A DNA stretch of 64,000 nucleotides from an uncultured bacterium (GTDB lineage: Bacteria > Fidelibacterota > Marinisomatia > Marinisomatales > Marinisomataceae), in assembly GCA_943841495.1 (NCBI GenBank), contig CALSYL010000003.1:80915-144914 (forward strand), in the 5' to 3' direction. This document shows positions 1 through 64,000 of the stretch, piece after piece; position 1 is the stretch's first letter; the number at the start of each line of letters is the position of its first letter. Made by a program: the position numbers and the translations under genes. The notes under the pieces were generated by a model, which was not told where the DNA came from, ran no database searches, and was given only the letters and a program-made list of their open reading frames with translations.

Positions 1-1029
1 TTTTTCTAAAAGCATTTCAGACATAGCAACTGTTTTTTTTGCATCATAAATCATTATAGGAACTATTGGATGAGAATCTCCCTTAACTTCGAATCCTATT
101 TCATGTATTTTTTTTCTAAAATAATGTGTGTTCTCATGTAATTTGGATATTAATCCATTATCATTATTAATTATTTCAAAAGCTTTTAAACATGCAACAA
201 CGAGTGCAGGAGCTAAGCTATTTGAAAAAAGATATGGTCTAGATCTTTGTCTTAAAATATTAATTATATTTGATGAGGCTGATACGAATCCACCAGAAGC
301 TCCTCCAAGTGCTTTCCCAAATGTAGAAGTAATAATATCAACTTGGTTTAACACATTATGATGTTCTCCACTTCCTTTACCATTTAAGCCTATAAAGCCT
401 GTTGCGTGACAATCATCTACCATAACTAGCGCATCATATTTTGCAGCTAATTTAACAATTTGGTCTATTGGAGCAATTGTTCCGTCCATACTAAACACTC
501 CATCTGTAGCAATCAATTTTATTCTTGCTGTACTTTCCTTTAGTTGATTTTCCAAATCAACCATATCACAATTTTTATATCTATATTTTTGTGCTTTACA
601 TAATCTAATTCCATCAATTATTGATGCATGATTTAATTCATCAGAAAAAACAGCATCTTCTTTATTTAAAATAGTTTCAAATAAACCGCCATTAGCATCA
701 AAACACGAAGAGTATAAAATAGTATCTTCCATATTTAAAAAATTGCTTACAGTTTCTTCAAGTTCTTTATGAATAGTTTGAGTTCCACAAATAAATCTGA
801 CAGATCCTAGCCCAAATCCCCATTGTTCTATTGCTGATATAGCTGCTTTTCTAATTTCAGAATTATTTGCAAGCCCTAAATAGTTATTTGCACAAAAGTT
901 TAAAACTTTCTTTCCTAAGACATTGATTTCATCTTCTTGGGCTGTTTCAATGATTCTTTCATTTTTATAGGTCCCTTGATTTTTTATTGTTTCAAGTTCT
1001 TTTTTTAATATCTGATCAATTTTTTTCAT
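1..1029 (-). CDS. kbl: 2-amino-3-ketobutyrate CoA ligase (glycine C-acetyltransferase), N-terminal ~343 codons; C-terminus lies outside the window
   Basis: My own minus-strand translation from the ATG at 1029..1027 gives MKKIDQILKKELETIKNQGTYKNERIIETAQEDEINVLGKKVLNFCANNYLGLANN... and later ...DDCHATGF...IITSTFGKALGGASGGF. This is the alpha-oxoamine synthase PLP-lysine region. The start overlaps the tdh stop (ATGA). The 128..361 + ORF is antisense to it. Confidence 0.75.
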   Translation of the reverse strand, partial: MKKIDQILKKELETIKNQGTYKNERIIETAQEDEINVLGKKVLNFCANNYLGLANNSEIRKAAISAIEQWGFGLGSVRFICGTQTIHKELEETVSNFLNMEDTILYSSCFDANGGLFETILNKEDAVFSDELNHASIIDGIRLCKAQKYRYKNCDMVDLENQLKESTARIKLIATDGVFSMDGTIAPIDQIVKLAAKYDALVMVDDCHATGFIGLNGKGSGEHHNVLNQVDIITSTFGKALGGASGGFVSASSNIINILRQRSRPYLFSNSLAPALVVACLKAFEIINNDNGLISKLHENTHYFRKKIHEIGFEVKGDSHPIVPIMIYDAKKTVAMSEMLLEK

Positions 1030-1988
1030 TTATCCATCATTTTATTAAGAATTTTTAAAATAAATGTTTCAACATTTTCAGAGCTAGAAAAATCCCATTT
1101 ATTTTTTGCTTCATCACAATTTAAACTTGAAGGCCATGTATCTGCAACAGATTGAAATTTAAAATCAATCTCATATTCAATTTTGAATTCACTGAACTTG
1201 CTTTGAATAAATTTATATAAGTCATTGATTGAAAAACTTGCCTCTTGAATGTTGAAAACTCTTAAAGCTGAATTTATTGTATCTATATTCATTAACTGAT
1301 TTATAGATGAAACTGTTTTATTAATACTTATAAAAGGTAATATGGTCTGTTCCGAAAGTTTGCATACGTATTGCTCATTATTTACAGCTGCATGAATCAT
1401 TTGAGGGGCATAATCTGTGGTTCCGCCATTAGGAACAGTGTCATTACTTATTACTCCTGGAAATCTTATTGATCTAAAATCAATACCATAATTTTTTGCG
1501 TCACTTTCTAAATGCTTTTTTGTTCCATATTGCTCAACTGCTAATTTATTAATTCCATATATGGTAGTTGGTTTAATTATATCAACTTCCGAAGCATTAT
1601 GAATTTTTCTAGGGCCATATACTGCAATAGAGCTTGGGAAAAAGAATTTTACTTTTAAATTATTTTTTATTCCGTGATCCATTGCACAATTAATTAGATT
1701 TTTTGATGCCTCTTCATTTATTTGTGTTGCTAATTCAGGATTGTTGGAAGCTGTTTGACTTAGTAATGCTGCAAAATGATATACTTCAGATATAATGTTA
1801 TTATCAAAAATTGATTGTATCAATTCTTTGTCTGAAATTGATCCTTGTATCAAATCAATATTATCATCTAGGATTGTTTTTTTGCTTAAATCTATTCCAA
1901 TAATTTTAGAATTTTTTTTGGCTAAAAAATCAAGAGTTTTGCTACCCAATTCTCCATTAAATCCTGTTATTAAAATTTTTGAATTCAC
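1026..1988 (-). CDS. tdh: NAD-dependent epimerase/dehydratase-fold L-threonine 3-dehydrogenase (inferred from coupling to kbl)
   Basis: N-terminal Rossmann motif ILITGFNGELGS and an extended-SDR catalytic YGINK (YxxxK). It is translationally coupled (ATGA) to kbl downstream, the classical threonine-to-glycine pair. Confidence 0.6.
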   Translation of the reverse strand: MNSKILITGFNGELGSKTLDFLAKKNSKIIGIDLSKKTILDDNIDLIQGSISDKELIQSIFDNNIISEVYHFAALLSQTASNNPELATQINEEASKNLINCAMDHGIKNNLKVKFFFPSSIAVYGPRKIHNASEVDIIKPTTIYGINKLAVEQYGTKKHLESDAKNYGIDFRSIRFPGVISNDTVPNGGTTDYAPQMIHAAVNNEQYVCKLSEQTILPFISINKTVSSINQLMNIDTINSALRVFNIQEASFSINDLYKFIQSKFSEFKIEYEIDFKFQSVADTWPSSLNCDEAKNKWDFSSSENVETFILKILNKMMDK

Positions 1989-2065
1989 ATTATAAGTTAA
2001 GTGATATAAAATGATTTTTTAAAAACTTTGTATTACCCTTTTAACCAATTAAATTTTTTAATCAA

Positions 2066-2830
2066 ATGCTAAAAATAATTTCAATAATAAATCAAAAGGG
2101 CGGTGTAGGAAAAACTACTACAGCTATTAATCTAGCTGCTAGTCTAGGAATTCTTGAAAAGAAAACATTGTTAATAGATTTTGACCCTCAAGCGAATGCA
2201 TCTACTGGATTAAATAATTTTGGGATTGAATCTGATTTGACTATTTACGATGCAATGATTGGCAACGAAAAAATGAAAGATATTATTTCTAGGACAAATA
2301 TTGAATACTTAGATTTTATTAAATCGGATACAAATTTAGTTGGTTGTGAAGTAGAGTTGGTATCTATTTCTAATAGGGAAAAACAGCTTTTGCAATTAAT
2401 TAATAGAATTAAAAAAAAATATGATTATATATTAATTGACTGTCCACCATCCTTAGGGCTTTTAACTTTAAATGCCTTGACTGCTTCAACGGATGTATTA
2501 ATTCCAATTCAAAGTGAATTTTTTGCGTTAGAAGGTTTAAAAAGTTTACAAGAAACTATAAAAATTGTGAAAGAAAACATTAATAATAAGCTTAACATAC
2601 TTGGTTTATTAATAACCATGCATACCAAAAGACTTAGGTTATCAAAAAAAGTTGAAGGTTTGTTAAAGACAAATTTTAAAAATAAATTATTTGATACAAA
2701 AATTAATAGAAATGTTAGGCTAGCAGAAGCTCCAGACGATGGAATGCCAGCAATAATGTATGATGTAAATTGTTCAGGAGCTAAAGACTATATGGATTTA
2801 GCATTGGAGATAGTTAATGGCAAAAAATAA
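2066..2830 (+). CDS. parA: Chromosome partitioning ATPase ParA/Soj
   Basis: Deviant Walker A KGGVGKTTTAINLAASL. It overlaps parB by 14 nt. Confidence 0.9.
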   Translation: MLKIISIINQKGGVGKTTTAINLAASLGILEKKTLLIDFDPQANASTGLNNFGIESDLTIYDAMIGNEKMKDIISRTNIEYLDFIKSDTNLVGCEVELVSISNREKQLLQLINRIKKKYDYILIDCPPSLGLLTLNALTASTDVLIPIQSEFFALEGLKSLQETIKIVKENINNKLNILGLLITMHTKRLRLSKKVEGLLKTNFKNKLFDTKINRNVRLAEAPDDGMPAIMYDVNCSGAKDYMDLALEIVNGKK

Positions 2831-3650
2831 AAATTTAGGTCAAGGATTAGGAGCTTTACTTACACCTTCAAAATCTAGCTTGGAGGATTTTACTCAAAGC
2901 AGCATTCTTATCAGTAAAATTAAACCAAACCCCAATCAACCCAGAAAAAATTTTGAAGATAAATCTTTAAAACAATTAGCACAATCAATTGAAGAAAAAG
3001 GGTTAATTAGTCCAATTACAGTTAAGCAAGTTGATAATAAATATATTATTGTTGCTGGAGAAAGAAGATATAGGGCACATAAGCTATTAAATAAGAAAAG
3101 AATTTTAGCATATGTTATCGATGCGGAATCTAATAAAGATATAATGTATATGGCGTTGATAGAGAACATTCAGCGAGAAGATCTTAATCCAATTGAAGAA
3201 GCAAAAGGATATAAATACTTACAAGATAATTTAGAATCTTCAATTACTGAAATTGCGAAAACAGTCGGAAAATCTAGGCCAGCAGTATCAAATGCCCTGA
3301 GGTTGCTTAAGCTTCCAAATGAAATCCAAGATAGTATATTAAAAGGAGAGATAAATGCAGGGCAAGCTAGGGCAATTTTACAGAACAAAACTTCTCAAGG
3401 CATGATTCAATTATGGAAAAAGCTTTTGACGGAAAAAATATCAGTCAGAAAAACAGAATCTTTAGTTGCAAAGAATAAAAAAATATCTCCGCAACTACAA
3501 GACATGCAAAGCTCTCTTTCAAGATTAATTGGAGAGAAAGTATTAATAATGCAAAATAGTAAAACTAAAAAAGGTTTTATAAAAATTAGCTTCGATAAAA
3601 AAACAGTTAGTAGAGTTATAGATAAGCTACAATCTATAAAACCTGATTAA
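2817..3650 (+). CDS. parB: Chromosome partitioning protein ParB/Spo0J
   Basis: ParB box GERRYRA, IENIQREDLNPIEEA and an HTH region ITEIAKTVGKSRPAVSNALRLLKLP. Confidence 0.9.
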   Translation: MAKNKNLGQGLGALLTPSKSSLEDFTQSSILISKIKPNPNQPRKNFEDKSLKQLAQSIEEKGLISPITVKQVDNKYIIVAGERRYRAHKLLNKKRILAYVIDAESNKDIMYMALIENIQREDLNPIEEAKGYKYLQDNLESSITEIAKTVGKSRPAVSNALRLLKLPNEIQDSILKGEINAGQARAILQNKTSQGMIQLWKKLLTEKISVRKTESLVAKNKKISPQLQDMQSSLSRLIGEKVLIMQNSKTKKGFIKISFDKKTVSRVIDKLQSIKPD

Positions 3651-3659
3651 CTTAATTCC

Positions 3660-4409
3660 ATGAAACTTAGTAAATATAAGATTTTATTTATTTCACCTTT
3701 TACGGATAAGAGTTGGCAAATTGAATTTACAAGATTCACTTTTATTGCCTCTTTATCAGCTTTAGCTGTATCGCTAATTCTTACATTAATTCTGTTATTT
3801 ATGTCTTCTCCGATTATCAAAGAATATTTCAGAATTTCTGCAATAAATAATGAAATTAAACAACAGCAAGAGATCATAAGTAATATTGATGAAACTATCG
3901 ATGAAATAGCACTCATGAAAACATACATAGATTCCATTATTGGAACAGAAGAGTCTCATAACCTAAATGAAAAAAATGTTAGATATATGATAACTAACAA
4001 TATTCCATCTGTAAAGCCTGCTAAAGGTTTAATTAGTAGAGAGTATGATATTGATACAAAACACTTTGGTATCGATATCGTGAATGAAGTTTCAACACCT
4101 ATCTTTTCCATTGCAGATGGCCTTGTTGTATTTAGTGATTTTTCAAAAGATTTTGGTAATTTTTTAATAATAGACCACCAGAACGGATATTTATCACACT
4201 ATTATCACAACGAAGATTTATTTTTTAGTAAAGGAGATAAAGTTTTAGCGGGAGATATCATTGCTAAAATGGGTAATACAGGAATGTCTTCAGGGCCACA
4301 TCTACATTTTGAAATTTGGAAAGATGGAACTCCTATCAATCCAAATACTTTTTTTGAAGATTTTAAATTAAAATCAGATAAATTAACTACTAATGAAGAT
4401 TCAAACTAA
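3660..4409 (+). CDS. Membrane-anchored M23 (LytM-type) metallopeptidase with coiled-coil linker
   Basis: N-terminal TM segment. M23 zinc motifs HFGIDIV (HxxxD) and GPHLHFEI (HxH). It overlaps the bactofilin gene by 17 nt. Confidence 0.85.
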   Translation: MKLSKYKILFISPFTDKSWQIEFTRFTFIASLSALAVSLILTLILLFMSSPIIKEYFRISAINNEIKQQQEIISNIDETIDEIALMKTYIDSIIGTEESHNLNEKNVRYMITNNIPSVKPAKGLISREYDIDTKHFGIDIVNEVSTPIFSIADGLVVFSDFSKDFGNFLIIDHQNGYLSHYYHNEDLFFSKGDKVLAGDIIAKMGNTGMSSGPHLHFEIWKDGTPINPNTFFEDFKLKSDKLTTNEDSN

Positions 4410-4737
4410 GCCAACAAATAGTCAGACTATAATTGCTGAAGATGTATCCATTGATGGAGATATGATTCTAAGCGGTAATGTTACTATTTATGGTGAAATA
4501 AGAGGTTCTGTACATACTAATGGAGCAATCCAGCTTGCTAAAAGTGGTAAAATATTTGGAGATGTGAAGGCATCTATGATTCAAATTAATGGCTTTATAG
4601 AAGGAGATGCCCAAATTAATGGTCCAGCAGAATTGTTGAAAGGTTGTGAGTTAGTTGGAAATTTACAATATAAAGTGCTTACTATTGAAGATGGAGCTCA
4701 ATTTTCGGGCAGATGCGATATAATCGTTGATGAGTGA
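4393..4737 (+). CDS. Bactofilin (DUF583, CcmA-like polymer-forming cytoskeletal protein)
   Basis: Repetitive beta-helix pattern IDGDMILSGNVTIYGEIRGSVHTNGAIQLAKSGKIFGDVKA...IEDGAQFSGRC, typical of bactofilins. Confidence 0.8.
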   Translation: MKIQTKPTNSQTIIAEDVSIDGDMILSGNVTIYGEIRGSVHTNGAIQLAKSGKIFGDVKASMIQINGFIEGDAQINGPAELLKGCELVGNLQYKVLTIEDGAQFSGRCDIIVDE

Positions 4738-4924
4738 TAAAAAACCTTTAAGTAGAATTCTTGCAGAGAGCTACTCAGTATATTTTGAATTCTTAGGCAT
4801 AATAATCTCTTGGCTTCTAATTGCTTTTTTCATTTTTAATGATTTTTGGAGAATTCTGATAATAATTATTGGTGTTTTTCATGCTTCTTATCGTGCATAC
4901 AATCATGTAAATAATAATAATTAA
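4727..4924 (+). CDS. Small two-TM membrane protein immediately upstream of atpB (possible AtpI/AtpZ-like accessory protein)
   Basis: 65 aa with two hydrophobic segments. The positional analogy to atpI/atpZ is the only functional evidence. Confidence 0.35.
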   Translation: MMSDKKPLSRILAESYSVYFEFLGIIISWLLIAFFIFNDFWRILIIIIGVFHASYRAYNHVNNNN

Positions 4925-4978
4925 GGATTACACTTTTTTTTCTGTTTTTCCTTGTACGTTTCTATTTATATTTCGGCG

Positions 4979-5950
4979 ATGTTTGTTGGTGAAAAAGTTG
5001 GAAAAGAATGGACAATGGATCAAGCCCCACAATATGCCATTGATCATGTCGCCAATAGTAAAAAAAATATTTTTGAATTTGAATTTCTTAATTCTCTATC
5101 CGAAAAAATCTCAAGTTTCTTTGGATTAACATCCGATTCTTTGTTTTATATTGATCTTGGAATTACTAAACATGTTTTTTTATTATTTTTTGTATCAACA
5201 ATTGTTGTAGCAACTTTAATTACATTTATTCAGGCATATATCTCCCACAAAAAAAATATCCCAAATAAGTTTATGAGTATCATTGAAATGTTTGTTATTT
5301 ATTTAAGAGATGATGTTTTAAAGAATTTTATTGGAGCAAAAGAATATAGAGATTGGGCTCCTCTAATTTATACAATATTTTTCTTCGTACTTTTCGGTAA
5401 TGTATTAGGATTAATTCCAATTTTTGACTTATCAGGTCTAATTGGTAAAATTGGATATCAAGCAGATATGTTAAGCAAGGATAATATTTTATATTTATTA
5501 TCCAAGGGCGGACATACAGTCACTGCTAATGTGAACGTTACTTTTGCTATTGCGACTATCACTTTTTTTGCATTTATTGGAGCAGGTATTCAAAAATATG
5601 GTTTTATTCAACATTGGAAAAACTTGGCACCTTCAGGATTGCCATGGCCACTATATTTTGTTGTAGTTCCAATTGAATTTATGGGTCTTTTTATACGTCC
5701 ATTAGCTTTAACGCTTAGGTTGGCTGGTAACATGATGGGCGGACATATTGCTTTAGTTATATTTATTACATTTATTTTCAGTGCTACTGCGGAACTAGGA
5801 GGACTTGCTGGTTTTGGTATTGCTCCTTTTTCAATTTCGCTTGCACTAGGATTGACTATGCTAGAATTGCTTGTTGCAGTTATACAAGCATATGTTTTTG
5901 CATTATTAACAGCCGTTTTTATTGGAATGGCTATACACGTAGATCACTAA
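4979..5950 (+). CDS. atpB: F-type ATP synthase Fo subunit a
   Basis: Multi-TM protein with the conserved stator arginine region LALTLRLAGNMMGGH. It is the first gene of the atp cluster. The start is uncertain: TTG 4952, ATG 4979 and ATG 5015 are all in frame. Confidence 0.85.
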   Translation: MFVGEKVGKEWTMDQAPQYAIDHVANSKKNIFEFEFLNSLSEKISSFFGLTSDSLFYIDLGITKHVFLLFFVSTIVVATLITFIQAYISHKKNIPNKFMSIIEMFVIYLRDDVLKNFIGAKEYRDWAPLIYTIFFFVLFGNVLGLIPIFDLSGLIGKIGYQADMLSKDNILYLLSKGGHTVTANVNVTFAIATITFFAFIGAGIQKYGFIQHWKNLAPSGLPWPLYFVVVPIEFMGLFIRPLALTLRLAGNMMGGHIALVIFITFIFSATAELGGLAGFGIAPFSISLALGLTMLELLVAVIQAYVFALLTAVFIGMAIHVDH

Positions 5951-5970
5951 CAAAAAAAAGGAGTCTCACT

Positions 5971-6153
5971 ATGGGAGCAGGGTTAGCAGTAATTGGTGCT
6001 GGAATTGGCATCGGATTAATTGGGTATGGAGTAGCACAGGCTATTGCAAGACAGCCTGAAGCAGCTGGAGAAATTAGATCACAAACATTTCTTTTAGCAA
6101 TTTTGGTTGAAGGTGCAGCAATTTTGCTTGGATTGTTATCATTAGTTCTGTAA
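5971..6153 (+). CDS. atpE: F-type ATP synthase Fo subunit c (60 aa, very short)
   Basis: Glycine-rich helix 1 GAGIGIGLIG, loop ARQPE and a helix 2 carboxylate in AILVEGAAIL. AGGAG lies 8 nt upstream of the ATG. Confidence 0.9.
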   Translation: MGAGLAVIGAGIGIGLIGYGVAQAIARQPEAAGEIRSQTFLLAILVEGAAILLGLLSLVL

Positions 6154-6171
6154 TCAAAATAAGGAAATAAT

Positions 6172-6678
6172 ATGAATCCATTATTAACGCCAGAACTAGG
6201 CACATATGTCTGGTCATTAGTTATTTTTATGACTGTACTTTTTGTATTAAGAAAGTATGCATGGAATCCTCTTCTTGACTTCCTAGAAGAAAGAGAGAAA
6301 GATATTGCAGAGTCTCTTAAAATGGCAGAAAGTGCAAAAACTGATTTAGAGCAAATTAAAGATGAATCAGAAAAAATACTTAACGAGGCAAAAAAGGAAG
6401 GTAAAGCAATTGTAGGTGACAGCAAGCAAAGAGCTGAAGAATCTGCAGCTAAGATTCTAAATGACGCAAAAGCTAAATCAAATGAATTTCTTGATGATGC
6501 TAAATCAAAAATAGAAATTGAAAAGACGCGTGCTATAAAGGAAATAAAAGAAGAGGTCATAGACCTTAGCTTAGAATTAGCTACAAAAGTTTTACAAAGA
6601 AATGTTAAGGATGATGATAATAGTAAATTTATTAAGTCATCATTAGAAGCAGTGAAAGTAGATGAAGCAAAATCTTAA
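6172..6678 (+). CDS. atpF: F-type ATP synthase Fo subunit b
   Basis: Single N-terminal TM followed by a long charged helix (EEREKDIAESLKMAESAKTDLEQ...). Position in the operon. Confidence 0.85.
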   Translation: MNPLLTPELGTYVWSLVIFMTVLFVLRKYAWNPLLDFLEEREKDIAESLKMAESAKTDLEQIKDESEKILNEAKKEGKAIVGDSKQRAEESAAKILNDAKAKSNEFLDDAKSKIEIEKTRAIKEIKEEVIDLSLELATKVLQRNVKDDDNSKFIKSSLEAVKVDEAKS

Positions 6679-7204
6679 AAAGATAAATATATACTCTAAT
6701 TTATTAAACGATGCTGTTAATACGTTTGACGATTTTAACAGCGTTAATAGTGGATTAGAAAATTTTTGTATTGCTCTTAAGAGGGATCTGGCTATTAATA
6801 CTTTCTTCAAATCAAAGACTGTTGAAGTTTTTGAAAAAATTAGTCTTTTTGAAAAAGCTGTTTCAAACTCAATGAATGAAATTTTAATTGAAGTATTAAA
6901 GGTAGTGATTGAAAATGATGATACAAATCTTATTCAAGATGTATCTAAACATTTTACTTTATTATCCAAAAAGAAATTAAATATAGCATTTGTTGAAGTA
7001 GTATCATCTCATGAAATGGACAGTAAGCAAAAAGATGATATCAGCAATTCTTTAAGTGAGTTAGTTAATAAAAAAATCAATATTGATTTTAATGTTGATA
7101 AAAATTTAATTGGCGGACTTAAAATTAAAGTAGACGATACACTATATGATAGTAGTCTGCAAACAAAATTAGAAAACGCAAAATCAAAATTAGTAGGGGT
7201 GTAA
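6662..7204 (+). CDS. atpH: F-type ATP synthase F1 subunit delta (OSCP)
   Basis: Located between atpF and atpA. The C-terminal motif LIGGLKIKVDDTLYDSSLQTKL is typical of delta/OSCP. Confidence 0.8.
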   Translation: MKQNLKKINIYSNLLNDAVNTFDDFNSVNSGLENFCIALKRDLAINTFFKSKTVEVFEKISLFEKAVSNSMNEILIEVLKVVIENDDTNLIQDVSKHFTLLSKKKLNIAFVEVVSSHEMDSKQKDDISNSLSELVNKKINIDFNVDKNLIGGLKIKVDDTLYDSSLQTKLENAKSKLVGV

Positions 7205-8722
7205 ATGGATATTAAAACAAATGAAATTGGAGATTTGTTAAGAAGTCAAATCAAAAATATCAATGAAAGCGTTGATGTTAATGAAGTTGGCGAAGTTTTA
7301 GAGATTGGTGACGGTGTTGCTAGAACAAGTGGACTAGGAAGTGTCATGAGTTCTGAGCTTGTAGAATTTCCGAACAATGTTTTTGGAATGGCTTTAAATC
7401 TTGAAGAAGAAAATGTTGGGGCTGTATTGTTTGGAGACAGTAGTCTTGTAAAAGAAGGTGACATTGTCAAAAGAACTGGAAAAGTTGTTGAAGTTCCAGT
7501 TGGAAAAGAGCTTTTAGGTCGAGTTGTTGATCCTTTAGGTCAGCCAATGGATGGAAAAGGTCCTATCAATGCAAAAGAAACATTGCCAATTGAGCGAAAA
7601 GCTTTAGGTGTAATGCAAAGATTTCCAGTAAAAGAACCCCTACAAACTGGACTTAAATCTATTGATAGTATGATTCCAATTGGTAGAGGTCAAAGAGAAT
7701 TAATCATTGGCGATAGACAAACAGGAAAGTCTGCTATTGCCATTGATGCAATTATAAATCAAAAACTAACCCACACTTCCGATAGTCCAGTTTACTGTGT
7801 TTATGTAGCAATTGGACAGAAGGCATCTACTGTTGCAAAATTAGTTGCAGAGCTTGAAGCCAATGGAGCAATGGAGTATACAACAGTAGTTGTTGCAAAT
7901 GCTTCAGATCCAGCTCCTTTACAATATATAGCACCATATTCAGGATGTGCTATGGGAGAATATTATAGAGATAATGGTATGCATGGATTAATTGTTTATG
8001 ATGATTTATCTAAACAGGCAACAGCATATAGACAAATGTCCCTTGTTTTAAGAAGGCCTCCAGGAAGAGAAGCTTTCCCAGGAGATGTATTCTATTTACA
8101 TAGTAGATTATTAGAAAGATCGTCTAAACTATCTAAGGATTTAGGTTCAGGTTCTTTAACAGCTCTTCCGGTAATTGAAACACAAGAAGGAGATGTATCT
8201 GCATATATTCCTACAAATGTTATTTCAATTACAGATGGCCAAATTTACTTGGATACCAACCTATTTAATGGGGGTGTAAGACCTGCTGTTGATGTTGGAT
8301 TGTCAGTTTCAAGAGTTGGTGGAAGTGCACAAATTAAAGCAATGAAAAAAATTGCAGGTAAGTTAAGATTGGATTTAGCTCAGTTTAGAGAGCTTGAAGC
8401 ATTTGCAAAGTTCGCTTCTGATTTAGATGAGTCAACTGCAGCTCAAATTACTAGAGGAAGAAGAATGGTAGAAATTCTTAAACAAAATCAATATGTACCA
8501 ATGACGACTGAAAAACAAGTTGCAATTATTTACGCAGCTAGCCAAGGTTATCTTGATGATGTTGAGTTGGATTCAGTAAAAGAATTTGAAGTAGGACTGT
8601 TGGAACATTTTGATGCAAAACATTCAGAATGTTTAGCTGAAATTAGTAGCTCTGGAGACATTTCTGATGACTTAGGAAAGAAAATGAATAACGCAATCGA
8701 GGAATTTAAAAAGAGTTTCTAG
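7205..8722 (+). CDS. atpA: F-type ATP synthase F1 subunit alpha
   Basis: Walker [14 protein letters not shown], plus [20 protein letters not shown] and ITDGQIYL. Confidence 0.97.
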
Positions 8723-8723
8723 G

Positions 8724-9581
8724 ATGGCTAATTTAAAAAATCTATCAGAAAGAATTAAGTCTGTAACTAGTATTCAGCAAGTAACAAAGGCAATGAAAAT
8801 GGTTGCTGCAGCTAAGGTAAAAAAGGCTCAAGATAAGATGGAAATTTCCAGACCTTATGCAAAAAATACGCAGGAACTTATCTGTAGAATATTACCTCAA
8901 ATCACTTCAACTGATATTTCATTAGTTGAAAAACGTAATGTCCAAAATGTTGGGATGATTATTGTTACTAGTGATAGAGGTTTTGCAGGTTCATTTAATT
9001 CTAGTGTCATTAGGTTGGCAGAAAAAGAAATAGAGAAAATTGGCAAAGATAAAGTTCAACTTTTTTGCTTGGGTAAAAAGGCATCTGAATATTTTTCAAA
9101 AAGAGATTATAATGTGAAAGAAACATTTTTTGACTTTTGGAAGGATATGAACTACGATACAGCATCTGATATTTCAAAAACTTTTATAAGTGCTTTTGAA
9201 AATCAGGACATAGATGAAGTTCATGTAATTTATAATAGATTTAAAACGTTGGCTTCTCAAGATTTGATAATGGAAAAAGTATTGCCTGTTGATTTTTCAG
9301 CAGATTATAATGTTACAAATTATAATTATGACTATGAACCAGGACAAAAAGAGATAGTTTCCACACTGATTCCAAAGCATATCAATGTTCAGATGTGGCA
9401 ACAACTTCTTGAGTCATATAGTAGCGAAGAAGCTGCAAGAATGATTGCTATGGACAATGCAACAGAGAATGCAAAAGAAATAATTAAAGAATTAAAACTA
9501 GAATTTAACAAAGCTCGTCAGGCCGCAATTACAACAGAAATGTTAGAAATTGTTGGTGGGGCAGAGGCATTAGTCGATTAA
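8724..9581 (+). CDS. atpG: F-type ATP synthase F1 subunit gamma
   Basis: N-terminal IKSVTSIQQVTKAMKMVAAAK and C-terminal ARQAAITTEMLEIVGGAEAL. Confidence 0.95.
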   Translation: MANLKNLSERIKSVTSIQQVTKAMKMVAAAKVKKAQDKMEISRPYAKNTQELICRILPQITSTDISLVEKRNVQNVGMIIVTSDRGFAGSFNSSVIRLAEKEIEKIGKDKVQLFCLGKKASEYFSKRDYNVKETFFDFWKDMNYDTASDISKTFISAFENQDIDEVHVIYNRFKTLASQDLIMEKVLPVDFSADYNVTNYNYDYEPGQKEIVSTLIPKHINVQMWQQLLESYSSEEAARMIAMDNATENAKEIIKELKLEFNKARQAAITTEMLEIVGGAEALVD

Positions 9582-10979
<1,398 letters not shown>

Positions 10980-10983
<4 letters not shown>

Positions 10984-11267
10984 AAAACTTTTTCAAACTA
11001 GAAATCATTACTCCAATCAAAACATTTAGTTTTGATAATGTTTCATATGTGAAATGTCCTGGAGTTGATGGATACTTTGGAATTATGAAAAATCATACCA
11101 ATTCTATAATCAATTTAACGGATGGAACTATATCCATCAAAACTGATAAAGATGAAGTAAGATTTTCATGCTCATACGGCATAGCCGATATTAATTCTGA
11201 TTCTTCTGATGACATTGAAGACAAAGTTCTTCTACTTGTTGAAAATGCAGAAGAATTAGAAAAATAA
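10980..11267 (+). CDS. atpC: F-type ATP synthase F1 subunit epsilon (short form, beta-sandwich only)
   Basis: The GTG start overlaps the atpD TGA (GTGA). The N-terminal [33 protein letters not shown] fits epsilon. At 95 aa it lacks the usual C-terminal helical hairpin. Confidence 0.8.
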
Positions 11268-11284
11268 TTATTAGATTGTTATAG

Positions 11285-13036
11285 ATGACTATTAGAACAC
11301 ATAATTGTGGTGAACTGAATAATAATCATATTGACAAAACTGTAAAACTTTCAGGATGGGTTAATTCGATTCGTACCCATGGTCAGATTATTTTTATTGA
11401 TATTCGTGACAGGTTTGGTAAGACTCAAATTATTCTCAATACAGATAGTTTGGTTGAAACAGGAAAGTCGCTTTCAAATGAAGACGTTATTCATATTACC
11501 GGTAAAGTTATAGCTAGATCTGCAGATTTAATTAATCCAGATTTATCTACAGGACAAGTTGAAGTTATTGTAGAAGAAATAGCTGTTTTAAGCTCAGCAG
11601 AGCCAGTGCCATTAAACATTAATGATAGAGATGCATCATCAGAAGAGCATAGATTAAAATATAGATATTTAGAACTTAGAAATTCTTCTCTTCAAAAGAA
11701 TTTAATTATTAGACATAAGACAGCACAAATCGTAAGAAATTTTTTATCTGATAATAATTTTTTAGAAATTGAAACTCCTGTTTTAATGAAGTCAACACCA
11801 GAAGGTGCAAGAGATTATTTAGTTCCAAGCAGGGTACATAATGGGCAATTTTATGCGTTACCTCAGTCTCCTCAAATGTATAAACAGCTTTTCATGATCT
11901 CAGGCCTAGATAGATATTTTCAAATTGTTAAATGCTTTAGAGATGAAGATTTAAGATCTGACAGACAACCTGAGTTTACTCAAATTGACCTAGAAATGAG
12001 TTTCGTAGATGAAAAAGAGGTAAGAGCGCTAGTAGAAAATTTAATTACAAAAGTCTTTAAAGAAATAATCGATGTCGATATACAAGAATTTCCTGTTTTG
12101 GCATATCAAGATGCTATTGAAAAATATGGAACAGACAAACCAGATTTAAGATTTGAAATGACAATTAACGATTTTAAATCTTTTTCAGATAAATCTGATT
12201 TTAAAGCATTTTCTTCATGTGAAGCTGTAAAAATGGTTTCTGCTAAAAATGCAGATACTTTTTCAAGAAAGGTAATAGATGAGCTTGATAGTTTTGCTCA
12301 ATCTAACGGCGCCAAAGGATTGGCTTGGTTTAAGGTTAATGATAATAATTTAGAGGGAGGAATATCTAAATTTTTTAATGAAGATTTACGTAAAGAAATT
12401 ATTGAAAGCTTTAATCTAGAAAATAATTCTATTTGTTTTATGGTTGGTGATAAGCTTGATAATTCACTTCGTATTTTAGGAAAAGTAAGAAGTAAATTAG
12501 GTGATATGCTTAATCTTAAAAACAATGCATCATTTGCTCCGGTTTGGATAGTGGATTTTCCACTATTTGATTGGAATGAAGATACAGGTCGATTTGATTC
12601 AGTGAATCATCCATTTACCGCTCCTAAAGATTCTGACAAAGATAAGGTAGTTTCTAGTCCTGCAGATATCATTTCTAAAGGTTACGATATAGTAATTAAT
12701 GGGTACGAAGTAGCAGGGGGATCAATAAGAATTCACGATCATGAGCTACAAAAAGAAATTTTTAAAATTATGAATCTATCTGAAAAAGAAATTTCAGAAA
12801 AATTTGGATTTTTTATAGATGCTCTAAAATATGGTACACCACCGCATGGAGGTATTGCTTTTGGTCTAGATAGGCTTGTTATGCTATTGGCTGGAGTAAA
12901 TAATATTAGAGATGTCATTGCATTTCCAAAGACCACATCAGCATCCGCACTTATGGAAGAAGCTCCAAATTACGTTTCAACAGAACAATTAGATGAACTT
13001 GGAATTAAGGTGCTTAGCGATGAAAAAGACGTTTGA
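11285..13036 (+). CDS. aspS: Aspartyl-tRNA synthetase
   Basis: Class II motifs [18 protein letters not shown] and GGSIRIHD...[15 protein letters not shown]-fold N-terminus. Confidence 0.95.
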
Positions 13037-13961
13037 AATTCAAGGTATTGATTTAACAAATCTTTACGGTATCGCAGATAAGAATATACTTTTTTTAGAG
13101 TCGCAATTACCTTTAAAACTCAATGTAAGAGGGAATAATATATATTGCCAAGGCTTAAAAAAAGACATTAATCATTTTGATATTGTTTTAACTCAAATGA
13201 TTGATTCAATTAAAAAAGGAAATACGTTATCTGAAAAAGATATTACCCAGCTTGTGATGTTGAATAATGCTACTCCCATATCTTCTAAAAATGGTTCAGC
13301 TGAAAATGTTCTTTTCTATGGAAAAAAAGGACCAGTTTTTCCAAGGACAGATGGACAAAAGGATTTGGTAAAATCTTTTTTAAAAAATGACATTATTATC
13401 TCAGTGGGACCTGCAGGGACAGGAAAAACGTTTTTAGCAGTAGCTTATGCATTATCATTATTGGAAAAACATGATATCGAAAAAATTATTTTTTGTAGAC
13501 CAGCTGTAGAAGCAGGAGAAAATTTAGGCTTTCTTCCTGGAGACTTGAAAGATAAAATTGATCCTTATCTTGCACCTTTGTATGATGCGTTGCATGAATT
13601 ATTACCAAAAAATAAAATACAAAATCTTTTAGACAGAGGTATTATTGAAATTATTCCTTTGGCATATATGAGAGGTAGAACAATCAATAGGTCTGCAATG
13701 ATTTTAGATGAAGCTCAAAATGCATCTTCAATTCAGATGAAAATGTTTTTAACTAGATTGGGTATTGAATCAAGAGCGATAATTACAGGAGATGTATCAC
13801 AAATTGATTTACCAAATAAATCAAATTCTGGTCTGATAGATGTATTAAAGATTTTAAAAAATATTAATGATATTGGAATAGTTAAATTAAGTGAACATGA
13901 TATTGCTAGGCATCATTTAGTTAAGGATATCATAGATGCTTATTCCAAATCAAGTAAATAA
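13020..13961 (+). CDS. phoH: PhoH-like ATPase (PhoH/YbeZ family)
   Basis: Walker [28 protein letters not shown] and ILDEAQN. The likely true start is the in-frame ATG at 13020 (MKKTFEIQG) rather than 12993, which lies deeper inside aspS. Confidence 0.85.
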
Positions 13962-13973
13962 AGGAGTGTTTAT

Positions 13974-15038
13974 ATGAGTTTAATTTTTGAAAAAATTTCT
14001 GACAAAAATCATGAACAAGTTGTTTATTGTAACGATCCCCTATCTGGTTTAAAAGCTATTATAGCAATACACAATACGGTGTTAGGCCCTGCGCTTGGAG
14101 GATGTAGAATGTATCCATATAAAAGCGAGGATGATGCTTTAGTTGATGTACTAAGATTGTCAAGAGGTATGACATATAAAGCTTCAATTTCAAATCTTAA
14201 TCTTGGAGGTGGAAAGGCTGTAATAATAGGCGATCCAAATAAAGATAAATCTGAAATTTTATTGAGATCTTTTGGAAAGTTTGTTCAAAGTTTGGGTGGA
14301 AAATATATTACTGCAGAAGACGTTGGAATGTCCGTGCATGATATGGAATATATAAGGATGGAAACAGACCATGTTACTGGAATTAAGAGAGCTATGGGAG
14401 GAAGTGGAGATCCTTCAATACTAACAGCTCTTGGAGTTTTTGTAGGAATGAAAGCTGCTTTAAAAAAGAGATTAAATATTCAATCTATAAAAGGCTTAAA
14501 AATTGGAATTCAAGGTTTTGGAAAAGTTGGATATTATTTATCATCCCATCTTATAAAAGAAGGAGCTCAAGTTTTTGGTAATGATATAAATGAAGAAGCC
14601 TTGAATAGAGTCGTAGATGAATTTGGAGTTATTCCTGTTGGAGGAGATGAATTAATGTCGATGGACTTGGATGTATTCTCACCATGTGCAATGGGCGCAA
14701 TAATAAATCCAACTTCCATAGAAAGTTTAAAGTGTAGTGTCATTGCTGGAGCAGCAAACAATCAATTAGAAAAAGAAGATAGAGATGCTAAACTTTTAAA
14801 GGAAAAAGAAATAATGTATGTACCAGATTATGTGATAAATGCTGGTGGTTTGATTAATGTAGCTAATGAACTGCAAGGCTATAATAAAGAAAAAGCAAAG
14901 TATCAGGTAGAAGGAATATATTATATATTGATGAGAATATTTGATTATGCAGCTAACAATAATATTTCAACACTTGAAGCAGCGAATTTGCTGGCTGAAA
15001 GAAGAATACAAGATTTTATTAAATGGAGTCATCAATAA
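13974..15038 (+). CDS. Leu/Val/Phe dehydrogenase (Glu/Leu/Phe/Val dehydrogenase family)
   Basis: LGPALGGCRMY, the catalytic-lysine region NLGGGKAVI, and a Rossmann motif GIQGFGKVG. AAAGGAG lies upstream. Confidence 0.8.
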   Translation: MSLIFEKISDKNHEQVVYCNDPLSGLKAIIAIHNTVLGPALGGCRMYPYKSEDDALVDVLRLSRGMTYKASISNLNLGGGKAVIIGDPNKDKSEILLRSFGKFVQSLGGKYITAEDVGMSVHDMEYIRMETDHVTGIKRAMGGSGDPSILTALGVFVGMKAALKKRLNIQSIKGLKIGIQGFGKVGYYLSSHLIKEGAQVFGNDINEEALNRVVDEFGVIPVGGDELMSMDLDVFSPCAMGAIINPTSIESLKCSVIAGAANNQLEKEDRDAKLLKEKEIMYVPDYVINAGGLINVANELQGYNKEKAKYQVEGIYYILMRIFDYAANNNISTLEAANLLAERRIQDFIKWSHQ

Positions 15039-15042
15039 TTAG

Positions 15043-15465
15043 ATGGCTAAAGTAGACAAACAGCAAAGAAAGTTAGCTAGAGAAGCTGTATTGCAAGCAT
15101 TATATGCTAAATATGTATCAAATGAGGAGCAAAAAAAAGTTCTAAAAGACATTAATTCTAGATACAAGTTTGACAAACTTACAATAAAATTTGTTGATGA
15201 ACTTTTTAGCTTAACAGTAGAGAATAGCAGTGAATTAGATAAAAAAATTGAAACTAATTTAGATAATTGGACTTTAGATCGTTTAAATGTTATAGATAGA
15301 TTAATTTTGCAAATGTCCTTATGTGAAATGATATATTTACAGTCTTATGATATATCTCACAAGGTTACAATTAGTTCAGCGTTAGAAAATGCAAAGAAAT
15401 TTAGTTCAGAGGATAGTATATCATTTGTCAATGGTGTATTAGATTCAATTTATAAGGAATTATAA
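15043..15465 (+). CDS. nusB: Transcription antitermination factor NusB
   Basis: 140 aa, AREAVLQALYA at the N-terminus and FVNGVLD near the C-terminus. Confidence 0.85.
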   Translation: MAKVDKQQRKLAREAVLQALYAKYVSNEEQKKVLKDINSRYKFDKLTIKFVDELFSLTVENSSELDKKIETNLDNWTLDRLNVIDRLILQMSLCEMIYLQSYDISHKVTISSALENAKKFSSEDSISFVNGVLDSIYKEL

Positions 15466-18400
15466 ATGGGAATTTTAACAAAAATATTTGGAACTAAGTC
15501 AGACAGAGAAATCAAAAAAATTCTCCCTAAAGTAAAAGAGATTAATGACTTTTACGATACTATTGATGGCAAAGATATAAGATTTCTTCAAGAAAAAACT
15601 AAAGAATTACAAAAAATAATTAGAGATAGAATTTCTGAACAAGAACAAACGCTTTTATCTGAAATTAGCGATTCAAAAGAGCTGAAAAAAACTAGATCAG
15701 AAATCACAGAAAATATTTTAAAAGATTATATTGTAGAATCTTTCGCTTTAGTTAAGCATGCATGTAAGCTTCTTTATGGAAAGGAGTGGTTAGCTGTAGG
15801 TCAAAAAATCAAATGGGAAATGATACCATATGATGAGCAGATTATTGGCGGTCTTGTTCTTCATAACGGAAAAATATCTGAAATGAAAACTGGTGAAGGT
15901 AAAACATTGGTAGCTACATTTCCAATATATCTAAATGCGCTAGCTGGAAGAGGTGTACATGTTATTACGGTAAATGATTATTTAGCTCAAAGAGATGCAG
16001 AATGGATGGGAAAAGTATTTGAAACCTTAGGTCTTTCAGTAGGATTTATTTTAAATACAATGAATCCTGAACAAAGAAAATCTGCTTATGAATGCGATAT
16101 AACTTATGGTACTAATAATGAGTTCGGCTTTGATTATTTGCGAGATAATATGACTATTGATAGCGAACATCTTGTTCAACGAAAACATAATTATGCAATT
16201 GTTGATGAGGTTGATAGTGTTTTAATTGATGAAGCTAGAACGCCATTAATTATTTCTGGTCCTGTTGAATCTAAAATTAATCAATCATATATAGATTTAA
16301 AACGTCCCGTTCAATCACTTATAGTGAAACAAACACAATTGGTAAATTCATTAGTAAGTGAAGCTAGTAAATTAATAAAAAAAGATAAGTTATCGGATGA
16401 AGACGCTGCTGAAGCAGGGCTCTTATTGTTGAAAGCTAAGCGAGGATTGCCTAAAGATCAGAGACTCCAAGATTTATTTCAAGAGCAAGGTACGATAAAA
16501 ATGATGAATTCAGTAGAGTCAGAGTATATTGCAGAGAAAAAAACATATTTATTAGATGACGATTTATATTTCTCAATTGATGAGCAATCAAACAGTGTAG
16601 ATCTTTCGGATAAAGGCAGAGAAGCACTATCTCCCGATAATAAAGATGCATTCACAATTCCAGACTTAGGTGAATTATTAACAGATATTGATGAAAAAGA
16701 TTTACCAGATGATCAAAAACAATTAGAGAAAGAAAAAATTCATAAGCTTCACTCGGAACGAAGTAGTAAAATACATTATCTAAGTCAACTGCTAAAGGCA
16801 TATGCATTATTTGATAAAGACGTAGAGTACGTTGTTCAGAATGGACAAGTATTAATTGTTGATGAGTTTACAGGAAGAGTTTTACCTGGAAGAAGATTCA
16901 GTGGAGGTTTACATCAAGCTTTAGAAGCTAAAGAAAATGTAAAAATTGAAAAAGAGACCCAAACTCTTGCTTCTATCACTATTCAAAATTATTTCAGAAT
17001 GTATGATAAGCTTTCAGGTATGACTGGTACAGCAGATACAGAAGCAGCAGAATTTGAAAATATATATGGTTTAGGTGTAACTGTTATTCCTACGCACAGA
17101 CCAATTAAGCGAAATGATTTTAACGATGTTATATATAAATCTATGCAAGCAAAATACAAGGCAGTTATTAATGAAGTAAGTGAATATTACACGAAGGGTC
17201 AGCCTGTATTAATTGGCACTATTTCTGTTGAAATTTCTGAACTACTATCAAAAATGTTAAAACAAAAAGGTATTCCTCACAATGTTTTGAATGCAAAACA
17301 GCATCAAAGTGAAGCTGAAATTGTTGCACAGGCAGGTTTAAAAAAATCAATCACCATTGCAACCAATATGGCTGGTCGAGGTACAGATATCAAGCTAGGA
17401 CCAGGAGTTGAAGAATTAGGTGGATTACATATTATTGGAACCGCCAGACATGAATCAAGAAGAATAGATTTACAATTAATGGGTAGATCGGGAAGGCAAG
17501 GTGATAGTGGTTCATCAAGATTTTATATCTCTTTAGAAGATGATTTAATGAGACTATTCAATATGGATAGATTAGCAACGTATATGGATCGCTTATCAAT
17601 GGATGAAGACCAAGAGTTAAGTGCTGGTATGTTAAATCGAGGTGTTAGCAATGCTCAAAAGAAAGTTGAAGAAAGAAATTTTGCAATGAGAAAACACCTT
17701 TTAGAATATGATGATGTTCTTAATCAACAAAGAGAAATTATTTATGATTTAAGAAATAAGGCTTTGCAATCTGATTCTATAAAAGATACAATTCATGAAT
17801 TTATTGAAGACTATATAGATGATATTTTAGGAGAGCTAGATTTTAAGCAAGTCAATGAATGGGATTGGCAAGGAATCAATCAAGAATTTAACAGTAACAT
17901 TTTTGTAAGTGTTGATATCAAAGAAATTTCATCACTCAAAAACACTGATGAATTAATTACGCATGTATATAAAAAGGCACTACAGTACTATAAATTGAAA
18001 GAAGATATAATTCCAACAGAACTGCTTAGAAAAGTAGAAAAATTTATTGTTTTAAGAACTATTGATGAAAAATGGAGAAATCATCTTCTTGGAATGGATC
18101 AATTAAGAGAAGGGATTGGATTAAGAGCTTATGGACAAAAAAATCCGTTAATCGAATATAAATCTGAATCATATAATTTCTTTCAAGAATTAATGATTAG
18201 CTTGAGAAGCAATGTAGTGCAAAGAGTCTTTCATGCACAGGTAAGCGATCAAGTTCAGCCGCATGCAAATCCTTTACAAAAAAACTTACAATTAAAACAT
18301 GATAATGTTAATAATGAAACTGCTGGAACACCTTCAAAGGAAAAAGTACAAATGCAAACTTCTGATGACGGTGAGCATAAAATTGGTAGAAATGACAAGA

Positions 18401-18489
18401 TAAGTGTTATATCTCCAGCTGGTGAGAAAGAAGAAATTAAATTTAAGAAATTAGAATCTTATTTATCGAAAGGATATACTCGTGGCTAA
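15466..18489 (+). CDS. secA: Preprotein translocase ATPase SecA
   Basis: MKTGEGKTLVA, DEVDSVLIDEARTPLIISG, TNMAGRGTDIKLG and a C-terminal basic tail. Confidence 0.97.
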   Translation: MGILTKIFGTKSDREIKKILPKVKEINDFYDTIDGKDIRFLQEKTKELQKIIRDRISEQEQTLLSEISDSKELKKTRSEITENILKDYIVESFALVKHACKLLYGKEWLAVGQKIKWEMIPYDEQIIGGLVLHNGKISEMKTGEGKTLVATFPIYLNALAGRGVHVITVNDYLAQRDAEWMGKVFETLGLSVGFILNTMNPEQRKSAYECDITYGTNNEFGFDYLRDNMTIDSEHLVQRKHNYAIVDEVDSVLIDEARTPLIISGPVESKINQSYIDLKRPVQSLIVKQTQLVNSLVSEASKLIKKDKLSDEDAAEAGLLLLKAKRGLPKDQRLQDLFQEQGTIKMMNSVESEYIAEKKTYLLDDDLYFSIDEQSNSVDLSDKGREALSPDNKDAFTIPDLGELLTDIDEKDLPDDQKQLEKEKIHKLHSERSSKIHYLSQLLKAYALFDKDVEYVVQNGQVLIVDEFTGRVLPGRRFSGGLHQALEAKENVKIEKETQTLASITIQNYFRMYDKLSGMTGTADTEAAEFENIYGLGVTVIPTHRPIKRNDFNDVIYKSMQAKYKAVINEVSEYYTKGQPVLIGTISVEISELLSKMLKQKGIPHNVLNAKQHQSEAEIVAQAGLKKSITIATNMAGRGTDIKLGPGVEELGGLHIIGTARHESRRIDLQLMGRSGRQGDSGSSRFYISLEDDLMRLFNMDRLATYMDRLSMDEDQELSAGMLNRGVSNAQKKVEERNFAMRKHLLEYDDVLNQQREIIYDLRNKALQSDSIKDTIHEFIEDYIDDILGELDFKQVNEWDWQGINQEFNSNIFVSVDIKEISSLKNTDELITHVYKKALQYYKLKEDIIPTELLRKVEKFIVLRTIDEKWRNHLLGMDQLREGIGLRAYGQKNPLIEYKSESYNFFQELMISLRSNVVQRVFHAQVSDQVQPHANPLQKNLQLKHDNVNNETAGTPSKEKVQMQTSDDGEHKIGRNDKISVISPAGEKEEIKFKKLESYLSKGYTRG

Positions 18490-19657
18490 CAAAAAAAATA
18501 AATTACATTTTTCAACAAAGACTATTCATGTGGGCAATAAAATTGATGAAACTGGAGCTGCTGTAACTCCGATACATTTTACATCTACATTTAAACAGCC
18601 TACGTTTAATAGTGATTCTAAATATGTTTATTCAAGAGTGGGAAGTCCTACATTAGCTGCCTTGGAAGAAAATTTAGCAATGCTTGAGAATGCTAAGCGT
18701 GCTTTTGCTTTTTCTTCTGGAATGGCTGCTATGACAGCAATTTTTATGATGTTTAAGCCAGGAGATCATGTTTTAATATCAAGGAATGTGTATGGTGGCG
18801 TTTTCAGGTTAGTAACCAAAGTATTAAATGATAATAAAGTAGATTTTGAGTTTATTGATACAACAAATCTAGATTTAATTTCTGAAGCAATTAGAGATAA
18901 TACAAAATTAATACATCTTGAAACTCCAAGTAATCCCTTATTAGAGATGGCGGATATCGAAAAGGTATCATCTTTAGCTCGTAAACATAACATATTAGTT
19001 AGTGTTGATAATACTTTTATGAGTCCTTACGGTCAAAGACCATTGGATTTAGGAGCAGATATTGTCATGCACAGCACAACTAAATTTCTAAGCGGTCATT
19101 CTGATGTTTTAAGTGGAGCTTTAATGGTTAACGATGAAGATGCTGCAGAAAAAATTACCTTAATTCAAAATACGGGAGGAGCACTTCCTAGTCCATTTGA
19201 TGCTTGGTTGCTTTTAAGGTCAGTTAAAACCTTATCTGTTAGAGTAGAAAAACAATTTAAAAATGCAGAGGTAATTGCAAAATGGTTAGATGGTAACCCC
19301 AAAGTTACAAGAGTAATTTATCCTGGATTGAAATCACATAAACAATTTGATTTAGCAACAAAACAACATTGTTCTCCAGATGGAAACCCAGTGTATGGGA
19401 GTATGATTTCTTTTGAGCTTGAAAAATCCATTGGTCTCGATTTTTTTGCAAAAAATTTAAGTATCATTACCTTAGCTGAAAGTTTAGGGGGAGTAAAAAG
19501 TTTAATATCGTGTCCATATTCAATGACTCATGCATCAGTTCCTCACGAAGAAAAAGCAAAGCTTGGAATAACACCTAATTTATTAAGGTTTTCTGTTGGT
19601 ATTGAACATGCAGATGATTTAATTTCAGAGCTTGATTATGCAATGAATCATAATTAA
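18482..19657 (+). CDS. Cys/Met-metabolism PLP enzyme (cystathionine gamma-synthase/gamma-lyase/beta-lyase family)
   Basis: PLP-lysine motif HSTTKFLSGHSD and the N-terminal IHVG...TGAAVTPIHFTSTF. The GTG start overlaps the secA stop. Confidence 0.8.
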   Translation: MANKKNKLHFSTKTIHVGNKIDETGAAVTPIHFTSTFKQPTFNSDSKYVYSRVGSPTLAALEENLAMLENAKRAFAFSSGMAAMTAIFMMFKPGDHVLISRNVYGGVFRLVTKVLNDNKVDFEFIDTTNLDLISEAIRDNTKLIHLETPSNPLLEMADIEKVSSLARKHNILVSVDNTFMSPYGQRPLDLGADIVMHSTTKFLSGHSDVLSGALMVNDEDAAEKITLIQNTGGALPSPFDAWLLLRSVKTLSVRVEKQFKNAEVIAKWLDGNPKVTRVIYPGLKSHKQFDLATKQHCSPDGNPVYGSMISFELEKSIGLDFFAKNLSIITLAESLGGVKSLISCPYSMTHASVPHEEKAKLGITPNLLRFSVGIEHADDLISELDYAMNHN

Positions 19658-19696
19658 CACTTTTTTAGGTTAATTTTTTTATATTGTAAAATACAT

Positions 19697-19778
19697 GCCG
19701 TGGTGGCGGAATTGGTAGACGCGCTGGTCTTAGGAACCAGTATCGTAAGATGTGAAGGTTCGAGTCCTTTCCACGGTA
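19697..19778 (+). tRNA. tRNA-Leu (anticodon TAG)
   Basis: GCCGTGGTGGCGGAATTGGTAGACGCGCTGGTCTTAGGAACCAG... The anticodon loop is CTTAGGA. It has a long variable arm and a T-arm GGTTCGAGTCC. The acceptor closes with a G1-U72 wobble and no CCA is encoded. Confidence 0.9.
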
Positions 19779-19781
19779 CTT

Positions 19782-21572
19782 ATGGAAATTATATTCCTAG
19801 GTGCTATAATTCTGATAGCTTTAGTATTATTTGTTACAGAATTATTTCCAATTGATGTAACAGCCTTACTAGTTTTAGGCTTATTGCTCATTCTTGGTCT
19901 TGTCAGTCCTGCTGAAAGTCTTGCTGGATTTTCTAATCCTGCAGTGATTACTATTGCTTGTCTTTTTATTTTAAGTTATGCATTGCAAAAATCACATGTT
20001 CTTGAATATTTAATTATTAACATCAATAAATTAATAGATCAATCAAGAGTCATTGGTATGATTGCATATCTTTTTGTTATTGGAATTGCATCTGCTGTAG
20101 TTAATAATACCGCTATTGTTGCAATTTTTATGCCTGTCACAATACGATTAGCTGATAAGTATAATATAAGTCCATCAAAAGTTCTTATACCTTTAAGTTA
20201 TGCTGCAATTTTAGGTGGAACCTTAACACTGGTTGGGACCTCAACTAATCTTATTGTGAATTCAATTTTAGTTGAATCTTCTAGCGGAACAATTTCATTG
20301 GGGATGCTTGAGTTTGCAAAATTTGGCATAATAAAGTTTATTGTTGGCTTGATATATATATTTACTATTGGGTATAAGCTATTACCAAGTAGAGTGGCTA
20401 AATCATCAAGTATTGAAGATTATAGATTGGATGGATATCTTACAGAATTTAAAGTTAGTAATAATTCTCCATTAATCGATAAGACTCTCCTAGATAGAAA
20501 GATAAATGAAAATTATGATATTATCGTCTTAGATGTATTAAGAAATGGAGAAATTATTAATTCAAATCTTAGAAACCTTAGTATTAAAGAAGATGATATT
20601 CTTTTTGTAAAAGGTTCTTTTGAAAATTTTCAAAGATTAAAAGAAATAGAAAATCTTACAATGCTTGCAGATGAAAAGCTTACTCAGGAAGAACTTGAGC
20701 AAGAAAATAATATACTTGCAGAATGTTTAGTCACAGACAATTCTGAGCTGATTGGTCTATCTTTACAAGAAGCTAATTTTCGAAGATCATTTGGAAGTTT
20801 TGTTTTGGCAATCAGAAGAGAAGGAGAGATTATTAGAAGAAAGTTAGCTCATTTTATTCTCAAGCCTTTTGATACACTTTTAGTTTATGGACCTAAAGAT
20901 AGGATTAGTCAGCTTGCAAATAAAGAGGGTTTCATTGTTTTAGGAAAAGTTGATGGCTCTCTAGATGGACATCCATTTTGGTGGTTAAGTTTAGCTTCAA
21001 TTCTAATTGCAGTTACTTTAGCTATTTTTAATATTATTCCAATTGTAGTTGGAGTTATTTTAGGAGTTATAGCATTACTACTATCTAGAGTTATTACACC
21101 TAATGAAGCATATAGTTCGATTCATTGGCAAGTCATTGTTGTTATTGCAGCCTTTCTTCCAATGGGTGCTGCAATTAAACGTACAGGATTAGATGTTATA
21201 ATAAGTGACCTAATATCAAACTTTGTAAATATTTTTCCAGCGGAGATACTTCCATATATCCTACTAGCTTTAATTTATTTTATTACTATGATTCTAACTG
21301 AAATAGCTTCAAATGCAGCTACAGCAATTATTATGACCCCAATTACTCTGTCGCTAGCAGCTAGTTTTGGATTTGATCCTAAGCCATTTATCTTTGCTGT
21401 TTGTTACGCTGCCTCAGCGTCTTTTATTACCCCAGTAGGTTACCAAACTAATTTGATGGTATTTGGTCCTGGAGGTTATAGATACTCAGACTATATTAAA
21501 GTTGGTCTTCCTTTAGGAATAATTTTATGGATTATTTCTGTAGTAATGATTCCAATGATTTGGCCATTTTAA
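19782..21572 (+). CDS. SLC13/DASS-type anion permease with two central TrkA-C (RCK C-terminal) domains
   Basis: N- and C-terminal multi-TM halves (VTELFPIDVTALLVLGLL; ASNAATAIIMTP) flank two soluble repeats (LTEFKVSNNSPLIDKTL...; LAECLVTDNSELIGLSL...). The listed start at 19752 lies inside tRNA-Leu. The in-frame ATG at 19782 is used instead. Confidence 0.8.
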   Translation: MEIIFLGAIILIALVLFVTELFPIDVTALLVLGLLLILGLVSPAESLAGFSNPAVITIACLFILSYALQKSHVLEYLIININKLIDQSRVIGMIAYLFVIGIASAVVNNTAIVAIFMPVTIRLADKYNISPSKVLIPLSYAAILGGTLTLVGTSTNLIVNSILVESSSGTISLGMLEFAKFGIIKFIVGLIYIFTIGYKLLPSRVAKSSSIEDYRLDGYLTEFKVSNNSPLIDKTLLDRKINENYDIIVLDVLRNGEIINSNLRNLSIKEDDILFVKGSFENFQRLKEIENLTMLADEKLTQEELEQENNILAECLVTDNSELIGLSLQEANFRRSFGSFVLAIRREGEIIRRKLAHFILKPFDTLLVYGPKDRISQLANKEGFIVLGKVDGSLDGHPFWWLSLASILIAVTLAIFNIIPIVVGVILGVIALLLSRVITPNEAYSSIHWQVIVVIAAFLPMGAAIKRTGLDVIISDLISNFVNIFPAEILPYILLALIYFITMILTEIASNAATAIIMTPITLSLAASFGFDPKPFIFAVCYAASASFITPVGYQTNLMVFGPGGYRYSDYIKVGLPLGIILWIISVVMIPMIWPF

Positions 21573-21574
21573 TC

Positions 21575-21808
21575 ATGGAATGGACTTGTAAAAATAATAT
21601 TCTTTCTAAAACTTTTGAATTTCATTCATATTTAGATGGAATTGATTTTGTAAATACAATTGCAAATATAGCAGAACAAGAAAATCATCACCCTGATATA
21701 AATATTGGATATTGCAAAGTAACAATATTCCTAACTACTCATGATGCTGGCGAGTTAACTGATAAAGACTACAAGCTTGCTAAAATAATAGATGACCTAG
21801 GAATTTAA
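21575..21808 (+). CDS. phhB: Pterin-4-alpha-carbinolamine dehydratase (PCD/DCoH)
   Basis: The HHPDINIGYCKVTIFLTTHD motif. The in-frame ATG at 21575 avoids a long overlap with the upstream permease. Confidence 0.8.
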   Translation: MEWTCKNNILSKTFEFHSYLDGIDFVNTIANIAEQENHHPDINIGYCKVTIFLTTHDAGELTDKDYKLAKIIDDLGI

Positions 21809-21809
21809 A

Positions 21810-22643
21810 TTGGCTTATCTATTAGCCATATCAGTTTTATGGTCTTTTTCATTCGGGATAATAAAATATGGCTTATCTGGAATTGATTCTTCATTTATAA
21901 GCTTTGCTAGAAATATAATTGCATTAACTTTTTTTACTTCTATAACATTTTACAATATCAAAAAATTTAGTTTTGACTTAAAGTTAGTAGGTATTGGTGC
22001 TTTACAATTTGGTTTGATGTATATTTTTTATATTGAATCATATAAATACTTACCAGCTTATCTTATTGCCACTTTTACTATTACAACACCAATTTATGTT
22101 GCTTTAGCTAGCCAATATTTAAATAGTAAGTCATTTACGCGAAATGGATTTTATGCTATTTTAATGGTTCTTGTTGGGTCATATTTAATGAGGTATAATT
22201 CTCTAACTCTTGAAAATTATATGTTAGGCTTTTTGCTTATTCAATGTGCAAATATATTTTTTGCAACTGGTCAAATATTATTTAAAAAATGGAATGAAGA
22301 AAATAAGGATAATGATATTATTCATAATTTCTCTCAATTATTTTTTGGAGCTACTTTAATAACTTCAATTTTCTACTTTTTAGGATCATCTAAATCTATG
22401 ATTTTAACCCAAAGCAATTTATATGCTTTACTTTTTCTAGGAATTGTATCTTCAGGAATAGGGTTTTTAATGTGGAATATTGGCGCAACTAAAGTGAGTG
22501 CAGAAAAACTAGCCATTATGAATAATGCAGTTATTCCAATCGCAATTTTTAATTCCTACTTAATTTTTGGAGAAGCAATTAATATTATATTATTCTTACC
22601 TGGACTGATATTTTTTTATTTAGCTTTTAAACTAATCAGTTAG
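21810..22643 (+). CDS. EamA/DMT-family transporter
   Basis: About 10 TM segments in two similar halves. The TTG start is taken from the ORF track. Confidence 0.65.
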   Translation: MAYLLAISVLWSFSFGIIKYGLSGIDSSFISFARNIIALTFFTSITFYNIKKFSFDLKLVGIGALQFGLMYIFYIESYKYLPAYLIATFTITTPIYVALASQYLNSKSFTRNGFYAILMVLVGSYLMRYNSLTLENYMLGFLLIQCANIFFATGQILFKKWNEENKDNDIIHNFSQLFFGATLITSIFYFLGSSKSMILTQSNLYALLFLGIVSSGIGFLMWNIGATKVSAEKLAIMNNAVIPIAIFNSYLIFGEAINIILFLPGLIFFYLAFKLIS

Positions 22644-23400
22644 ATTGATTTTTTAATCTGTAATTATCGTGTTTCTTTTGAAATTCTCTTCCCATTATTA
22701 GGTAGATTAATTTTCTAAACGCAACAACTACATTCCATTGCCATGGAAAAATGAACACCTTTCTTTTTTTATCTAATGCACGAACTATTTTTTTTGCTGC
22801 TTTTTCCGTACCGATTAAGAAAGGTTTAAATTCAACAGGATCTGTCATTTCACTTTTTACAAATCCAGGACAAATTAAGGTAACTGATATTTGTTTTGGT
22901 AACGAATTTCTTAAAGACCCTGTTAATGCTCTTACGGCCCATTTTGATCCTGCGTATGCGCCAGAACCAGGCCAAGCAACATAACTAGCTACTGAACCCA
23001 CCACAGCTATATGTCCACTATATTGTTCAAGCATTTTGGGTATAAAAGGTACAACAGTATTATTTACACCAATGACATTTGTATTAATCATATCATTCAT
23101 CGCAGTAGGATCTCCTTTTTCAACAAAATCAAGTAATCCTAAACCTGCATTTGCAAAAACTAAATCAATTGTAGAAACTTTGCTTAAAAAATCTTCAATT
23201 GACTCTTTAGTTGAATGTTGATCTGTGACATCAACGGAATAGGTATATATTTTTGCACCTAGAGATTCACACTTTTGAGCAATATTTTCTAATTTTTCCT
23301 TACGTCTAGCACACAGTGCAATAGTTGCACCTCTTTTACTATATTCATAAGCTACATATTCGCCAATACCGCTACTAGCACCTGTAATAAAAATATTCAT
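22636..23400 (-). CDS. Short-chain dehydrogenase/reductase (classical SDR)
   Basis: ITGASSGIG cofactor motif, NAG, and catalytic YAGSKWAV. Confidence 0.85.
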   Translation of the reverse strand: MNIFITGASSGIGEYVAYEYSKRGATIALCARRKEKLENIAQKCESLGAKIYTYSVDVTDQHSTKESIEDFLSKVSTIDLVFANAGLGLLDFVEKGDPTAMNDMINTNVIGVNNTVVPFIPKMLEQYSGHIAVVGSVASYVAWPGSGAYAGSKWAVRALTGSLRNSLPKQISVTLICPGFVKSEMTDPVEFKPFLIGTEKAAKKIVRALDKKRKVFIFPWQWNVVVAFRKLIYLIMGREFQKKHDNYRLKNQSN

Positions 23401-23460
23401 CGGCTATACTACAAATTTATAAGTCACAATTCCAGAAAAACTATTTATATTATCAATTGT

Positions 23461-24432
23461 ATGGATAAAACAAAAATAAATGGATTGTCAAAATCAATCT
23501 TAGAAAGTTTTTCTTGTCAATTGTTAGAAGTCTCAAAAAATATTGATGATGATATTGTGAAAGCCTCAGAGCTAATTATTAATCATCCCGGCAAGCTTGT
23601 TGTCTGCGGACTAGGTAAATCAGGGCTTATTGGTCAAAAAATAGTAGCTACTTTATGCAGTACTGGTACGCAAAGTGTTTATATGCATGCTGCCGAAGCA
23701 ATTCATGGAGATTTAGGAATTTATAGTCCCGGGGATCCAACTATTCTTATTTCTAAGAGTGGAAATACAGAAGAGCTTGTGAGGCTAATTCCAATTTTAC
23801 AAGAGTTTAAATCTCCATTAATATCAATTGTTGGAAATATTGATTCAAGTATTGCAAAAAATTCTGATGTTGTTTTAAACGGAACTGTAGATAAGGAAAT
23901 TGATCCTTTGGGAGTCGTTCCGACAACAAGCTCTTTAGTTGCTTTAGCTATCGGAGATGCATTGGCCTCAGTATTAATGGTTAAAAGGGGATTTAATAAA
24001 GAAGATTTTGCTAGAAATCATCCTGGCGGTGAATTAGGTAAACAGTTATCATTGAAGGTGGAAAGTATAATGCATCATATTAATGATGTTGCACAAATTA
24101 CAGAACAAGATTCAATAAGTGATTGTGCTACCAAGATGACAGAAAAACCTTTAGGTGCAGCATTATTTTTAGATAATAATAAGTTGTTAGGAATAGTAAC
24201 AGAAGGTGATATAAGAAAATCCATTGCTACATCAAATGACTTATCTCAACCAATTAAAAACTTTATCAACTATAATCCTATAGCTGTTAACCCTTCAATT
24301 TCAATTTTAGATGCTATGAAGGTTATGGAAGATAGAAGTTCTCAAATTTCTGTTTTACCTATTGTTGATGGTAATAGTAATTGTCTTGGCCTACTAACAT
24401 TACATGACCTTTATCAAACAAAATTAGTTTAA
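23461..24432 (+). CDS. kpsF: Arabinose-5-phosphate isomerase (KpsF/GutQ; SIS domain plus two CBS domains)
   Basis: SIS motif CGLGKSGLIGQKIVATL, ISKSGNTEEL, and tandem CBS modules at the C-terminus. Confidence 0.85.
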   Translation: MDKTKINGLSKSILESFSCQLLEVSKNIDDDIVKASELIINHPGKLVVCGLGKSGLIGQKIVATLCSTGTQSVYMHAAEAIHGDLGIYSPGDPTILISKSGNTEELVRLIPILQEFKSPLISIVGNIDSSIAKNSDVVLNGTVDKEIDPLGVVPTTSSLVALAIGDALASVLMVKRGFNKEDFARNHPGGELGKQLSLKVESIMHHINDVAQITEQDSISDCATKMTEKPLGAALFLDNNKLLGIVTEGDIRKSIATSNDLSQPIKNFINYNPIAVNPSISILDAMKVMEDRSSQISVLPIVDGNSNCLGLLTLHDLYQTKLV

Positions 24433-24444
24433 TATAATTAGAGA

Positions 24445-27400
24445 CTACCTTACGATAACCATTTTCATGGTTTTATTATAATCACTTTGGCCATCAACTT
24501 TAACTCTTAATTGATAAAAATATACTCCGCTACTGACTTTATCGCCATCATCGTTTTTACCATCCCAGATAGTTGTGTATTGTCCTACAGATTTATCGCC
24601 TTCATCAATTGTTTTAACAAGCTTACCTAGTGTATTGTAGATATGAATTTCTACATCTACCATATTGACCATCATAGATGGTATATCGTATTTAATAGTA
24701 GTTTGATTATTAAATGGATTTGGATAGTTCTGATATAATTTAAAATCATCAGGATTGCTTAGTTGTACCATTCCATTTCCTGCTAATCCATCTTTTGAGA
24801 ACAATTGATAATTTAATTCAATATCATTGGTTATAGCGGCTCCTTCAACAGTAATAATTAGTTGATTATCATTAGATGAAAGGTTACCAAATTCAAATTC
24901 ATAATATTGATTTTCTTGATCAGTATTTTCAAGCACCATGTAACCTTCTTTATTAGAAGCTTTAAAAGTATAAATATTGTTTAAGTTGCTTAGCTCAAAT
25001 CTTCCAGCTGTAGTACCTTCTGGTAATTCAATGATAATTTGATTACCAACAACTTCAGCATCAAATTCAATTGGAATGATTTCTTGTGATTCTTGAGCAA
25101 TTCTTCCTTGTGCTTTAGTCCATAGCCAATTTCTTGAGAATACGCTAATATCATTAATGTCTGCTGTTCCATCTAAGGAAGGCATAGGGTAAGGGCTTGC
25201 TCCACTTGCAGGACCAATATCAACATTTGGCCAAGCACTTACAAATGCATTTAAGTCAGTTACATCGACATCCCAATCACTATCTGAATCACCAAGCAAT
25301 GAGGTATAAGTGTTAAATTCTTTGATTACAAAAGATGATTGATTATCTGCTCCATCTAATGCAACAACTTTCAAATAATAAGTTGTGAAATCATCTAGGG
25401 TTAAATCAGTAAGCTGTAGATTGGTCAAGCCAACATTTTTATATGCAACAATATCTGCAGAGTTGTCATCACCACTAGATCCAATTCCCATAAAGTATGC
25501 TGATATACCTGTATTATCAGACCATCCATCTACTGTTATAGACACTTCTGACGTACTTCGAAGATACGACGAATCGTATATATCGTTTAATGTAACTGTA
25601 CCAGCTGTTGGTCCAGAAGAGTCAAGAAGGAAGCTCACTTCAGACCCAACAGTTTCATTGCCATCATTATCAACTGCTCCTACTTTATAATACCATGTAT
25701 CTCCTTGACTTAATCCTTCATGGATGTAGGAATCAACACCAAATGTTTGTCTGAAAACAAATGTAGTATCTGCCCATGGAGAAGATGAAGGAGAGGGTTC
25801 AAGATGTTCAGAATCAATATTTCCTAATGTCCCTTGACCAAGTAACGTGCTACCATCTGCTGTAAAACTTTCTGTTTGGCTTCCATATACATTATAAGAA
25901 GCAAAATCATCTTCTAGATTTCTATTCCAATATAAACCAATCTTATCTAATGATGGAGTCCATACCGAATTCGTTGAATCATATTCCAGTTCTGCTCCAA
26001 CAGTAACTCCTTGAGGAGCTAAAGGGGATCCAGCAGAATCAAGTTGTCCTGCAGTTAAAGTAAAATTATCAAAAAATGCATAGCCTTGTCCTGCTGTATA
26101 AACATGAATCGCCACTCTAACTTTTGTTCCTGCGTATTGAGTTAAGTCATAAGATCTTTCAGTCCACGCTCCTACAGCTTCTGTAACTGTATCTAATGTT
26201 ACTGTGAAACTCTCTGGAAGAGCAGAACCAGTAGGGGAAAGCATTACTGAATAGTTTTCTTCTTCACCATTCATATTAGTATAAAATTTAATTAAATTAT
26301 CTGTACCAGGTCTAAGCCACAGTTCAGGACTTACTAACCAATCATCTGCAGTGGCACTACTATTCATTCCAAGTCCTGCCATCCAGTGACTACCGTCTGC
26401 AGCACCAAATCCAGCTGTATAATACCACCAACCCCATGAGTCTGAATCATTATTTTCATCAAAGTATGAAAAGGCATGAACATCTCTTCTATTATCTGCC
26501 CATCCATAAGGATTTGTTTCAAACCCTTCTTCCCATAAGGTATCTTGCTGAGCAGTTACCCATATTAGATTTGATTTTGCAACATTATCAGTACTTGAAC
26601 CATCTGAAACTTGTAGTGAGACTGAATAACGTCCTGAGCTTTGGAAGGTATGAGATGGAGACTGCTCTGTACTAGTATTACCATCACCAAAATTCCACAA
26701 CCAACTACTAACATTACCAGTAGATCTATCGCTAAAATTAACAGTTAGTGGAAAAACTCCAGAAAGTTTGTCAGGAGTAAATGCAGCATTTAGTGGTGCA
26801 GTGGATGTAAATCCAGTAGAATAAAATATCCCTCTTCCATGTGTTCCCGCAGCCAGTGCATTATCTGAAGATCTTCTAACGAGCATATCAGTTCTTACGT
26901 TTGCTAATCCATCATTTGATGGATACCAAGTAGGAGATGCAGCTGTGACATCGTCCGATACCCATGTACCTAATTCGGTAGCTAGTATAACTTGGTTATA
27001 ATTTTCAGGATTGTATAATCCCCATCTTACTGGCATATCTGAAAGATCACCTTCAATATCTGTCCAGCCGTTAGAACCGCCTCCACCGACTGTTTCCCAA
27101 ACAGAAACTGCCCCATAGTTTGATATAGTTGCTAAAATTTGATTATCAGAAGCTCCTATATCAATAGATGAAATATATCCCTGCATGCTTGATCCACCTA
27201 TTTCTTCAACAGTATATGATGAAGTGCTTGCATTAGAAATTTTAAAAATTCTACCAGCTGACGTTCCAACAAACAGTACATCACTACTATGAGGAGAGAT
27301 TTTAAAAGCTGAAGCTGTTGAACCTAGGGAAACTTGCATAACTGATTTGTCAGCAAGCGTTGCATAGTTTCTTAATTTTAAAATTGAAGTAGCATCTAAT

Positions 27401-29202
27401 GCAGAGTAAAAAGTTTGAGTATTACCATCTATTGTAGAAGGGTTAATGAAGAAGCCTGTATCTCCACCGTCACTTGTTTCATGATTAGCATAATAACTCC
27501 AAGTCGATCCACCGTTGGTGCTTCTATAAATATTGTTATATGTTGTTGCTGTAAACTGATAATTTGGGTCAACTTGATCAATATGGGTATATGCTCCATC
27601 ACCTCCAACTACAGCATTACCATCTCCAATGCCGGTTCCACCAATTGTCCATGTACCGTTATCTTGCGTACCTCCTATAACATATTCACTGCCAGCATCA
27701 GGATGAAGTGCTACTGAATAGAATTGACTTACATTGTAACCAGTATTTCTATCTGCTAGTGTTGCACCAGCATCGTTTGTATAATAAACACCTCCATCAT
27801 TTGAAAAGATAATTTCATTACTTGTTACAGTTTTAAGATTCTGTTGATCAACATGCATATAAGGATATGTTGAACCTCCGGAATTAGAAACTTGAATCCA
27901 AGAATCACCTCCATCAGTTGATTTAAAAACATCTAACTCTCCTGCATATAAAATGTTTGGATCATTTGGATCTACGCCAAGACTTAAATCATAGCCGGCT
28001 TGTCCGTTAGCGTCTCCTAGAACATTTCCATTGTCATCAACTGGAAATGGATCAGATGTCCCTGCTGTGTATGTCGTCCAGTTTGCACCGCCATCAACAG
28101 TCTTAACAATCCATTGAATTTTTCTAGTATCAGAACTAGCTATCATTGCATAAACATAGTTTGGGTCAGATGGAGCTACTGCGATTATAGTTCTATTCGG
28201 GCTCCCTAAAAATGAGATAGATGCTTTTGTCCAATTTAAGCCATCGTCTGAGCTGAATATATCACCGCCGCCATTACCATAAACATTTGTTCGAGATGCA
28301 GCCCAAATTTTGTTGTCGCTTCCCATATCTAAGTCCATTATTTCATATGCATCACCATCTGTAGAAGCTGTATCCATTACTTGCGACCAAGTTGTGCCAC
28401 CATCTGTTGATCTCCAAAGTCCAGTATATTCTGATCCATGCCATTTACCTTCATAGCGATGACCGCCTACACCAATATATACAACACTTGATCCACCTTC
28501 ATTTCTTACAAGTATATCAGTAACGTAATTAAAATTTTCAGTTGAAGATAAATGTGACCAAGTTGCACCACCGTCAGTTGTTTTCCATAGCCCTAATCCG
28601 CGACTAGCAGTTGAAAAAATACCCATTCTTTCACCAGTACCAACATACATTGTATTGGTGTCATTTGGATCATAGTTAATACTACAAACAGCTAAATTAC
28701 CCCATGTTCCATCTACGCTATTCCAATCTGGATTTGAACTCGTAATATCATTGGTATACCATAGTCCGCCAGATACTCCAGCAGCCCATAGCTTTTTATT
28801 TGAAGAATCATTTGGATCTAATAATAATGCCCTAGTTCGTCCGCCTATAGTATTGGGACCTCTTTCAATCCAATTAACTTCCGTCATTTTTTTAGAATAC
28901 ATTGAGCTAGTTCTTTTTTCTTCAGCTTCATCAATAGCATTTAGAATTCTTTCGGTTGGGATAGTCCCGGTATTCAAGTCATACATCATTAAATAATCAT
29001 GAGCACCTTTAAGATCTGGTCTCAAAGCTTTAGGTAGTTTTTTACTATCCTTATAAGACAATATTTGTTTACTAGCTAAGAACTCATCAATGAACGCTTC
29101 ACGTTCAATTCTTTGATTTTCAAGATAAAAATTTTGTACTGGTTGAAATAGTAAAAATATTGCAATAATAAGTCCAATTGATATGTATGTAATTTTTTTC
29201 AT
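24445..29202 (-). CDS. 1585-aa secreted multidomain protein. Domains in order: signal/anchor, Asp-box (BNR/sortilin-like) beta-propeller region, PKD, choice-of-anchor-J/cleaved-adhesin-like domain, FN3/Ig-like modules, dockerin-like module, Ig-like module, T9SS C-terminal sorting domain
   Basis: About 7 Asp-boxes (TTDGGATWSH, STDGGTTWSQ, SSDDGLNWTK, TVDGGANWTT, STDGGDSWIQ, SNDGGVYY, STNGGSTWSY) between aa ~110-800. PKD signature WNFGDGNTSTEQSPSHTF. LWEEGFE...DDWLVSPELWL...YSVMLSPTG is choice-of-anchor-J-like. The start lies 3 nt downstream of the upstream lipoprotein's stop. Confidence 0.85.
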   Translation of the reverse strand: MKKITYISIGLIIAIFLLFQPVQNFYLENQRIEREAFIDEFLASKQILSYKDSKKLPKALRPDLKGAHDYLMMYDLNTGTIPTERILNAIDEAEEKRTSSMYSKKMTEVNWIERGPNTIGGRTRALLLDPNDSSNKKLWAAGVSGGLWYTNDITSSNPDWNSVDGTWGNLAVCSINYDPNDTNTMYVGTGERMGIFSTASRGLGLWKTTDGGATWSHLSSTENFNYVTDILVRNEGGSSVVYIGVGGHRYEGKWHGSEYTGLWRSTDGGTTWSQVMDTASTDGDAYEIMDLDMGSDNKIWAASRTNVYGNGGGDIFSSDDGLNWTKASISFLGSPNRTIIAVAPSDPNYVYAMIASSDTRKIQWIVKTVDGGANWTTYTAGTSDPFPVDDNGNVLGDANGQAGYDLSLGVDPNDPNILYAGELDVFKSTDGGDSWIQVSNSGGSTYPYMHVDQQNLKTVTSNEIIFSNDGGVYYTNDAGATLADRNTGYNVSQFYSVALHPDAGSEYVIGGTQDNGTWTIGGTGIGDGNAVVGGDGAYTHIDQVDPNYQFTATTYNNIYRSTNGGSTWSYYANHETSDGGDTGFFINPSTIDGNTQTFYSALDATSILKLRNYATLADKSVMQVSLGSTASAFKISPHSSDVLFVGTSAGRIFKISNASTSSYTVEEIGGSSMQGYISSIDIGASDNQILATISNYGAVSVWETVGGGGSNGWTDIEGDLSDMPVRWGLYNPENYNQVILATELGTWVSDDVTAASPTWYPSNDGLANVRTDMLVRRSSDNALAAGTHGRGIFYSTGFTSTAPLNAAFTPDKLSGVFPLTVNFSDRSTGNVSSWLWNFGDGNTSTEQSPSHTFQSSGRYSVSLQVSDGSSTDNVAKSNLIWVTAQQDTLWEEGFETNPYGWADNRRDVHAFSYFDENNDSDSWGWWYYTAGFGAADGSHWMAGLGMNSSATADDWLVSPELWLRPGTDNLIKFYTNMNGEEENYSVMLSPTGSALPESFTVTLDTVTEAVGAWTERSYDLTQYAGTKVRVAIHVYTAGQGYAFFDNFTLTAGQLDSAGSPLAPQGVTVGAELEYDSTNSVWTPSLDKIGLYWNRNLEDDFASYNVYGSQTESFTADGSTLLGQGTLGNIDSEHLEPSPSSSPWADTTFVFRQTFGVDSYIHEGLSQGDTWYYKVGAVDNDGNETVGSEVSFLLDSSGPTAGTVTLNDIYDSSYLRSTSEVSITVDGWSDNTGISAYFMGIGSSGDDNSADIVAYKNVGLTNLQLTDLTLDDFTTYYLKVVALDGADNQSSFVIKEFNTYTSLLGDSDSDWDVDVTDLNAFVSAWPNVDIGPASGASPYPMPSLDGTADINDISVFSRNWLWTKAQGRIAQESQEIIPIEFDAEVVGNQIIIELPEGTTAGRFELSNLNNIYTFKASNKEGYMVLENTDQENQYYEFEFGNLSSNDNQLIITVEGAAITNDIELNYQLFSKDGLAGNGMVQLSNPDDFKLYQNYPNPFNNQTTIKYDIPSMMVNMVDVEIHIYNTLGKLVKTIDEGDKSVGQYTTIWDGKNDDGDKVSSGVYFYQLRVKVDGQSDYNKTMKMVIVR
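24448..24744 (-). other. T9SS type-A C-terminal sorting domain (Por_Secre_tail / FlgD-Ig-like), aa 1487-1585 of the giant protein
   Basis: FKLYQNYPNPFNNQTTIKYDIP...IHIYNTLGKLVKTI...WDGKNDDGDKVSSGVYFYQLRV is the hallmark pattern of this sorting domain. Confidence 0.8.
25120..25299 (-). other. Dockerin-like module (duplicated Ca-binding F-hand), aa 1302-1361 of the giant protein
   Basis: Repeat 1, DSDSDWDVDVTDLNAFVSAW, has Asp at loop positions 1, 3, 5, 9 and 12. Repeat 2, (SL)DGTADINDISVFSRNW, keeps positions 5, 9 and 12. The start-to-start spacing of ~34 aa matches dockerins. Confidence 0.6.
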
Positions 29203-29205
29203 TTT

Positions 29206-30246
29206 TTACTCTACTATAATATATCCATTTACTGATTGATTTAAAGTTATATCGCTTCCATCTACATCTAATATTTGTTGAGAAGATGTATTTGAATCAA
29301 AATTAATTGAAATACTTTCTCCGCTAGCTCCATTGACAGTAAAGTTAATAGTAGCTAAAGTGCCATCTCCATCTGCGCTAGGTTTATCTGATGAAAGAGA
29401 TGATGTATAAATTGATAACTGTGTTGTAGAACCATCTGTTGAAGTTTCAGTCACAAGCAAAGGATCAGTATTACCTTGTAAAAAGTCTCCATCGTCAATA
29501 TTGCCTAAAGTAAGTTTTGTATTATCCCAAATTAAAATTGCTTGAGCTGCCGCAACGCCAGTCGCGCCTAAAATATTCCAATTAATAGTTACTGAATTTC
29601 CAGATGTTGCAGAAGTATATTTACTATCAATAACAAATGCAGGAGTTTGAACATCGCTAACATTGATATAGCTTGAAAGAACATTAGTATCTGTTCCACC
29701 GTCACCAACAACTGAAAGTGTTACATCATAAGCTCCAGCAGTGGTGTAAGTATGCACAGGATTTTCATCAGTGCTTGTATTGCCATCACCAAAGTCCCAA
29801 AGAGAAGTATTGTACCTCACTGAAGAATTAGAAAATTCAACTCTCAAATCTTTTGTTCCAGAGGTAGGCTCACCAGTAAATAGGGCAGCTGGAGGAGTTG
29901 CAGTTACAGTTACATAATTACTTTTTGTTTCAACATCTACACCATTCGGCCCCGTTGCAGTGAGCGACACAGTATAAGTACCAGCTTCATTATAAGTGTA
30001 TTGTGCTAATATTCCTGAAGCATCTAAAGTACCATCTCCATTAAAATCCCAATCATGTGAAGTAGTATTAGTAGAAGTAGATGTAAAATTAACTATTAAA
30101 GGGGTACTGCCACTTAATGGTGTTGCAGAAAAATTAGCTACCGGAGGATCGTTGTTTGGCCCTGGACCTGTATCATCTCCACCTCCACCGCCACCGCAGT
30201 TAATTAGGATGAGTGCAATAAAGATTGGAAGTAATTTTCTGAACAT
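29206..30246 (-). CDS. Lipoprotein with poly-Gly linker, two PKD domains and a C-terminal cohesin-like domain
   Basis: Lipobox LILINC (Cys17) followed by GGGGGGDD. PKD signatures WDFNGDGTLD...YTVSLTA and WDFGDGNTSTDENPVHTY...YDVTLSV. The C-terminal 144 aa is cohesin-like. Confidence 0.8.
   Translation of the reverse strand: MFRKLLPIFIALILINCGGGGGGDDTGPGPNNDPPVANFSATPLSGSTPLIVNFTSTSTNTTSHDWDFNGDGTLDASGILAQYTYNEAGTYTVSLTATGPNGVDVETKSNYVTVTATPPAALFTGEPTSGTKDLRVEFSNSSVRYNTSLWDFGDGNTSTDENPVHTYTTAGAYDVTLSVVGDGGTDTNVLSSYINVSDVQTPAFVIDSKYTSATSGNSVTINWNILGATGVAAAQAILIWDNTKLTLGNIDDGDFLQGNTDPLLVTETSTDGSTTQLSIYTSSLSSDKPSADGDGTLATINFTVNGASGESISINFDSNTSSQQILDVDGSDITLNQSVNGYIIVE
29209..29640 (-). other. 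Cohesin-like domain, aa 203-346 of the lipoprotein
   Basis: SGNSVTINWNILGATGVAAAQAILIWDNTKLTLGNIDDGDFLQG...GDGTLATINFTVNGASGESISINF...VNGYIIVE parallels the cohesin pattern (G.tV.V.v...g..g....l.yD...L....v..Gd......GdGtlatl.F.v......). Confidence 0.6.
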
Positions 30247-30307
30247 TAGTTAATGTACAATAAATAATTGTTTGGTTTCAATAATTAAAGAAGGATTTAA
30301 AAAAAAA

Positions 30308-31390
30308 TTATAAAAGAGTTAAAGAGATGTTCCTATCCATTAAATATTGTAATAGAAAATCAAAACATTTTTTATTTGAGCCAACAATTTCTGGAGGATG
30401 AACTCCTTTTTTATCCCATAAATTATTAGCTAGCATGTTTACAGTTGCTGTAGCAGTATAACCGGTTGTTCGCGCCATGGAAGAAGATGTAGTATCCTCA
30501 TCAAATTCATCATAAAGATGATATTTAATATTTTTTGCACTACTATATATATTAATATCTAAAACAGTAAATTCTTTTTCGTTCTTGCCTAATTCCCAAT
30601 CTTTAAAAAGATTAGTTGCTGTTTGCTTGATATTTTCTTCATTAAACAGCCCTTTGTCATATAGTGATTGCATCAATTCAGCATGTCCTGGATAACGTAA
30701 GGTTTTTTCCTTCATATTAGGGATATGAGTCATTGTGGTTAGCAATGATCTTAGTCCATCCGTATTAAATGCTTCAAGTTTTCCAACATCTAAAATATCA
30801 AGAATTTCAATTTCAGACAAAGCAGGTTTAATAACTATTTTTGAATCTATCATCATTCTAGCTGGTCTAGTATATTCTTCAATAACATCTATTGGAGAAA
30901 AAGGAGCTTTATAATAATAAGGGGGAATGGGATTCTTAGGAAGTCCGCCTACAACATATTCAAAAGCTTCTACTTCCAGCTGAGAATTCCAATACCCTAA
31001 AACAAAGTTAGGTATTCCAGGTGCAACACCTGCATCAACTACAGCACAGACATCATTTGTTACAGCGAGATCATGGAGCATTAAAACATTTTCAGGAGAA
31101 AAAGAGATATCAACAACATCTTTTCCACTTTCAATTATTGTCTTAAGTGCATCAAAACCTAAAAATCCTGGAACAGCAAGTAGAACAATATCAGCATCTT
31201 TAATCCATTTACTTAAACTTTCTTTATTTGTTACATCTAACTGATGAGTATGAATGTGGTTTAGTTCAGATTTAATTTTCTGTAGTAAGTTTATATTGGA
31301 GTCTGCTAAGTGAAGGTCAAAATTTCTAGATAAATCATGTGCCATTGTTTTTCCAACAAGACCGGCACCAATTTGAAAGATTTTTTTCAT
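30308..31390 (-). CDS. Saccharopine dehydrogenase-family NAD(P) oxidoreductase
   Basis: Rossmann motif MKKIFQIGAGLVGK, with central and C-terminal regions typical of the Sacchrp_dh family. The first 23 codons of the listed ORF (to 31459) are the antisense-free read-through of tRNA-Asp and are excluded. Confidence 0.7.
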   Translation of the reverse strand: MKKIFQIGAGLVGKTMAHDLSRNFDLHLADSNINLLQKIKSELNHIHTHQLDVTNKESLSKWIKDADIVLLAVPGFLGFDALKTIIESGKDVVDISFSPENVLMLHDLAVTNDVCAVVDAGVAPGIPNFVLGYWNSQLEVEAFEYVVGGLPKNPIPPYYYKAPFSPIDVIEEYTRPARMMIDSKIVIKPALSEIEILDILDVGKLEAFNTDGLRSLLTTMTHIPNMKEKTLRYPGHAELMQSLYDKGLFNEENIKQTATNLFKDWELGKNEKEFTVLDINIYSSAKNIKYHLYDEFDEDTTSSSMARTTGYTATATVNMLANNLWDKKGVHPPEIVGSNKKCFDFLLQYLMDRNISLTLL

Positions 31391-31400
31391 TGAAAATTTG

Positions 31401-31474
<74 letters not shown>

Positions 31475-31477
31475 AAA

Positions 31478-31693
31478 TTATTTTTTATAAAGCAAAGCTA
31501 GTGGAATAATTACTATATAACCAGCTAGCAATAGTAGAGGAGAGATTGCAAGACTTTGAAAGCTATTAACTTCTCCTAAATACATTATCAAATAACCCAC
31601 AATTATAACGAAAACTCCAACACCAAACAAAAGATAATTTTTTCTTTTATAAGGCCATAAAAATTTCACCGACTGTTTATTTTTTGCTTTCAT
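31478..31693 (-). CDS. Small two-TM membrane protein (71 aa), function unknown
   Basis: Basic N-terminus followed by two clear hydrophobic helices. Its stop lies 3 nt from the tRNA-Asp 5' end. Confidence 0.5.
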   Translation of the reverse strand: MKAKNKQSVKFLWPYKRKNYLLFGVGVFVIIVGYLIMYLGEVNSFQSLAISPLLLLAGYIVIIPLALLYKK

Positions 31694-31786
31694 AATCGTT
31701 AAGTTAGTTTTGATAATTTATCTTTGCAAAAATAATATTCCATTCATTGATTAGAGAAAATAAATAAGTTAATTTCTTCCTTTCAG

Positions 31787-32776
31787 ATGAAAGAAATAAA
31801 TACTATAACCTCCATTGCAATATCGTTTCTAATTATTTTAAGTACTGCATTTTTATCAATAAATAATAGAGAAATAACACCTAAGACAATTACTATAAAT
31901 AAAGGAATGTCTTTAAATACTGTTATAAATCTTTTACAAGAAAATAATATTATTATTAATAAGAATGTTTTAAAAGCTAAAATAATGATACAAGGACTAT
32001 CTTCAAAAGTGCCGACTGGAACTTTTTTAATAGAAGGAAAAGTATCAGATTCAAAGTTAATAGATATTATTTTTAATAAAGGTCCAATAAAGCTTAAGCT
32101 GACAATTCCAGAGGGAACATCTTCCAAAAAGATTTTTGAAAGTATCAACTTATTACTTAATACAAACTATCAATTTGAAGATTTATTGACTGAAAAAAAT
32201 ATATTGAGTAAGTATGATATTGACGGAAGCTCTTTTGAAGGATATTTATACCCTAATACGTACTATTTTTACTATGATACTTCACCTGAAGATATTATAG
32301 ATACACTCGTATCACAGTTTTGGAAAGAATTCGATGAAAACTTAATAAGTAGAGCAAATGAATTAGGATTATCGGTACATGAGGTTGTAACTTTGGCGTC
32401 TATCATTGAAGGTGAAGCGATGCTTGATAATGAACGTTCAACTATCTCTTCAGTTTATCACAATAGACTAAAAATAAATATGAAATTGCAAGCAGATCCA
32501 ACGATACAGTATATTATAAAAGGTCCACCTAAGACATTATCAACAAGAGATCTAAGGATTAAATCTCCTTATAATACTTATCAAAATTATGGATTACCTC
32601 CTGGACCAATTAATAATCCAGGTATTCAATCCATCAAAGCAGCACTTTACCCATTAGAAACAAATTATTTATTTTTTGTTGCTCAAGGAGATGGATCTCA
32701 TGCTTTTACAACCAATGAAAAAGATCATGAAGCTGCCAAAAGGATATATAAAATTAATAAGAGAAATAAAAAATGA
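31787..32776 (+). CDS. mltG: Endolytic murein transglycosylase MltG (YceG-like)
   Basis: N-terminal TM, ASIIEGEA, LQADPTIQY and YNTYQNYGLPPGPINNPG. Confidence 0.9.
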   Translation: MKEINTITSIAISFLIILSTAFLSINNREITPKTITINKGMSLNTVINLLQENNIIINKNVLKAKIMIQGLSSKVPTGTFLIEGKVSDSKLIDIIFNKGPIKLKLTIPEGTSSKKIFESINLLLNTNYQFEDLLTEKNILSKYDIDGSSFEGYLYPNTYYFYYDTSPEDIIDTLVSQFWKEFDENLISRANELGLSVHEVVTLASIIEGEAMLDNERSTISSVYHNRLKINMKLQADPTIQYIIKGPPKTLSTRDLRIKSPYNTYQNYGLPPGPINNPGIQSIKAALYPLETNYLFFVAQGDGSHAFTTNEKDHEAAKRIYKINKRNKK

Positions 32777-34938
32777 ACTTACAAGACTTAAACACTCAAC
32801 AATTAAAAGCTGTTCAAACCGTATCAAAGCCTGTATTAGTTTTTGCTGGCGCAGGAAGTGGTAAAACCAGAGTTTTAACATATAAGATTTGGCATCTTAT
32901 TAAAGAAAATCTTTTTAAGCCAAATGAAATTTTAGCCCTCACTTTTACAAATAAAGCTGCTGCTGAAATGAAAGTTAGAATACAGGAAAGTATATCATGT
33001 GATGGAGTGAATGTTGGAACGTTCCACTCAATCGGTGCTCGAATGCTTAGAATGCATATCACATCTTTGGATGATAATTATAATTCTAGTTTTACTATTT
33101 ATGATACTGCAGATCAAAAATCAGTTATTAAACAAGTAATTGACAATTTAAATCTTTCTGAATTTAAAGAACTAAATGTAGGTTTTTTGAAAATGCAGAT
33201 TGATAAATTTAAAAATGCAAATCTTTCAATTAAAGATATTGAATCAAAATCTCAAACATTTGAAGATGAAAAAATTGTAGAAGTTTATAAAGCTTATTGC
33301 GACACATTAAGGTCAAACAATGCTCTAGATTTCAATGATTTACTTTTGCTACCAATTCGTTTATTAAAAGAAAACAAAAAAATATTAGATTACTATCAAA
33401 AGTCATGGAAGTATGTTCTAGTTGACGAGTTTCAAGATACAAATTCTCCACAATTTGAAATAGTTTCACTACTAGCAGGGAAACATCAAAACATTACTGT
33501 TGTGGGAGATGATGATCAGTCTATTTATGGATGGAGAGGTGCCAACATAGATAATATTTTAACTAATTTTCAGGACACATTTGCAAAAAATATTGTGATT
33601 AAGCTTGAAAAAAATTACCGATCAACTCAAAGAATTCTTGATGGGGCATGGTCTGTTGTTTCTAATAATAGTAATAGAGCAGAAAAAAAGTTAGTAGCTA
33701 CCAGGGGGAAGGGCGAAAAAATTTCTTTGATATCTACTGGAAGCGATGAAGAAGAATCAAATGCTATTTGCGATTCAATAAAATCTGAAATAAAGCTTAA
33801 TAAGAATACATTTAAAGATTTTGCAGTTCTTTATCGTACTAATGCTCAATCAAGATCGATTGAACAAGCAATGGTGAAAGAAGGTTTGCCTTACAATATT
33901 GTTGGTGGAACAAAATTTTATGATCGCAAAGAAATAAAAGATGTATTAGCCTATTTAACATTAGTTGCTAATAATAGCGACGATGTAGCACTTAATAGAA
34001 TTATAAATTTCCCTGTCAGAGGAATTGGAGAAAAATCCATTAAAATGTTTATTGATATAGCTGCCAAAAATAAAAGTTCGCTGTTTGATAGTTTAGAAAT
34101 GTGTAGAGAATTAAAATTAAGAGGAAAGCAGCAAGATTCTATTGAAAGTTTTCATGCTTCAATAACCAAGTTTAGCAATCTATTAGAAACGCTTGACCCA
34201 AAAGAATTGCTTAGAACTTTATTAGAAGAATTTAATATTGAAAATTATTATAAAAATAATCCTGCAGAACAAGATCGATATGATAATATTCAAGAATTAA
34301 AAGCTTCGGTTGACAAATTTTCAGATCAAACAGGCGGAAATCTAAAAGATTTTCTTCAAGAAATTTCATTATTTACTGATATCGATGAATGGGATGACAA
34401 AGAAAATTCAATAACATTGATGACTGTTCATGCAGCAAAAGGACTAGAATTTTCCACAGTCTTTGTTGCAGGATTAGAGCAAGGATTATTTCCACTTGTA
34501 AGAATTGATGATGGTCCTGATCAAATGGAAGAAGAAAGAAGATTATTTTATGTTGCTGTTACAAGAGCAATGAATCAAGTATACCTTCTGAATGCTAAAT
34601 ATAGAAGAAGGTTTGGAGCAATGAATACAACATCTTTTGTACAATCTGATTTTTTAGATGAGATTGATAAAGCTGTTATTAAAATAAAGTCTTATAAATC
34701 TGTATATACAAGAAGAGTAGTAGGAACTGGCAGCAAGAAAAAAATCCAAATTTCAAGAACTGTCACAGAGTTTGACGATTTCAAGATTGGTGATCAAGTT
34801 CAGCATAATCTTTTTGGTGTTGGAACAATTTTAGTATTAAGTGGAACAGGTGAAAATCAAAAGGTTGGAGTTGAATTCGACGGCGGTCTCAGAAAAAAAT
34901 TAATTGTAAAGTATGCTCGCTTAAAAAAAATAGATTAA
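32773..34938 (+). CDS. uvrD: UvrD/PcrA/Rep-family ATP-dependent DNA helicase
   Basis: Walker A AGAGSGKTRVLT, DEFQDTN, NYRST, MTVHAAKGLEF and LFYVAVTRA. Confidence 0.93.
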   Translation: MNLQDLNTQQLKAVQTVSKPVLVFAGAGSGKTRVLTYKIWHLIKENLFKPNEILALTFTNKAAAEMKVRIQESISCDGVNVGTFHSIGARMLRMHITSLDDNYNSSFTIYDTADQKSVIKQVIDNLNLSEFKELNVGFLKMQIDKFKNANLSIKDIESKSQTFEDEKIVEVYKAYCDTLRSNNALDFNDLLLLPIRLLKENKKILDYYQKSWKYVLVDEFQDTNSPQFEIVSLLAGKHQNITVVGDDDQSIYGWRGANIDNILTNFQDTFAKNIVIKLEKNYRSTQRILDGAWSVVSNNSNRAEKKLVATRGKGEKISLISTGSDEEESNAICDSIKSEIKLNKNTFKDFAVLYRTNAQSRSIEQAMVKEGLPYNIVGGTKFYDRKEIKDVLAYLTLVANNSDDVALNRIINFPVRGIGEKSIKMFIDIAAKNKSSLFDSLEMCRELKLRGKQQDSIESFHASITKFSNLLETLDPKELLRTLLEEFNIENYYKNNPAEQDRYDNIQELKASVDKFSDQTGGNLKDFLQEISLFTDIDEWDDKENSITLMTVHAAKGLEFSTVFVAGLEQGLFPLVRIDDGPDQMEEERRLFYVAVTRAMNQVYLLNAKYRRRFGAMNTTSFVQSDFLDEIDKAVIKIKSYKSVYTRRVVGTGSKKKIQISRTVTEFDDFKIGDQVQHNLFGVGTILVLSGTGENQKVGVEFDGGLRKKLIVKYARLKKID

Positions 34939-34964
34939 GCTTATAAATTAATGTAATTTGAATT

Positions 34965-35429
34965 ATGGAAAATTTAATACCATGTAGGTTTCATGTTGAA
35001 GTGGAAGAAGTTCTTAAAAGTGAAGGTCTTAGAGCAACAAAACAGCGACTTGAAATTTGGGATGAACTTTCTTCCTCTGATAAGCATCGAGATATTGAAA
35101 CAATTTTACTTGATTTACAGAATAAAAAAATTAATGTTTCCAGAGCAACATTGTATAGAACAATAGATGTATTTGTTAAGCATAGTTTATTAAAAAAAAT
35201 TACTCTTGATTCTGGAAAATTTCTCTATGAACATAATAAGAAAACTATTACCCCAAAACATGATCATATTGTTTGCGAAGATTGTGGTGAAATATTTGAA
35301 TTTTATGACAATAGTATTTCCAGTATTGAGAAGAAAATTGCAGACGATTTAAATCTTAAGGTTACAAAAAGAGTTCATCAGCTTTCTGGATCTTGCAAAG
35401 ATGATAAATGTTCACACGCTAAAAATTAG
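34965..35429 (+). CDS. fur: Fur-family metalloregulator (Fur/Zur/PerR; specificity not determinable)
   Basis: Winged-helix segment ATLYRTIDVF and a metal site HDHIVCEDCGEIFEF plus a C-terminal CxxxxC. Confidence 0.8.
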   Translation: MENLIPCRFHVEVEEVLKSEGLRATKQRLEIWDELSSSDKHRDIETILLDLQNKKINVSRATLYRTIDVFVKHSLLKKITLDSGKFLYEHNKKTITPKHDHIVCEDCGEIFEFYDNSISSIEKKIADDLNLKVTKRVHQLSGSCKDDKCSHAKN

Positions 35430-35433
35430 CTAA

Positions 35434-36315
35434 ATGAAATCTATCTTAATTACCAATCTAGTTGCAGATATGAAGCTTCAAGGATTTTATTTATGCATTG
35501 AAAAGAAAGTTCAAAAAAAAAGAGATGGTTCGCCTTACTTAAACTTGCTACTTCAAGATAAGTCAGGATTAATTAGAGCTAGAATTTGGGACAAAGTTCA
35601 AACATTTTCAAAAAAGTTTGAAAGTGGCGATCCAGTAGCGGTGAAAGGATCTACCTACCAGTTTGGTGAAAGTTTGATGATTAGAGTTGAGAATATTTCA
35701 AAAGCGAATGAAGAAAAATATAAAAAATTTGGATTTAAATCTTCGGACTTAATTCCTGTTTCCAAAAAGAATCCTAATGAACTATGGAAAATATTAGCAA
35801 AAGAGGTTAATGGGATATCTAAAAGTCATTTTAAAAAATTAACAAAAAATATTTTATCAGAACATAAAGATAAGTTCAAAATATATCCTGCAAGCATATC
35901 TTATCATTACAATTATCAGAGTGGATTAATTGAACAAACTGTATCATTACTAAAAATTGCTAAACAAATTGGTGTACATTATGATATTGATATTGACTTG
36001 CTTGCTACCGGTGCTTGTTTACATCAAATTGGAAAACTATATTCGATAAATCTAGGATCGTCTTTTGCAAAGTCAAATCATAAGGCGCTTGTTGGAAACG
36101 CTATTCTTTCAAGGGATATAGTAAACAAATATATTTCTGAAATTAAAAATTTTCCGGAAGATGATAAGCTGAAACTAGAACATTTAATTTTATCATATCA
36201 AGGTAGGAAAGAATGGCAAAGTCCTGTTGAGCCTCAAATTATTGAAGCGGTTTTATTGCATTCAATAAATTTAATGGATTCAAGAGTTAATTTTATGAAG
36301 CAGGATGAATTTTAA
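35434..36315 (+). CDS. OB-fold plus HD-domain protein (YhaM-like 3'-5' exoribonuclease family)
   Basis: N-terminal OB-fold region (FYLCIEKKVQKKRDGSPYLNLLLQDKSG) and an HD-like region (ACLHQIGK, LLHSINLMDS). Confidence 0.6.
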   Translation: MKSILITNLVADMKLQGFYLCIEKKVQKKRDGSPYLNLLLQDKSGLIRARIWDKVQTFSKKFESGDPVAVKGSTYQFGESLMIRVENISKANEEKYKKFGFKSSDLIPVSKKNPNELWKILAKEVNGISKSHFKKLTKNILSEHKDKFKIYPASISYHYNYQSGLIEQTVSLLKIAKQIGVHYDIDIDLLATGACLHQIGKLYSINLGSSFAKSNHKALVGNAILSRDIVNKYISEIKNFPEDDKLKLEHLILSYQGRKEWQSPVEPQIIEAVLLHSINLMDSRVNFMKQDEF

Positions 36316-37930
36316 ATCTAAGCTTCTTTTTCTAATTTGTTCATTAAGCGTATCAAATGGACAAGAGGTTATTCCGTTTGATATTTCAAGTCAATTTGCA
36401 GTGCCAATAAGTAACAACCAATTAATTTGGAATACTGATCGGTCCTTTAAAAAACTTTTGATTGATAGATCAACCAAAAATTTCAGACAAAAATTTACAA
36501 ATTTAACTTTTGAAGAATTGCCCAACGATTCAACTTACGTGAAAAGTAAATTTATATACGAGTTTGGCGATTATGGCTTTGATAAGCTTAGTGTTGGATT
36601 GAAAAAGCATTCAAAAAATAATAATTTTGAATTTACTGGCATGAAAAAAAGTTTTTTTGGTCAATACTCTGAATTTGCTAATTCAGAAACACCGCCATTG
36701 AGCTTGTTCTATCAGTTTGACTACTCTAAGAGCTTTGAAAGAAGTAAAATTTATTCTTCATTAGGGTATTTCAGAGAAAATTCAAATTTCCTTTTTGATT
36801 CATCGTTAGATAGCAATTACTCTGAACCAAGTAATGAATTTTCTGATTTTATTTCTTTAACCTTGGGAAATATTTTTAGTAAAAATAATTTTAATTTTGA
36901 TTTACAATTAAATCATATAAGTAAATACAAATCGTCACTAATAAATGAGTATAATATTAATAGTAAATATGATTTAGATAGAAATAGGTTTGTAGCTGAA
37001 ATACACAAAGATAATTTTTTATTTTTAAATATTATTCTTAATAATAGTTTTTATAATGATAAAAAATCATTCAAAAGATTTGCATTAAATTCTTTAACTA
37101 TAACTCGTCAAAACTATAATTTTTCTGTTCCAACAGGAAAAAATTACCCCGCAGGAGAATTGATATATGGTGTTGATTTATTTGAAGATCATATCAAGCC
37201 TAATATTTATTATAAAAATATTTTTGGAAATCTCGATGTAGTATTTAAGACTAGAAATCAACATTCAATAGTCCTCATGAACACTTTGGATTATATTGAA
37301 TCAGAAGAAGTTTTAATTGCCAATGATCAATTTAGTGGTAATGAAGTTGAGGAGTGGAAAAATTTAACGCTCACTTATTACTTTAATACCAAAACAGATT
37401 TTTCAGCTTCTTTGAAATATGTAAAAGCTAATAATTTTATTATACCGGAGGCAGATAGATATAAATTTATAAACGATGACATGTTATCACTTCAGACGAA
37501 GATTGAAATTCCATTCAAATATGGTATAATAAATTTTAATCATTCTTATAATTTTGATGATAGTTTAATTAGTTCAAATAGAGCTCACATTCTTAATTTA
37601 GATTATCTTTACAGCTTATCTTTGATTGAAAATAATCTGGGAATTGATGGAAAACTTAGTTTTCAGTATATGTCAAAAAATAATTCAGACTATAGTTTTA
37701 ATTATTTTAAGAATATGCCTGAAAGGAATAACAATATTAACAGTGATGAATATATTAATATTGCTCTGAATACAGAGATTGCAATATCCGATGTACTACT
37801 AACTATCCGACTCCAAAATGCTTTAGGAAAATTTTACTCAAATGAAGACTACTCATTAGAAAATCATGAATTTTTTAATCCAATGAGCAGTCTATTAACA
37901 TTTGGAATCATCTGGGAATTTGATGACTAA
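36305..37930 (+). CDS. Uncharacterised secreted protein, probable outer-membrane beta-barrel (541 aa)
   Basis: Signal peptide MNFKSKLLFLICSLSVSNGQ and alternating aromatic/polar strand-like pattern throughout. The aromatic-rich C-terminus is FGIIWEF(DD). I recognise no family motif. Confidence 0.5.
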   Translation: MNFKSKLLFLICSLSVSNGQEVIPFDISSQFAVPISNNQLIWNTDRSFKKLLIDRSTKNFRQKFTNLTFEELPNDSTYVKSKFIYEFGDYGFDKLSVGLKKHSKNNNFEFTGMKKSFFGQYSEFANSETPPLSLFYQFDYSKSFERSKIYSSLGYFRENSNFLFDSSLDSNYSEPSNEFSDFISLTLGNIFSKNNFNFDLQLNHISKYKSSLINEYNINSKYDLDRNRFVAEIHKDNFLFLNIILNNSFYNDKKSFKRFALNSLTITRQNYNFSVPTGKNYPAGELIYGVDLFEDHIKPNIYYKNIFGNLDVVFKTRNQHSIVLMNTLDYIESEEVLIANDQFSGNEVEEWKNLTLTYYFNTKTDFSASLKYVKANNFIIPEADRYKFINDDMLSLQTKIEIPFKYGIINFNHSYNFDDSLISSNRAHILNLDYLYSLSLIENNLGIDGKLSFQYMSKNNSDYSFNYFKNMPERNNNINSDEYINIALNTEIAISDVLLTIRLQNALGKFYSNEDYSLENHEFFNPMSSLLTFGIIWEFDD

Positions 37931-39993
37931 AGTTGATATTCAACTGTAAGATTCATGCTTCTTCCAGGCTCTGGATATCCTATAGTTGAAATATATTCTT
38001 CATCAAGAAGATTATCTACAGTCAAATTAGCTCTAATCATATTTTGACTACTTCCTAACGTTATGTTTTTTGAAAATGCTAAACTAACTAATCCAAAAGA
38101 TGCATCGTTTACTGGCTCTGCCCAATCAGATCCATATTGTAAAATTCTATCTCCTGTTAGTTTATATACTAAAGAATAGTTTGTAGAGCTATTTTGTTTG
38201 AAAGTAAATAATAAGCTAGCTGAACTATCAGGAACATACAGTAATTTTTCGTCCATGTCTTTATCTAAAGAGTCATAAAGATTGTATGTTAATTGCATTT
38301 GAACTCTATCAAACTCTTTCAAGTATTGCAAATTGTATGATGTTCTTTCAGCGGAAGATACATTAATTGGAACATATTTAAAGGATTCATTAGGCTGCCA
38401 TAATATTAAATTTTTATAATCTTTGAATGAGGCAGTTAATTTTATTTTTCCTAATAAAGATTGATTGGAAACAGAAAGAGCCATATACTCACTTTCTTCT
38501 GGTTTTAATTCTGGATTTCCTCCGCTATATAATCCATCTGGCCAAAATAAATCGTTCATTGTTGGAAATTGAAATGAGGATCCAATATCTAAATTAAAAT
38601 CAAAAGAACTAGTTGTCTTGTTAAATTGATTCAGCGCTTCAAACCCTAGATTAAACGTTGATTTCTCATTTTCTTCTCTAGAATCAAATCGTAATGATGG
38701 TGATATCTTGTAATCATTTTCAAGATTGACATAATTACCAGTTAATGATAATGAAGTTGTTTTAAGCTCGCGTTTTTCTAAATCACTGCTATCCACTCTT
38801 TCGGTTTTTTGATTAAACAAAACTTCATAGTTAAGTGATTCAGTTATGATTTGTTTACCTGTTAATCCAAAAGAAGTGTAATCTAAATCATGTTCACTAA
38901 AAACAGGAAAAGATGCATTAGAGTCATCATAAACCTGATCATTGCTTGAACGATTCATTTGTATTTTTAAAAAACCTTTATCAAAGAACTTATTGAAAGA
39001 TAGTGCAAATAATTCAAAATCATCAGTTCTGGTTGCATTAGGGGATGGAAAGCTAGTGCTTCCTGATGCTCCTCGTATATTTTCTGTTTTTAAAGTGAAT
39101 ATATTAACGACAAAATCATCGCTAATAACAAATTGTCTATCCATTGCCATAAAAAATTGGTCTAAATAATTATTAACTCTTTTAACTTGTTTGCCGGTTG
39201 CATCTTCGTATTTAAAATCTCCATCGTAAGATGTTTTTCCAAAAACTATATTTCTTTTTGATGTTTTTCTATCAATAGAATAATTGGCCCCAAATTGTGA
39301 AAATCCATAATCTCCAGTCCCATAGAAAACGTTATTATTTTCTATGCTATTATTAATATTAAGCGATCCATCAATTGATCCTGATCCATACTTAGTTCCT
39401 GAATTAAGTCTGTAGTTTATAGATTTTAGAGCAAATGATGGCAAAGTAGAAAGATCTGCTTGTCCATTCATAGCATCTGTTAAGTCTACTCCATTGTAAA
39501 GTACTTTAGTATGCCTAGCAAAGCCTCCATCAAATGAAGCTGATGTCACGCCGGCATAACCTCCGTATGTTCTCATTTCTAACGAAGGTATTTGGTTTAA
39601 AGATCCTCCTCTAGAATAAGTTCCTAAATTATTATAAGAAGTTTTATTTCGTAAATATTCATTTTTATTTCTTCCATAAACATCCACTGTTTCAAGTGAA
39701 ATATTATCAAAAAGCATTGTAACATATTTAGTTAATCTTTCATTCGGTTTGATAATTAGGTTTTCGAATCCAATTCTCTTAAATAGTACATCAGATTCAT
39801 TGTTAACGTTAATTATAAATCCACCATTCTCATCAGACATAGTCCAATTTGTATTTTCTAAATTTGCATTAATTTCTTCAATTATTACATGAGAGATTGG
39901 TTCTCCTGAAATATCTTTTATTACACCAGAAAAAGATTGTCCAAGAAGATTGGTGAGAAGTATAGCAAACAGTATATATGATTTTTGTATCAT
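37927..39993 (-). CDS. btuB: TonB-dependent receptor with N-terminal CarboxypepD_reg domain; cobalamin/corrinoid receptor inferred from the upstream riboswitch
   Basis: CarboxypepD_reg-like N-terminal segment GVIKDISGEPISHVII, a plug region and a long beta-barrel ending LTVEYQL. A B12 riboswitch occupies its 5' leader. Confidence 0.8.
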   Translation of the reverse strand: MIQKSYILFAILLTNLLGQSFSGVIKDISGEPISHVIIEEINANLENTNWTMSDENGGFIINVNNESDVLFKRIGFENLIIKPNERLTKYVTMLFDNISLETVDVYGRNKNEYLRNKTSYNNLGTYSRGGSLNQIPSLEMRTYGGYAGVTSASFDGGFARHTKVLYNGVDLTDAMNGQADLSTLPSFALKSINYRLNSGTKYGSGSIDGSLNINNSIENNNVFYGTGDYGFSQFGANYSIDRKTSKRNIVFGKTSYDGDFKYEDATGKQVKRVNNYLDQFFMAMDRQFVISDDFVVNIFTLKTENIRGASGSTSFPSPNATRTDDFELFALSFNKFFDKGFLKIQMNRSSNDQVYDDSNASFPVFSEHDLDYTSFGLTGKQIITESLNYEVLFNQKTERVDSSDLEKRELKTTSLSLTGNYVNLENDYKISPSLRFDSREENEKSTFNLGFEALNQFNKTTSSFDFNLDIGSSFQFPTMNDLFWPDGLYSGGNPELKPEESEYMALSVSNQSLLGKIKLTASFKDYKNLILWQPNESFKYVPINVSSAERTSYNLQYLKEFDRVQMQLTYNLYDSLDKDMDEKLLYVPDSSASLLFTFKQNSSTNYSLVYKLTGDRILQYGSDWAEPVNDASFGLVSLAFSKNITLGSSQNMIRANLTVDNLLDEEYISTIGYPEPGRSMNLTVEYQL

Positions 39994-40019
39994 ACTTTCC
40001 TCCGAAGTTATTGTTTATA

Positions 40020-40170
40020 TTTTTAACAAATAAGGTCTCCTGGCTTATACCTAAAACAGTTTAATTCCTTCTCCTACATTGTAGAATGGATTTTATTAAA
40101 CCTCAGTAATTACAGTAGCGGGGACTGCTAAAGATTTGAACTTTATTCCCTACAATTGTTAAGAAACTTT
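40020..40170 (-). promoter_or_regulatory. Cobalamin (AdoCbl-type) riboswitch in the 5' leader of the TonB-dependent receptor
   Basis: Minus-strand read: ...GTAGGGAATAAAGTTCAAATCTTTAGCAGTCCCCGCTACTGTAA...CCATTCTACAATGTAGGAGAAGG...TATAAGCCAGGAGACCTTA. It contains the conserved GGGAA, GC.G.CCCGC.ACTGTA core and the B12 box AGCCAGGAGACC (plus-strand 40034..40045). The boundaries are approximate. Confidence 0.85.
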
Positions 40171-40217
40171 AAAGTTTATTTTATCAAATGTAAACGATTA
40201 TTTATTTAAATTAATAT

Positions 40218-40745
40218 ATGTCAAAATATCAATCTAATCGTTTAAACAGCTTAACATTAATTTTAAATGCTAGTTATTTACCACTAGGTGTATGTAGTTC
40301 AAAAAGAGCTATTTGCCTATATTTTCTTGATAAGGTTGATATTTTAATGAATTATGATGAACGTATTCATTCACCTTCTTTACAAATGAAGATTCCAAGT
40401 GTAATAAAGCTCAAAAAATATGTATCCTTTAATAGCTTAGATATAGTTTTAAATAGAAAAAATTTACTAATGAGAGATAATTCATGTTGCCAATATTGCG
40501 GTTCAAAATCAAGCTTAACCATTGATCACATTGTCCCTAAGCAAAAAGGTGGGCAAGATACATGGGAAAATTTAATTATTGCATGTTCGCCATGTAATTC
40601 AAAAAAAGGGAATAGAACTCCATATGAAGCTGAAATGAAATTGATGAAAATCCCAAAAAAACCAAATAGATTTATGTATTATAATCAATATATTAGTCAA
40701 AGAAATGAAGGATGGAAAGACTACCTCTTTCAAAATAAAAATTAA
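40218..40745 (+). CDS. HNH endonuclease-domain protein (175 aa)
   Basis: CCQYCGSKSSLTIDHIVPKQKGGQDTWENLIIACSPCNSKKGN is a complete CxxC...H-N-H...CxxC zinc-finger HNH motif. Confidence 0.85.
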   Translation: MSKYQSNRLNSLTLILNASYLPLGVCSSKRAICLYFLDKVDILMNYDERIHSPSLQMKIPSVIKLKKYVSFNSLDIVLNRKNLLMRDNSCCQYCGSKSSLTIDHIVPKQKGGQDTWENLIIACSPCNSKKGNRTPYEAEMKLMKIPKKPNRFMYYNQYISQRNEGWKDYLFQNKN

Positions 40746-40748
40746 AAT

Positions 40749-41714
40749 ATGAATAAAAGAATCTTAAGTGGTGTTCAGCCATCAGGGCAATTACATATCG
40801 GAAATTATTTTGGTATGATCGATAGAATGATATCCCTTCAATCTAATTCAGATTTATTTTGCTTTGTTGCTAACTATCATTCTTTAACATCTATTAATAA
40901 TAAAGATGAGCTTGAAAAAAATACTTCTGAAGCATTTATTGACTTATTGGCACTTGGAATCAATCCAGAAAAATCAACTTTTTGGATTCAATCACATGTG
41001 CCAGAAGTAACAGAGCTTGCTTGGATTTTATCTAACTTTTCATCAGTTGGATTAATGCAAAGATCTACTTCATATAAGGATAAAATCGCAAATGGGCTTA
41101 AACCAAATATGGGGCTTTTCTCTTATCCAATCTTAATGGCATCAGATATCCTACTTTTCAACGCAGATGTTGTCCCAGTTGGTAAAGATCAAAAACAGCA
41201 TTTAGAAATGACTCGTGATATTGCAATAAAATTCAATAATTTTTTTGGAGATATTTTTACAATACCTGAAATTGAAATAGATAATACTAATGATATAATT
41301 ATTGGAGTAGACAATCAAAAAATGAGTAAATCTTATAACAATACTATACCAATTTTCGGGGACCATGATACAATTAACAACCAAGTCATGAATATTGTAA
41401 CTGATTCAGCAGGTTTAAATGAACCAAAGGACACAAATACTCCTCTTTTCAAAATTTATTCTCTTTTTTTAGATATTGAATCAAAAAAAGAATTGCATGA
41501 TAGATATAATACTCCTGGTTTAAAGTATATGGAAGTCAAAAAAGAACTGGTTGATATCATTATAAATTATTTTGCTGATCAAAGATCTAGAAAAAATGAA
41601 TTACTTTCCAACAAAGATGAAGTAAATGAGCTAATGAATTTAGGAAAACTAAAAGCTCAAAACATTGCTCGTGAAACATTATCCCATGTAAAACGCGCAA
41701 CCGGTTTATTATAA
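40749..41714 (+). CDS. trpS: Tryptophanyl-tRNA synthetase
   Basis: Class I motifs HIGNY (GQLHIGNYFG) and KMSKS (QKMSKSYNN). GKDQKQHLE. Confidence 0.93.
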   Translation: MNKRILSGVQPSGQLHIGNYFGMIDRMISLQSNSDLFCFVANYHSLTSINNKDELEKNTSEAFIDLLALGINPEKSTFWIQSHVPEVTELAWILSNFSSVGLMQRSTSYKDKIANGLKPNMGLFSYPILMASDILLFNADVVPVGKDQKQHLEMTRDIAIKFNNFFGDIFTIPEIEIDNTNDIIIGVDNQKMSKSYNNTIPIFGDHDTINNQVMNIVTDSAGLNEPKDTNTPLFKIYSLFLDIESKKELHDRYNTPGLKYMEVKKELVDIIINYFADQRSRKNELLSNKDEVNELMNLGKLKAQNIARETLSHVKRATGLL

Positions 41715-42437
41715 ATGTTTAATATTAGACTAGAAAATTTTGAAGGCCCATTAGATTTACTACTCTATTTTATTAAAAGAGATAAAATTGATATTTATGA
41801 TATTCCAATTACAGATATCACAAATGAATACATTCAGGTTATAGATGAAGCAAAAAAATTAGACGTATCTATAGCAGGAGAATTTTTATTTATGGCTTCT
41901 ATGTTACTTAGAATTAAAACTCAAATGCTTTTACCAAGAAAAATTGATGAAGAAGGATTAGATATCGATGATCCAAGAATTGATTTAGTTGCTCAATTGA
42001 TTGAATACAAGAAATATAGAGATATTGCACATCAGCTTAAAAACCTTCATGAAGATAATAAAGATTCATTTTTTAGGTCATCTGCTAAGGTTGTTTACGA
42101 TCAATCACCTGAAGTATCTGATTTTTTAAAAGAAGTTAGTCTATTTGATATTTCTAAGATTTTTAAGGATGCTATCGACAATGCTCCTGCCCAAGATTCT
42201 TTTAAAATTTATAAAGAAATAGTTTCGCTCAAAGAACAAAAAAATTTTATTATTGAAAGTTTTAAGGGAAATAAAGTTGTATCGCTAAAAAAAATAGTTA
42301 AAAAACTTGAAACAAAAATAGAAATAATTGTTACATTTCTTGCGCTATTAGAAATGATAAAACAATCAGAAATTTTATGTACTCAAAAGAAAATATTTCA
42401 AGATATCGAAATCAAATTAAATATTGCTGAAGCATGA
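41715..42437 (+). CDS. scpA: Segregation and condensation protein A (kleisin ScpA)
   Basis: N-terminal FEGPLDLLLYFIKRDKIDIYDIPI, C-terminal winged helix, and adjacency to scpB. Confidence 0.88.
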   Translation: MFNIRLENFEGPLDLLLYFIKRDKIDIYDIPITDITNEYIQVIDEAKKLDVSIAGEFLFMASMLLRIKTQMLLPRKIDEEGLDIDDPRIDLVAQLIEYKKYRDIAHQLKNLHEDNKDSFFRSSAKVVYDQSPEVSDFLKEVSLFDISKIFKDAIDNAPAQDSFKIYKEIVSLKEQKNFIIESFKGNKVVSLKKIVKKLETKIEIIVTFLALLEMIKQSEILCTQKKIFQDIEIKLNIAEA

Positions 42438-42964
42438 CAAAAAATCAACAGATTATTGAATCACTTTTCTTTGTTTCAACTACGCCATTAGAGCAAAAAG
42501 ATATTAATAAAGTGTTTGGAAAAGACAATCCTCCAAGTCTCGATGATGAAGTAAAGCATCTTAATAATTTGTATGAAAAAAGTTCATTTTATATTAAAGC
42601 TATAGGAAGTGGATTTATGATGGTTAGTAAAAAAGAGTTTGAACCTTTTATTTCTAATTTAATACCTTCAAAAAAACTTATGCTATCAAATGCAGCATTA
42701 GAAGTATTAGCGATCATTGTATATAAGCAACCAATTTCAAGAATTGATATTGAATCTATTAGAGGCGTAGATTGCAAGGGCGTTATCAAAAATCTTTTGT
42801 CTAAAAATCTTATCAAAATTCAAGGTAGAGAAGATACTATCGGTAAGGCATTATTGTATAAAACAACTGACGATTATTTAAAACATTTTGGTTTAAGTAA
42901 CTTAAAAGATATGCCAACACCAGACGAAGTTTCTGAATTAGTCGAATCTGATACCTTATCATAA
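42434..42964 (+). CDS. scpB: Segregation and condensation protein B
   Basis: IIESLFFVS..., LSNAALEVLAIIVYKQPISRIDIESIRGV and LYKTTDDYLKHFGL. Confidence 0.88.
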   Translation: MTKNQQIIESLFFVSTTPLEQKDINKVFGKDNPPSLDDEVKHLNNLYEKSSFYIKAIGSGFMMVSKKEFEPFISNLIPSKKLMLSNAALEVLAIIVYKQPISRIDIESIRGVDCKGVIKNLLSKNLIKIQGREDTIGKALLYKTTDDYLKHFGLSNLKDMPTPDEVSELVESDTLS

Positions 42965-42965
42965 T

Positions 42966-43676
42966 ATGAAACTATTTAAAGCGATATCGTCTTCAGGCGT
43001 ATTGTCCAGAAGAAAATCAATGGATGCTGTTAAAGAAGCTATGGTAACTGTGAATGGGAAACTTATCCTCGATCCTTCTTTTGAAATTAAAACTAATGAT
43101 GATGTGAGATTAGATAATCAAAAAATTAAACTTAATTCAGAATTAACAACTATTTTACTTAACAAGCCAACTGGATACCTATCTACAAAATCTGATGAAA
43201 AGAATAGAAAAACAATTTTTGATTTAATTCCGAAAAAGCCTCCACTTAATCATATAGGTAGACTAGATATGGATACTACTGGTGCAATACTATTAACCAA
43301 TGATGGTAATTTGGCACAATTTTTAATGCACCCAAAAAATAAGATTGAGAAAGAGTATATTGCAATTTCAGATCAATTTATTGATGATAAGACTATAAAT
43401 AAGGTACGAAAAGGAATTTTTATAGGTTCAGGTCAAAAAGGAAAAGCAAAAATAACTTCTCAAGAAAAACATAAAGGAAAAGTAGAAATACGACTAATTT
43501 TAAAACAGGGTAAAAAAAATGAAATTAGAAGAATTTTTAAATTTCTAGATTTGAATCTATTTTCTTTAAAAAGGCTAAGAATCGGAGAAATTAAGTTAGG
43601 TAATTTACCTATTGGTAGCTGGAGATTACTTTCAAAAAAAGAGCTTAGATATTTATCAACTTTGCAGTCAAAATAG
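42966..43676 (+). CDS. RsuA/RluB-family pseudouridine synthase
   Basis: Catalytic motif GRLDMDTTGAILLTNDG, KEY, and an S4-like N-terminus. Confidence 0.85.
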   Translation: MKLFKAISSSGVLSRRKSMDAVKEAMVTVNGKLILDPSFEIKTNDDVRLDNQKIKLNSELTTILLNKPTGYLSTKSDEKNRKTIFDLIPKKPPLNHIGRLDMDTTGAILLTNDGNLAQFLMHPKNKIEKEYIAISDQFIDDKTINKVRKGIFIGSGQKGKAKITSQEKHKGKVEIRLILKQGKKNEIRRIFKFLDLNLFSLKRLRIGEIKLGNLPIGSWRLLSKKELRYLSTLQSK

Positions 43677-43734
43677 TATAATCTTAAACATCTTGGTATT
43701 TGTCTAAAGAAAAACTAACTTTCTGAGCATTTTT

Positions 43735-44391
43735 ATGGTTATTACTATTGATGGAGCCGCAGGCGTTGGTAAGACAACAACTGCTAAAGAGTTAGCTAAA
43801 GAGCTAGGGTATCAATATTTTGATACTGGTGCAATGTATAGAGCAGTAACGTTCTATTTTTTAGCTGAAGGGGTAGATTTGCAAAAATCTAGCAACATAA
43901 GTGAATCACTTAAAGCCATGAATCTGCGAATTGATTTTTTATCTGGAAATGAAATGATTTTATTCCTTGATGAAAAAGATATTAGCTTGAAAATTCGTAA
44001 TCAAAAAGTTACTAGCTATGTAAGTGAAGTAAGCGCTTTGAAAGAAGTTAGAGAAATGATGGTTTCTATTCAAAGGACTACCACTGAAAAAGGTAATTTT
44101 ATAGTTGAAGGAAGAGATATAGGTTCTGTAGTATTTCCTGATGCAAAATATAAATTTTATCTAACCGCAGATTATGATATTAGAGCAAAAAGAAGGTTGG
44201 CTGATTTTGAAAAAATAAATGAAGCCAAAAATATTAACAAAATTAAAGAGGATTTGATTGTAAGAGATAAGTACGATAGTAATCGTAAACTATCTCCATT
44301 AAAAAAACCTGATGGTGCTATAATAATTGACACCTCAGAATGTTCAATTAAAGAGCAAGTAAACCAAATTCTTAAACACATAGAGAGATAA
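43735..44391 (+). CDS. cmk: Cytidylate kinase
   Basis: P-loop ITIDGAAGVGKTTTAKELA, DTGAMYR and GRDIGSVVFPDA. Confidence 0.9.
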   Translation: MVITIDGAAGVGKTTTAKELAKELGYQYFDTGAMYRAVTFYFLAEGVDLQKSSNISESLKAMNLRIDFLSGNEMILFLDEKDISLKIRNQKVTSYVSEVSALKEVREMMVSIQRTTTEKGNFIVEGRDIGSVVFPDAKYKFYLTADYDIRAKRRLADFEKINEAKNINKIKEDLIVRDKYDSNRKLSPLKKPDGAIIIDTSECSIKEQVNQILKHIER

Positions 44392-44392
44392 A

Positions 44393-46195
44393 ATGAACGA
44401 TAAATTAGAAACCAAAGAAGTAGAAAATATTCAAGAAACTGTAGCAGATGAGAGTGTTGAAGTAGAAACAGCGACAGAAGAAAAATCTGTTGAAATTGCA
44501 CCTGAAGTAGATACAAAAGAGGTCAAAGAAATAACCTCAATTAAAAAAATTAAAGATTATTTAAGTAAGGACTTATTTGCTGATATCAAAAGAATATCAT
44601 TTACCGATGATGCTAATTCTTCAGATGATTCTAAGGATTTATTGTCCGAAGAATATCAAGGAACATTCAATGATATTTCTGAAAATCAGATTATATCAGC
44701 AAAAGTGATAGGAATTAGTGACAGCGATGTAATGGTGGATATTGGATTTAAGTCAGAAGGATTAATTAATCGTTCAGAATTTGACAATAAAGATCTTCCA
44801 GAAATTGGTTCTAACATTGATATATTTTTAGAAAAGTTTGAAGATACTGATGGTAATATTACTCTTTCAAAATATAAAGCAGATTTTATCAAACGTTGGG
44901 ATGAATTGAAACATTTTTGCGATAATGCTGAGCCAGTTAAAGGTAAAGTTATTAAAAGAGTTAAGGGTGGTCTTGTTGTTGATCTTGGAGTTATACAAGC
45001 CTTCTTACCAGGTTCTCAGGCTGATGTCCAACCAATTAAAAACTTTGACGATTTAATTAATCAAGAATTTGATTTTCAAATCGTTAAAGTTGACGAAATG
45101 AGAAAAAATTTAGTGGTTTCTAGAAAAGCTATACTTGAAGAATCTCTGAATGAAAAAAGACAGGAATTAATGACAACAATTGAGGTGGGAGCTTCATTGC
45201 AAGGTGTCGTTAAAAATATTACTGATTTCGGTGCTTTTGTTGATCTTGGAGGAGTTGATGGCTTAATTCATATAACAGATTTTTCATGGGGAAGAATCAA
45301 TCATCCATCAGAAATAGTATCTATTGGTGACGAAATTACTGTACAAGTTATTGATTTTAACAAAGAGACATCTAGAATTTCTCTTGGGTTAAAACAGCTT
45401 GTAGATAATCCATGGGAAACAATTCCTGATAAATATAAAGTTGGGGATGTTGTAAAAGGCAATATCGTAAGTATTATGAATTATGGAATTTTCATTGAAA
45501 TTGAAAAAGGAATTGAAGGCTTAATTCATATATCTGAAATTTCTTGGACAAAAAATGTTCAAAATTTGCAAGATACTTACAAAGTTGGTGACTCTATTGA
45601 ATCAAAAGTTTTATTTGTTGATGCAAAAGAGCAAAAAATTAGCTTAGGTATCAAGCAGCTTTCTGATGATCCATGGAAAACAATTACCGACCATGTTAAG
45701 ATTGGAGACAAGAAATCTGGTACTGTTAATAAGGTTACTAAATTTGGAGCTTTTGTTTCATTAACAGATGAATTAGAAGGGTTTGTAAGAACCACAGATT
45801 TTCATTGGACAAAAAATCCATCTCATCCGAAAGAATTTGTAAATGAAGGTGAAACTCTTGAATATACAGTATTAGATATTCTTGAAAAAGAAAGGAAAGT
45901 TCTATTAAGTGTTAAAGACTTAGTTGAAAATCCATGGTCCGATATTGAATCAAAATTTAATTCAGGTGATAAATTATTAAGTTCATTTGAAAGGATGAAT
46001 GATTCAGGAGTTATTGTTAAGTTACAAGATGATATTGAAGGTTTTATCCCTATGAGCAAAATATCTAAGGAACAAAAAAAAGATGTTATCGGTTCACTTA
46101 ATGAGGGTGATAACTTAGATGTGCTTGTAGTTGAGGTGAAAGCTGATGATAAAAATATTACCTTGATGCTTGATGATACAAATGTTAACGATTAA
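44393..46195 (+). CDS. rpsA: 30S ribosomal protein S1 (acidic N-terminal extension plus six S1 domains)
   Basis: Repeated S1 modules (G.V..I...GAFVDLGGVDGLIHISE-type). cmk-rpsA synteny. Confidence 0.93.
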   Translation: MNDKLETKEVENIQETVADESVEVETATEEKSVEIAPEVDTKEVKEITSIKKIKDYLSKDLFADIKRISFTDDANSSDDSKDLLSEEYQGTFNDISENQIISAKVIGISDSDVMVDIGFKSEGLINRSEFDNKDLPEIGSNIDIFLEKFEDTDGNITLSKYKADFIKRWDELKHFCDNAEPVKGKVIKRVKGGLVVDLGVIQAFLPGSQADVQPIKNFDDLINQEFDFQIVKVDEMRKNLVVSRKAILEESLNEKRQELMTTIEVGASLQGVVKNITDFGAFVDLGGVDGLIHITDFSWGRINHPSEIVSIGDEITVQVIDFNKETSRISLGLKQLVDNPWETIPDKYKVGDVVKGNIVSIMNYGIFIEIEKGIEGLIHISEISWTKNVQNLQDTYKVGDSIESKVLFVDAKEQKISLGIKQLSDDPWKTITDHVKIGDKKSGTVNKVTKFGAFVSLTDELEGFVRTTDFHWTKNPSHPKEFVNEGETLEYTVLDILEKERKVLLSVKDLVENPWSDIESKFNSGDKLLSSFERMNDSGVIVKLQDDIEGFIPMSKISKEQKKDVIGSLNEGDNLDVLVVEVKADDKNITLMLDDTNVND

Positions 46196-47144
46196 TACCA
46201 GAAAATTTAAAAGAGTTTCATACTCTTTTTTAATAGCTTTTGTTTTTTGGTTTTTCATTAAAAGTGAAGACACATATTCTGTGAATACTAATATTCCCTT
46301 GGTAGCTAGAAATCTTCAAGAGCAAAAAACATATAAAGAAGAAGTCCCTGAGAGAATATTTGTTACTTTGAAAGGCACTGGAAGATCTTTTATCTGGTTA
46401 AGACTTTTTAATAGTTTTTATGAAGAAGATTTTAAAGCTGTAATTGATTTAAGTAGTATTACTGACGAATATGATTTTGAACTCGATTCATATTACAAAG
46501 AAAATCCAGAAAAAATTGTGCTACCTGAAGCTTTAGATCTTCAATTTGTTGAAGTTTTATCTCCAAGAAATGTTCAAATTAAGCTTCAAAGATATCTAGT
46601 TAAAAAAGTACCTATTAAATCACAAATACTTAGTTTTACAGAACCTGGGTATATTGCTTTAGAAGGAATTTTTACTCCTGATTCAATTAGTATTGGTGGA
46701 CCTGAAGAAGCTGTAAATGCTATTAAATTTGTAAAAACTGAGAAAGATACATTATTAAATTTAATCTCTTCTGTTGAAGATGATTGGTCAATATTAAATC
46801 CAAATAAGCTTGTCAATTATGATCCTAAAAAGGTTACTGGTTTTATTAACGTTCAACCAATTAGCGAAACTATTGTAACAGGTATTCCAGTTCAGCTTAT
46901 CAATAAGCCAAACGATGTAAATGTTTTTGTTAATCCTGCAACAGTTGCATTAACAATTGTTGGAGGCCTCGATCAAATTGCAAATATACTTCCAACTGAT
47001 ATTGATGTTGTAATTGATTTTTCATTATGGAATTCTGATAAACAATTTTATTCACCTAAGATTAATCTACCGGAATATCTAATAGAGTGGAAAGATTTAT
47101 CTCCAAGCAATTTAGAGATTCTAGTCATTAAAGAAATTAATTGA
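46170..47144 (+). CDS. YbbR-like domain membrane protein (tentative)
   Basis: N-terminal TM followed by repeated ~80-aa units with I.GP...V..I motifs (SISIGGPEEAVNAIKFV). The start is ambiguous among clustered ATGs at 46170-46182. Confidence 0.45.
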   Translation: MMIQMLTINTRKFKRVSYSFLIAFVFWFFIKSEDTYSVNTNIPLVARNLQEQKTYKEEVPERIFVTLKGTGRSFIWLRLFNSFYEEDFKAVIDLSSITDEYDFELDSYYKENPEKIVLPEALDLQFVEVLSPRNVQIKLQRYLVKKVPIKSQILSFTEPGYIALEGIFTPDSISIGGPEEAVNAIKFVKTEKDTLLNLISSVEDDWSILNPNKLVNYDPKKVTGFINVQPISETIVTGIPVQLINKPNDVNVFVNPATVALTIVGGLDQIANILPTDIDVVIDFSLWNSDKQFYSPKINLPEYLIEWKDLSPSNLEILVIKEIN

Positions 47145-48115
47145 TTATACTTGGAATAGAAACATCTTGCGATGAAACAGGAGTCGCTCTTTGTAGCGAC
47201 TTTAAAATTCTATCAAGTTTTACTAAAACACAATCTATACATCAACAGTATGGAGGAGTTGTACCTGAAATTGCATCAAGAGAACATGAAAAATATCTTC
47301 CTGGCATAACAAAAAAAGTTTTAAAAGATGCAAATATTGAACTAAAAGATATTGACGCTATCGCAGTAACAAATGGACCTGGATTGATGGGCTCATTATT
47401 ATCCGGAATAAGTTTTGCTAAAGGTATTTCATTCGGATTAGATATCCCAATTATTCCAATAAATCATTTAGAAGCACATTTGAATTCAGTATTTATAGAA
47501 CATGAAGAGCTCGAACCTCCATTTATTAACTTATTAGTTTCCGGAGGACATACTCAACTTTGGTTGGTAAAAAATATGTTCGATTATGAACTTCTTGGCG
47601 AAACATTAGATGATGCATGCGGTGAGGCTTTTGATAAAGGAGCCAAAAAGTTAAATTTAAATTATCCCGGTGGTCCTGAAATAGAAAAACTATCAATTTC
47701 AGGAGATAAGAGCATAATTAATTTTCCTAGGCCGATGATTAATGATCAGTCATTTAATTTCAGTTTTAGTGGTCTTAAAACTTCATTGATAAATTGCGTT
47801 AATAAAAATAAATATAATTATGATGATATTGCTGCCAGCTATCAAGAAGCATTAGTAGATACATTAATTGCCAAGTTTAATAAGGCTATGGATAGTTATT
47901 CAATTAAATCTGGTATAATTTGCGGCGGAGTTGCTGCTAATAAACGTTTAAGAGAAAAATTGGATAAGCTAGATAAAAATATTATTTATCCTTCAATGAA
48001 GTATTGCACTGACAATGCAGATATGATAGCTTATTTAGCAGAGCATAAAATCAAAAATAATAAAGTTGATTTAAAAAAAGATTTTAGTGCTTATTCGAGA
48101 GGAATGGTGTACTAG
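47141..48115 (+). CDS. tsaD: tRNA N6-adenosine threonylcarbamoyltransferase TsaD
   Basis: ILGIETSCDETGVAL, the metal site INHLEAH and LLVSGGHTQL. TTG start. Confidence 0.92.
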   Translation: MIILGIETSCDETGVALCSDFKILSSFTKTQSIHQQYGGVVPEIASREHEKYLPGITKKVLKDANIELKDIDAIAVTNGPGLMGSLLSGISFAKGISFGLDIPIIPINHLEAHLNSVFIEHEELEPPFINLLVSGGHTQLWLVKNMFDYELLGETLDDACGEAFDKGAKKLNLNYPGGPEIEKLSISGDKSIINFPRPMINDQSFNFSFSGLKTSLINCVNKNKYNYDDIAASYQEALVDTLIAKFNKAMDSYSIKSGIICGGVAANKRLREKLDKLDKNIIYPSMKYCTDNADMIAYLAEHKIKNNKVDLKKDFSAYSRGMVY

Positions 48116-48117
48116 TC

Positions 48118-49329
48118 ATGCTTCTAAAAAAATCTTATTTGTTTGGCATATCTATTTTTGTAGCTATTGCTTCAGCAATCTACATTAATTTTTTATCTTT
48201 AAATATCAATGAAGATAAGATTGAAGAAAAAAAAATTGAAAATGAGATCAAGCTTGAGACGTTTGAAGAGGGTGTAGATGTATCAATTGAAAATGTCATA
48301 ATATATCCAAATCAATATGATAAAAATTCAATTTATATTGATACTGAAATTTTGAATATTAATGGAGAAGGAAATGTTCAAATAGCATTAACAAATGACA
48401 ACAATTTAGTTGCATCGAGCGAAGTTTTTTTAAAAAAAAATAAATCAAATATTTCTCAATCATTTCTTATTTCTGACAATATAGACTTCAATAAAGATTT
48501 TGAGATTAGTATCTCTGCTATAAATTCTGAAAAAGATATTTCTAACAATAGATATTCCTTTAGAAGTTCTTTAAAAATTCAAAAGCCTAAAGTCGCTATT
48601 TTGACTGGAAAATTAAATTTTTATACTCCATTTATTCTAGATAATATTAATGCTGATTTTTCGCATTATTATCCTAATCCGCTAAATGGGGATTTTGATA
48701 TAACAAATTTCTGGTTTAATAATTATGATATTATTATTCTAGATAACTTTCCAATCAAACCAGTATCAGATAAGTGGCTTAAACTTTTTTTAAAGAAAAT
48801 TTATAGTGATAAAAGTTCGCTAATTATTAATTCTAATCTTGAAAAAGATTTCGTTTCACTAGAAAATTTTTTGCCAATATTTGGTTTGAAATTAAAAAAT
48901 GAGAGTGAGCTTCAAGCTTTACAAGGATTTACAAGATTTTCTAAAGACTCTTTTAAATCTTCACTTATTTTGACAGATGATTTTTATAATTTATCAAAAA
49001 ATAATTTAGAAGATTTTCGGGAAACAGTTGAGTGGATTTTATTGGATAGCGATGTAAAGTATTCTTTTTTTCTTGGGAGTAAAAATAATACAATCGATAA
49101 ACAGCTTTTATTATACGGATATTCAAATGTTCTTGATAGCGATATACAAAATTTAAGTGCTCAAATATTCAAAGATCGACAAATAATAGAAGATTTCAAG
49201 TTGTTATATAATCCAATTTCAGGATACTATTTTAGTGGAGTACAATTTCAAGAATATGGAGAATATCTAATAAATATTATGAATGGAAGCAAATTAATTG
49301 ATACTATAAATGTTAATTTATATGATTAA
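48118..49329 (+). CDS. Hypothetical N-terminally anchored protein (403 aa)
   Basis: A clean ORF in the operon context tsaD-(this)-serS with a single N-terminal TM. I recognise no motif. Confidence 0.5.
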   Translation: MLLKKSYLFGISIFVAIASAIYINFLSLNINEDKIEEKKIENEIKLETFEEGVDVSIENVIIYPNQYDKNSIYIDTEILNINGEGNVQIALTNDNNLVASSEVFLKKNKSNISQSFLISDNIDFNKDFEISISAINSEKDISNNRYSFRSSLKIQKPKVAILTGKLNFYTPFILDNINADFSHYYPNPLNGDFDITNFWFNNYDIIILDNFPIKPVSDKWLKLFLKKIYSDKSSLIINSNLEKDFVSLENFLPIFGLKLKNESELQALQGFTRFSKDSFKSSLILTDDFYNLSKNNLEDFRETVEWILLDSDVKYSFFLGSKNNTIDKQLLLYGYSNVLDSDIQNLSAQIFKDRQIIEDFKLLYNPISGYYFSGVQFQEYGEYLINIMNGSKLIDTINVNLYD

Positions 49330-49346
49330 TTGAGTAAATTAATAAA

Positions 49347-50612
49347 ATGTTAGACATTAAAAAAATTAGAAAAAATAGCGAAGCCGTAAAAAAATCGCTT
49401 ATTAGAAAAGATAAGAATTTATCGATTGATAATATATTAAGCCTAGATAATGATCTAAAGTCTTTAACTACCAAGCTTAATGATCTTCAGGCTGAACAAA
49501 ATAGCAAGTCTAAAGAAGTAGGTATTTTGAAATCTAAGGGAGAATCTGCTGAGCTTGTTTTTAAAGATTTAAAAACTTTGTCTGATAAAATAAAAGATTT
49601 AGAAAAAGAACAAAGAGAGCTCTCATCTAATTTAAAAAATGCTTTATTGGAGATACCTAATACTCCTCATGAAACTTCCCCTGATGGAATATCTGAAAAA
49701 GATAATGTTATAGTTTCTGAACATGGAACCAAAAAAGATTTTAAGTTTGAAATAAAAGATCATATTGAGCTTGGTAGAGAGCTAGACATCCTCGATTTTG
49801 AAGTAGCAGCTAAAATTTCTGGTAGTGGATTCCCTTTATATAAAGGTGATGGCGCTTTATTAGAAAGAGCTTTAATCAACTTTATGATAGATTATCATCT
49901 AAAAAACTTCAACTACACAGAATTCTTTACTCCATATTTAGTCAAGCCTGAATCTGCAATTACAACAGGTCAACTACCAAAATTTTCTGAAGATATGTAT
50001 CATATTGAAAAAGATAATTTATTCTTAATTCCAACTGCTGAAGTATCTTTAACAAATATTCATAAGGATGATATTTTAAAAGTTGAAGATTTGCCAAAAT
50101 ATTATCTTGGATATTCAAGCTGCTTTAGAAGAGAAGCGGGTTCTTATGGAAAAGATACAAGAGGCCTTCTAAGAGTGCATCAATTTAATAAGGTTGAATT
50201 AGTAAAATTTGTAGAACCTAAAAACTCTTATCAAGAATTAGAGTCTTTGGTTAAGCAAGCAACAAATATTCTTGAATTATTGGAGTTAAATTATCGAACA
50301 ATTGAATTATGTACAGGCGATTTAAGTTTTGCTGCAGCTAAATGTTTTGATTTAGAAGTGTGGTCGCCAGGAGAGAAAAAATGGCTAGAAGTGTCATCAT
50401 GTAGCAATTTTGAAGACTTTCAGTCTAGAAGAGGAAATATTAGATATAAAAATAATGATGGTAAGCTTGACTTTGTTCATACATTAAACGGTTCAGGCTT
50501 AGCAACTCCAAGAATTTTTGCAGCTTTTATAGAAACTCACCAAAATGAAGATGGTACTATAAGTATTCCAGACTGTCTACAACCTTTCATAGGAAAATCG
50601 GAGATAAAATAA
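49347..50612 (+). CDS. serS: Seryl-tRNA synthetase
   Basis: N-terminal coiled-coil arm and class II motifs TGQLPKF, FRREAGS and GSGLATPR. Confidence 0.95.
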   Translation: MLDIKKIRKNSEAVKKSLIRKDKNLSIDNILSLDNDLKSLTTKLNDLQAEQNSKSKEVGILKSKGESAELVFKDLKTLSDKIKDLEKEQRELSSNLKNALLEIPNTPHETSPDGISEKDNVIVSEHGTKKDFKFEIKDHIELGRELDILDFEVAAKISGSGFPLYKGDGALLERALINFMIDYHLKNFNYTEFFTPYLVKPESAITTGQLPKFSEDMYHIEKDNLFLIPTAEVSLTNIHKDDILKVEDLPKYYLGYSSCFRREAGSYGKDTRGLLRVHQFNKVELVKFVEPKNSYQELESLVKQATNILELLELNYRTIELCTGDLSFAAAKCFDLEVWSPGEKKWLEVSSCSNFEDFQSRRGNIRYKNNDGKLDFVHTLNGSGLATPRIFAAFIETHQNEDGTISIPDCLQPFIGKSEIK

Positions 50613-51314
50613 TTGCGAATAATATGGATTTATTTAAATCTCATTTTATGGACACTTCTTTTTGGGCTTAGCTCATTTATTGTAATTTCAATTTCAGGAA
50701 GAAAGAATCTTTTTAAATTTTTTGGAATTATTTGGGGCAAGACTTTATCCTTAATTTTTAATATCAAGCTTATTGTCAAAGGTGAAAATAATTTGTCGAG
50801 CGATATAAATTATATATTTTCAGCAAATCACGCTTCATTAATTGATATTCCTTTATTATTAATTGCAACAAACCGATATACAGTATTTATTGCGAAAAAT
50901 GAATTAAGCAAGATCCCTATTTTTAAATCTATCTTAGATAAAGCTGGATTTATATTTGTTGATCGAAAAAATAGTAATAGTGCGATTGAATCAATGCACA
51001 ATCTTAGCATTGATATTAAAAAAAATCCAAGATCTATTGCAGTTTTTCCAGAAGGCACACGCACAAAAGATGGAAGTTTGAAAGAATTTAAAAAAGGAGC
51101 TAGCGTGTTAAGTTTAAATACAAAAATATCAATTGTACCAGTAGCAATATCTGGTAGCTTTAAGTGGTCTCAAAAAAAATTATTTGATTTTTCTAGTAGT
51201 ACAATTATTATAGAATTTGGTAAACCTATTAATCCAGAAAATTTTTCTTATGAAAAAAGAGAAGAATTAACAAATTTAACCAAAACTAATATTAAAAAAA
51301 TGATAAGAGCTTGA
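50613..51314 (+). CDS. plsC: 1-acyl-sn-glycerol-3-phosphate acyltransferase
   Basis: Acyltransferase motifs NHASLIDI (HX4D) and FPEGTRT. TTG start directly after the serS stop. Confidence 0.85.
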   Translation: MRIIWIYLNLILWTLLFGLSSFIVISISGRKNLFKFFGIIWGKTLSLIFNIKLIVKGENNLSSDINYIFSANHASLIDIPLLLIATNRYTVFIAKNELSKIPIFKSILDKAGFIFVDRKNSNSAIESMHNLSIDIKKNPRSIAVFPEGTRTKDGSLKEFKKGASVLSLNTKISIVPVAISGSFKWSQKKLFDFSSSTIIIEFGKPINPENFSYEKREELTNLTKTNIKKMIRA

Positions 51315-51315
51315 C

Positions 51316-51783
51316 ATGAAATATATAATTAAAAATAATTTAGAAAATATCCGTGCTTTGAAAAAAGAATCAAAAAAAATAGTTTTTACTAATGGATGTT
51401 TTGACTTATTACATGTTGGGCATGTTAGATATTTATCAATGGCAAAGGAGTTAGGAGATTATTTAATTGTTGGTTTGAATTCAGATCAATCCGTTAAGAA
51501 GCTTAAAGGTAAAAATAGACCTATCAATATCTTTGAAGATAGAGCAAAATTATTAATGGCACTAACCTCTGTTGATTTAGTTTTAATATTTGAGGAACAA
51601 ACGCCCAGAAATCTGATAAAAGAAATACTGCCAGATATTCTCGTTAAGGGTGGTGATTATAAAATTGAGGAGATTGTAGGTTCAAATATCGTAATTAGAA
51701 ATGGTGGAAAAGTGGAGATACTTCAGTTTCATGAAGGTTATAGTAGCTCAAATTACATTGGTAAAATAAAAACACTCACTTGA
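51316..51783 (+). CDS. hldC: D-glycero-beta-D-manno-heptose-1-phosphate adenylyltransferase (RfaE domain II / HldC; cytidylyltransferase fold)
   Basis: FTNGCFDLLHVGHVRYL (HxGH nucleotidyltransferase motif) and a size of 155 aa. Confidence 0.8.
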   Translation: MKYIIKNNLENIRALKKESKKIVFTNGCFDLLHVGHVRYLSMAKELGDYLIVGLNSDQSVKKLKGKNRPINIFEDRAKLLMALTSVDLVLIFEEQTPRNLIKEILPDILVKGGDYKIEEIVGSNIVIRNGGKVEILQFHEGYSSSNYIGKIKTLT

Positions 51784-51817
51784 TTATCAGATTTATTACA
51801 AATAATTTCACGACTTT

Positions 51818-53563
51818 ATGACAAAAAAATATATAATAATTATTTTAGTAATATGCTCTACAATTTTTGGTCAAAATCTTTCAGAAAAGCCAAAAAAACC
51901 ATTTATGAATACAGATGATATTTCTTTTTTAGGAACATCAAACCGTATAACATCTATTCTTGACGAAGCAAAACAGTTTTTATCTGATGCTATTATTGCA
52001 GATGTAAACTTAGACACCGTTGAAGTAGTATATAATATTAAAAAAGTATTTGACCTAATGTCTGACGTTGAACAGTTAGGCGTTAGGGAAGAATTAGATA
52101 AAATTGAATTTGAAAAATTTCAAACAGATTTTGTCAAGATTTATACCACGAGACTTAATACCATAGATAGTTCAACTCAGTTTTTAACAGCAGATTTAAT
52201 TAGACGAGATATTGAAGCATTTACTTCAGAAAATGAATCTGTTGAGATGGGATTAACAAAGTTTACAATTATTGATGATAGAGAAGGACACATCCCTCTT
52301 GTTACAAATTCTCAAGTTGAAAGTTATATCAGATATTTTCAAGGAAAAGGAAGAAAAGGATTTAATATATGGTTGAATAGATATGTTCAGTATAGAGATA
52401 TTATTTTACCGATTTTAGATGAATATGATTTACCAGAAGAGTTAATAGTTGTTTCAATGATAGAGGCAGGGTTAGACCCTAAAGCTATTTCTAGAGCTAA
52501 AGCTGTTGGATTATGGCAATTTATGTATTCAACTGGAAAAGAGTATGGTTTAAACAGAAATTGGTACATAGATGAAAGACAGGATCCGATAAAATCTACT
52601 CATGCTGCTGCTAAATATTTTAAAGATCTTTATAAAGAATTCGATGATTGGTATTTAGTTTTAGCTGCATACAATGGAGGATGGGGAAGGTTAAATCGTG
52701 CATTAAATTTGCATGAAACATCTGATTATTGGCAGCTGTATTCTTTACCTAAAGAAACAAAAAATTATATACCATATTTTTTATCTGCAGCAATAATTGT
52801 ACAAAATCCTGAAAAATATGGTTTTAAAATTCCAAGGTCAAATCCTCTTAAGTATGATGTTGTAAAAATTGAAAAAAGTGCAGATTTGACCGTTATTGCT
52901 AAAGCTGCTGAAACAAAGCTAAGTACTATAAAAAGATTGAATCCGGAGCTTAGACAGCCTGCAACGCCAAATAATGGTCCATATTCACTGAACATACCTT
53001 ATGGAAAAAAAGATATTTTTGAAAAGAAATTTAATGAAATTCCAGAGGATAGAAAGTTTGCTTTTCAAAAAGTAGAGCACAGAGTTCAAAAAGGTGAAAA
53101 TTTAATATCTATTGCATCAAAGTATAGAGTGTTGGTTGCTGATTTACAGACCATAAATAATATTTCTAATATTAATAAATTATCTGTAGGACAAAGATTA
53201 AAAATTCCTGTAAAAGGTGGACTATATTCAAATTATCCAGAAAAAATTATTTATTCTGTGAAAAGTGGCGATACTCTAGGACATATTGCTGAAGAATTTA
53301 ATACAAGGGCCAGCGAAATTAGAAAATGGAACAACATGGGCTCTAAATCCCTAATCTATCCTGGTCAAAAGCTATCTTTATTTGTAAAAGGGCAACCAGT
53401 TAAGGATACTCCAAAGAAAAATGTTTATATTGTTAAGACTGGTGATAATTTAGGAAAGATTGCTAATAAAAATAATACTACTGTTGCAAAAATTAAAAGT
53501 TGGAATAGTATGAAATCTTCCACAATTTACCCTGGTCAAAAACTAACAATTTATTTTGAATGA
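51818..53563 (+). CDS. Lytic murein transglycosylase (SLT/MltD-like) with three C-terminal LysM domains
   Basis: SLT catalytic region MIEAGLDPKAISRAKAVGLWQFM...AAYNGG. Three LysM repeats (HRVQKGENLISIASKY..., YSVKSGDTLGHIAEEF..., YIVKTGDNLGKIANKN...). Confidence 0.88.
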   Translation: MTKKYIIIILVICSTIFGQNLSEKPKKPFMNTDDISFLGTSNRITSILDEAKQFLSDAIIADVNLDTVEVVYNIKKVFDLMSDVEQLGVREELDKIEFEKFQTDFVKIYTTRLNTIDSSTQFLTADLIRRDIEAFTSENESVEMGLTKFTIIDDREGHIPLVTNSQVESYIRYFQGKGRKGFNIWLNRYVQYRDIILPILDEYDLPEELIVVSMIEAGLDPKAISRAKAVGLWQFMYSTGKEYGLNRNWYIDERQDPIKSTHAAAKYFKDLYKEFDDWYLVLAAYNGGWGRLNRALNLHETSDYWQLYSLPKETKNYIPYFLSAAIIVQNPEKYGFKIPRSNPLKYDVVKIEKSADLTVIAKAAETKLSTIKRLNPELRQPATPNNGPYSLNIPYGKKDIFEKKFNEIPEDRKFAFQKVEHRVQKGENLISIASKYRVLVADLQTINNISNINKLSVGQRLKIPVKGGLYSNYPEKIIYSVKSGDTLGHIAEEFNTRASEIRKWNNMGSKSLIYPGQKLSLFVKGQPVKDTPKKNVYIVKTGDNLGKIANKNNTTVAKIKSWNSMKSSTIYPGQKLTIYFE

Positions 53564-53850
53564 TTAAACAGGATATAGTAGATAATGTAGCAAATGCCAC
53601 CGGCCTGACAAAGGTAGAGGTTGAAGCTGTACTTAATGAATCTTTTAGTGAAATAATTAAAGCATTAAGTAGTAATGATAAAATAGAGTTAAGAGGATTC
53701 GGTACATTCAGTGTTAAGCATAGATTGCCAAAAAAGGCAAGAAATCCTAAGACTGGAGATCCAATTTTCTTACCAGAAAGATATGTGCCAGTTTTTAAAC
53801 CATCCAAGCTGATGAAAAAAACTGTAAACGAAAAATTAATTGAATACTAA
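53560..53850 (+). CDS. HU/IHF-family DNA-binding protein
   Basis: ELRGFGTFSVKHRLPKKARNPKTGDPIFLPERYVPVFKPS is the canonical HU/IHF beta-arm. Confidence 0.9.
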   Translation: MIKQDIVDNVANATGLTKVEVEAVLNESFSEIIKALSSNDKIELRGFGTFSVKHRLPKKARNPKTGDPIFLPERYVPVFKPSKLMKKTVNEKLIEY

Positions 53851-53860
53851 GGAGCAATAA

Positions 53861-53956
53861 ATGCCTTGCGGTAAAAAAAGAAAAAAAAGAAAAATGAATA
53901 CTCATAAGCGTAAAAAACGTTTAAGAGCAGATAGACATAAGAAAAAAAATAAATAA
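53861..53956 (+). CDS. 31-aa highly basic micro-protein, candidate ribosomal protein bS22 homologue (not in the supplied ORF track)
   Basis: My own translation is MPCGKKRKKRKMNTHKRKKRLRADRHKKKNK. AAGGAG lies 7-12 nt upstream. The core KKRK.RKM..HKRKK.LR..RH resembles mycobacterial/Bacteroidota bS22 (…[20 protein letters not shown]…). Confidence 0.6.
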   Translation: MPCGKKRKKRKMNTHKRKKRLRADRHKKKNK

Positions 53957-53961
53957 TTAAC

Positions 53962-54826
53962 ATGCAAGTCAAGAGTTTTGCTATATGGGCTAATGCAGAA
54001 AAAGAAAAAGTTCCTGCGTTAGTCCAAAACGCTTTGCAATGGGCTAGTGAAAATAACTTAAATGTTCATTTAGCCGATCGCCTGAAAAGTATTAGCATCA
54101 ATGGTGATGTGTCATACTTTTCAACCCAAAACCCACCAGATGTAGATTTCCTGCTTTGTTTAGGTGGAGATGGTACACTTATATCTGGTGTCAGAATTTT
54201 TTCCAATCCTTCAGTTCCTGTTCTTGGAGTTCATATAGGAGGTTTAGGATTTTTAGCTCAAATTACCCCAAAAGAGTTAATCGATAAGTTAGAGGCAGTC
54301 AAAAAATAATGAATTTAAAATTCAAGATAGATTAGTTCTATCTGCCAAAATTTCAAGCAATGACGATTCTTTTTATGCAGTTAACGATTTTGTTGTTCAA
54401 AATGAAACGTCATTTAGGGTAACATCTTTATCTTTATATATCGACAATCAGCATGTAAGTGATTATAAGTCTGATGGAATTATAATAAGTACTCCAACTG
54501 GATCCACTGCATACTCTTTATCTTCTGGCGGGCCAATTGTCCAACCTGATGTTTTTTCAATTATAGTAACTCCTATTTCACCGCATTCTCTTACTTCCAG
54601 ACCTCTTGTCTTGCCACCTGATGTCGAAGTTGAATTTAGATTTAATGCTGAATCAGAAAAAAACCTTAACTTGATTATTGATGGGCAGAATATCATAAAA
54701 TTTACTAATCAATCAACTGTTAAATTGTCTCAAGCTAAACATCATTATAAATTTATTACTTTTAAAGATTATAATTATTATGACACTCTAAAGAATAAAA
54801 TGATTTGGGGAAAAAGAGGTTCTTAA
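53962..54826 (+). CDS. nadK: NAD kinase, interrupted by a +1 frame break in an A6 run at 54301-54306 as assembled
   Basis: The first ORF (53962..54309) contains GGDGTLISG. The +1 frame from 54290 continues [15 protein letters not shown]...[23 protein letters not shown]...ISPHSL...IDGQ, the NAD kinase C-terminal half. The listed 54611..54826 ORF is merely its tail. Confidence 0.88.
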
Positions 54827-54843
54827 AAAAAAGGAAATTAAAA

Positions 54844-56187
54844 ATGTCAAAAAAAATATCAACAGAACAAATAAAACAACTAAGAGTTAATCTTGCAGAA
54901 GATAAGCATACAAAAGTTGTAAGAAATGCAATGATTAAAACTAATTCTAGTGAACTATCCATGGATTGGGATAAATATAGAAAGATAGATCATTCATTCT
55001 CTCATGTTGTATCAGGAGAAATGCCGGCTACTAATCAAAAATCTAGTGGTAGGTGTTGGGGTTTTGCTGGATTAAATCTTTTTAGAATTTATTTAGGAAG
55101 AAAACATAATTTGAAAGACTTTCAATTTTCTCAAAGTTATTTCATGTTTTGGGATAAGCTAGAAAAAGCAAATTATTTTTTAGAATCGATTCTTTCTACA
55201 GTGGAAGAAAAATCTAATAGTAGAATTATTATGCATTTGCTTCAAACACCAACTGAAGATGGTGGTCAATGGGATATGTGGGCTAATTTAATAAAGAAAT
55301 ATGGTGTAATACCTCAATCTGAAATGTCTGAATCATTTTCCTCAAGCCAATCTTCTGAAATGAATAAAATGCTATCAAGAAAATTAAGAGAAAATGCACA
55401 TGATTTACGTAAAAAATTTACTGAAGGTTGTTCAGGTGATGATTTAAATAAGCTCAAAAATCAAATGATTGAAGAAATTTTTAAAATGTTAACAATGCAT
55501 CTTGGAACTCCTCCAGAAGTCTTTGATTGGCAGGTCAGAGATAAGGATAAAAAGTTTATCAGATTTGAAAATTTAACTCCTCAATCTTTTTACAAAGAAC
55601 ATGTTGGATTAAATCTTGATGATTATGTTTGTTTAATTAATTGTCCTATGAGCGATAAAGAGTATAACAAGATTTATACAGTTGAGCACTTGGGTAATGT
55701 GGTGGAAGGTAATGCAATTAGATATCTTAATGTTGAGAACAATATAATGAAGGATGCTTGCATTAAATCAATCAAGGATGATAATCCAGTATGGTTTGGT
55801 TGCGATGTTGGAAAGCATTTCCACAGAGATTTAGGAGTTATGGATACTGAATTATTTGACTATGAAATGTTCTATGATACAGGTTTTAAAATGAATAAAT
55901 CTGAAAGACTAGAGTATGGTCAAAGTCAAATGACTCATGCTATGCTATTTACAGGTGTTGACTTAGATGAAAATCAAAATGCTGTTAAATGGAGAGTAGA
56001 AAATAGTTGGGGCGTAAAAGGCGGTAATAAAGGATATCATATTATGACTGATAATTGGTTTGATGAGTATAATTATGAAATTGTCGTTCACAAAGACTAT
56101 ATATCCGATGAATTAAATGAAATTTTTAAATCTGAAGAAGCAATTCCATTAAAGCCATGGGATCCTATGGGAGCTTTAGCAAAGTAG
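54844..56187 (+). CDS. pepC: Aminopeptidase C / bleomycin hydrolase (peptidase C1B)
   Basis: Catalytic Cys motif QKSSGRCWGFAGLN, and the His/Asn region HAMLFTGVD...WRVENSWG. The ATG at 54844 is preferred over the upstream TTG at 54805, which overlaps nadK. Confidence 0.9.
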   Translation: MSKKISTEQIKQLRVNLAEDKHTKVVRNAMIKTNSSELSMDWDKYRKIDHSFSHVVSGEMPATNQKSSGRCWGFAGLNLFRIYLGRKHNLKDFQFSQSYFMFWDKLEKANYFLESILSTVEEKSNSRIIMHLLQTPTEDGGQWDMWANLIKKYGVIPQSEMSESFSSSQSSEMNKMLSRKLRENAHDLRKKFTEGCSGDDLNKLKNQMIEEIFKMLTMHLGTPPEVFDWQVRDKDKKFIRFENLTPQSFYKEHVGLNLDDYVCLINCPMSDKEYNKIYTVEHLGNVVEGNAIRYLNVENNIMKDACIKSIKDDNPVWFGCDVGKHFHRDLGVMDTELFDYEMFYDTGFKMNKSERLEYGQSQMTHAMLFTGVDLDENQNAVKWRVENSWGVKGGNKGYHIMTDNWFDEYNYEIVVHKDYISDELNEIFKSEEAIPLKPWDPMGALAK

Positions 56188-56682
56188 GTGGACACATTAA
56201 GTCATGCGCTATGGGGAAATGGACTTTTTGGTTTTAGAGGACATTGGAAATTAGCCATTTTTTTTGGTGCAATGCCTGATCTCGTTTCGTTTGGAATTCT
56301 ATTTATTGTAAAATTTTTTAGCGGTTCTTTAAAGTATGGAGGGTTACCAACTTTAGAAAGTTTAAAACAGCTTGAACCATTCCCAGATTGGCTTTTTTTC
56401 ATGGATAATTTATCTCATAGTTTTATAACTGCTTTTATTGTAATTGCTGTAGTTGCAAAATTTAAAGAAAATCTAGTTTGGCCTATGTTAGCATGGCCTT
56501 TCCATATTTTTTTAGACTTCCCATTTCATACAAAAGAATTTTTTCCTGTGAAAATTTTTTGGCCGTTATCAGATATGCATTTCGATGGAATATCATGGTC
56601 TTCTCCGGAAGTAATAATACCAAATTGCGCAGGAATAATTTTACTATATATTTATAGATATAAAAATTTATCTAAGTCTTAA
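56188..56682 (+). CDS. YdjM-like membrane-bound metal-dependent hydrolase (DUF457) (tentative)
   Basis: N-terminal (M)DTLSHALWG and an internal DNLSHSF histidine motif within a 4-5 TM protein. GTG start. Confidence 0.45.
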   Translation: MDTLSHALWGNGLFGFRGHWKLAIFFGAMPDLVSFGILFIVKFFSGSLKYGGLPTLESLKQLEPFPDWLFFMDNLSHSFITAFIVIAVVAKFKENLVWPMLAWPFHIFLDFPFHTKEFFPVKIFWPLSDMHFDGISWSSPEVIIPNCAGIILLYIYRYKNLSKS

Positions 56683-57582
56683 AATTGAGGAAAATAAATT
56701 TTTGATTATATATCCTGCCATTTTTGGATTCTCTTTTAATCTCCTGACAGAATAATCATACCAATTGTCTCCATAAGGAAGATATACTCGAACAGTATTA
56801 CCATCATCCATTAATTTTTTAAGTTTTTTACGGATTGGTACTCCATGTAATACCTGGAATTCAAACTTATTTTTTGCAATATCATTTTTCTTTAACCATA
56901 AACATAATGTATCTATTAAATATTCATCATGGGTCGCAATTCCAACATAAGACCCTTTCTTAATAGCCTCTTTAACAAGTCTAATATAGTTATCCCTTAT
57001 TTCTTGATAGTCATTTAGAACTAGTTTTGGGTCTTCTACATAAATGCCTTTACATATTCGAACATTAAAGCTTTCACTGCTAAGGTCCTTAATATCACTC
57101 AAAGATCTATGTAAGTAGGCTTGAATTACAATGCCAATTTTTTGATATTCTAAAAACATATCTTTGTAAAGTTGAATTGTCTCAGATGTGTATGGAACAT
57201 TTTCCATATCTAATCTGAGAAAATTATTATTTTTTTTAGCTGCTCTTACTAGATCGTAAAGATTTTTTTTCACTACATCATATCCCAAATCTTGACCAAT
57301 ATGAGTTAATTTCATTGAAATGTTTGCTGATAATTCTCTTTTTGAAATTTCATCATAAATTGATACATATCTATCTGTGATTTCTTTTGCTTCAGATTCA
57401 GTTTGAACATGCTCACCTAAAATATCAATAGCTACTTTAAATCCTTGAGCATTTAATTTTTTTACATTATCAAGCATTTCGTTGTCAGTAATACCTGCTA
57501 TGTAAGGAGATGCAACAATTTTGACAAAAAATTTTGGCAAAAAAGGAATGATTTGAATTATTAAATTATTTATTAACTTCAT
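56668..57582 (-). CDS. Proline dehydrogenase (monofunctional PRODH, TIM-barrel)
   Basis: FNVRICKGIY, VGIATHDEYLI, EFQVLHGV and RVYLPYGDNWYDYSVRRLKENP. Confidence 0.85.
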   Translation of the reverse strand: MKLINNLIIQIIPFLPKFFVKIVASPYIAGITDNEMLDNVKKLNAQGFKVAIDILGEHVQTESEAKEITDRYVSIYDEISKRELSANISMKLTHIGQDLGYDVVKKNLYDLVRAAKKNNNFLRLDMENVPYTSETIQLYKDMFLEYQKIGIVIQAYLHRSLSDIKDLSSESFNVRICKGIYVEDPKLVLNDYQEIRDNYIRLVKEAIKKGSYVGIATHDEYLIDTLCLWLKKNDIAKNKFEFQVLHGVPIRKKLKKLMDDGNTVRVYLPYGDNWYDYSVRRLKENPKMAGYIIKNLFSSILRLR

Positions 57583-57612
57583 GCGTAATAAATTTAATAA
57601 ATAAAAAAAAGA

Positions 57613-58821
57613 ATGAAAGTAGTATTAATAATAGGCGGAGCAGTTTCAGGTTCAACAGCTGTAAAAAAACTTACAGATGAAGGTATTCGTTGTGTCGTCG
57701 TAGATCAAAATAGAATGCCTTACGGAAAAATAGAAGATGGACTTCCTAGATGGCATGAAAAGCAAAGAATTAATGAATATTTTAAGATTGATGATATTCT
57801 ATCTCACGACTTAGTAGAATTTGTCCCACTTACAAGGATAGGTCAAGATGTTTCATTTGAAGAGATTTATAACATGGGATGGAGTTGTATTTATTTTGCC
57901 AATGGAGCTTGGAAAGATAGATCTTTTCCAATATCGGATATCGAAAAATTTGATAATTTTTATTACCAAAATCCTTTTGTGTATTGGTTTAATCATTACC
58001 ACGAATCATCTTATAACGGTCCTGAAATAGCAATTCAAGATAATGCGATAGTTATTGGAGGGGGGCTTGCTTCTATAGATGTATGCAAGATAACCCAATT
58101 AGAATTAGTTAGACAGAGAGTTGAATCCAAAATTGATAATTTTGATATTATAGAAATGGAGCACAAAGGTATCCCAAAATATTTAGAACAATATGGTCTT
58201 AACTATCAAGACTTGAATATTAAAGGTACAACCTTAGTATATCGTAGAAATATAGAAAATATGCCACTTACTACTATTCCTGAAGATGCTCCTGAAGCGA
58301 TGATTGAAAAGAGAAAAATGGCTAGAAGAAAAATTCTCAGTAATACGCAAGATAAGTTTTTGTTTAATGTTGCCGAATGTACTCAGCCTGTAGGTTTATC
58401 TTTTGATGGAGAAAAATTAAATGGTATAGAGGTAATTGAGAACGAAATAATAGATGGAAAGCTAAAGCCCAAAGAAAATTCAAATAAAATTCTACATGGC
58501 AACACTTTTATTAGTTCAATTGGAAGTTTGCCTGAACCAATTGAAGGAATACCAATGGACGGTTCAACTTACAATATTGTTGATCAAGATTCTGGGAAGT
58601 TTGAAGACTTAGATAAGGTCCATGGAATGGGTAATGCTATTACTGGAAAGGGTAACATAAAAGCTTCAAGAGTAAGCGCTAAAACAGTTGGTGATTTAAC
58701 AATAGAATTAATTCATGATATTGATGAGGATGTAGTTAAAAAAATTGAAGCAAGAGTTCAAGAATGGCAATCAAAATCATCTTACAATGGAAATTATTTT
58801 GAGTGGAAAGCAAAAAAATAA
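57613..58821 (+). CDS. FAD/NAD(P)-binding oxidoreductase (glutamate synthase small-subunit/adrenodoxin-reductase-like)
   Basis: Two dinucleotide-binding motifs, VVLIIGGAVSGSTAV and AIVIGGGLASIDV. The specific function is not assignable. Confidence 0.6.
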   Translation: MKVVLIIGGAVSGSTAVKKLTDEGIRCVVVDQNRMPYGKIEDGLPRWHEKQRINEYFKIDDILSHDLVEFVPLTRIGQDVSFEEIYNMGWSCIYFANGAWKDRSFPISDIEKFDNFYYQNPFVYWFNHYHESSYNGPEIAIQDNAIVIGGGLASIDVCKITQLELVRQRVESKIDNFDIIEMEHKGIPKYLEQYGLNYQDLNIKGTTLVYRRNIENMPLTTIPEDAPEAMIEKRKMARRKILSNTQDKFLFNVAECTQPVGLSFDGEKLNGIEVIENEIIDGKLKPKENSNKILHGNTFISSIGSLPEPIEGIPMDGSTYNIVDQDSGKFEDLDKVHGMGNAITGKGNIKASRVSAKTVGDLTIELIHDIDEDVVKKIEARVQEWQSKSSYNGNYFEWKAKK

Positions 58822-58909
58822 TATTTTTGCAATAATTTTATAGAACTCAACAATCTTTTTTAGTACCTTCACTTGTCAAATTAAGACATTTGTAAATTCA
58901 TAAGAGTTG

Positions 58910-60241
58910 ATGCAAAAAATTAAGATTAAAAAGGGGCATGATATCAATATTTCTGGGTTAGCATCTAGAGATTTTTCTTCTGCGTCCAATCCAAAATTTG
59001 TATCAATTTCCCCTCTAGATTTCAATTATATTAAACCTAAAATGCTCGTTAAAGAAAACGATTCAGTTTCAATGGGCGATGCACTTTTTTTTGATAAAAA
59101 TAATCCTGAAGTAAAGTGGCCTTCTATAGCTTCTGGTACTATCTCTAAAATAGTTTATGGCGAAAGAAGAGCTGTACAAGAAATCATTATTGAAGTAGAT
59201 AGTGAGAGCGAAAAAAATAATGATTCATTTGGAGAGCTTAATCTTTCATCTAGAACCGATATTAAAAAATTTATATCTAAATGTAATATGTGGCCTTTTA
59301 TAACTCAAAGACCTTTTAATAAAGTTGTAAATCCAGATGATGAACCTAAATGTATTGTTGTTTCTTTAGCAGATTCATCTCCATTAGCTTGCGACCTTTC
59401 TTTTTCATTAAATGACAAAAAAGATGATATAGTTTCAGCTCTATCAGTATTGAAAAAATTAACGGATGGACCTTTATATGTTGCAGTTAGGGGAAGTAAT
59501 TTTGCATTTTTATCAGATTATGATTTTGTGAACCTTGTACAGGTGGAAGGTCCTCATCCATCAGGGAATGTTGGTGTGATATTAAACAAAGTTAATCCCA
59601 TAAATCAAAATGAGGTTATATGGACAGTTCAAGGTGCACATCTACCAATTCTTGGAAAGTTGTTTTCAAAAGGAGAATATGATTTCTCATTAAATATTAA
59701 TGTGGCTGGTCCAGCAGTTAATCCATCATACTATAAATCAAGAATGGGTATTCAATTTAATTGTTTTAAATCCTCACTAAAGCAGGATGAGGTAAGAATA
59801 ATATCTGGAAATGTTTTAACCGGAAAGAAAATAGAAATTGATAGATTCTTAGGATTCTATCATTCAACTTTTTCTGTTATTGAAGAGTCATATGAAAGAC
59901 CATTTATTGGTTGGCTGCATCCTGGAGGCAAAACAAGATACAGTGTTTTCAATGCATATTTTGGATCAAATAAAAATTCATATGATTTTACTACTTTGCA
60001 AAATGGAAGCAATAGAGCCTTTGTACCAGTTGATGCTTGGGAAAAAGTTTTTCCAATGGATATTTATATCAATTCACTTGCAAGAAGTATTGAGGCAAAC
60101 GATGTTGATGAAATGGAGCAATTAGGAATTTATGAATGCGATGAAGAGGATGTAGCACTTTGTTCATTTGTATGCCCAAGTAAGTCAAACGTTGGCTCCA
60201 TAATAAGAAAAGGATTAGATACAATATACTTTGATAAATAA
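58910..60241 (+). CDS. nqrA: Na+-translocating NADH:quinone oxidoreductase subunit A
   Basis: N-terminal MQKIKIKKGHDINISG and a C-terminal LGIYECDEEDVALCSFVCPSK. First gene of the nqr cluster. Confidence 0.9.
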   Translation: MQKIKIKKGHDINISGLASRDFSSASNPKFVSISPLDFNYIKPKMLVKENDSVSMGDALFFDKNNPEVKWPSIASGTISKIVYGERRAVQEIIIEVDSESEKNNDSFGELNLSSRTDIKKFISKCNMWPFITQRPFNKVVNPDDEPKCIVVSLADSSPLACDLSFSLNDKKDDIVSALSVLKKLTDGPLYVAVRGSNFAFLSDYDFVNLVQVEGPHPSGNVGVILNKVNPINQNEVIWTVQGAHLPILGKLFSKGEYDFSLNINVAGPAVNPSYYKSRMGIQFNCFKSSLKQDEVRIISGNVLTGKKIEIDRFLGFYHSTFSVIEESYERPFIGWLHPGGKTRYSVFNAYFGSNKNSYDFTTLQNGSNRAFVPVDAWEKVFPMDIYINSLARSIEANDVDEMEQLGIYECDEEDVALCSFVCPSKSNVGSIIRKGLDTIYFDK

Positions 60242-60243
60242 TT

Positions 60244-61419
60244 ATGAACTTTTTGAGAAAAATATTTGCTGAATCAGGAAAATTAGTTGAAAAAGGAAAA
60301 CCTTTATCATGGGCTTATCCAGTATGGGAAGCAGCTGATACAATTTTCTTTTCAACTAACAAGCAAACAAGTAGTGGTCCTCATATTAGAGATAATATGG
60401 ATATTAAAAGAACCATGTTCTTTGTTGTACTTGCTTTAATTCCTTGTTACATATTCGGAGCATACAATATTGGATACCTAAATTCTTTAGCTCTAGATAT
60501 TGAAAGAAGTCTTTTAGCAAATACTATATTTGGTTTGACTTATGTGCTTCCAATTTTAATCGTTACTTTTGTTGCCGGTGCTATATGTGAATTAACATTC
60601 GCTATTATTAGAAAACATGAAGTGAATGAAGGATTTCTAGTATCATGCGCATTAATCCCATTAACTATGCCACCAGATGTTCCATTGTGGCAGGTTTTTA
60701 TGGGAACTAGTTTTGGTATAATTATAGGAAAGGAAATTTTTGGTGGAGTAGGTACAAATGTATTTAATCCAGCATTAACTGCTAGAGCCTTTATGTATTT
60801 CGCTTTTCCTACTAAGATTTCAGGAGATAAGGTTTGGGCAGTGGGTCCTGATGGCTATAGTGGTGCAACAGCATTAGCTATTCCAGCAAACCCTGTTGAG
60901 TATGATACAGCTTCAAATTTATTTGCAGCATCAACGCAATTTGATTTTTCGTTACTGAATATGTTCTGGGGTTTAATTCCTGGATCGATTGGTGAGACAA
61001 ATAAAGTATTAATTATAGGTGGAGCTTTATTCCTTATTTATTGTGGAATTGCCTCATGGAGAATAATTATGAGCTCGGTGATTGGTTTGGTTTTAACTGC
61101 ATTCTTATTCAATCTTTTAGCAGGATTTTCTTCCAATGCAATGTTAACTATTACTCCTCTCCAACATTTATTAATTGGAAGTTTTCTATTTGGAACGGTA
61201 TTTATGGCTACAGAGCCTGTCACATCATCGCATACTAATACTGGAAGATGGATTTATGGATTTTTAATTGGAGTGCTAACTGTTATTATTCGTTCAATTA
61301 ATCCCGCTTATCCAGAGGGAGTAATGTTAGCCATTTTAATTATGAATATGTTTGCACCACTAATAGATTATTATGTTATTCAATCAAATATTAAAATGAG
61401 GCTTGCAAGAAATGCATAG
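60244..61419 (+). CDS. nqrB: Na+-NQR subunit B
   Basis: Polytopic membrane protein with the covalent-FMN site YSGATAL and the conserved FMATEPVTS. Confidence 0.92.
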   Translation: MNFLRKIFAESGKLVEKGKPLSWAYPVWEAADTIFFSTNKQTSSGPHIRDNMDIKRTMFFVVLALIPCYIFGAYNIGYLNSLALDIERSLLANTIFGLTYVLPILIVTFVAGAICELTFAIIRKHEVNEGFLVSCALIPLTMPPDVPLWQVFMGTSFGIIIGKEIFGGVGTNVFNPALTARAFMYFAFPTKISGDKVWAVGPDGYSGATALAIPANPVEYDTASNLFAASTQFDFSLLNMFWGLIPGSIGETNKVLIIGGALFLIYCGIASWRIIMSSVIGLVLTAFLFNLLAGFSSNAMLTITPLQHLLIGSFLFGTVFMATEPVTSSHTNTGRWIYGFLIGVLTVIIRSINPAYPEGVMLAILIMNMFAPLIDYYVIQSNIKMRLARNA

Positions 61420-62167
61420 TAATAATTATACACTTGGATTTGTATTCATAGTTACACTTGTATTGGGTGTCATGTTATCTTTCACCAAAGATAGCGTTAA
61501 AGACCTGCAAGATCAAAACCTCAAAGCAGATGTCCAAAAAACCATTCTAAGATCTTTAAATTTTGAAGAAAATTTACTTTTGAGCAATGAAAGTATTGAG
61601 CAAACTTTTAAAAACTATATTGATGCTAAATGCGTTAACGTTGAAGGTGATATTGTAGAATGCAATATTGAAGAAGTAGATATTGAAAAAAATGAAGAAA
61701 CTTTGCCAATATACATTAGAAAGAACGATGAAAAAATTGAAGGAATAGCATTGCCTATAGCTGGTAAAGGCTTATGGTCAACAATTTTTGGATACATCGC
61801 ATTAAATCCAGATACCGATTCAGTATTAGGAATTCAGTTTTATAAGCATGGAGAAACACCTGGTCTTGGAGGAGAAGTAGAAAAAAAATGGTTTACTGAT
61901 AACTTTGTAAATCACCCGCTTGAAGAGCCAAATGGTGAAGTCACATATGTGCCAAAAAAGATTAGAGATGAGAATGGAAAAATTATAAGTATTACCGTCA
62001 TCAAAGGTGGAGTTGATTATTCCAAATCTAATAAATCAGCAATTCATCAAGTTGATGGAATATCTGGAGCTACTGTTACAGCTGATGGTGTTTCTGATTT
62101 TCTTCTGGAAGATTTATTAAGATATGAAAAAACATTAGATAAGATAAGAGATTATGGAACTATTTAA
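61412..62167 (+). CDS. nqrC: Na+-NQR subunit C
   Basis: Single TM plus an FMN_bind domain with the flavinylation site GISGATVTADG. The ATG at 61412 is preferred over the TTG at 61403. Confidence 0.9.
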   Translation: MHSNNYTLGFVFIVTLVLGVMLSFTKDSVKDLQDQNLKADVQKTILRSLNFEENLLLSNESIEQTFKNYIDAKCVNVEGDIVECNIEEVDIEKNEETLPIYIRKNDEKIEGIALPIAGKGLWSTIFGYIALNPDTDSVLGIQFYKHGETPGLGGEVEKKWFTDNFVNHPLEEPNGEVTYVPKKIRDENGKIISITVIKGGVDYSKSNKSAIHQVDGISGATVTADGVSDFLLEDLLRYEKTLDKIRDYGTI

Positions 62168-62807
62168 TTCAGAATCAAAAAAAATAATTAGCGATCCAAT
62201 CAACGTTAATAATCCAATATCTTTACAGGTATTAGGAATTTGCTCTGCGCTAGCAGTAACAATTAGACTTGATCAAGCTATAATTATGACATTGGCTGTT
62301 ATTTTTGTTTTATGTTCATCTAATGTCATTCTATCTTTAATCAGAGATTATATTCCTGCTAGAGTAAGAATAGTAATTATGTTATCTGTCATTGCTTCGC
62401 TTGTATCAGTTGTTGATGAGTTGCTAAAAGCATATCTCTATGATATGAGTAAGCAATTATCTGTATTTGTAGGTTTAATTATTACAAATTGTATTATAAT
62501 GGGTAGAGCAGAAGCTTTTGCATTGAAAAATGGTCCCTCAAAAGCATTTTTAGACGGTCTGGGTAATGGTTTTGGTTACGGTTTAATAATAATTATTGTT
62601 TCATTTTTTAGAGAATTATTTGGTGCTGGTACAATAACTCTTCCAGATGGAGGAGCAGGCTATGTTCTTTGGAGTATTCCAGAATCATGGTATGCAGCTG
62701 GATATGAAAATATAGGTTTATTAGTTTTATCTCCTGGAGCTTTTATAATTTTAGGGTTAGTCATTTGGGCTCAAAGAGAAATGGCTGGAATCGAGGAGGA
62801 AGCATAG
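62154..62807 (+). CDS. nqrD: Na+-NQR subunit D
   Basis: NPISLQVLGICSALAVT and GLIITNCIIMGRAEAF, the Rnf/Nqr D/E family signatures. Confidence 0.92.
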   Translation: MELFNSESKKIISDPINVNNPISLQVLGICSALAVTIRLDQAIIMTLAVIFVLCSSNVILSLIRDYIPARVRIVIMLSVIASLVSVVDELLKAYLYDMSKQLSVFVGLIITNCIIMGRAEAFALKNGPSKAFLDGLGNGFGYGLIIIIVSFFRELFGAGTITLPDGGAGYVLWSIPESWYAAGYENIGLLVLSPGAFIILGLVIWAQREMAGIEEEA

Positions 62808-63430
62808 TGTCTGGATTAGAACATTATTTAAGTATTTTTACCAAAGCTGTCTTTATTGAAAACATCGTATTGGCCTATTTTTTAGGTTTATGTTCATTTC
62901 TTGCTATTTCAAAAAATATCAATGCTTCAGTAGGTATTGGAATGGCCGTAGTGGTTGTATTGACAATTACAGCGCCAATCAATTGGGTTTTATGGGAATT
63001 TCTTCTTGATAAAGGTGCCTTGGTATGGATTAGTGAAGATTTTAAGGATACAGATTTAGGGTTTTTAAAACTAATTGTATTTATTTCTGTTATTGCAGCA
63101 ATGGTTCAATTAGTTGAAATGTTTATGGAGAGATTTTCACAATCATTGTATAACAGTCTAGGAATTTTTCTTCCATTAATAGCTGTAAATTGTTCAATTT
63201 TAGGTGGATCATTATTTATGGTAGAGCGAGAGTATACAATACCTGAAACGATAGTTTATGGTTTTGGTTCAGGTGTAGGATTTTTTCTAGCAATTGTTGC
63301 TCTTGCATCAATTAGATATAGAATTAGATATTCTAATATCCCACCTAGGCTTCAAGGGGTTGGAATGGCTATGTTGTTAACTGGTTTATTATCAATGGCC
63401 TTCATGGCTTTTTCAGGGATTGATTTATAA
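62807..63430 (+). CDS. nqrE: Na+-NQR subunit E
   Basis: FIENIVLAYFLGLCSFLA and FLPLIAVNCSILGG. The GTG at 62807 overlaps the nqrD TAG, and the upstream part of the listed ORF lies inside nqrD. Confidence 0.9.
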   Translation: MSGLEHYLSIFTKAVFIENIVLAYFLGLCSFLAISKNINASVGIGMAVVVVLTITAPINWVLWEFLLDKGALVWISEDFKDTDLGFLKLIVFISVIAAMVQLVEMFMERFSQSLYNSLGIFLPLIAVNCSILGGSLFMVEREYTIPETIVYGFGSGVGFFLAIVALASIRYRIRYSNIPPRLQGVGMAMLLTGLLSMAFMAFSGIDL

Positions 63431-64000
63431 TGAGCGATATTTTATTAGGTGTAATTGTTTTTTCGTCAGTCATTCTATTCTTGGTGATTATACTAAATGT
63501 ATTAGGAGATATTTTACTTCCTCAAGGAGAAGTTACTTTACTAATCAATAATGATTCTGACAAATCAATTAAGGTTGATACTGGGGGAACAGTTCTAAAT
63601 GCATTAGCCTCTCAGAACGTTTATTTGCCATCAGCATGTGGCGGACAAGGGACATGCGCTCAATGTAAATGTCAAGTTATAGAAGGTGGCGGCGATATCC
63701 TCCCTACTGAAGAAGCTTATATTTCAAGATCAGACCAAAAAGACAATTGGAGACTAGGTTGCCAAGTTAAAATTAGAAATGATATGAAAATTCAAGTGCC
63801 AGATGAAATTTTTAGCATCAGAAAATGGGATGCTGTAGTAAAGTCAAACGAAAATGTAGCAACATTTATTAAAGAATTGATTCTTGAGTTACCTGCTGAT
63901 GACCCAATACATTTTGAGTCTGGTGGTTATATACAAATTGATGTTCCTTCTTATAAGGACCTACAATATAAAAATTTCGAAATACAAGATTTATATACAT
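63430..64000 (+). CDS. nqrF: Na+-NQR subunit F (N-terminal part; continues beyond the window)
   Basis: My own translation from the ATG at 63430 (TAATG overlap) is MSDILLGVIVFSSVILFLVIIL...LPSACGGQGTCAQCKCQVIEGGG...RLGCQV. This is a TM anchor plus a 2Fe-2S ferredoxin domain, followed by the start of the FAD domain. Confidence 0.9.
   Translation, partial: MSDILLGVIVFSSVILFLVIILNVLGDILLPQGEVTLLINNDSDKSIKVDTGGTVLNALASQNVYLPSACGGQGTCAQCKCQVIEGGGDILPTEEAYISRSDQKDNWRLGCQVKIRNDMKIQVPDEIFSIRKWDAVVKSNENVATFIKELILELPADDPIHFESGGYIQIDVPSYKDLQYKNFEIQDLYT

Follow-up and report, generated by a model that had tools for sequence, protein, structure and literature searches.

Does a small lipoprotein hold its giant neighbour on the surface of the cell that secretes it? 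The question is raised by two minus-strand genes in a window of 64,000 nt (the whole stretch of DNA analysed, to which all coordinates refer) from an uncultured ocean bacterium of the SAR406/Marinimicrobia, which an earlier note, written from the letters alone, had described as a translationally coupled pair of a cohesin-like receptor and a dockerin-like ligand. The positions of the two reading frames, their strand and their 3-nt separation agree exactly with that description:

29206..30246, minus strand: gene A, cohesin lipoprotein, 346 aa (ORF; Pfam PKD_4, PKD and Cohesin)
29203..29205, minus strand: spacer of 3 nt from the A stop to the B ATG (read from the sequence)
24445..29202, minus strand: gene B, secreted giant with a C-terminal cassette, 1585 aa (ORF; orthologues)

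The stop codon of A (TAA) is followed by AAA and then by the ATG of B, and no terminator-like site was found between A and B on the minus strand. Of the proposed translational coupling, the close spacing stands; the coupling itself is a reading of that spacing, and in relatives the A-B intergenic gap ranges from ~4 nt up to ~700 nt.

Gene A is composed of the following parts:

30196..30246, minus strand: putative signal peptide, aa 1-17, with lipobox-like LINC (MFRKLLPIFIALILINC; sequence reading)
30142..30195, minus strand: Gly/Asp/Pro-rich linker, aa 18-35 (GGGGGGDDTGPGPNNDPP; sequence reading)
29659..30141, minus strand: two PKD domains (spacer), aa 36-196 (Pfam PKD_4, E 3e-25, two stretches)
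29227..29616, minus strand: cohesin domain, aa 211-340 (Pfam PF00963)

The N-terminus reads MFRKLLPIFIALILINC and continues with GGGGGGDD; aa 1-17 probably form a lipoprotein signal peptide, and A orthologues and all other partner cohesin proteins likewise have this hydrophobic stretch with a Cys at its end. The linker is kept as a poly-Gly stretch in loci L001 and L002, and the PKD region also matches PKD structures in the PDB; the lipobox-type start, the Gly stretch and the two PKD domains are thus all present as first described. The C-terminus, previously read as a cohesin by eye, is confirmed as one: PF00963, whose gathering score is 24.1, gives 35 bits for the whole protein and 38.6 bits for the domain taken by itself, precomputed PF00963 matches are found in nearly all A orthologues (more than 100), and the cohesin profile matches more than 25 solved cohesins in the PDB. 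The A7 profile matched 3l8q_A at 7e-16 and 1qzn, 5g5d and 2b59_A at ~1e-7, whereas type I cohesins reached merely 0.09-0.6; judged by these profile matches, the A cohesin is closest to the type II (anchoring) cohesins.

Gene B, which has more than 100 full-length Marinimicrobia orthologues, is laid out as follows:

29131..29202, minus strand: putative Sec-type signal or anchor, aa 1-24 (MKKITYISIGLIIAIFLLFQPVQN; sequence reading)
26803..28881, minus strand: BNR/sortilin-type beta-propeller region (cargo), aa 108-800 (NCBIfam and PDB similarity)
26578..26754, minus strand: PKD domain, aa 817-875 (PF18911, E 3.5e-17)
26062..26535, minus strand: choice-of-anchor J domain, aa 890-1047 (NF038128, 55.6 bits, cutoff 30)
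25105..25308, minus strand: dockerin-like duplicated loop-helix module, aa 1299-1366 (duplication, conservation, family profile, AF2)
25255..25290, minus strand: candidate calcium loop 1, aa 1305-1316 (DSDSDWDVDVTD; canonical ligands at positions 1, 3, 5, 9 and 12)
25150..25185, minus strand: loop 2, aa 1340-1351 (MPSLDGTADIND; degenerate, Asp at positions 5, 9 and 12 only)
24739..25089, minus strand: cohesin-derived beta-sandwich (cassette middle), aa 1372-1488 (hhalign, AF2, Foldseek)
24448..24726, minus strand: T9SS type A C-terminal sorting domain, aa 1493-1585 (TIGR04183 and Pfam)

At the tail, TIGR04183 (cutoff 23) scores 23.7 bits, FlgD_ig (41.5 bits) and CHU_C (28 bits) both exceed their Pfam thresholds, and the cassette profile matches the sorting domains of PorU and PG93, all of which bears out the view of B as T9SS-type cargo. 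The propeller matches NCBIfam NF045728 at 56 bits, under the 175-bit cutoff, and in the PDB 6p2m_A (1e-8) and the BNR glycosyl hydrolase 3b7f (6e-3); given a BNR/sortilin-type propeller with this sub-threshold glycosylhydrolase-family similarity at the N-terminus, the earlier claim that the pair lacks a carbohydrate-active enzyme context cannot be endorsed.

The proposed dockerin identity held in part. Loop 1 is present with its five Asp residues as quoted, and the calcium-loop pattern occurs a single time in the window when all ORFs of 100 aa or more, in all six frames, are counted. The module segment is almost invariant, its Asp residues entirely so, in orthologues at 55-99% identity; hhalign aligns its two halves as an internal duplication, and significantly so (95.2%, P 2.8e-8); AF2 places a helix after each loop (pLDDT 95-97), that of loop 1 beginning at loop position 10; and the A3 family profile, compared with the PDB, ranks ~20 dockerin chains on top (E 6.9e-4, first repeat only). 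Against dockerin identity, Pfam Dockerin_1 gave no match on B, whether on the whole protein or on the isolated segment, and in relatives it falls on the same spot below threshold (best 20.3 bits vs 22.9). In the register of the hhalign repeat alignment, loop 2 carries Met and Ser at positions 1 and 3, and the second calcium site is therefore degenerate; the string formerly quoted as repeat 2 (DGTADINDISVFSRNW) begins at B aa 1344, the Asp of its "DG" being loop position 5. The repeat spacing of ~34 aa needs correction as well, the quoted strings beginning 39 aa apart and the loops lying 35 aa apart in the duplication register. Kinship with dockerins is marginally suggested, by the family profile only and over the first repeat only.

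Nor is the module free-standing. It opens a conserved cassette, in which the cohesin-derived beta-sandwich and the T9SS tail come after it; this cassette is found in 532 protein clusters (representatives) with unrelated N-terminal parts, and its module-to-C-terminus distance is constant at ~220 aa (210-290 aa). The sandwich aligns with the partner cohesins in hhalign (95.4-95.7% probability, P ~1e-8; controls at most 5.5%), the cohesin signal being merely 29.5% when the comparison is limited to the short sandwich type, which is B's sub-type; Pfam Cohesin is over threshold in the middle domain of two distant cassette members, and the AF2 model of the sandwich has 9 strands, cohesin chains taking at least 11 of the top 50 Foldseek places. 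When AF2 was given the module by itself, with a shallow alignment of close orthologues, pLDDT was just 55; for module plus sandwich it was 90.1, with a pTM of 0.87; the two are predicted to form one rigid unit, reminiscent of the clostridial X-module-dockerin dyad. Since the module is predicted to pack on a cohesin-derived neighbour, this cis partner competes with the proposed trans partner and is a serious rival to it.

Comparison of loci made the genetic linkage of A and B stronger than the earlier note could know. A cohesin lipoprotein gene adjoins the cassette gene at 11 of the 15 loci where the neighbour is visible (7 of 10 with orthologues merged), namely, the window, L001-L007, L035, L036 and L044; at the other four (L016, L031, L032 and L034) a cohesin neighbour is absent. 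The adjacent loci range in GC from 31 to 55% and encode cargos of 943 to 3033 aa with unrelated N-terminal architectures, the adjacency recurring amid differing flanking genes and once with reversed gene order. Partner cohesins share a mere 20-30% identity across lineages, all of them in proteins with a signal peptide ending in Cys, and 11 of the 12 cohesin-HMM matches (E<1e-5) in the fetched flanks directly adjoin a cassette gene.

The reading that we favour, and hold to be evenly balanced between right and wrong, is that the two genes make up a surface-display unit in which a cohesin-dockerin tether of the non-cellulosomal kind serves T9SS cargo; because the pairing recurs beside many different giants, the tether would probably hold giants on the cell surface. 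Its operation can be pictured in four steps: (i) A would be exported and lipidated at Cys17, its flexible Gly-rich linker and two PKD domains keeping the type II-like cohesin off the membrane; (ii) B would pass the inner membrane via Sec and the outer membrane via the T9SS, which would recognise the C-terminal sorting domain; (iii) the rigid dyad directly upstream of the sorting domain would present a calcium-binding module packed on the sandwich; and (iv) after export, this dyad would dock into the A cohesin, as the clostridial X-module-dockerin does into the type II cohesins of anchoring scaffoldins. Counted against the tether are the negative Dockerin_1 search, the likeness confined to the first repeat, the degenerate loop 2, the cis partner and the four cohesin-free loci, and likewise the mirror-tree correlation, which cohesin and sorting domain (r 0.83) show no less strongly than cohesin and module (r 0.82).

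Several known systems offer partial parallels. Retaining cargo on the cell is a problem that B, as a large surface protein with a type A sorting domain, would share with the T9SS cargo of Porphyromonas gingivalis. The latter is attached covalently to anionic LPS after cleavage of its sorting domain (PorU sortase), whereas retention of B would be non-covalent, protein-protein and mediated by the cohesin lipoprotein. Clostridial type II cohesin/X-Doc pairs, such as C. thermocellum CipA X-DocII with SdbA CohII (PDB 2b59) and the anchoring A. cellulolyticus ScaA/ScaB (3l8q, 4u3s), contain the cohesins that the A profile matches best; the B module is predicted to sit rigidly against a neighbouring beta-sandwich, as in an X-Doc dyad, and the role proposed for A/B matches theirs, in that a large secreted protein would be made fast to a cohesin anchored in the envelope. 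Unlike in these pairs, the B sandwich follows the module on its C-terminal side and derives from a cohesin instead of being an Ig-like X module, the anchor would be a Gram-negative lipoprotein rather than an SLH or sortase protein, exit would be via the T9SS with the cargo retaining a sorting domain after the dyad, and the second calcium loop is degenerate; unlike cellulosomes, A/B has neither a tandem-cohesin scaffoldin nor a cellulase context. Non-cellulosomal cohesin and dockerin modules have been described (Peer et al. 2009, as cited in PMC8542988), and A/B would resemble them in having a single cohesin and a single dockerin-type module in unrelated proteins outside cellulose degradation. 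Cohesins of the C. perfringens GH84/GH33 cohesin-dockerin toxin complexes (PDB 2jh2, 2w1n, 2o4e, 2vo8, 2ozn) are among the best structural matches to the B sandwich; those proteins are, however, Gram-positive secreted enzymes with Pfam-detectable modules, whereas the A/B modules are far more divergent and combine a T9SS-tailed cassette with genetic pairing to a lipoprotein. The cellulosome-like system inferred for the Cloacimonadota "Ca. Stygibacter" likewise belongs to the FCB group, comprises dockerin-bearing secreted proteins and cohesin proteins, and uses a T9SS-type C-terminal domain for surface attachment (PMC8542988). There, a 3755-aa tandem-cohesin scaffoldin bears the sorting domain and the enzymes bear C-terminal dockerins (PMC8542988), whereas B unites dockerin-like module, cohesin-like domain and sorting domain, its partner is a small neighbouring lipoprotein, and a scaffoldin is not seen with A/B.

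The alternative that survives best, although we consider it unlikely, is that the module binds just its own sandwich, forming a calcium-stabilised pedestal before the T9SS sorting domain; such a pedestal would assist folding, set a distance to the cleavage or attachment site or be what the secretion machinery recognises. The A cohesin would then have another ligand, and its place beside the cassette gene would come from surface proteins being co-regulated or from a shared ancestry of the two cohesin-type domains. Several observations fit this: (i) AF2 builds one rigid unit (pTM 0.87) and is confident of the module in that context only; (ii) the sandwich is hardly ever absent from the cassette (constant 210-290 aa to the C-terminus); (iii) the top-conserved module residues are aromatic (W29, F60, W64 and W66, model numbering), as in a buried interface; (iv) the middle domain is a homologue of the partner cohesin; and (v) four loci have no cohesin neighbour. 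Left unexplained, however, is the separate cohesin lipoprotein beside the cassette gene across divergent lineages and unrelated cargos, and known X-module-dockerin dyads combine tight cis packing with trans cohesin binding (PDB 2b59).

Because each cassette has a plug (the module) and a socket-like sandwich, cargos could instead join head-to-tail in trans, building up chains or a lattice on the surface for which the cohesin lipoprotein would be the membrane-bound primer. Both domain types do lie within one cassette, some middle domains remain full Pfam cohesins, genomes hold several cassette proteins (two loci each in CAZIIM01 and CAJJBS01) and cassette genes outnumber adjacent cohesin genes; such chains are nevertheless improbable in our view, as AF2 prefers the compact cis arrangement and B's sub-type of sandwich is a shortened, degenerate cohesin with a weak signal (29.5%). 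Less probable again is a chaperone rather than an anchor, in which A faces the periplasm and briefly holds its neighbour's cassette before or during T9SS export: at many loci cohesin and cassette genes are tightly paired at a ratio of about one to one, a pattern that dedicated chaperones typically show, but PKD spacers with a cohesin at the end are usual in proteins displayed on the surface, dockerin folding normally requires extracellular calcium levels, and some cassette genes lack a cohesin neighbour. The already disfavoured reading that these are functionally unrelated surface proteins in conserved gene order, with a generic calcium-binding loop for the Asp-rich segment, would suit the negative Pfam Dockerin search and the synteny of the entire window neighbourhood in L001 and L002, but is very improbable given adjacency at different loci, flanks and cargos, once in reversed order, and a module that is a conserved duplicated domain in 532 clusters.

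Under the surface-display reading, with the dyad of B docked in the cohesin of A, the giant BNR-propeller cargo would therefore be kept on the cell and not lost to seawater, and the same cassette would let other giant proteins use identical or sister cohesin lipoproteins.

Two minus-strand genes, which the earlier note had put forward as a surface-tethering pair, were recovered as the predicted ORFs of 346 aa (A, the putative cohesin lipoprotein) and 1585 aa (B, the giant protein with a T9SS-type tail), and the 3-nt spacing described for them holds as well, the TAA stop codon of A being followed by AAA and then by the ATG of B. The window has a GC content of about 30%, housekeeping genes surround the pair (ATP synthase, AspRS, SecA, SerRS, ribosomal protein S1, UvrD, YceG and FUR), and the closest matches of B carry the names Candidatus Marinimicrobia or Neomarinimicrobiota, which places the window in a SAR406-type bacterium. 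A scan for promoters and terminators gave no signal exceeding shuffled expectation, leaving operon structure neither favoured nor disfavoured. The features of the window referred to here are as follows:

24445-29202, minus strand: B, 1585 aa
29206-30246, minus strand: A, 346 aa
30308-31459, minus strand: TTG-started ORF, saccharopine-dehydrogenase-like
31400-31474, minus strand: tRNA-Asp (GTC)
36305-37930, plus strand: ORF of 541 aa with no Pfam match at E ≤ 1e-5
37927-39993, minus strand: TonB-dependent receptor-like ORF
40218-40745, plus strand: stand-alone HNH endonuclease ORF (PF01844, E 1e-17)
48118-49329, plus strand: ORF of 403 aa with no Pfam match at E ≤ 1e-5

Several of these deserve comment in their own right. 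At its 5' end the TTG-started ORF runs into the tRNA-Asp gene, and its initial residues (…ACQAGGRGFESR…) are the translated T-arm of the tRNA; translation of the saccharopine-dehydrogenase-like product probably begins instead at the ATG near position 31390 (MKKIFQIG…), which would give the minus-strand order tRNA-Asp, dehydrogenase, A, B. Across A and B (26001-30000) the GC content is 0.365-0.381, compared with about 0.30 in the flanks, and this could reflect either a Gly/Asp/Thr/Ser-rich composition or a different origin. The HNH endonuclease ORF stands amid housekeeping genes and adjoins the TonB-dependent receptor-like ORF, and at the position corresponding to 36305-37930 two orthologous loci (L001 and L002) have an ORF, 526-532 aa in length, for which Pfam records no match.

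The C-terminus of A, read as a cohesin in the earlier note, matches PF00963 above the gathering score of 24.1, with 35.0 bits in the whole protein and 38.6 bits as an isolated domain, and the match (aa 211-340, preceded by two PKD domains) corresponds to positions 8-138 of the 139 in the model. A precomputed Cohesin (PF00963) match is present in practically all of the more than 100 orthologues of A, and more than 25 solved cohesins are hit at E ≤ 1e-3 by a profile that combines the A cohesin with related sequences (A7), 3l8q_A scoring best (7e-16). On these three lines of sequence comparison the cohesin assignment is solid. The top matches of this profile, 3l8q_A included, are type II cohesins of anchoring or adaptor scaffoldins, with 1qzn, 5g5d/5k39 and 2b59_A at E values of about 1e-7, compared with only 0.09-0.6 for classic type I cohesins.

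B runs from a signal sequence through a BNR/sortilin-type propeller region of about 700 aa (with a sub-threshold glycosylhydrolase-family likeness and a resemblance to PDB 6p2m_A), a PKD domain, a choice-of-anchor J domain, a stretch with no assigned domain, the Asp-rich segment and a beta-rich domain (about 117 aa) to the C-terminal sorting domain. That this tail marks B as a T9SS cargo, as had been proposed, with a sorting domain of type A, is borne out by TIGR04183 (23.7 bits, cutoff 23), together with PF13860 (FlgD_ig, 41.5 bits) and PF13585 (CHU_C, 28 bits), both above their Pfam thresholds; PF18962 scores 23.3-25 bits on the sorting tail, below its threshold of 27. B would presumably be exported by this route, and no T9SS machinery (SprA/Sov, PorV, PorU, GldKLMN) was seen among the scanned ORFs of the window.

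The Asp-rich segment (aa 1299-1366, hereafter the module) is, judging by its sequence, clearly a genuine domain, since it is near-invariant among B orthologues at 55-99% identity, its calcium-loop pattern is found once among the six-frame ORFs of the window, and the internal duplication noticed earlier is significant when one half is compared with the other by hhalign (95.2%, P 2.8e-8). The dockerin geometry claimed for it stands in part. The loop spacing of 35 residues and the putative calcium-binding loop 1 (DSDSDWDVDVTD) are as in dockerins, loop 1 being canonical with Asp at positions 1, 3, 5, 9 and 12, invariant in orthologues; loop 2 (MPSLDGTADIND) departs from it, lacking the canonical ligands at positions 1 and 3, where it has Met and Ser, its Asp residues being confined to 5, 9 and 12 (family consensus xPxPDGxxDxxD).

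The Pfam test suggested for the module, PF00404 (Dockerin_1), came out negative both for the whole of B (E ≤ 1) and for the isolated 71-aa segment (E ≤ 10). None of 120 B orthologues has a precomputed Dockerin_1 match, NCBIfam dockerin_GC reaches 12.2 bits on B against a cutoff of 29, and the best Dockerin_1 score in distant members of the family, which falls on the first repeat, is 20.3 bits against a threshold of 22.9. A profile restricted to orthologues (A1) has 0 matches in the PDB. One built from 60 diverse members (A3) is led by about 20 dockerin chains (8ajy_B, 6.9e-4; 2y3n_B, 1.5e-3), the alignment spanning profile positions 2-35, the first repeat, only and EF-hand proteins ranking closely behind. 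A generic EF-hand or thrombospondin-type repeat was rejected, because dockerins come before EF-hand proteins in the A3 ranking and the module has a constant architecture of two repeats; a direct PDB search with the segment returned no dockerin, and its match to REV1 was set aside as due to chance. We therefore describe the module as dockerin-like, a term that denotes probable homology at the level of the loop-helix repeat with no demonstrable membership of the Pfam family.

Searched exhaustively with HMMER, the orthologue profile picks out the module in 532 cluster representatives (a word-indexed protein search with the module profile returned 3 fragment matches only). In nearly all of the 75 matches longer than 600 aa, 210-290 aa separate it from the C-terminus (217 aa in B), and the aligned tails consist of three parts, namely, the module, a second domain (about 125 aa) and a T9SS sorting domain, which we refer to jointly as the cassette; a profile of the cassette also matches the sorting domains of PorU, PG93 and 8glj. 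Cassette-bearing proteins range from 900 to more than 4700 aa, and their N-terminal architectures are unrelated. One further protein, P0307 (1799 aa), has 17 separate stretches matching the module profile, all limited to profile positions 21-61, a pattern that suggests an extended series of incomplete loop-helix repeats and not a cassette.

Profile comparison suggests that the middle domain of the cassette (aa 1372-1488 of B) is cohesin-derived, the signal being weak for the sub-type found in B itself. Compared with the cohesins encoded beside cassette genes (partner cohesins), the family profile of the middle domain scores 95.4-95.7% (P of about 1e-8 over 90 columns), against 5.5% for the sorting domain and 0.2% for PKD as controls, and in two distant members this domain scores above the Pfam threshold for Cohesin (24.8 and 29.3 bits). 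The shortened sub-type of B alone gives a weak 29.5% (P 5.7e-4) in an unchanged register, and Pfam Cohesin has no match in the middle domain of B. Searched by sequence against the PDB, the middle-domain profile (A4) finds no solved cohesin. Its only PDB matches below E 0.01, at 0.003 and with about 63 residues aligned, are to the tail tube protein of a phage (9c39_G and 9mt4_P), probably a chance likeness between beta-sandwiches.

When the module was modelled alone with AF2 from the shallow A1 alignment of close orthologues, the result was unusable (pLDDT 55). With a diverse alignment of 56 sequences, the dyad of module and middle domain (195 aa) was predicted at pLDDT 90.1 and pTM 0.87, the module itself at 95-97, with helices at model residues 19-28 and 54-69 that both begin at loop position 10, and with the middle domain as a nine-strand sandwich. 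So high a pTM (0.87) in a construct of two domains implies that the two are held in a fixed relative position, in which the module, as predicted, would be rigidly supported by the neighbouring beta-sandwich. A Foldseek search of the PDB placed at least 11 cohesin chains among the best 50, at modest TM-scores (2w1n, 2jh2, 2o4e, 4fl4_B, 3fnk, 4u3s_A, 2vo8, 5k39_A, 3l8q and 2y3n_A), alongside non-cohesin sandwiches (YcnI, p53 and DsbD-alpha).

Orthologous loci with 55% and with 60% identity retain the order of A and B, which on its own says little because the entire neighbourhood is syntenic there. Mere synteny as the source of the adjacency was excluded, since the adjacency recurs at other loci. 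Four nucleotides upstream of the gene for the cassette protein P0242 (1207 aa, with penicillin amidase downstream) lies one for a protein ending in PKD and a domain 38.6% identical to the A cohesin, and about 700 nt upstream of that for P0253 (3033 aa; DUF5122, Laminin_G, Big_5 and Big_12) is a 219-aa Pfam-positive cohesin protein. A cohesin HMM made from the A cohesin orthologues and the partner cohesins of L003 and L005 revealed full-length cohesins in unannotated small genes 22 nt downstream of P0264 (on a contig of 55% GC; E 2e-13) and 44 nt upstream of P0277 (E 4e-13); L035, L036 and L044 likewise have a full-length cohesin upstream of their cassette gene.

Co-occurrence of the pair in relatives, proposed as a check, is observed: among the 15 loci at which both the 5' end of the giant gene and its neighbour are on the contig, a cohesin gene adjoins the cassette gene in 11 (7 of 10 with obvious orthologues merged), and L016, L031, L032 and L034 have no adjacent cohesin gene. 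Over all the flanking DNA retrieved, 11 of the 12 cohesin matches with E < 1e-5 adjoin a cassette gene, the other sitting 2.9 kb off. The 40 loci collected by the sub-family pattern come almost entirely from Marinimicrobia, Neomarinimicrobiota or Fidelibacterota MAGs, two genomes having two loci each, a distribution biased towards Marinimicrobia by the use of sub-family A6 in finding them. At L016, a 344-aa lipoprotein-like ORF (10709-11740, minus strand; MKKKLIVPILAVAVLAFFGMSC followed by EDSGE…) is located on the strand opposite to the cassette gene, about 460 nt downstream of it, and the cohesin HMM does not match this ORF.

Inspected by eye, the N-terminus of A reads MFRKLLPIFIALILINC followed by GGGGGGDD. 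Its lipobox-like stretch, LILINC before GGGGGG, has a non-canonical Asn at position -1; orthologues of A have LINC or LISC at the putative lipobox, other partner cohesins end the signal in LLSC, SIGC, FYSC, FMGC, LFGC or IWSC, and in all partner cohesin proteins the signal peptide ends in Cys. We infer from this that A is a putative lipoprotein. The small partner cohesin lipoproteins share a motif, (Y/F/I)(D/E)NP(L/F/V)D, about 6-14 residues past the lipid Cys (for example, YDNPLDL, YENPFDV, FDNPLDV and IENPFDS), which might serve as a signal for sorting or surface export. A is without this motif and has GGGGGGDD…NNDPP in its place. The partner cohesins that carry it are the following:

L005, 385-1044: motif-bearing partner cohesin
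L007, 3179-3742: motif-bearing partner cohesin
L035, 3730-4287: motif-bearing partner cohesin
L036, 4178-4735: motif-bearing partner cohesin
L037, 5714-6649: motif-bearing partner cohesin
L044, 7483-8040: motif-bearing partner cohesin

These observations can be brought together in a best-supported reading, to which we give about an even chance, namely, that A and B form a non-covalent surface tether in which a cohesin lipoprotein holds a T9SS cargo: (i) the lipoprotein would present a type II-like cohesin at the cell surface on a stalk of Gly linker and PKD domains; (ii) the cargo would offer the dockerin-like module, stiffened by the cohesin-derived sandwich, directly before the sorting domain; and (iii) the dyad would bind the cohesin of the lipoprotein. 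The proposal leans on remote homology and prediction, and a cis-only alternative, in which module and sandwich form a pedestal purely within their own chain and the ligand of the lipoprotein is something else, is plausible, if somewhat unlikely. Mirror-tree correlations are nearly equal for cohesin against module (r = 0.82) and cohesin against sorting domain (r = 0.83), so that they carry no co-variation signal beyond shared ancestry and do not tell the readings apart. It is improbable that cassettes chain head to tail from a lipoprotein primer, and quite improbable that the lipoprotein is a periplasmic escort. That A and B have no functional link is, with cohesin genes recurring beside cassette genes, very improbable.

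The proposed tether resembles in its logic the clostridial anchor of X-module-dockerin and type II cohesin, here with Gram-negative parts, and the predicted support of the module by an adjacent sandwich is likewise a feature of type II cohesin/X-dockerin systems. The order of the modules in B is, however, reversed, and its sandwich is apparently cohesin-derived and not an X module. Type II anchoring proteins are held on the Gram-positive wall by SLH or sortase, whereas the signal peptide of A is of lipobox type and Pfam and NCBIfam scans match A to neither SLH nor LPXTG, which makes A an analogue and not a member of those systems. Cohesin-dockerin pairs outside cellulosomes are known. For Cloacimonadota, in silico work has inferred a system that resembles a cellulosome and has sorting domains of T9SS type (PMC8542988). 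In the literature searched, no paper connects cohesin, dockerin or T9SS with SAR406, Marinimicrobia or Fidelibacterota; what appears to be new is the fixed cassette of dockerin-like module, cohesin-derived domain and sorting domain, its broad use on unrelated giant proteins and its genetic pairing with small cohesin lipoproteins. It is conceivable, though unlikely, that cassette and cohesin lipoprotein are a general means of retaining T9SS cargo in Marinimicrobia and related FCB, in place of covalent attachment to LPS, and that cargos with both plug and socket might chain on a primer into an outer coat.

In dark and oxygen-poor ocean waters Marinimicrobia (SAR406) rank with the most abundant uncultured bacteria, and for genomes as small as theirs giant surface proteins represent a heavy investment. 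The compact and very divergent cohesin/dockerin-like pair can be tested directly as two small recombinant fragments, and it offers a concrete, cheaply testable hypothesis on cell-surface biology in a phylum that is uncultured and very abundant. If the tether is real, it would explain how very large secreted proteins stay attached in dilute seawater, cohesin-dockerin anchoring would reach from Gram-positive cellulosomes to a Gram-negative combination of lipoprotein and T9SS, and the portable C-terminal cassette, with its 532 protein clusters, would mark the surface-displayed proteome of these organisms.

Follow-up and report, generated by a model that had tools for sequence, protein, structure and literature searches.

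A Marinimicrobia operon that may tether a giant GH74-like propeller protein with a T9SS-type C-terminal domain to a cohesin lipoprotein

Main finding

In the 64-kb window (the whole stretch of DNA analysed here), the gene for a giant 1585-aa propeller protein directly follows a gene for a cohesin lipoprotein, and we somewhat favour the view that the two constitute a conserved two-gene Marinimicrobia operon made of a lipid-anchored cohesin carrier and its propeller cargo. On balance, we also lean towards a division of labour in which the C-terminal domain (CTD) of the cargo exports it, and tethering to the cohesin lipoprotein follows through a dockerin-like module. The two retention signals, which a preliminary description of this DNA had considered redundant, are thus probably successive (export, then tethering), because the upstream cohesin lipoprotein gene co-occurs with the dockerin-like module at every locus examined. 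The features of both genes are given in Table 1.

Table 1. Features of the cargo gene and of the upstream lipoprotein gene (positions in the window)
Feature	Position	Strand	Description
Cargo gene (giant protein)	24445..29202	-	Whole ORF, 1585 aa, coordinates with stop codon
Putative N-terminal Sec-type signal/hydrophobic leader	29131..29202	-	aa 1-24, MKKITYISIGLIIAIFLLFQPVQN, read by eye
Alpha-helical N-terminal region ahead of the propellers	28891..29115	-	aa 30-104, helices in AF2 model
GH74-like tandem beta-propeller head	26803..28890	-	aa 105-800; 7 Asp-boxes
PKD domain of cargo	26578..26754	-	aa 817-875; Pfam PKD_4 62.7 bits, PKD 39.5 bits
Choice-of-anchor J domain	26062..26535	-	aa 890-1047; NCBIfam NF038128, 55.6 bits, cutoff 30
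Two beta-rich modules	25312..26025	-	aa 1060-1297; no Pfam match at E<=10
Dockerin-like module	25108..25311	-	aa 1298-1365; LLGDSDSDWDVDVTDLNAFVSAW ... SLDGTADINDISVFSRNWLW; Ca loop and helix pattern
Beta module between dockerin-like module and CTD	24739..25095	-	aa 1370-1488; no significant Pfam match
C-terminal sorting domain, T9SS type-A-like/FlgD_ig-like	24448..24738	-	aa 1489-1585, YQNYPNPFN...
Partner gene, lipoprotein PKD-PKD-cohesin	29206..30246	-	346 aa
Predicted lipoprotein signal peptide and lipobox	30196..30246	-	MFRKLLPIFIALILIN followed by Cys; by eye; then poly-Gly/acidic tether
Two PKD domains, likely stalk	29659..30141	-	Lipoprotein aa ~36-196; Pfam PKD_4 88.5 bits, two stretches
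Cohesin domain of lipoprotein	29227..29616	-	Lipoprotein aa 211-340; Pfam PF00963

Domain architecture of the cargo protein

The cargo ORF is the longest of the window, as the preliminary description had stated, the second being SecA (1007 aa). The homologue search returned a metagenome protein 99% identical to it and full-length homologues (55-78% identity) named Candidatus (Neo)Marinimicrobi(ot)a; the host is a member of the Marinimicrobia (SAR406/Fidelibacterota) and not of the Bacteroidota. The N-terminus (MKKITYISIGLIIAIFLLF) reads by eye as a Sec signal, and the sorting domain runs to the very end of the protein (aa 1585). The helical region that precedes the propellers carries a motif, RPDL...D..M..DP.LG..P.ERL, which is conserved across the wider head family.

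The PKD and choice-of-anchor J domains announced in the preliminary description are both present, the latter by HMM membership of NF038128 (Table 1). The FN3/Ig modules which it placed further downstream were not recovered: nothing in Pfam corresponds to aa 1051-1304 and only sub-threshold matches (E 0.024-0.16) fall on aa 1362-1497, both regions being searched up to E<=10. The second of the two beta-rich modules (aa ~1196-1297) always lies directly N-terminal to the dockerin-like module. Mean identity is highest for the CTD (80%), followed by the dockerin-like module (77%), against 61% for the head; the domains around the dockerin-like module are less conserved than the module itself.

The upstream cohesin lipoprotein

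The stop codon of the partner gene lies 3 nt ahead of the cargo ATG (junction GAG TAA AAA ATG). This gene had gone unmentioned in the preliminary description. The N-terminus of its product, ALILIN-C17 followed by GGGGGG, is a predicted lipobox by pattern match, and the pattern L-[IL]-[SNG]-C-GGGGGG is kept wherever the N-terminus of the carrier is intact (~30 loci), including the 984-aa carrier of a second type of pair described below. The C-terminal domain matches Pfam Cohesin (PF00963) with E 1.9e-8 and 35.0 bits (gathering threshold 24.1) over profile positions 8-138 of 139, and precomputed Cohesin matches also exist in orthologues of the lipoprotein. When the cohesin profile was compared with the PDB, 17 of the 22 weak matches were cellulosomal cohesins; PDB 2B59 (X-module-dockerin/cohesin type II) is among the matches of this profile. 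No further cohesin or dockerin-like copy was detectable in the 64-kb window.

The dockerin-like module

The D-rich part of the module spans aa 1303-1362. Segment 1 contains an invariant D1304-x-D-x-D-x-D-x-D-x-x-D1315-L loop, a canonical Ca loop of 12 residues, and a helix after it. In segment 2 the Ca loop is degenerate, with positions 5, 6 (G), 9 and 12 kept and positions 1 and 3 lost. Compared with true dockerins by hhalign, the module reached probabilities of 15-37% overall (37% for segment 1, and only 16% for the whole module in register over 58 columns); the internal repeat was itself recovered with a probability of 37%. None of the 24 family members matches Pfam Dockerin (PF00404, Dockerin_1), nor does the isolated segment at E<=10, and a profile of the segment found nothing among PDB sequences; a control profile built from true dockerins found 30. 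The AF2 model of the isolated module places helices after both loops with low confidence (pLDDT 61.8, pTM 0.44), and Foldseek comparison of this low-confidence model with the PDB gave a best E of 3.3 with no dockerin among the matches. The preliminary description had located a dockerin-like module about 125 aa upstream of the CTD: the position holds (the module ends 124 aa ahead of the CTD), but the name dockerin reflects the loop and helix pattern, with no Pfam match.

Distribution and co-occurrence

Homologue searches queried with the cohesin domain or with a profile of the dockerin-like module yielded nothing beyond short fragments from the family itself, and the distribution of the pair was taken from a representative search and a genome scan. 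Scanning 185,579 species genomes with the cohesin profile yielded 28 loci, essentially all in Marinimicrobia. In every cohesin locus with downstream sequence, the next downstream gene is a propeller gene, and the dockerin-like module and CTD are present in all 16 downstream genes that no contig end truncates (15 are intact, and that of locus L036 is split over several ORFs). The same arrangement of cohesin lipoprotein and then propeller cargo was found in metagenome loci L001-L003 and L007, and the two-gene unit lies in housekeeping synteny at all Marinimicrobia loci that were recovered.

A divergent second pair was also found. Its cargo (P0240, 1207 aa) has no equivalent of aa 798-1199 but retains the second beta-rich module, the CTD and the dockerin-like module (E 2e-33). 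As carrier it has a lipoprotein of the cadherin/Big_9-PKD type (at least 632-984 aa), again with the cohesin at its C-terminus (39% identity, E 8e-17). The beta module and CTD of P0240 resemble the C-terminal end of the T9SS-dependent M6-like family NF052323 (E 4e-8). One single-cell genome holds both pairs (L026 and L035).

These data bear on an alternative that we judge unlikely: the two proteins would be co-regulated but independent adhesins, the D-rich module being a stalk-stiffening Ca-binding linker (EF-hand/thrombospondin-type-3-like) and the cohesin binding elsewhere, or binding nothing on the cargo, so that adjacency would reflect shared regulation or surface function and not a physical cohesin-dockerin pair. 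The failure of Pfam, PDB and fold tests to support a dockerin speaks for this alternative, as does the fact that acidic Ca loops are common in many unrelated modules. Moreover, in other lineages an unrelated small (~145-aa) lipoprotein is encoded upstream of the same head, and the combination of lipoprotein and propeller cargo may then be general and cohesin-independent. Against it, cohesin and module co-occur strictly at about 30 loci and in two divergent architectures, and both are absent in relatives: the module is missing in 147/149 representative relatives of the head, and no cohesin neighbour exists at any of the three inspected loci of head relatives without the module. The higher conservation of the module relative to the surrounding domains also speaks against this alternative, and divergence of the cohesin follows that of the dockerin-like module best (r 0.82, compared with 0.68 for the CTD and 0.65 for the head), a signal confounded by shared phylogeny.

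The C-terminal sorting domain

The layout of the cargo (Sec leader, functional N-terminal domain, Ig-like spacers and a C-terminal domain of ~90 aa matching TIGR04183/PF18962) is shared with T9SS type A cargo of Bacteroidota, such as gingipain RgpB and the secreted enzymes of F. johnsoniae. It differs from them by its phylum, by a CTD that is only at threshold and nearer to FlgD_ig, and by the proposed non-covalent retention on a protein partner instead of A-LPS linkage or release. The CTD passes the type A model TIGR04183 marginally (23.7 against a cutoff of 23) and fails the type B model TIGR04131 (16.4 against 35); it scores below the Pfam Por_Secre_tail threshold (PF18962, 27) in the full protein (23.3) and above it when isolated (29.5). 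The type-A sorting domain named in the preliminary description is retained on these scores, and its reading of the protein as a secreted multidomain T9SS-type cargo is likewise supported. Among 149 relatives of the head, 106 show, in the final 110 residues, the [YF]PNP motif that typifies type-A CTDs, and the named relatives with such tails are annotated as T9SS type A sorting proteins in Bacteroidota.

No T9SS component was recognisable within the 64-kb window by Pfam and NCBIfam (only housekeeping genes), in a scan of nearly all ORFs of at least 100 aa without prior identification by synteny. In the literature searched, we found no paper that documents T9SS machinery in Marinimicrobia and nothing specific on a dockerin, cohesin or cargo protein of this phylum; A-LPS attachment machinery is undocumented there outside Bacteroidota, and the Bacteroidota framing of the preliminary description is not supported for this host. 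A T9SS is on record or suspected in further phyla of the FCB group (PMC11285876).

Parallel retention, in which the CTD would lead to a covalent A-LPS-type anchor as in Porphyromonas while the module independently attaches to cohesins of scaffolds, particles or other cells, appears improbable to us. It would agree with the strong conservation of both modules and with the covalent anchoring of type A CTD cargo to A-LPS in P. gingivalis (PMC9143113), but a dedicated cohesin partner is found 3 nt upstream, in the same operon, in every genome, the window offers no second copy of either module, and the literature on A-LPS attachment is confined as stated above. We give equally little credit to the CTD being a structural FlgD-type Ig domain of a cargo that is surface-bound by another route, periplasmic, or held in the periplasm by the lipoprotein: FlgD_ig (41-47 bits), which matches the CTD along with CHU_C, outscores Por_Secre_tail, PDB sequence matches are stronger to the FlgD Ig domain (1e-6 to 2e-7) than to the PorU CTD (0.04-0.11, full CTD length aligned) and the window lacks visible T9SS genes, yet the domain lies at the extreme C-terminus with YPNPF and G-x-Y-F-Y motifs, reaches the cutoffs given above, has clear TIGR04183 counterparts (42-50 bits) on the same head in Bacteroidota and in the type-2 paralogue, and belongs to a kind of tail that is abundant in SAR406 genomes (up to 24 Por-CTD proteins reported in SAR406 bins, PMC5596340).

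The GH74-like propeller head

Seven Asp-boxes (S/T-x-D/N-G/D-G-x-x-W/Y) were found at aa 208, 265, 317, 368, 428, 467 and 561, the number noted in the preliminary description; composition shuffling gives an expectation of 0.07-0.8, and none of 2000 shuffles reached seven. The AF2 model of the head (pLDDT 87, pTM 0.84) was compared with the PDB using Foldseek, and the best 24 matches are all GH74 (E 1e-19 to 7e-26, TM 0.59-0.70). The head thus has the GH74 fold, two seven-bladed beta-propellers in tandem, as in the GH74 xyloglucanases (PDB 2CN3, 6MGJ, 6P2N and 1SQJ), and the GH74-like alternative of the preliminary description is supported by the structural model (E 1e-25). GH74 is also the best sequence-profile relative in the PDB (E 1e-26), and the N-terminal blade aligns with it in register (hhalign 69%).

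The head is not, on its sequence, a canonical GH74, because the first GH74 catalytic Asp is replaced by an invariant Val. This Asp (the D of YARTDIGG), located from wild-type and D60A mutant chains, aligns to Val143 in the same hhalign alignment, and the position is Val in 119/119 family members and in 38/39 wider relatives. The canonical catalytic pair, exemplified by D60 in PoGH74 and by D35 and D465 in OXG-RCBH, is accordingly missing, in line with the earlier remark that no catalytic motif is recognisable; for the second Asp (LGD[VI][SG]GF, D465) no counterpart could be aligned in the head (hhalign probability <1%). The family has its own invariant polar residues (E191, R337, H450, D452, Q513-D514-N515 and D535), of which D514 and D535 are no more than candidate catalytic residues. 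It further differs from GH74 by the additional helical N-terminal region and by a sequence identity of only 14-18%.

Two other structures were rejected as the primary model. Sortilin/Vps10 (10-bladed), the other likeness considered in the preliminary description, scored E 3e-9 in the PDB profile search against 1e-26 for GH74 and was not among the best 50 Foldseek matches. PorZ of Porphyromonas gingivalis (PDB 5M11) belongs to the attachment complex of the T9SS and is not a long stalked cargo. Like the cargo, it has two beta-propellers and then a CTD, but it is structurally far weaker than GH74 as a match to the head (Foldseek rank 32, E 1e-15, TM 0.50) and showed no detected sequence relationship to the cargo.

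No Pfam or NCBIfam model covers the head. Its family, which consists of heads of T9SS-type cargo, is uncurated and very large (at least 3,799 clusters at 50% identity, E<1e-30). The genomic context of a distant head-only homologue (locus L004) offers no clue and contains no PUL.

Proposed mechanism

Briefly, the first gene product would be membrane-anchored by its lipidated Cys and would continue with a poly-Gly/acidic tether, a two-PKD stalk and a C-terminal cohesin. The second would consist of the Sec leader, the GH74-like double propeller, a stalk (PKD, choice-of-anchor J and beta-sandwich modules), the dockerin-like module, the beta module and the CTD. Sec export would bring the cargo to the periplasm, from which the CTD would take it over the outer membrane by a T9SS-type pathway before being removed. 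The dockerin-like module, then near the new C-terminus, may bind the cohesin of the lipoprotein, which we assume to be surface-exposed, non-covalently and probably in a Ca-dependent way. The head would be displayed at a distance of ~1,300 residues from the anchor and may there bind, and possibly process, a glycan or other polymer.

Relation to known cohesin-dockerin systems

In Clostridium thermocellum, an X-module-dockerin (type II) dyad binds a cell-anchored cohesin. The Marinimicrobia pair resembles this anchoring in that the cell-anchored protein bears the cohesin and the displayed one a module of Ca-loop/helix repeats, in the position of that module directly after a conserved Ig-like module, and in the combination of one carrier, one cohesin and one cargo, which suggests anchoring and not enzyme collection. 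It differs in its diderm host, in a lipoprotein anchor instead of an SLH or sortase protein, in the additional T9SS-type CTD of the cargo, and in a putative dockerin that fails Dockerin_1 and has a degenerate second loop.

A cellulosome-like complex has been proposed for 'Ca. Stygibacter' of the Cloacimonadota (Williams et al. 2021, PMC8542988), which is also a non-Bacteroidota FCB phylum and where cohesin, dockerin and a T9SS-type CTD are likewise combined for surface display. In that system the CTD belongs to a scaffoldin of 3,755 aa in which cohesins are arrayed in tandem, and canonical dockerins sit at the C-terminus of many enzymes (PMC8542988). The topology is reversed in Marinimicrobia, with dockerin-like module and CTD on one cargo and a single cohesin on the lipoprotein of the same operon.

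Significance and genomic context

Marinimicrobia (SAR406) are globally abundant and largely uncultured. The locus sits on contigs of 0.97-1.04 Mb, and this 5.8-kb operon has been kept in a housekeeping neighbourhood throughout the marine radiation despite streamlined genomes of ~1 Mb; such phylum-wide conservation in core synteny fits the important role suggested in the preliminary description. Anchoring of T9SS cargo by A-LPS and by PorP-type partners is known from Bacteroidota. If the pairing is real, it would add a third retention route for T9SS-type cargo and would bring anchoring of the cohesin-dockerin kind to an outer-membrane lipoprotein of a diderm. More tentatively, a minimal and dedicated cohesin/dockerin-like pair might replace A-LPS/PorP-type retention while the head founds an enzyme or binding family with a non-GH74 active site (E191/H450/D452/D514/D535), a reading that we regard as rather doubtful; if it were true, the head could be central to polymer capture by a lineage that ranks among the most abundant of the dark ocean. 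The head family occurs across FCB bacteria with no curated model and no known activity, and it is now experimentally approachable because a conserved representative has mapped invariant residues.

Local GC at the operon is 0.37-0.38, compared with ~0.30; recent horizontal transfer was rejected as the cause of this higher value in view of the phylum-wide synteny of the operon.

Domain architecture and partner gene

The giant protein is encoded by an intact open reading frame of 1585 aa which is, as the preliminary description claimed, the largest of the window, the second being SecA (1007 aa). HMM scans confirmed both the PKD and the choice-of-anchor J domains proposed earlier. The seven Asp-box motifs (S/T-x-D/N-G/D-G-x-x-W/Y) that had been announced were also found; 0.07-0.8 are expected from composition shuffles, and none of 2000 shuffles contained seven or more. 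The acidic module lies where it had been placed, about 125 aa upstream of the C-terminal sorting domain (CTD). The regions aa 1051-1304 and 1362-1497, formerly called FN3/Ig modules, gave no meaningful Pfam match in a search to E<=10, and the label "dockerin-like" given to the acidic module is without HMM support.

Immediately upstream and on the same strand lies a gene unmentioned in the preliminary description, whose stop codon is 3 nt ahead of the giant ATG and whose 346-aa product (hereafter the carrier) is a lipoprotein ending in a cohesin. A PDB search with a profile of this cohesin gave weak matches, mostly (17 of the 22) to cellulosomal cohesins.

Coordinates of the features of the operon and of its surroundings (aa, amino-acid positions; other positions are those of the window)
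Feature	Located in	Position	Basis or remark
Giant protein gene	window (-)	24445-29202	
Asp-box motifs	giant protein	aa 208, 265, 317, 368, 428, 467, 561	motif search
PKD	giant protein	aa 817-875	HMM scan
Choice-of-anchor J	giant protein	aa 890-1047	HMM scan, 55.6 bits (cutoff 30)
Acidic (dockerin-like) module, LLGDSDSDWDVDVTDLNAFVSAW...SLDGTADINDISVFSRNWLW	giant protein	aa 1303-1362	124 aa from its end to CTD
CTD	giant protein	from ~aa 1490	HMM scan
Carrier gene	window (-)	29206-30246	
Lipoprotein signal, …ALILIN-C17, then GGGGGGDD…	carrier	N-terminus	sequence pattern
Two PKD domains	carrier		Pfam
Cohesin	carrier	C-terminus	Pfam PF00963, E 1.9e-8, 35.0 bits (gathering score 24.1), profile positions 8-138 of 139
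atpD (ATP synthase beta)	window	9594-11285	apparent frameshift near 10780
Saccharopine dehydrogenase ORF	window (-)	30308-31474	mechanical start TTG
tRNA gene	window	31401-31474	
Secreted 541-aa protein	window (+)	36305-37930	no Pfam/NCBIfam match
TonB-dependent receptor gene	window (-)	37927-39993	
Cobalamin riboswitch	window (-)	40013-40173	74 bits
HNH endonuclease gene	window (+)	40218-40745	stand-alone
NAD kinase gene	window	53962-54805	split near 54309

Genomic linkage of the cohesin and the dockerin-like module

In metagenome contigs (53-60% identity), the genes of saccharopine dehydrogenase, the PKD-PKD-cohesin lipoprotein, the giant protein and SIS-CBS invariably follow one another in this order, the block being flanked by YceG, UvrD, SecA and NusB. 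When one genome per species was scanned with a cohesin profile, 28 loci were recovered; wherever downstream sequence was present, the next gene, abutting or overlapping, was a propeller gene, and the 16 downstream genes uncut by contig ends (15 intact and one, at locus L036, split over several ORFs) all carry the dockerin-like module and the CTD. The lipobox and poly-Gly tether are kept in all carriers with an available N-terminus. Among 149 representative relatives of the propeller head, 147 are devoid of the dockerin-like module, and a cohesin neighbour was absent at the three loci of such module-less relatives that were inspected. This genomic evidence speaks for a link between the two modules, cohesin and dockerin-like.

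A second, divergent pair has a cargo (P0240) of 1207 aa whose head is 44% identical. This protein is without the PKD, choice-of-anchor J and next module (aa 798-1199 of the giant protein) and retains the Ig-like module that precedes the dockerin-like module, the latter itself (E 2e-33), the beta module that follows it (X module) and the CTD. Its carrier is a far larger cadherin/Big_9-PKD lipoprotein of at least 632 aa (984 aa in L035), whose C-terminal cohesin is homologous (39% identity, E 8e-17). Both operon types occur in the Marinimicrobia SAG SCGC AAA160-I06, with a 357-aa carrier and a 1593-aa cargo in L026, and a 984-aa carrier and a P0240-like cargo in L035.

Within the giant family, mean identity is 80% for the CTD, 77% for the dockerin-like module (these two being the most conserved) and 61% for the head. 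Cohesin divergence correlates best with that of the dockerin-like module (r 0.82, or 0.68 as a partial correlation once the head is accounted for), and less well with that of the CTD (r 0.68; partial 0.50) and of the head (0.65); because the pairs share phylogeny, this mirror-tree is not an independent statistical test and is suggestive only.

The cargo ORF of L035 stops after 294 aa while the contig runs on, which points to a frameshift or a pseudogene, and in L036 (BOWX01000001.1, MAG CM1_5m.P33) the cohesin and cargo genes are each in several ORFs, reflecting either assembly frameshifts or a decaying operon. Some orthologues (L023, OZ243041.1; P0030) reach ~1716 aa through a ~100-aa insertion in the first propeller (match split 117-312 / 417-926). 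Short operon-bearing contigs (L011, L012, L032 and L037) in MAGs that carry the labels Legionellales, Flavobacteriaceae, Nitrosopumilus and Flavobacteriales are likely binning contaminants. At two loci of other lineages, without the dockerin-like module (L008:5572-6000 and L009:1276-1716), the same propeller head is preceded by a small lipoprotein (~145 aa); these two lipoproteins are not cohesins, match nothing in Pfam and are homologous to one another (W-x-x-WAGG-x-x-GV-x-G). To have a lipoprotein as partner may thus be a general trait of the propeller cargo family.

Family tests on the dockerin-like module

Pfam Dockerin had no match in the 24 family members searched, and a profile of the module found nothing in a PDB sequence search in which a control profile of true dockerins worked well. 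Compared with true dockerins by hhalign, the module gave 15-37% probability, with a good match of the first loop/helix and a 58-column alignment in register; its internal repeat was detected at 37% probability. The AF2 model of the isolated module, of low confidence (pLDDT 62), has helices after each loop, and this weak model had no structural match. Because family-level evidence is weak, we describe the module as putatively working like a dockerin and do not file it as a dockerin family member.

Fold and family of the propeller head

The AF2 model of the head (aa 30-805) was built on 39 sequences, some of them from distant relatives; its confidence is high (pLDDT 87, pTM 0.84), and it has about 55 strands with a helical N-terminal region ahead. 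The best 24 Foldseek matches in the PDB were all GH74 xyloglucanases (E 7e-26 to 5e-19, TM 0.59-0.70, 14-18% identity), which consist of two tandem seven-bladed propellers. The head had been described as sortilin/VPS10- or GH74-like: the GH74 part stands, by Foldseek and by profile-sequence search (1e-26), and sortilin (profile 3e-9), absent from the best 50 Foldseek matches, was rejected as the best model. PorZ, which reached rank 32 only in Foldseek (TM 0.50), was also set aside as the primary model.

The first GH74 catalytic Asp was located from the wild-type and D60A chains of PoGH74, which differ only at YARTDIGG / YARTAIGG, and hhalign (69% probability, 66 columns) places it at Val143 of WAAGVSGG in the giant protein; Val occupies this position throughout the family (119/119 sequences) and in 38 of the 39 wider relatives. 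For the second (D465 of OXG-RCBH, motif LGD[VI][SG]GF), an alignment to the head was not obtained. The head fold is GH74-like but, with the first Asp replaced by Val and the second not alignable, it lacks the canonical catalytic pair, in agreement with the earlier statement that no catalytic motif is recognisable.

Polar residues invariant across phyla in the head are D129, E191, R337, H450, D452, D469, Q513-D514-N515, D535, D592, R770 and R790. The near-invariant HxDxH motif of the family becomes HxDxQ in the clade of the giant protein: it reads H-V-D-Q-Q at aa 450-454 (window 27841-27855), as in 13 other close relatives (14/119 family sequences in all), a change specific to this clade at what may be a functional site.

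The head family is very large, with 3,799 clusters of 50% identity at E<1e-30, and its best 150 members align over all 700 residues with 40-49% identity. In these relatives the head invariably occupies the N-terminus, followed by tails of 0-2,900 aa. It corresponds to no Pfam or NCBIfam model, giving only weak sub-threshold matches to F510_1955 (NCBIfam) and to BNR_2, DUF4185 and Sema (Pfam). Its most economical reading would be a conserved cleft that binds polymers and may also catalyse a reaction in a non-canonical way.

Host and C-terminal sorting domain

The CTD had been discussed in a Bacteroidota frame. Full-length homologues of the giant protein are numerous (55-99% identity) and the named ones belong to Candidatus Marinimicrobia / Neomarinimicrobiota; nearly all of the genome-scan loci come from SAGs and MAGs of Marinimicrobia / Neomarinimicrobiota / Fidelibacterota. 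Among the contigs with the locus are a chromosome of 969,550 bp and one contig of 1.04 Mb. The host therefore belongs to SAR406, a lineage of the FCB superphylum, and not to Bacteroidota.

The proposed type-A sorting domain is upheld marginally, with a score at the TIGR04183 threshold (23.7, cutoff 23) and of 16.4 for type B (cutoff 35). Pfam Por_Secre_tail gave 23.3 in the whole protein (<27) and 29.5 on the isolated CTD (>27). The CTD also matches FlgD_ig (41-47 bits) and CHU_C (28-36 bits), and its sequence is closer to FlgD Ig domains (1e-6 to 2e-7) than to the CTD of PorU (0.04-0.11, aligned end to end). The domain is at the extreme C-terminus, with the layout YPNPF…GVYFYQL…K-x-x-x-x-[RK]. 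Clear TIGR04183 domains (42-50 bits) are found in the type-2 paralogue and in head homologues of Bacteroidota, such TIGR04183-bearing head homologues being named "T9SS type A sorting domain-containing protein", and the [YF]PNP motif, which is typical of type-A CTDs, occurs in the final 110 residues of 106 of 149 head relatives. We infer that the giant protein would be exported by a T9SS via its CTD. No T9SS component was recognisable among the ORFs of the 64-kb window. For SAR406, as many as 24 proteins with a "Por secretion C-terminal sorting domain" have been reported per bin (PMC5596340). Outside Bacteroidota, T9SS has been reported or is suspected in several FCB phyla, among which Marinimicrobia are not listed (PMC11285876).

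Proposed mechanism and comparison with known systems

We propose that both proteins would be exported by Sec. The carrier would be lipidated and, we assume, exposed on the outer membrane, where its Gly-rich tether and two PKD domains would form a stalk. The CTD would take the cargo through the outer membrane and then be removed, the dockerin-like module, with the Ig-like module ahead, would plug into the cohesin, and the double-propeller head would be shown at the distal end. With export via the CTD followed by tethering via the dockerin-like module, the two signals would therefore be complementary and not redundant; the redundancy suggested earlier is disfavoured by the cohesin lipoprotein gene 3 nt upstream and by its linkage to the dockerin-like module across loci. 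That the giant protein is a surface-displayed T9SS-type cargo with a GH74-fold head seems to us probable; the full chain from Sec export and CTD crossing and removal to cohesin tethering and head display is favoured by a little, and for the specific cohesin-dockerin contact we see the chances as even.

In clostridial scaffoldins, anchoring is by X-dockerin/type-II cohesin, which the proposed contact of the cohesin with the Ig-like/dockerin-like region resembles. Among published proposals, the nearest is a cellulosome-like complex of Cloacimonadota, in which a multi-cohesin scaffoldin bears the T9SS CTD and the enzymes bear canonical dockerins (PMC8542988); the operon described here is reversed in topology and minimal. 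The modes of retention described for Bacteroidota T9SS cargo include A-LPS linkage (type A) and PorP-like partners (type B) (PMC9143113). Our literature search found no description of the operon, nor of cohesin-mediated retention of CTD cargo. The single pieces are familiar; what is new is the way in which they are combined, the lineage that has them and the head family, which is uncurated.

Genomic setting

The window has ~30% GC and its other genes are housekeeping (ATP synthase, SecA, tRNA synthetases, NQR and others). G+C is 0.33-0.38 at 24001-30000, which covers the operon, vs ~0.27-0.33 elsewhere. Because operon synteny extends across the phylum and G/D/T/S are abundant in the protein, this rise is probably due to amino-acid composition and not to recent transfer.

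The atpD gene appears to be split by a frameshift: its ORF ends after 395 aa, and the last ~70 aa (ending IEKGKK) are encoded in a different frame, with atpC next. The cause is probably an indel introduced by assembly or sequencing, not pseudogene formation. A similar break is seen in the NAD kinase gene, with its N-terminal 115 aa in one frame and the remainder in another, and this second apparent frameshift in an essential gene suggests indel errors in the assembly. The mechanical start of the saccharopine dehydrogenase ORF falls within a tRNA gene, and the true start is probably the downstream MKKIFQIGAG….

The cobalamin riboswitch, directly upstream of the TonB-dependent receptor gene, likely forms with it a B12 uptake unit. 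The 541-aa protein encoded convergently to this receptor gene may be an outer-membrane protein; its synteny is kept in other Marinimicrobia contigs, where it has 478-536 aa. Finally, the HNH endonuclease gene lies between the riboswitch/TonB unit and a tryptophanyl/tyrosyl-type tRNA synthetase, in a region that is otherwise streamlined and housekeeping.
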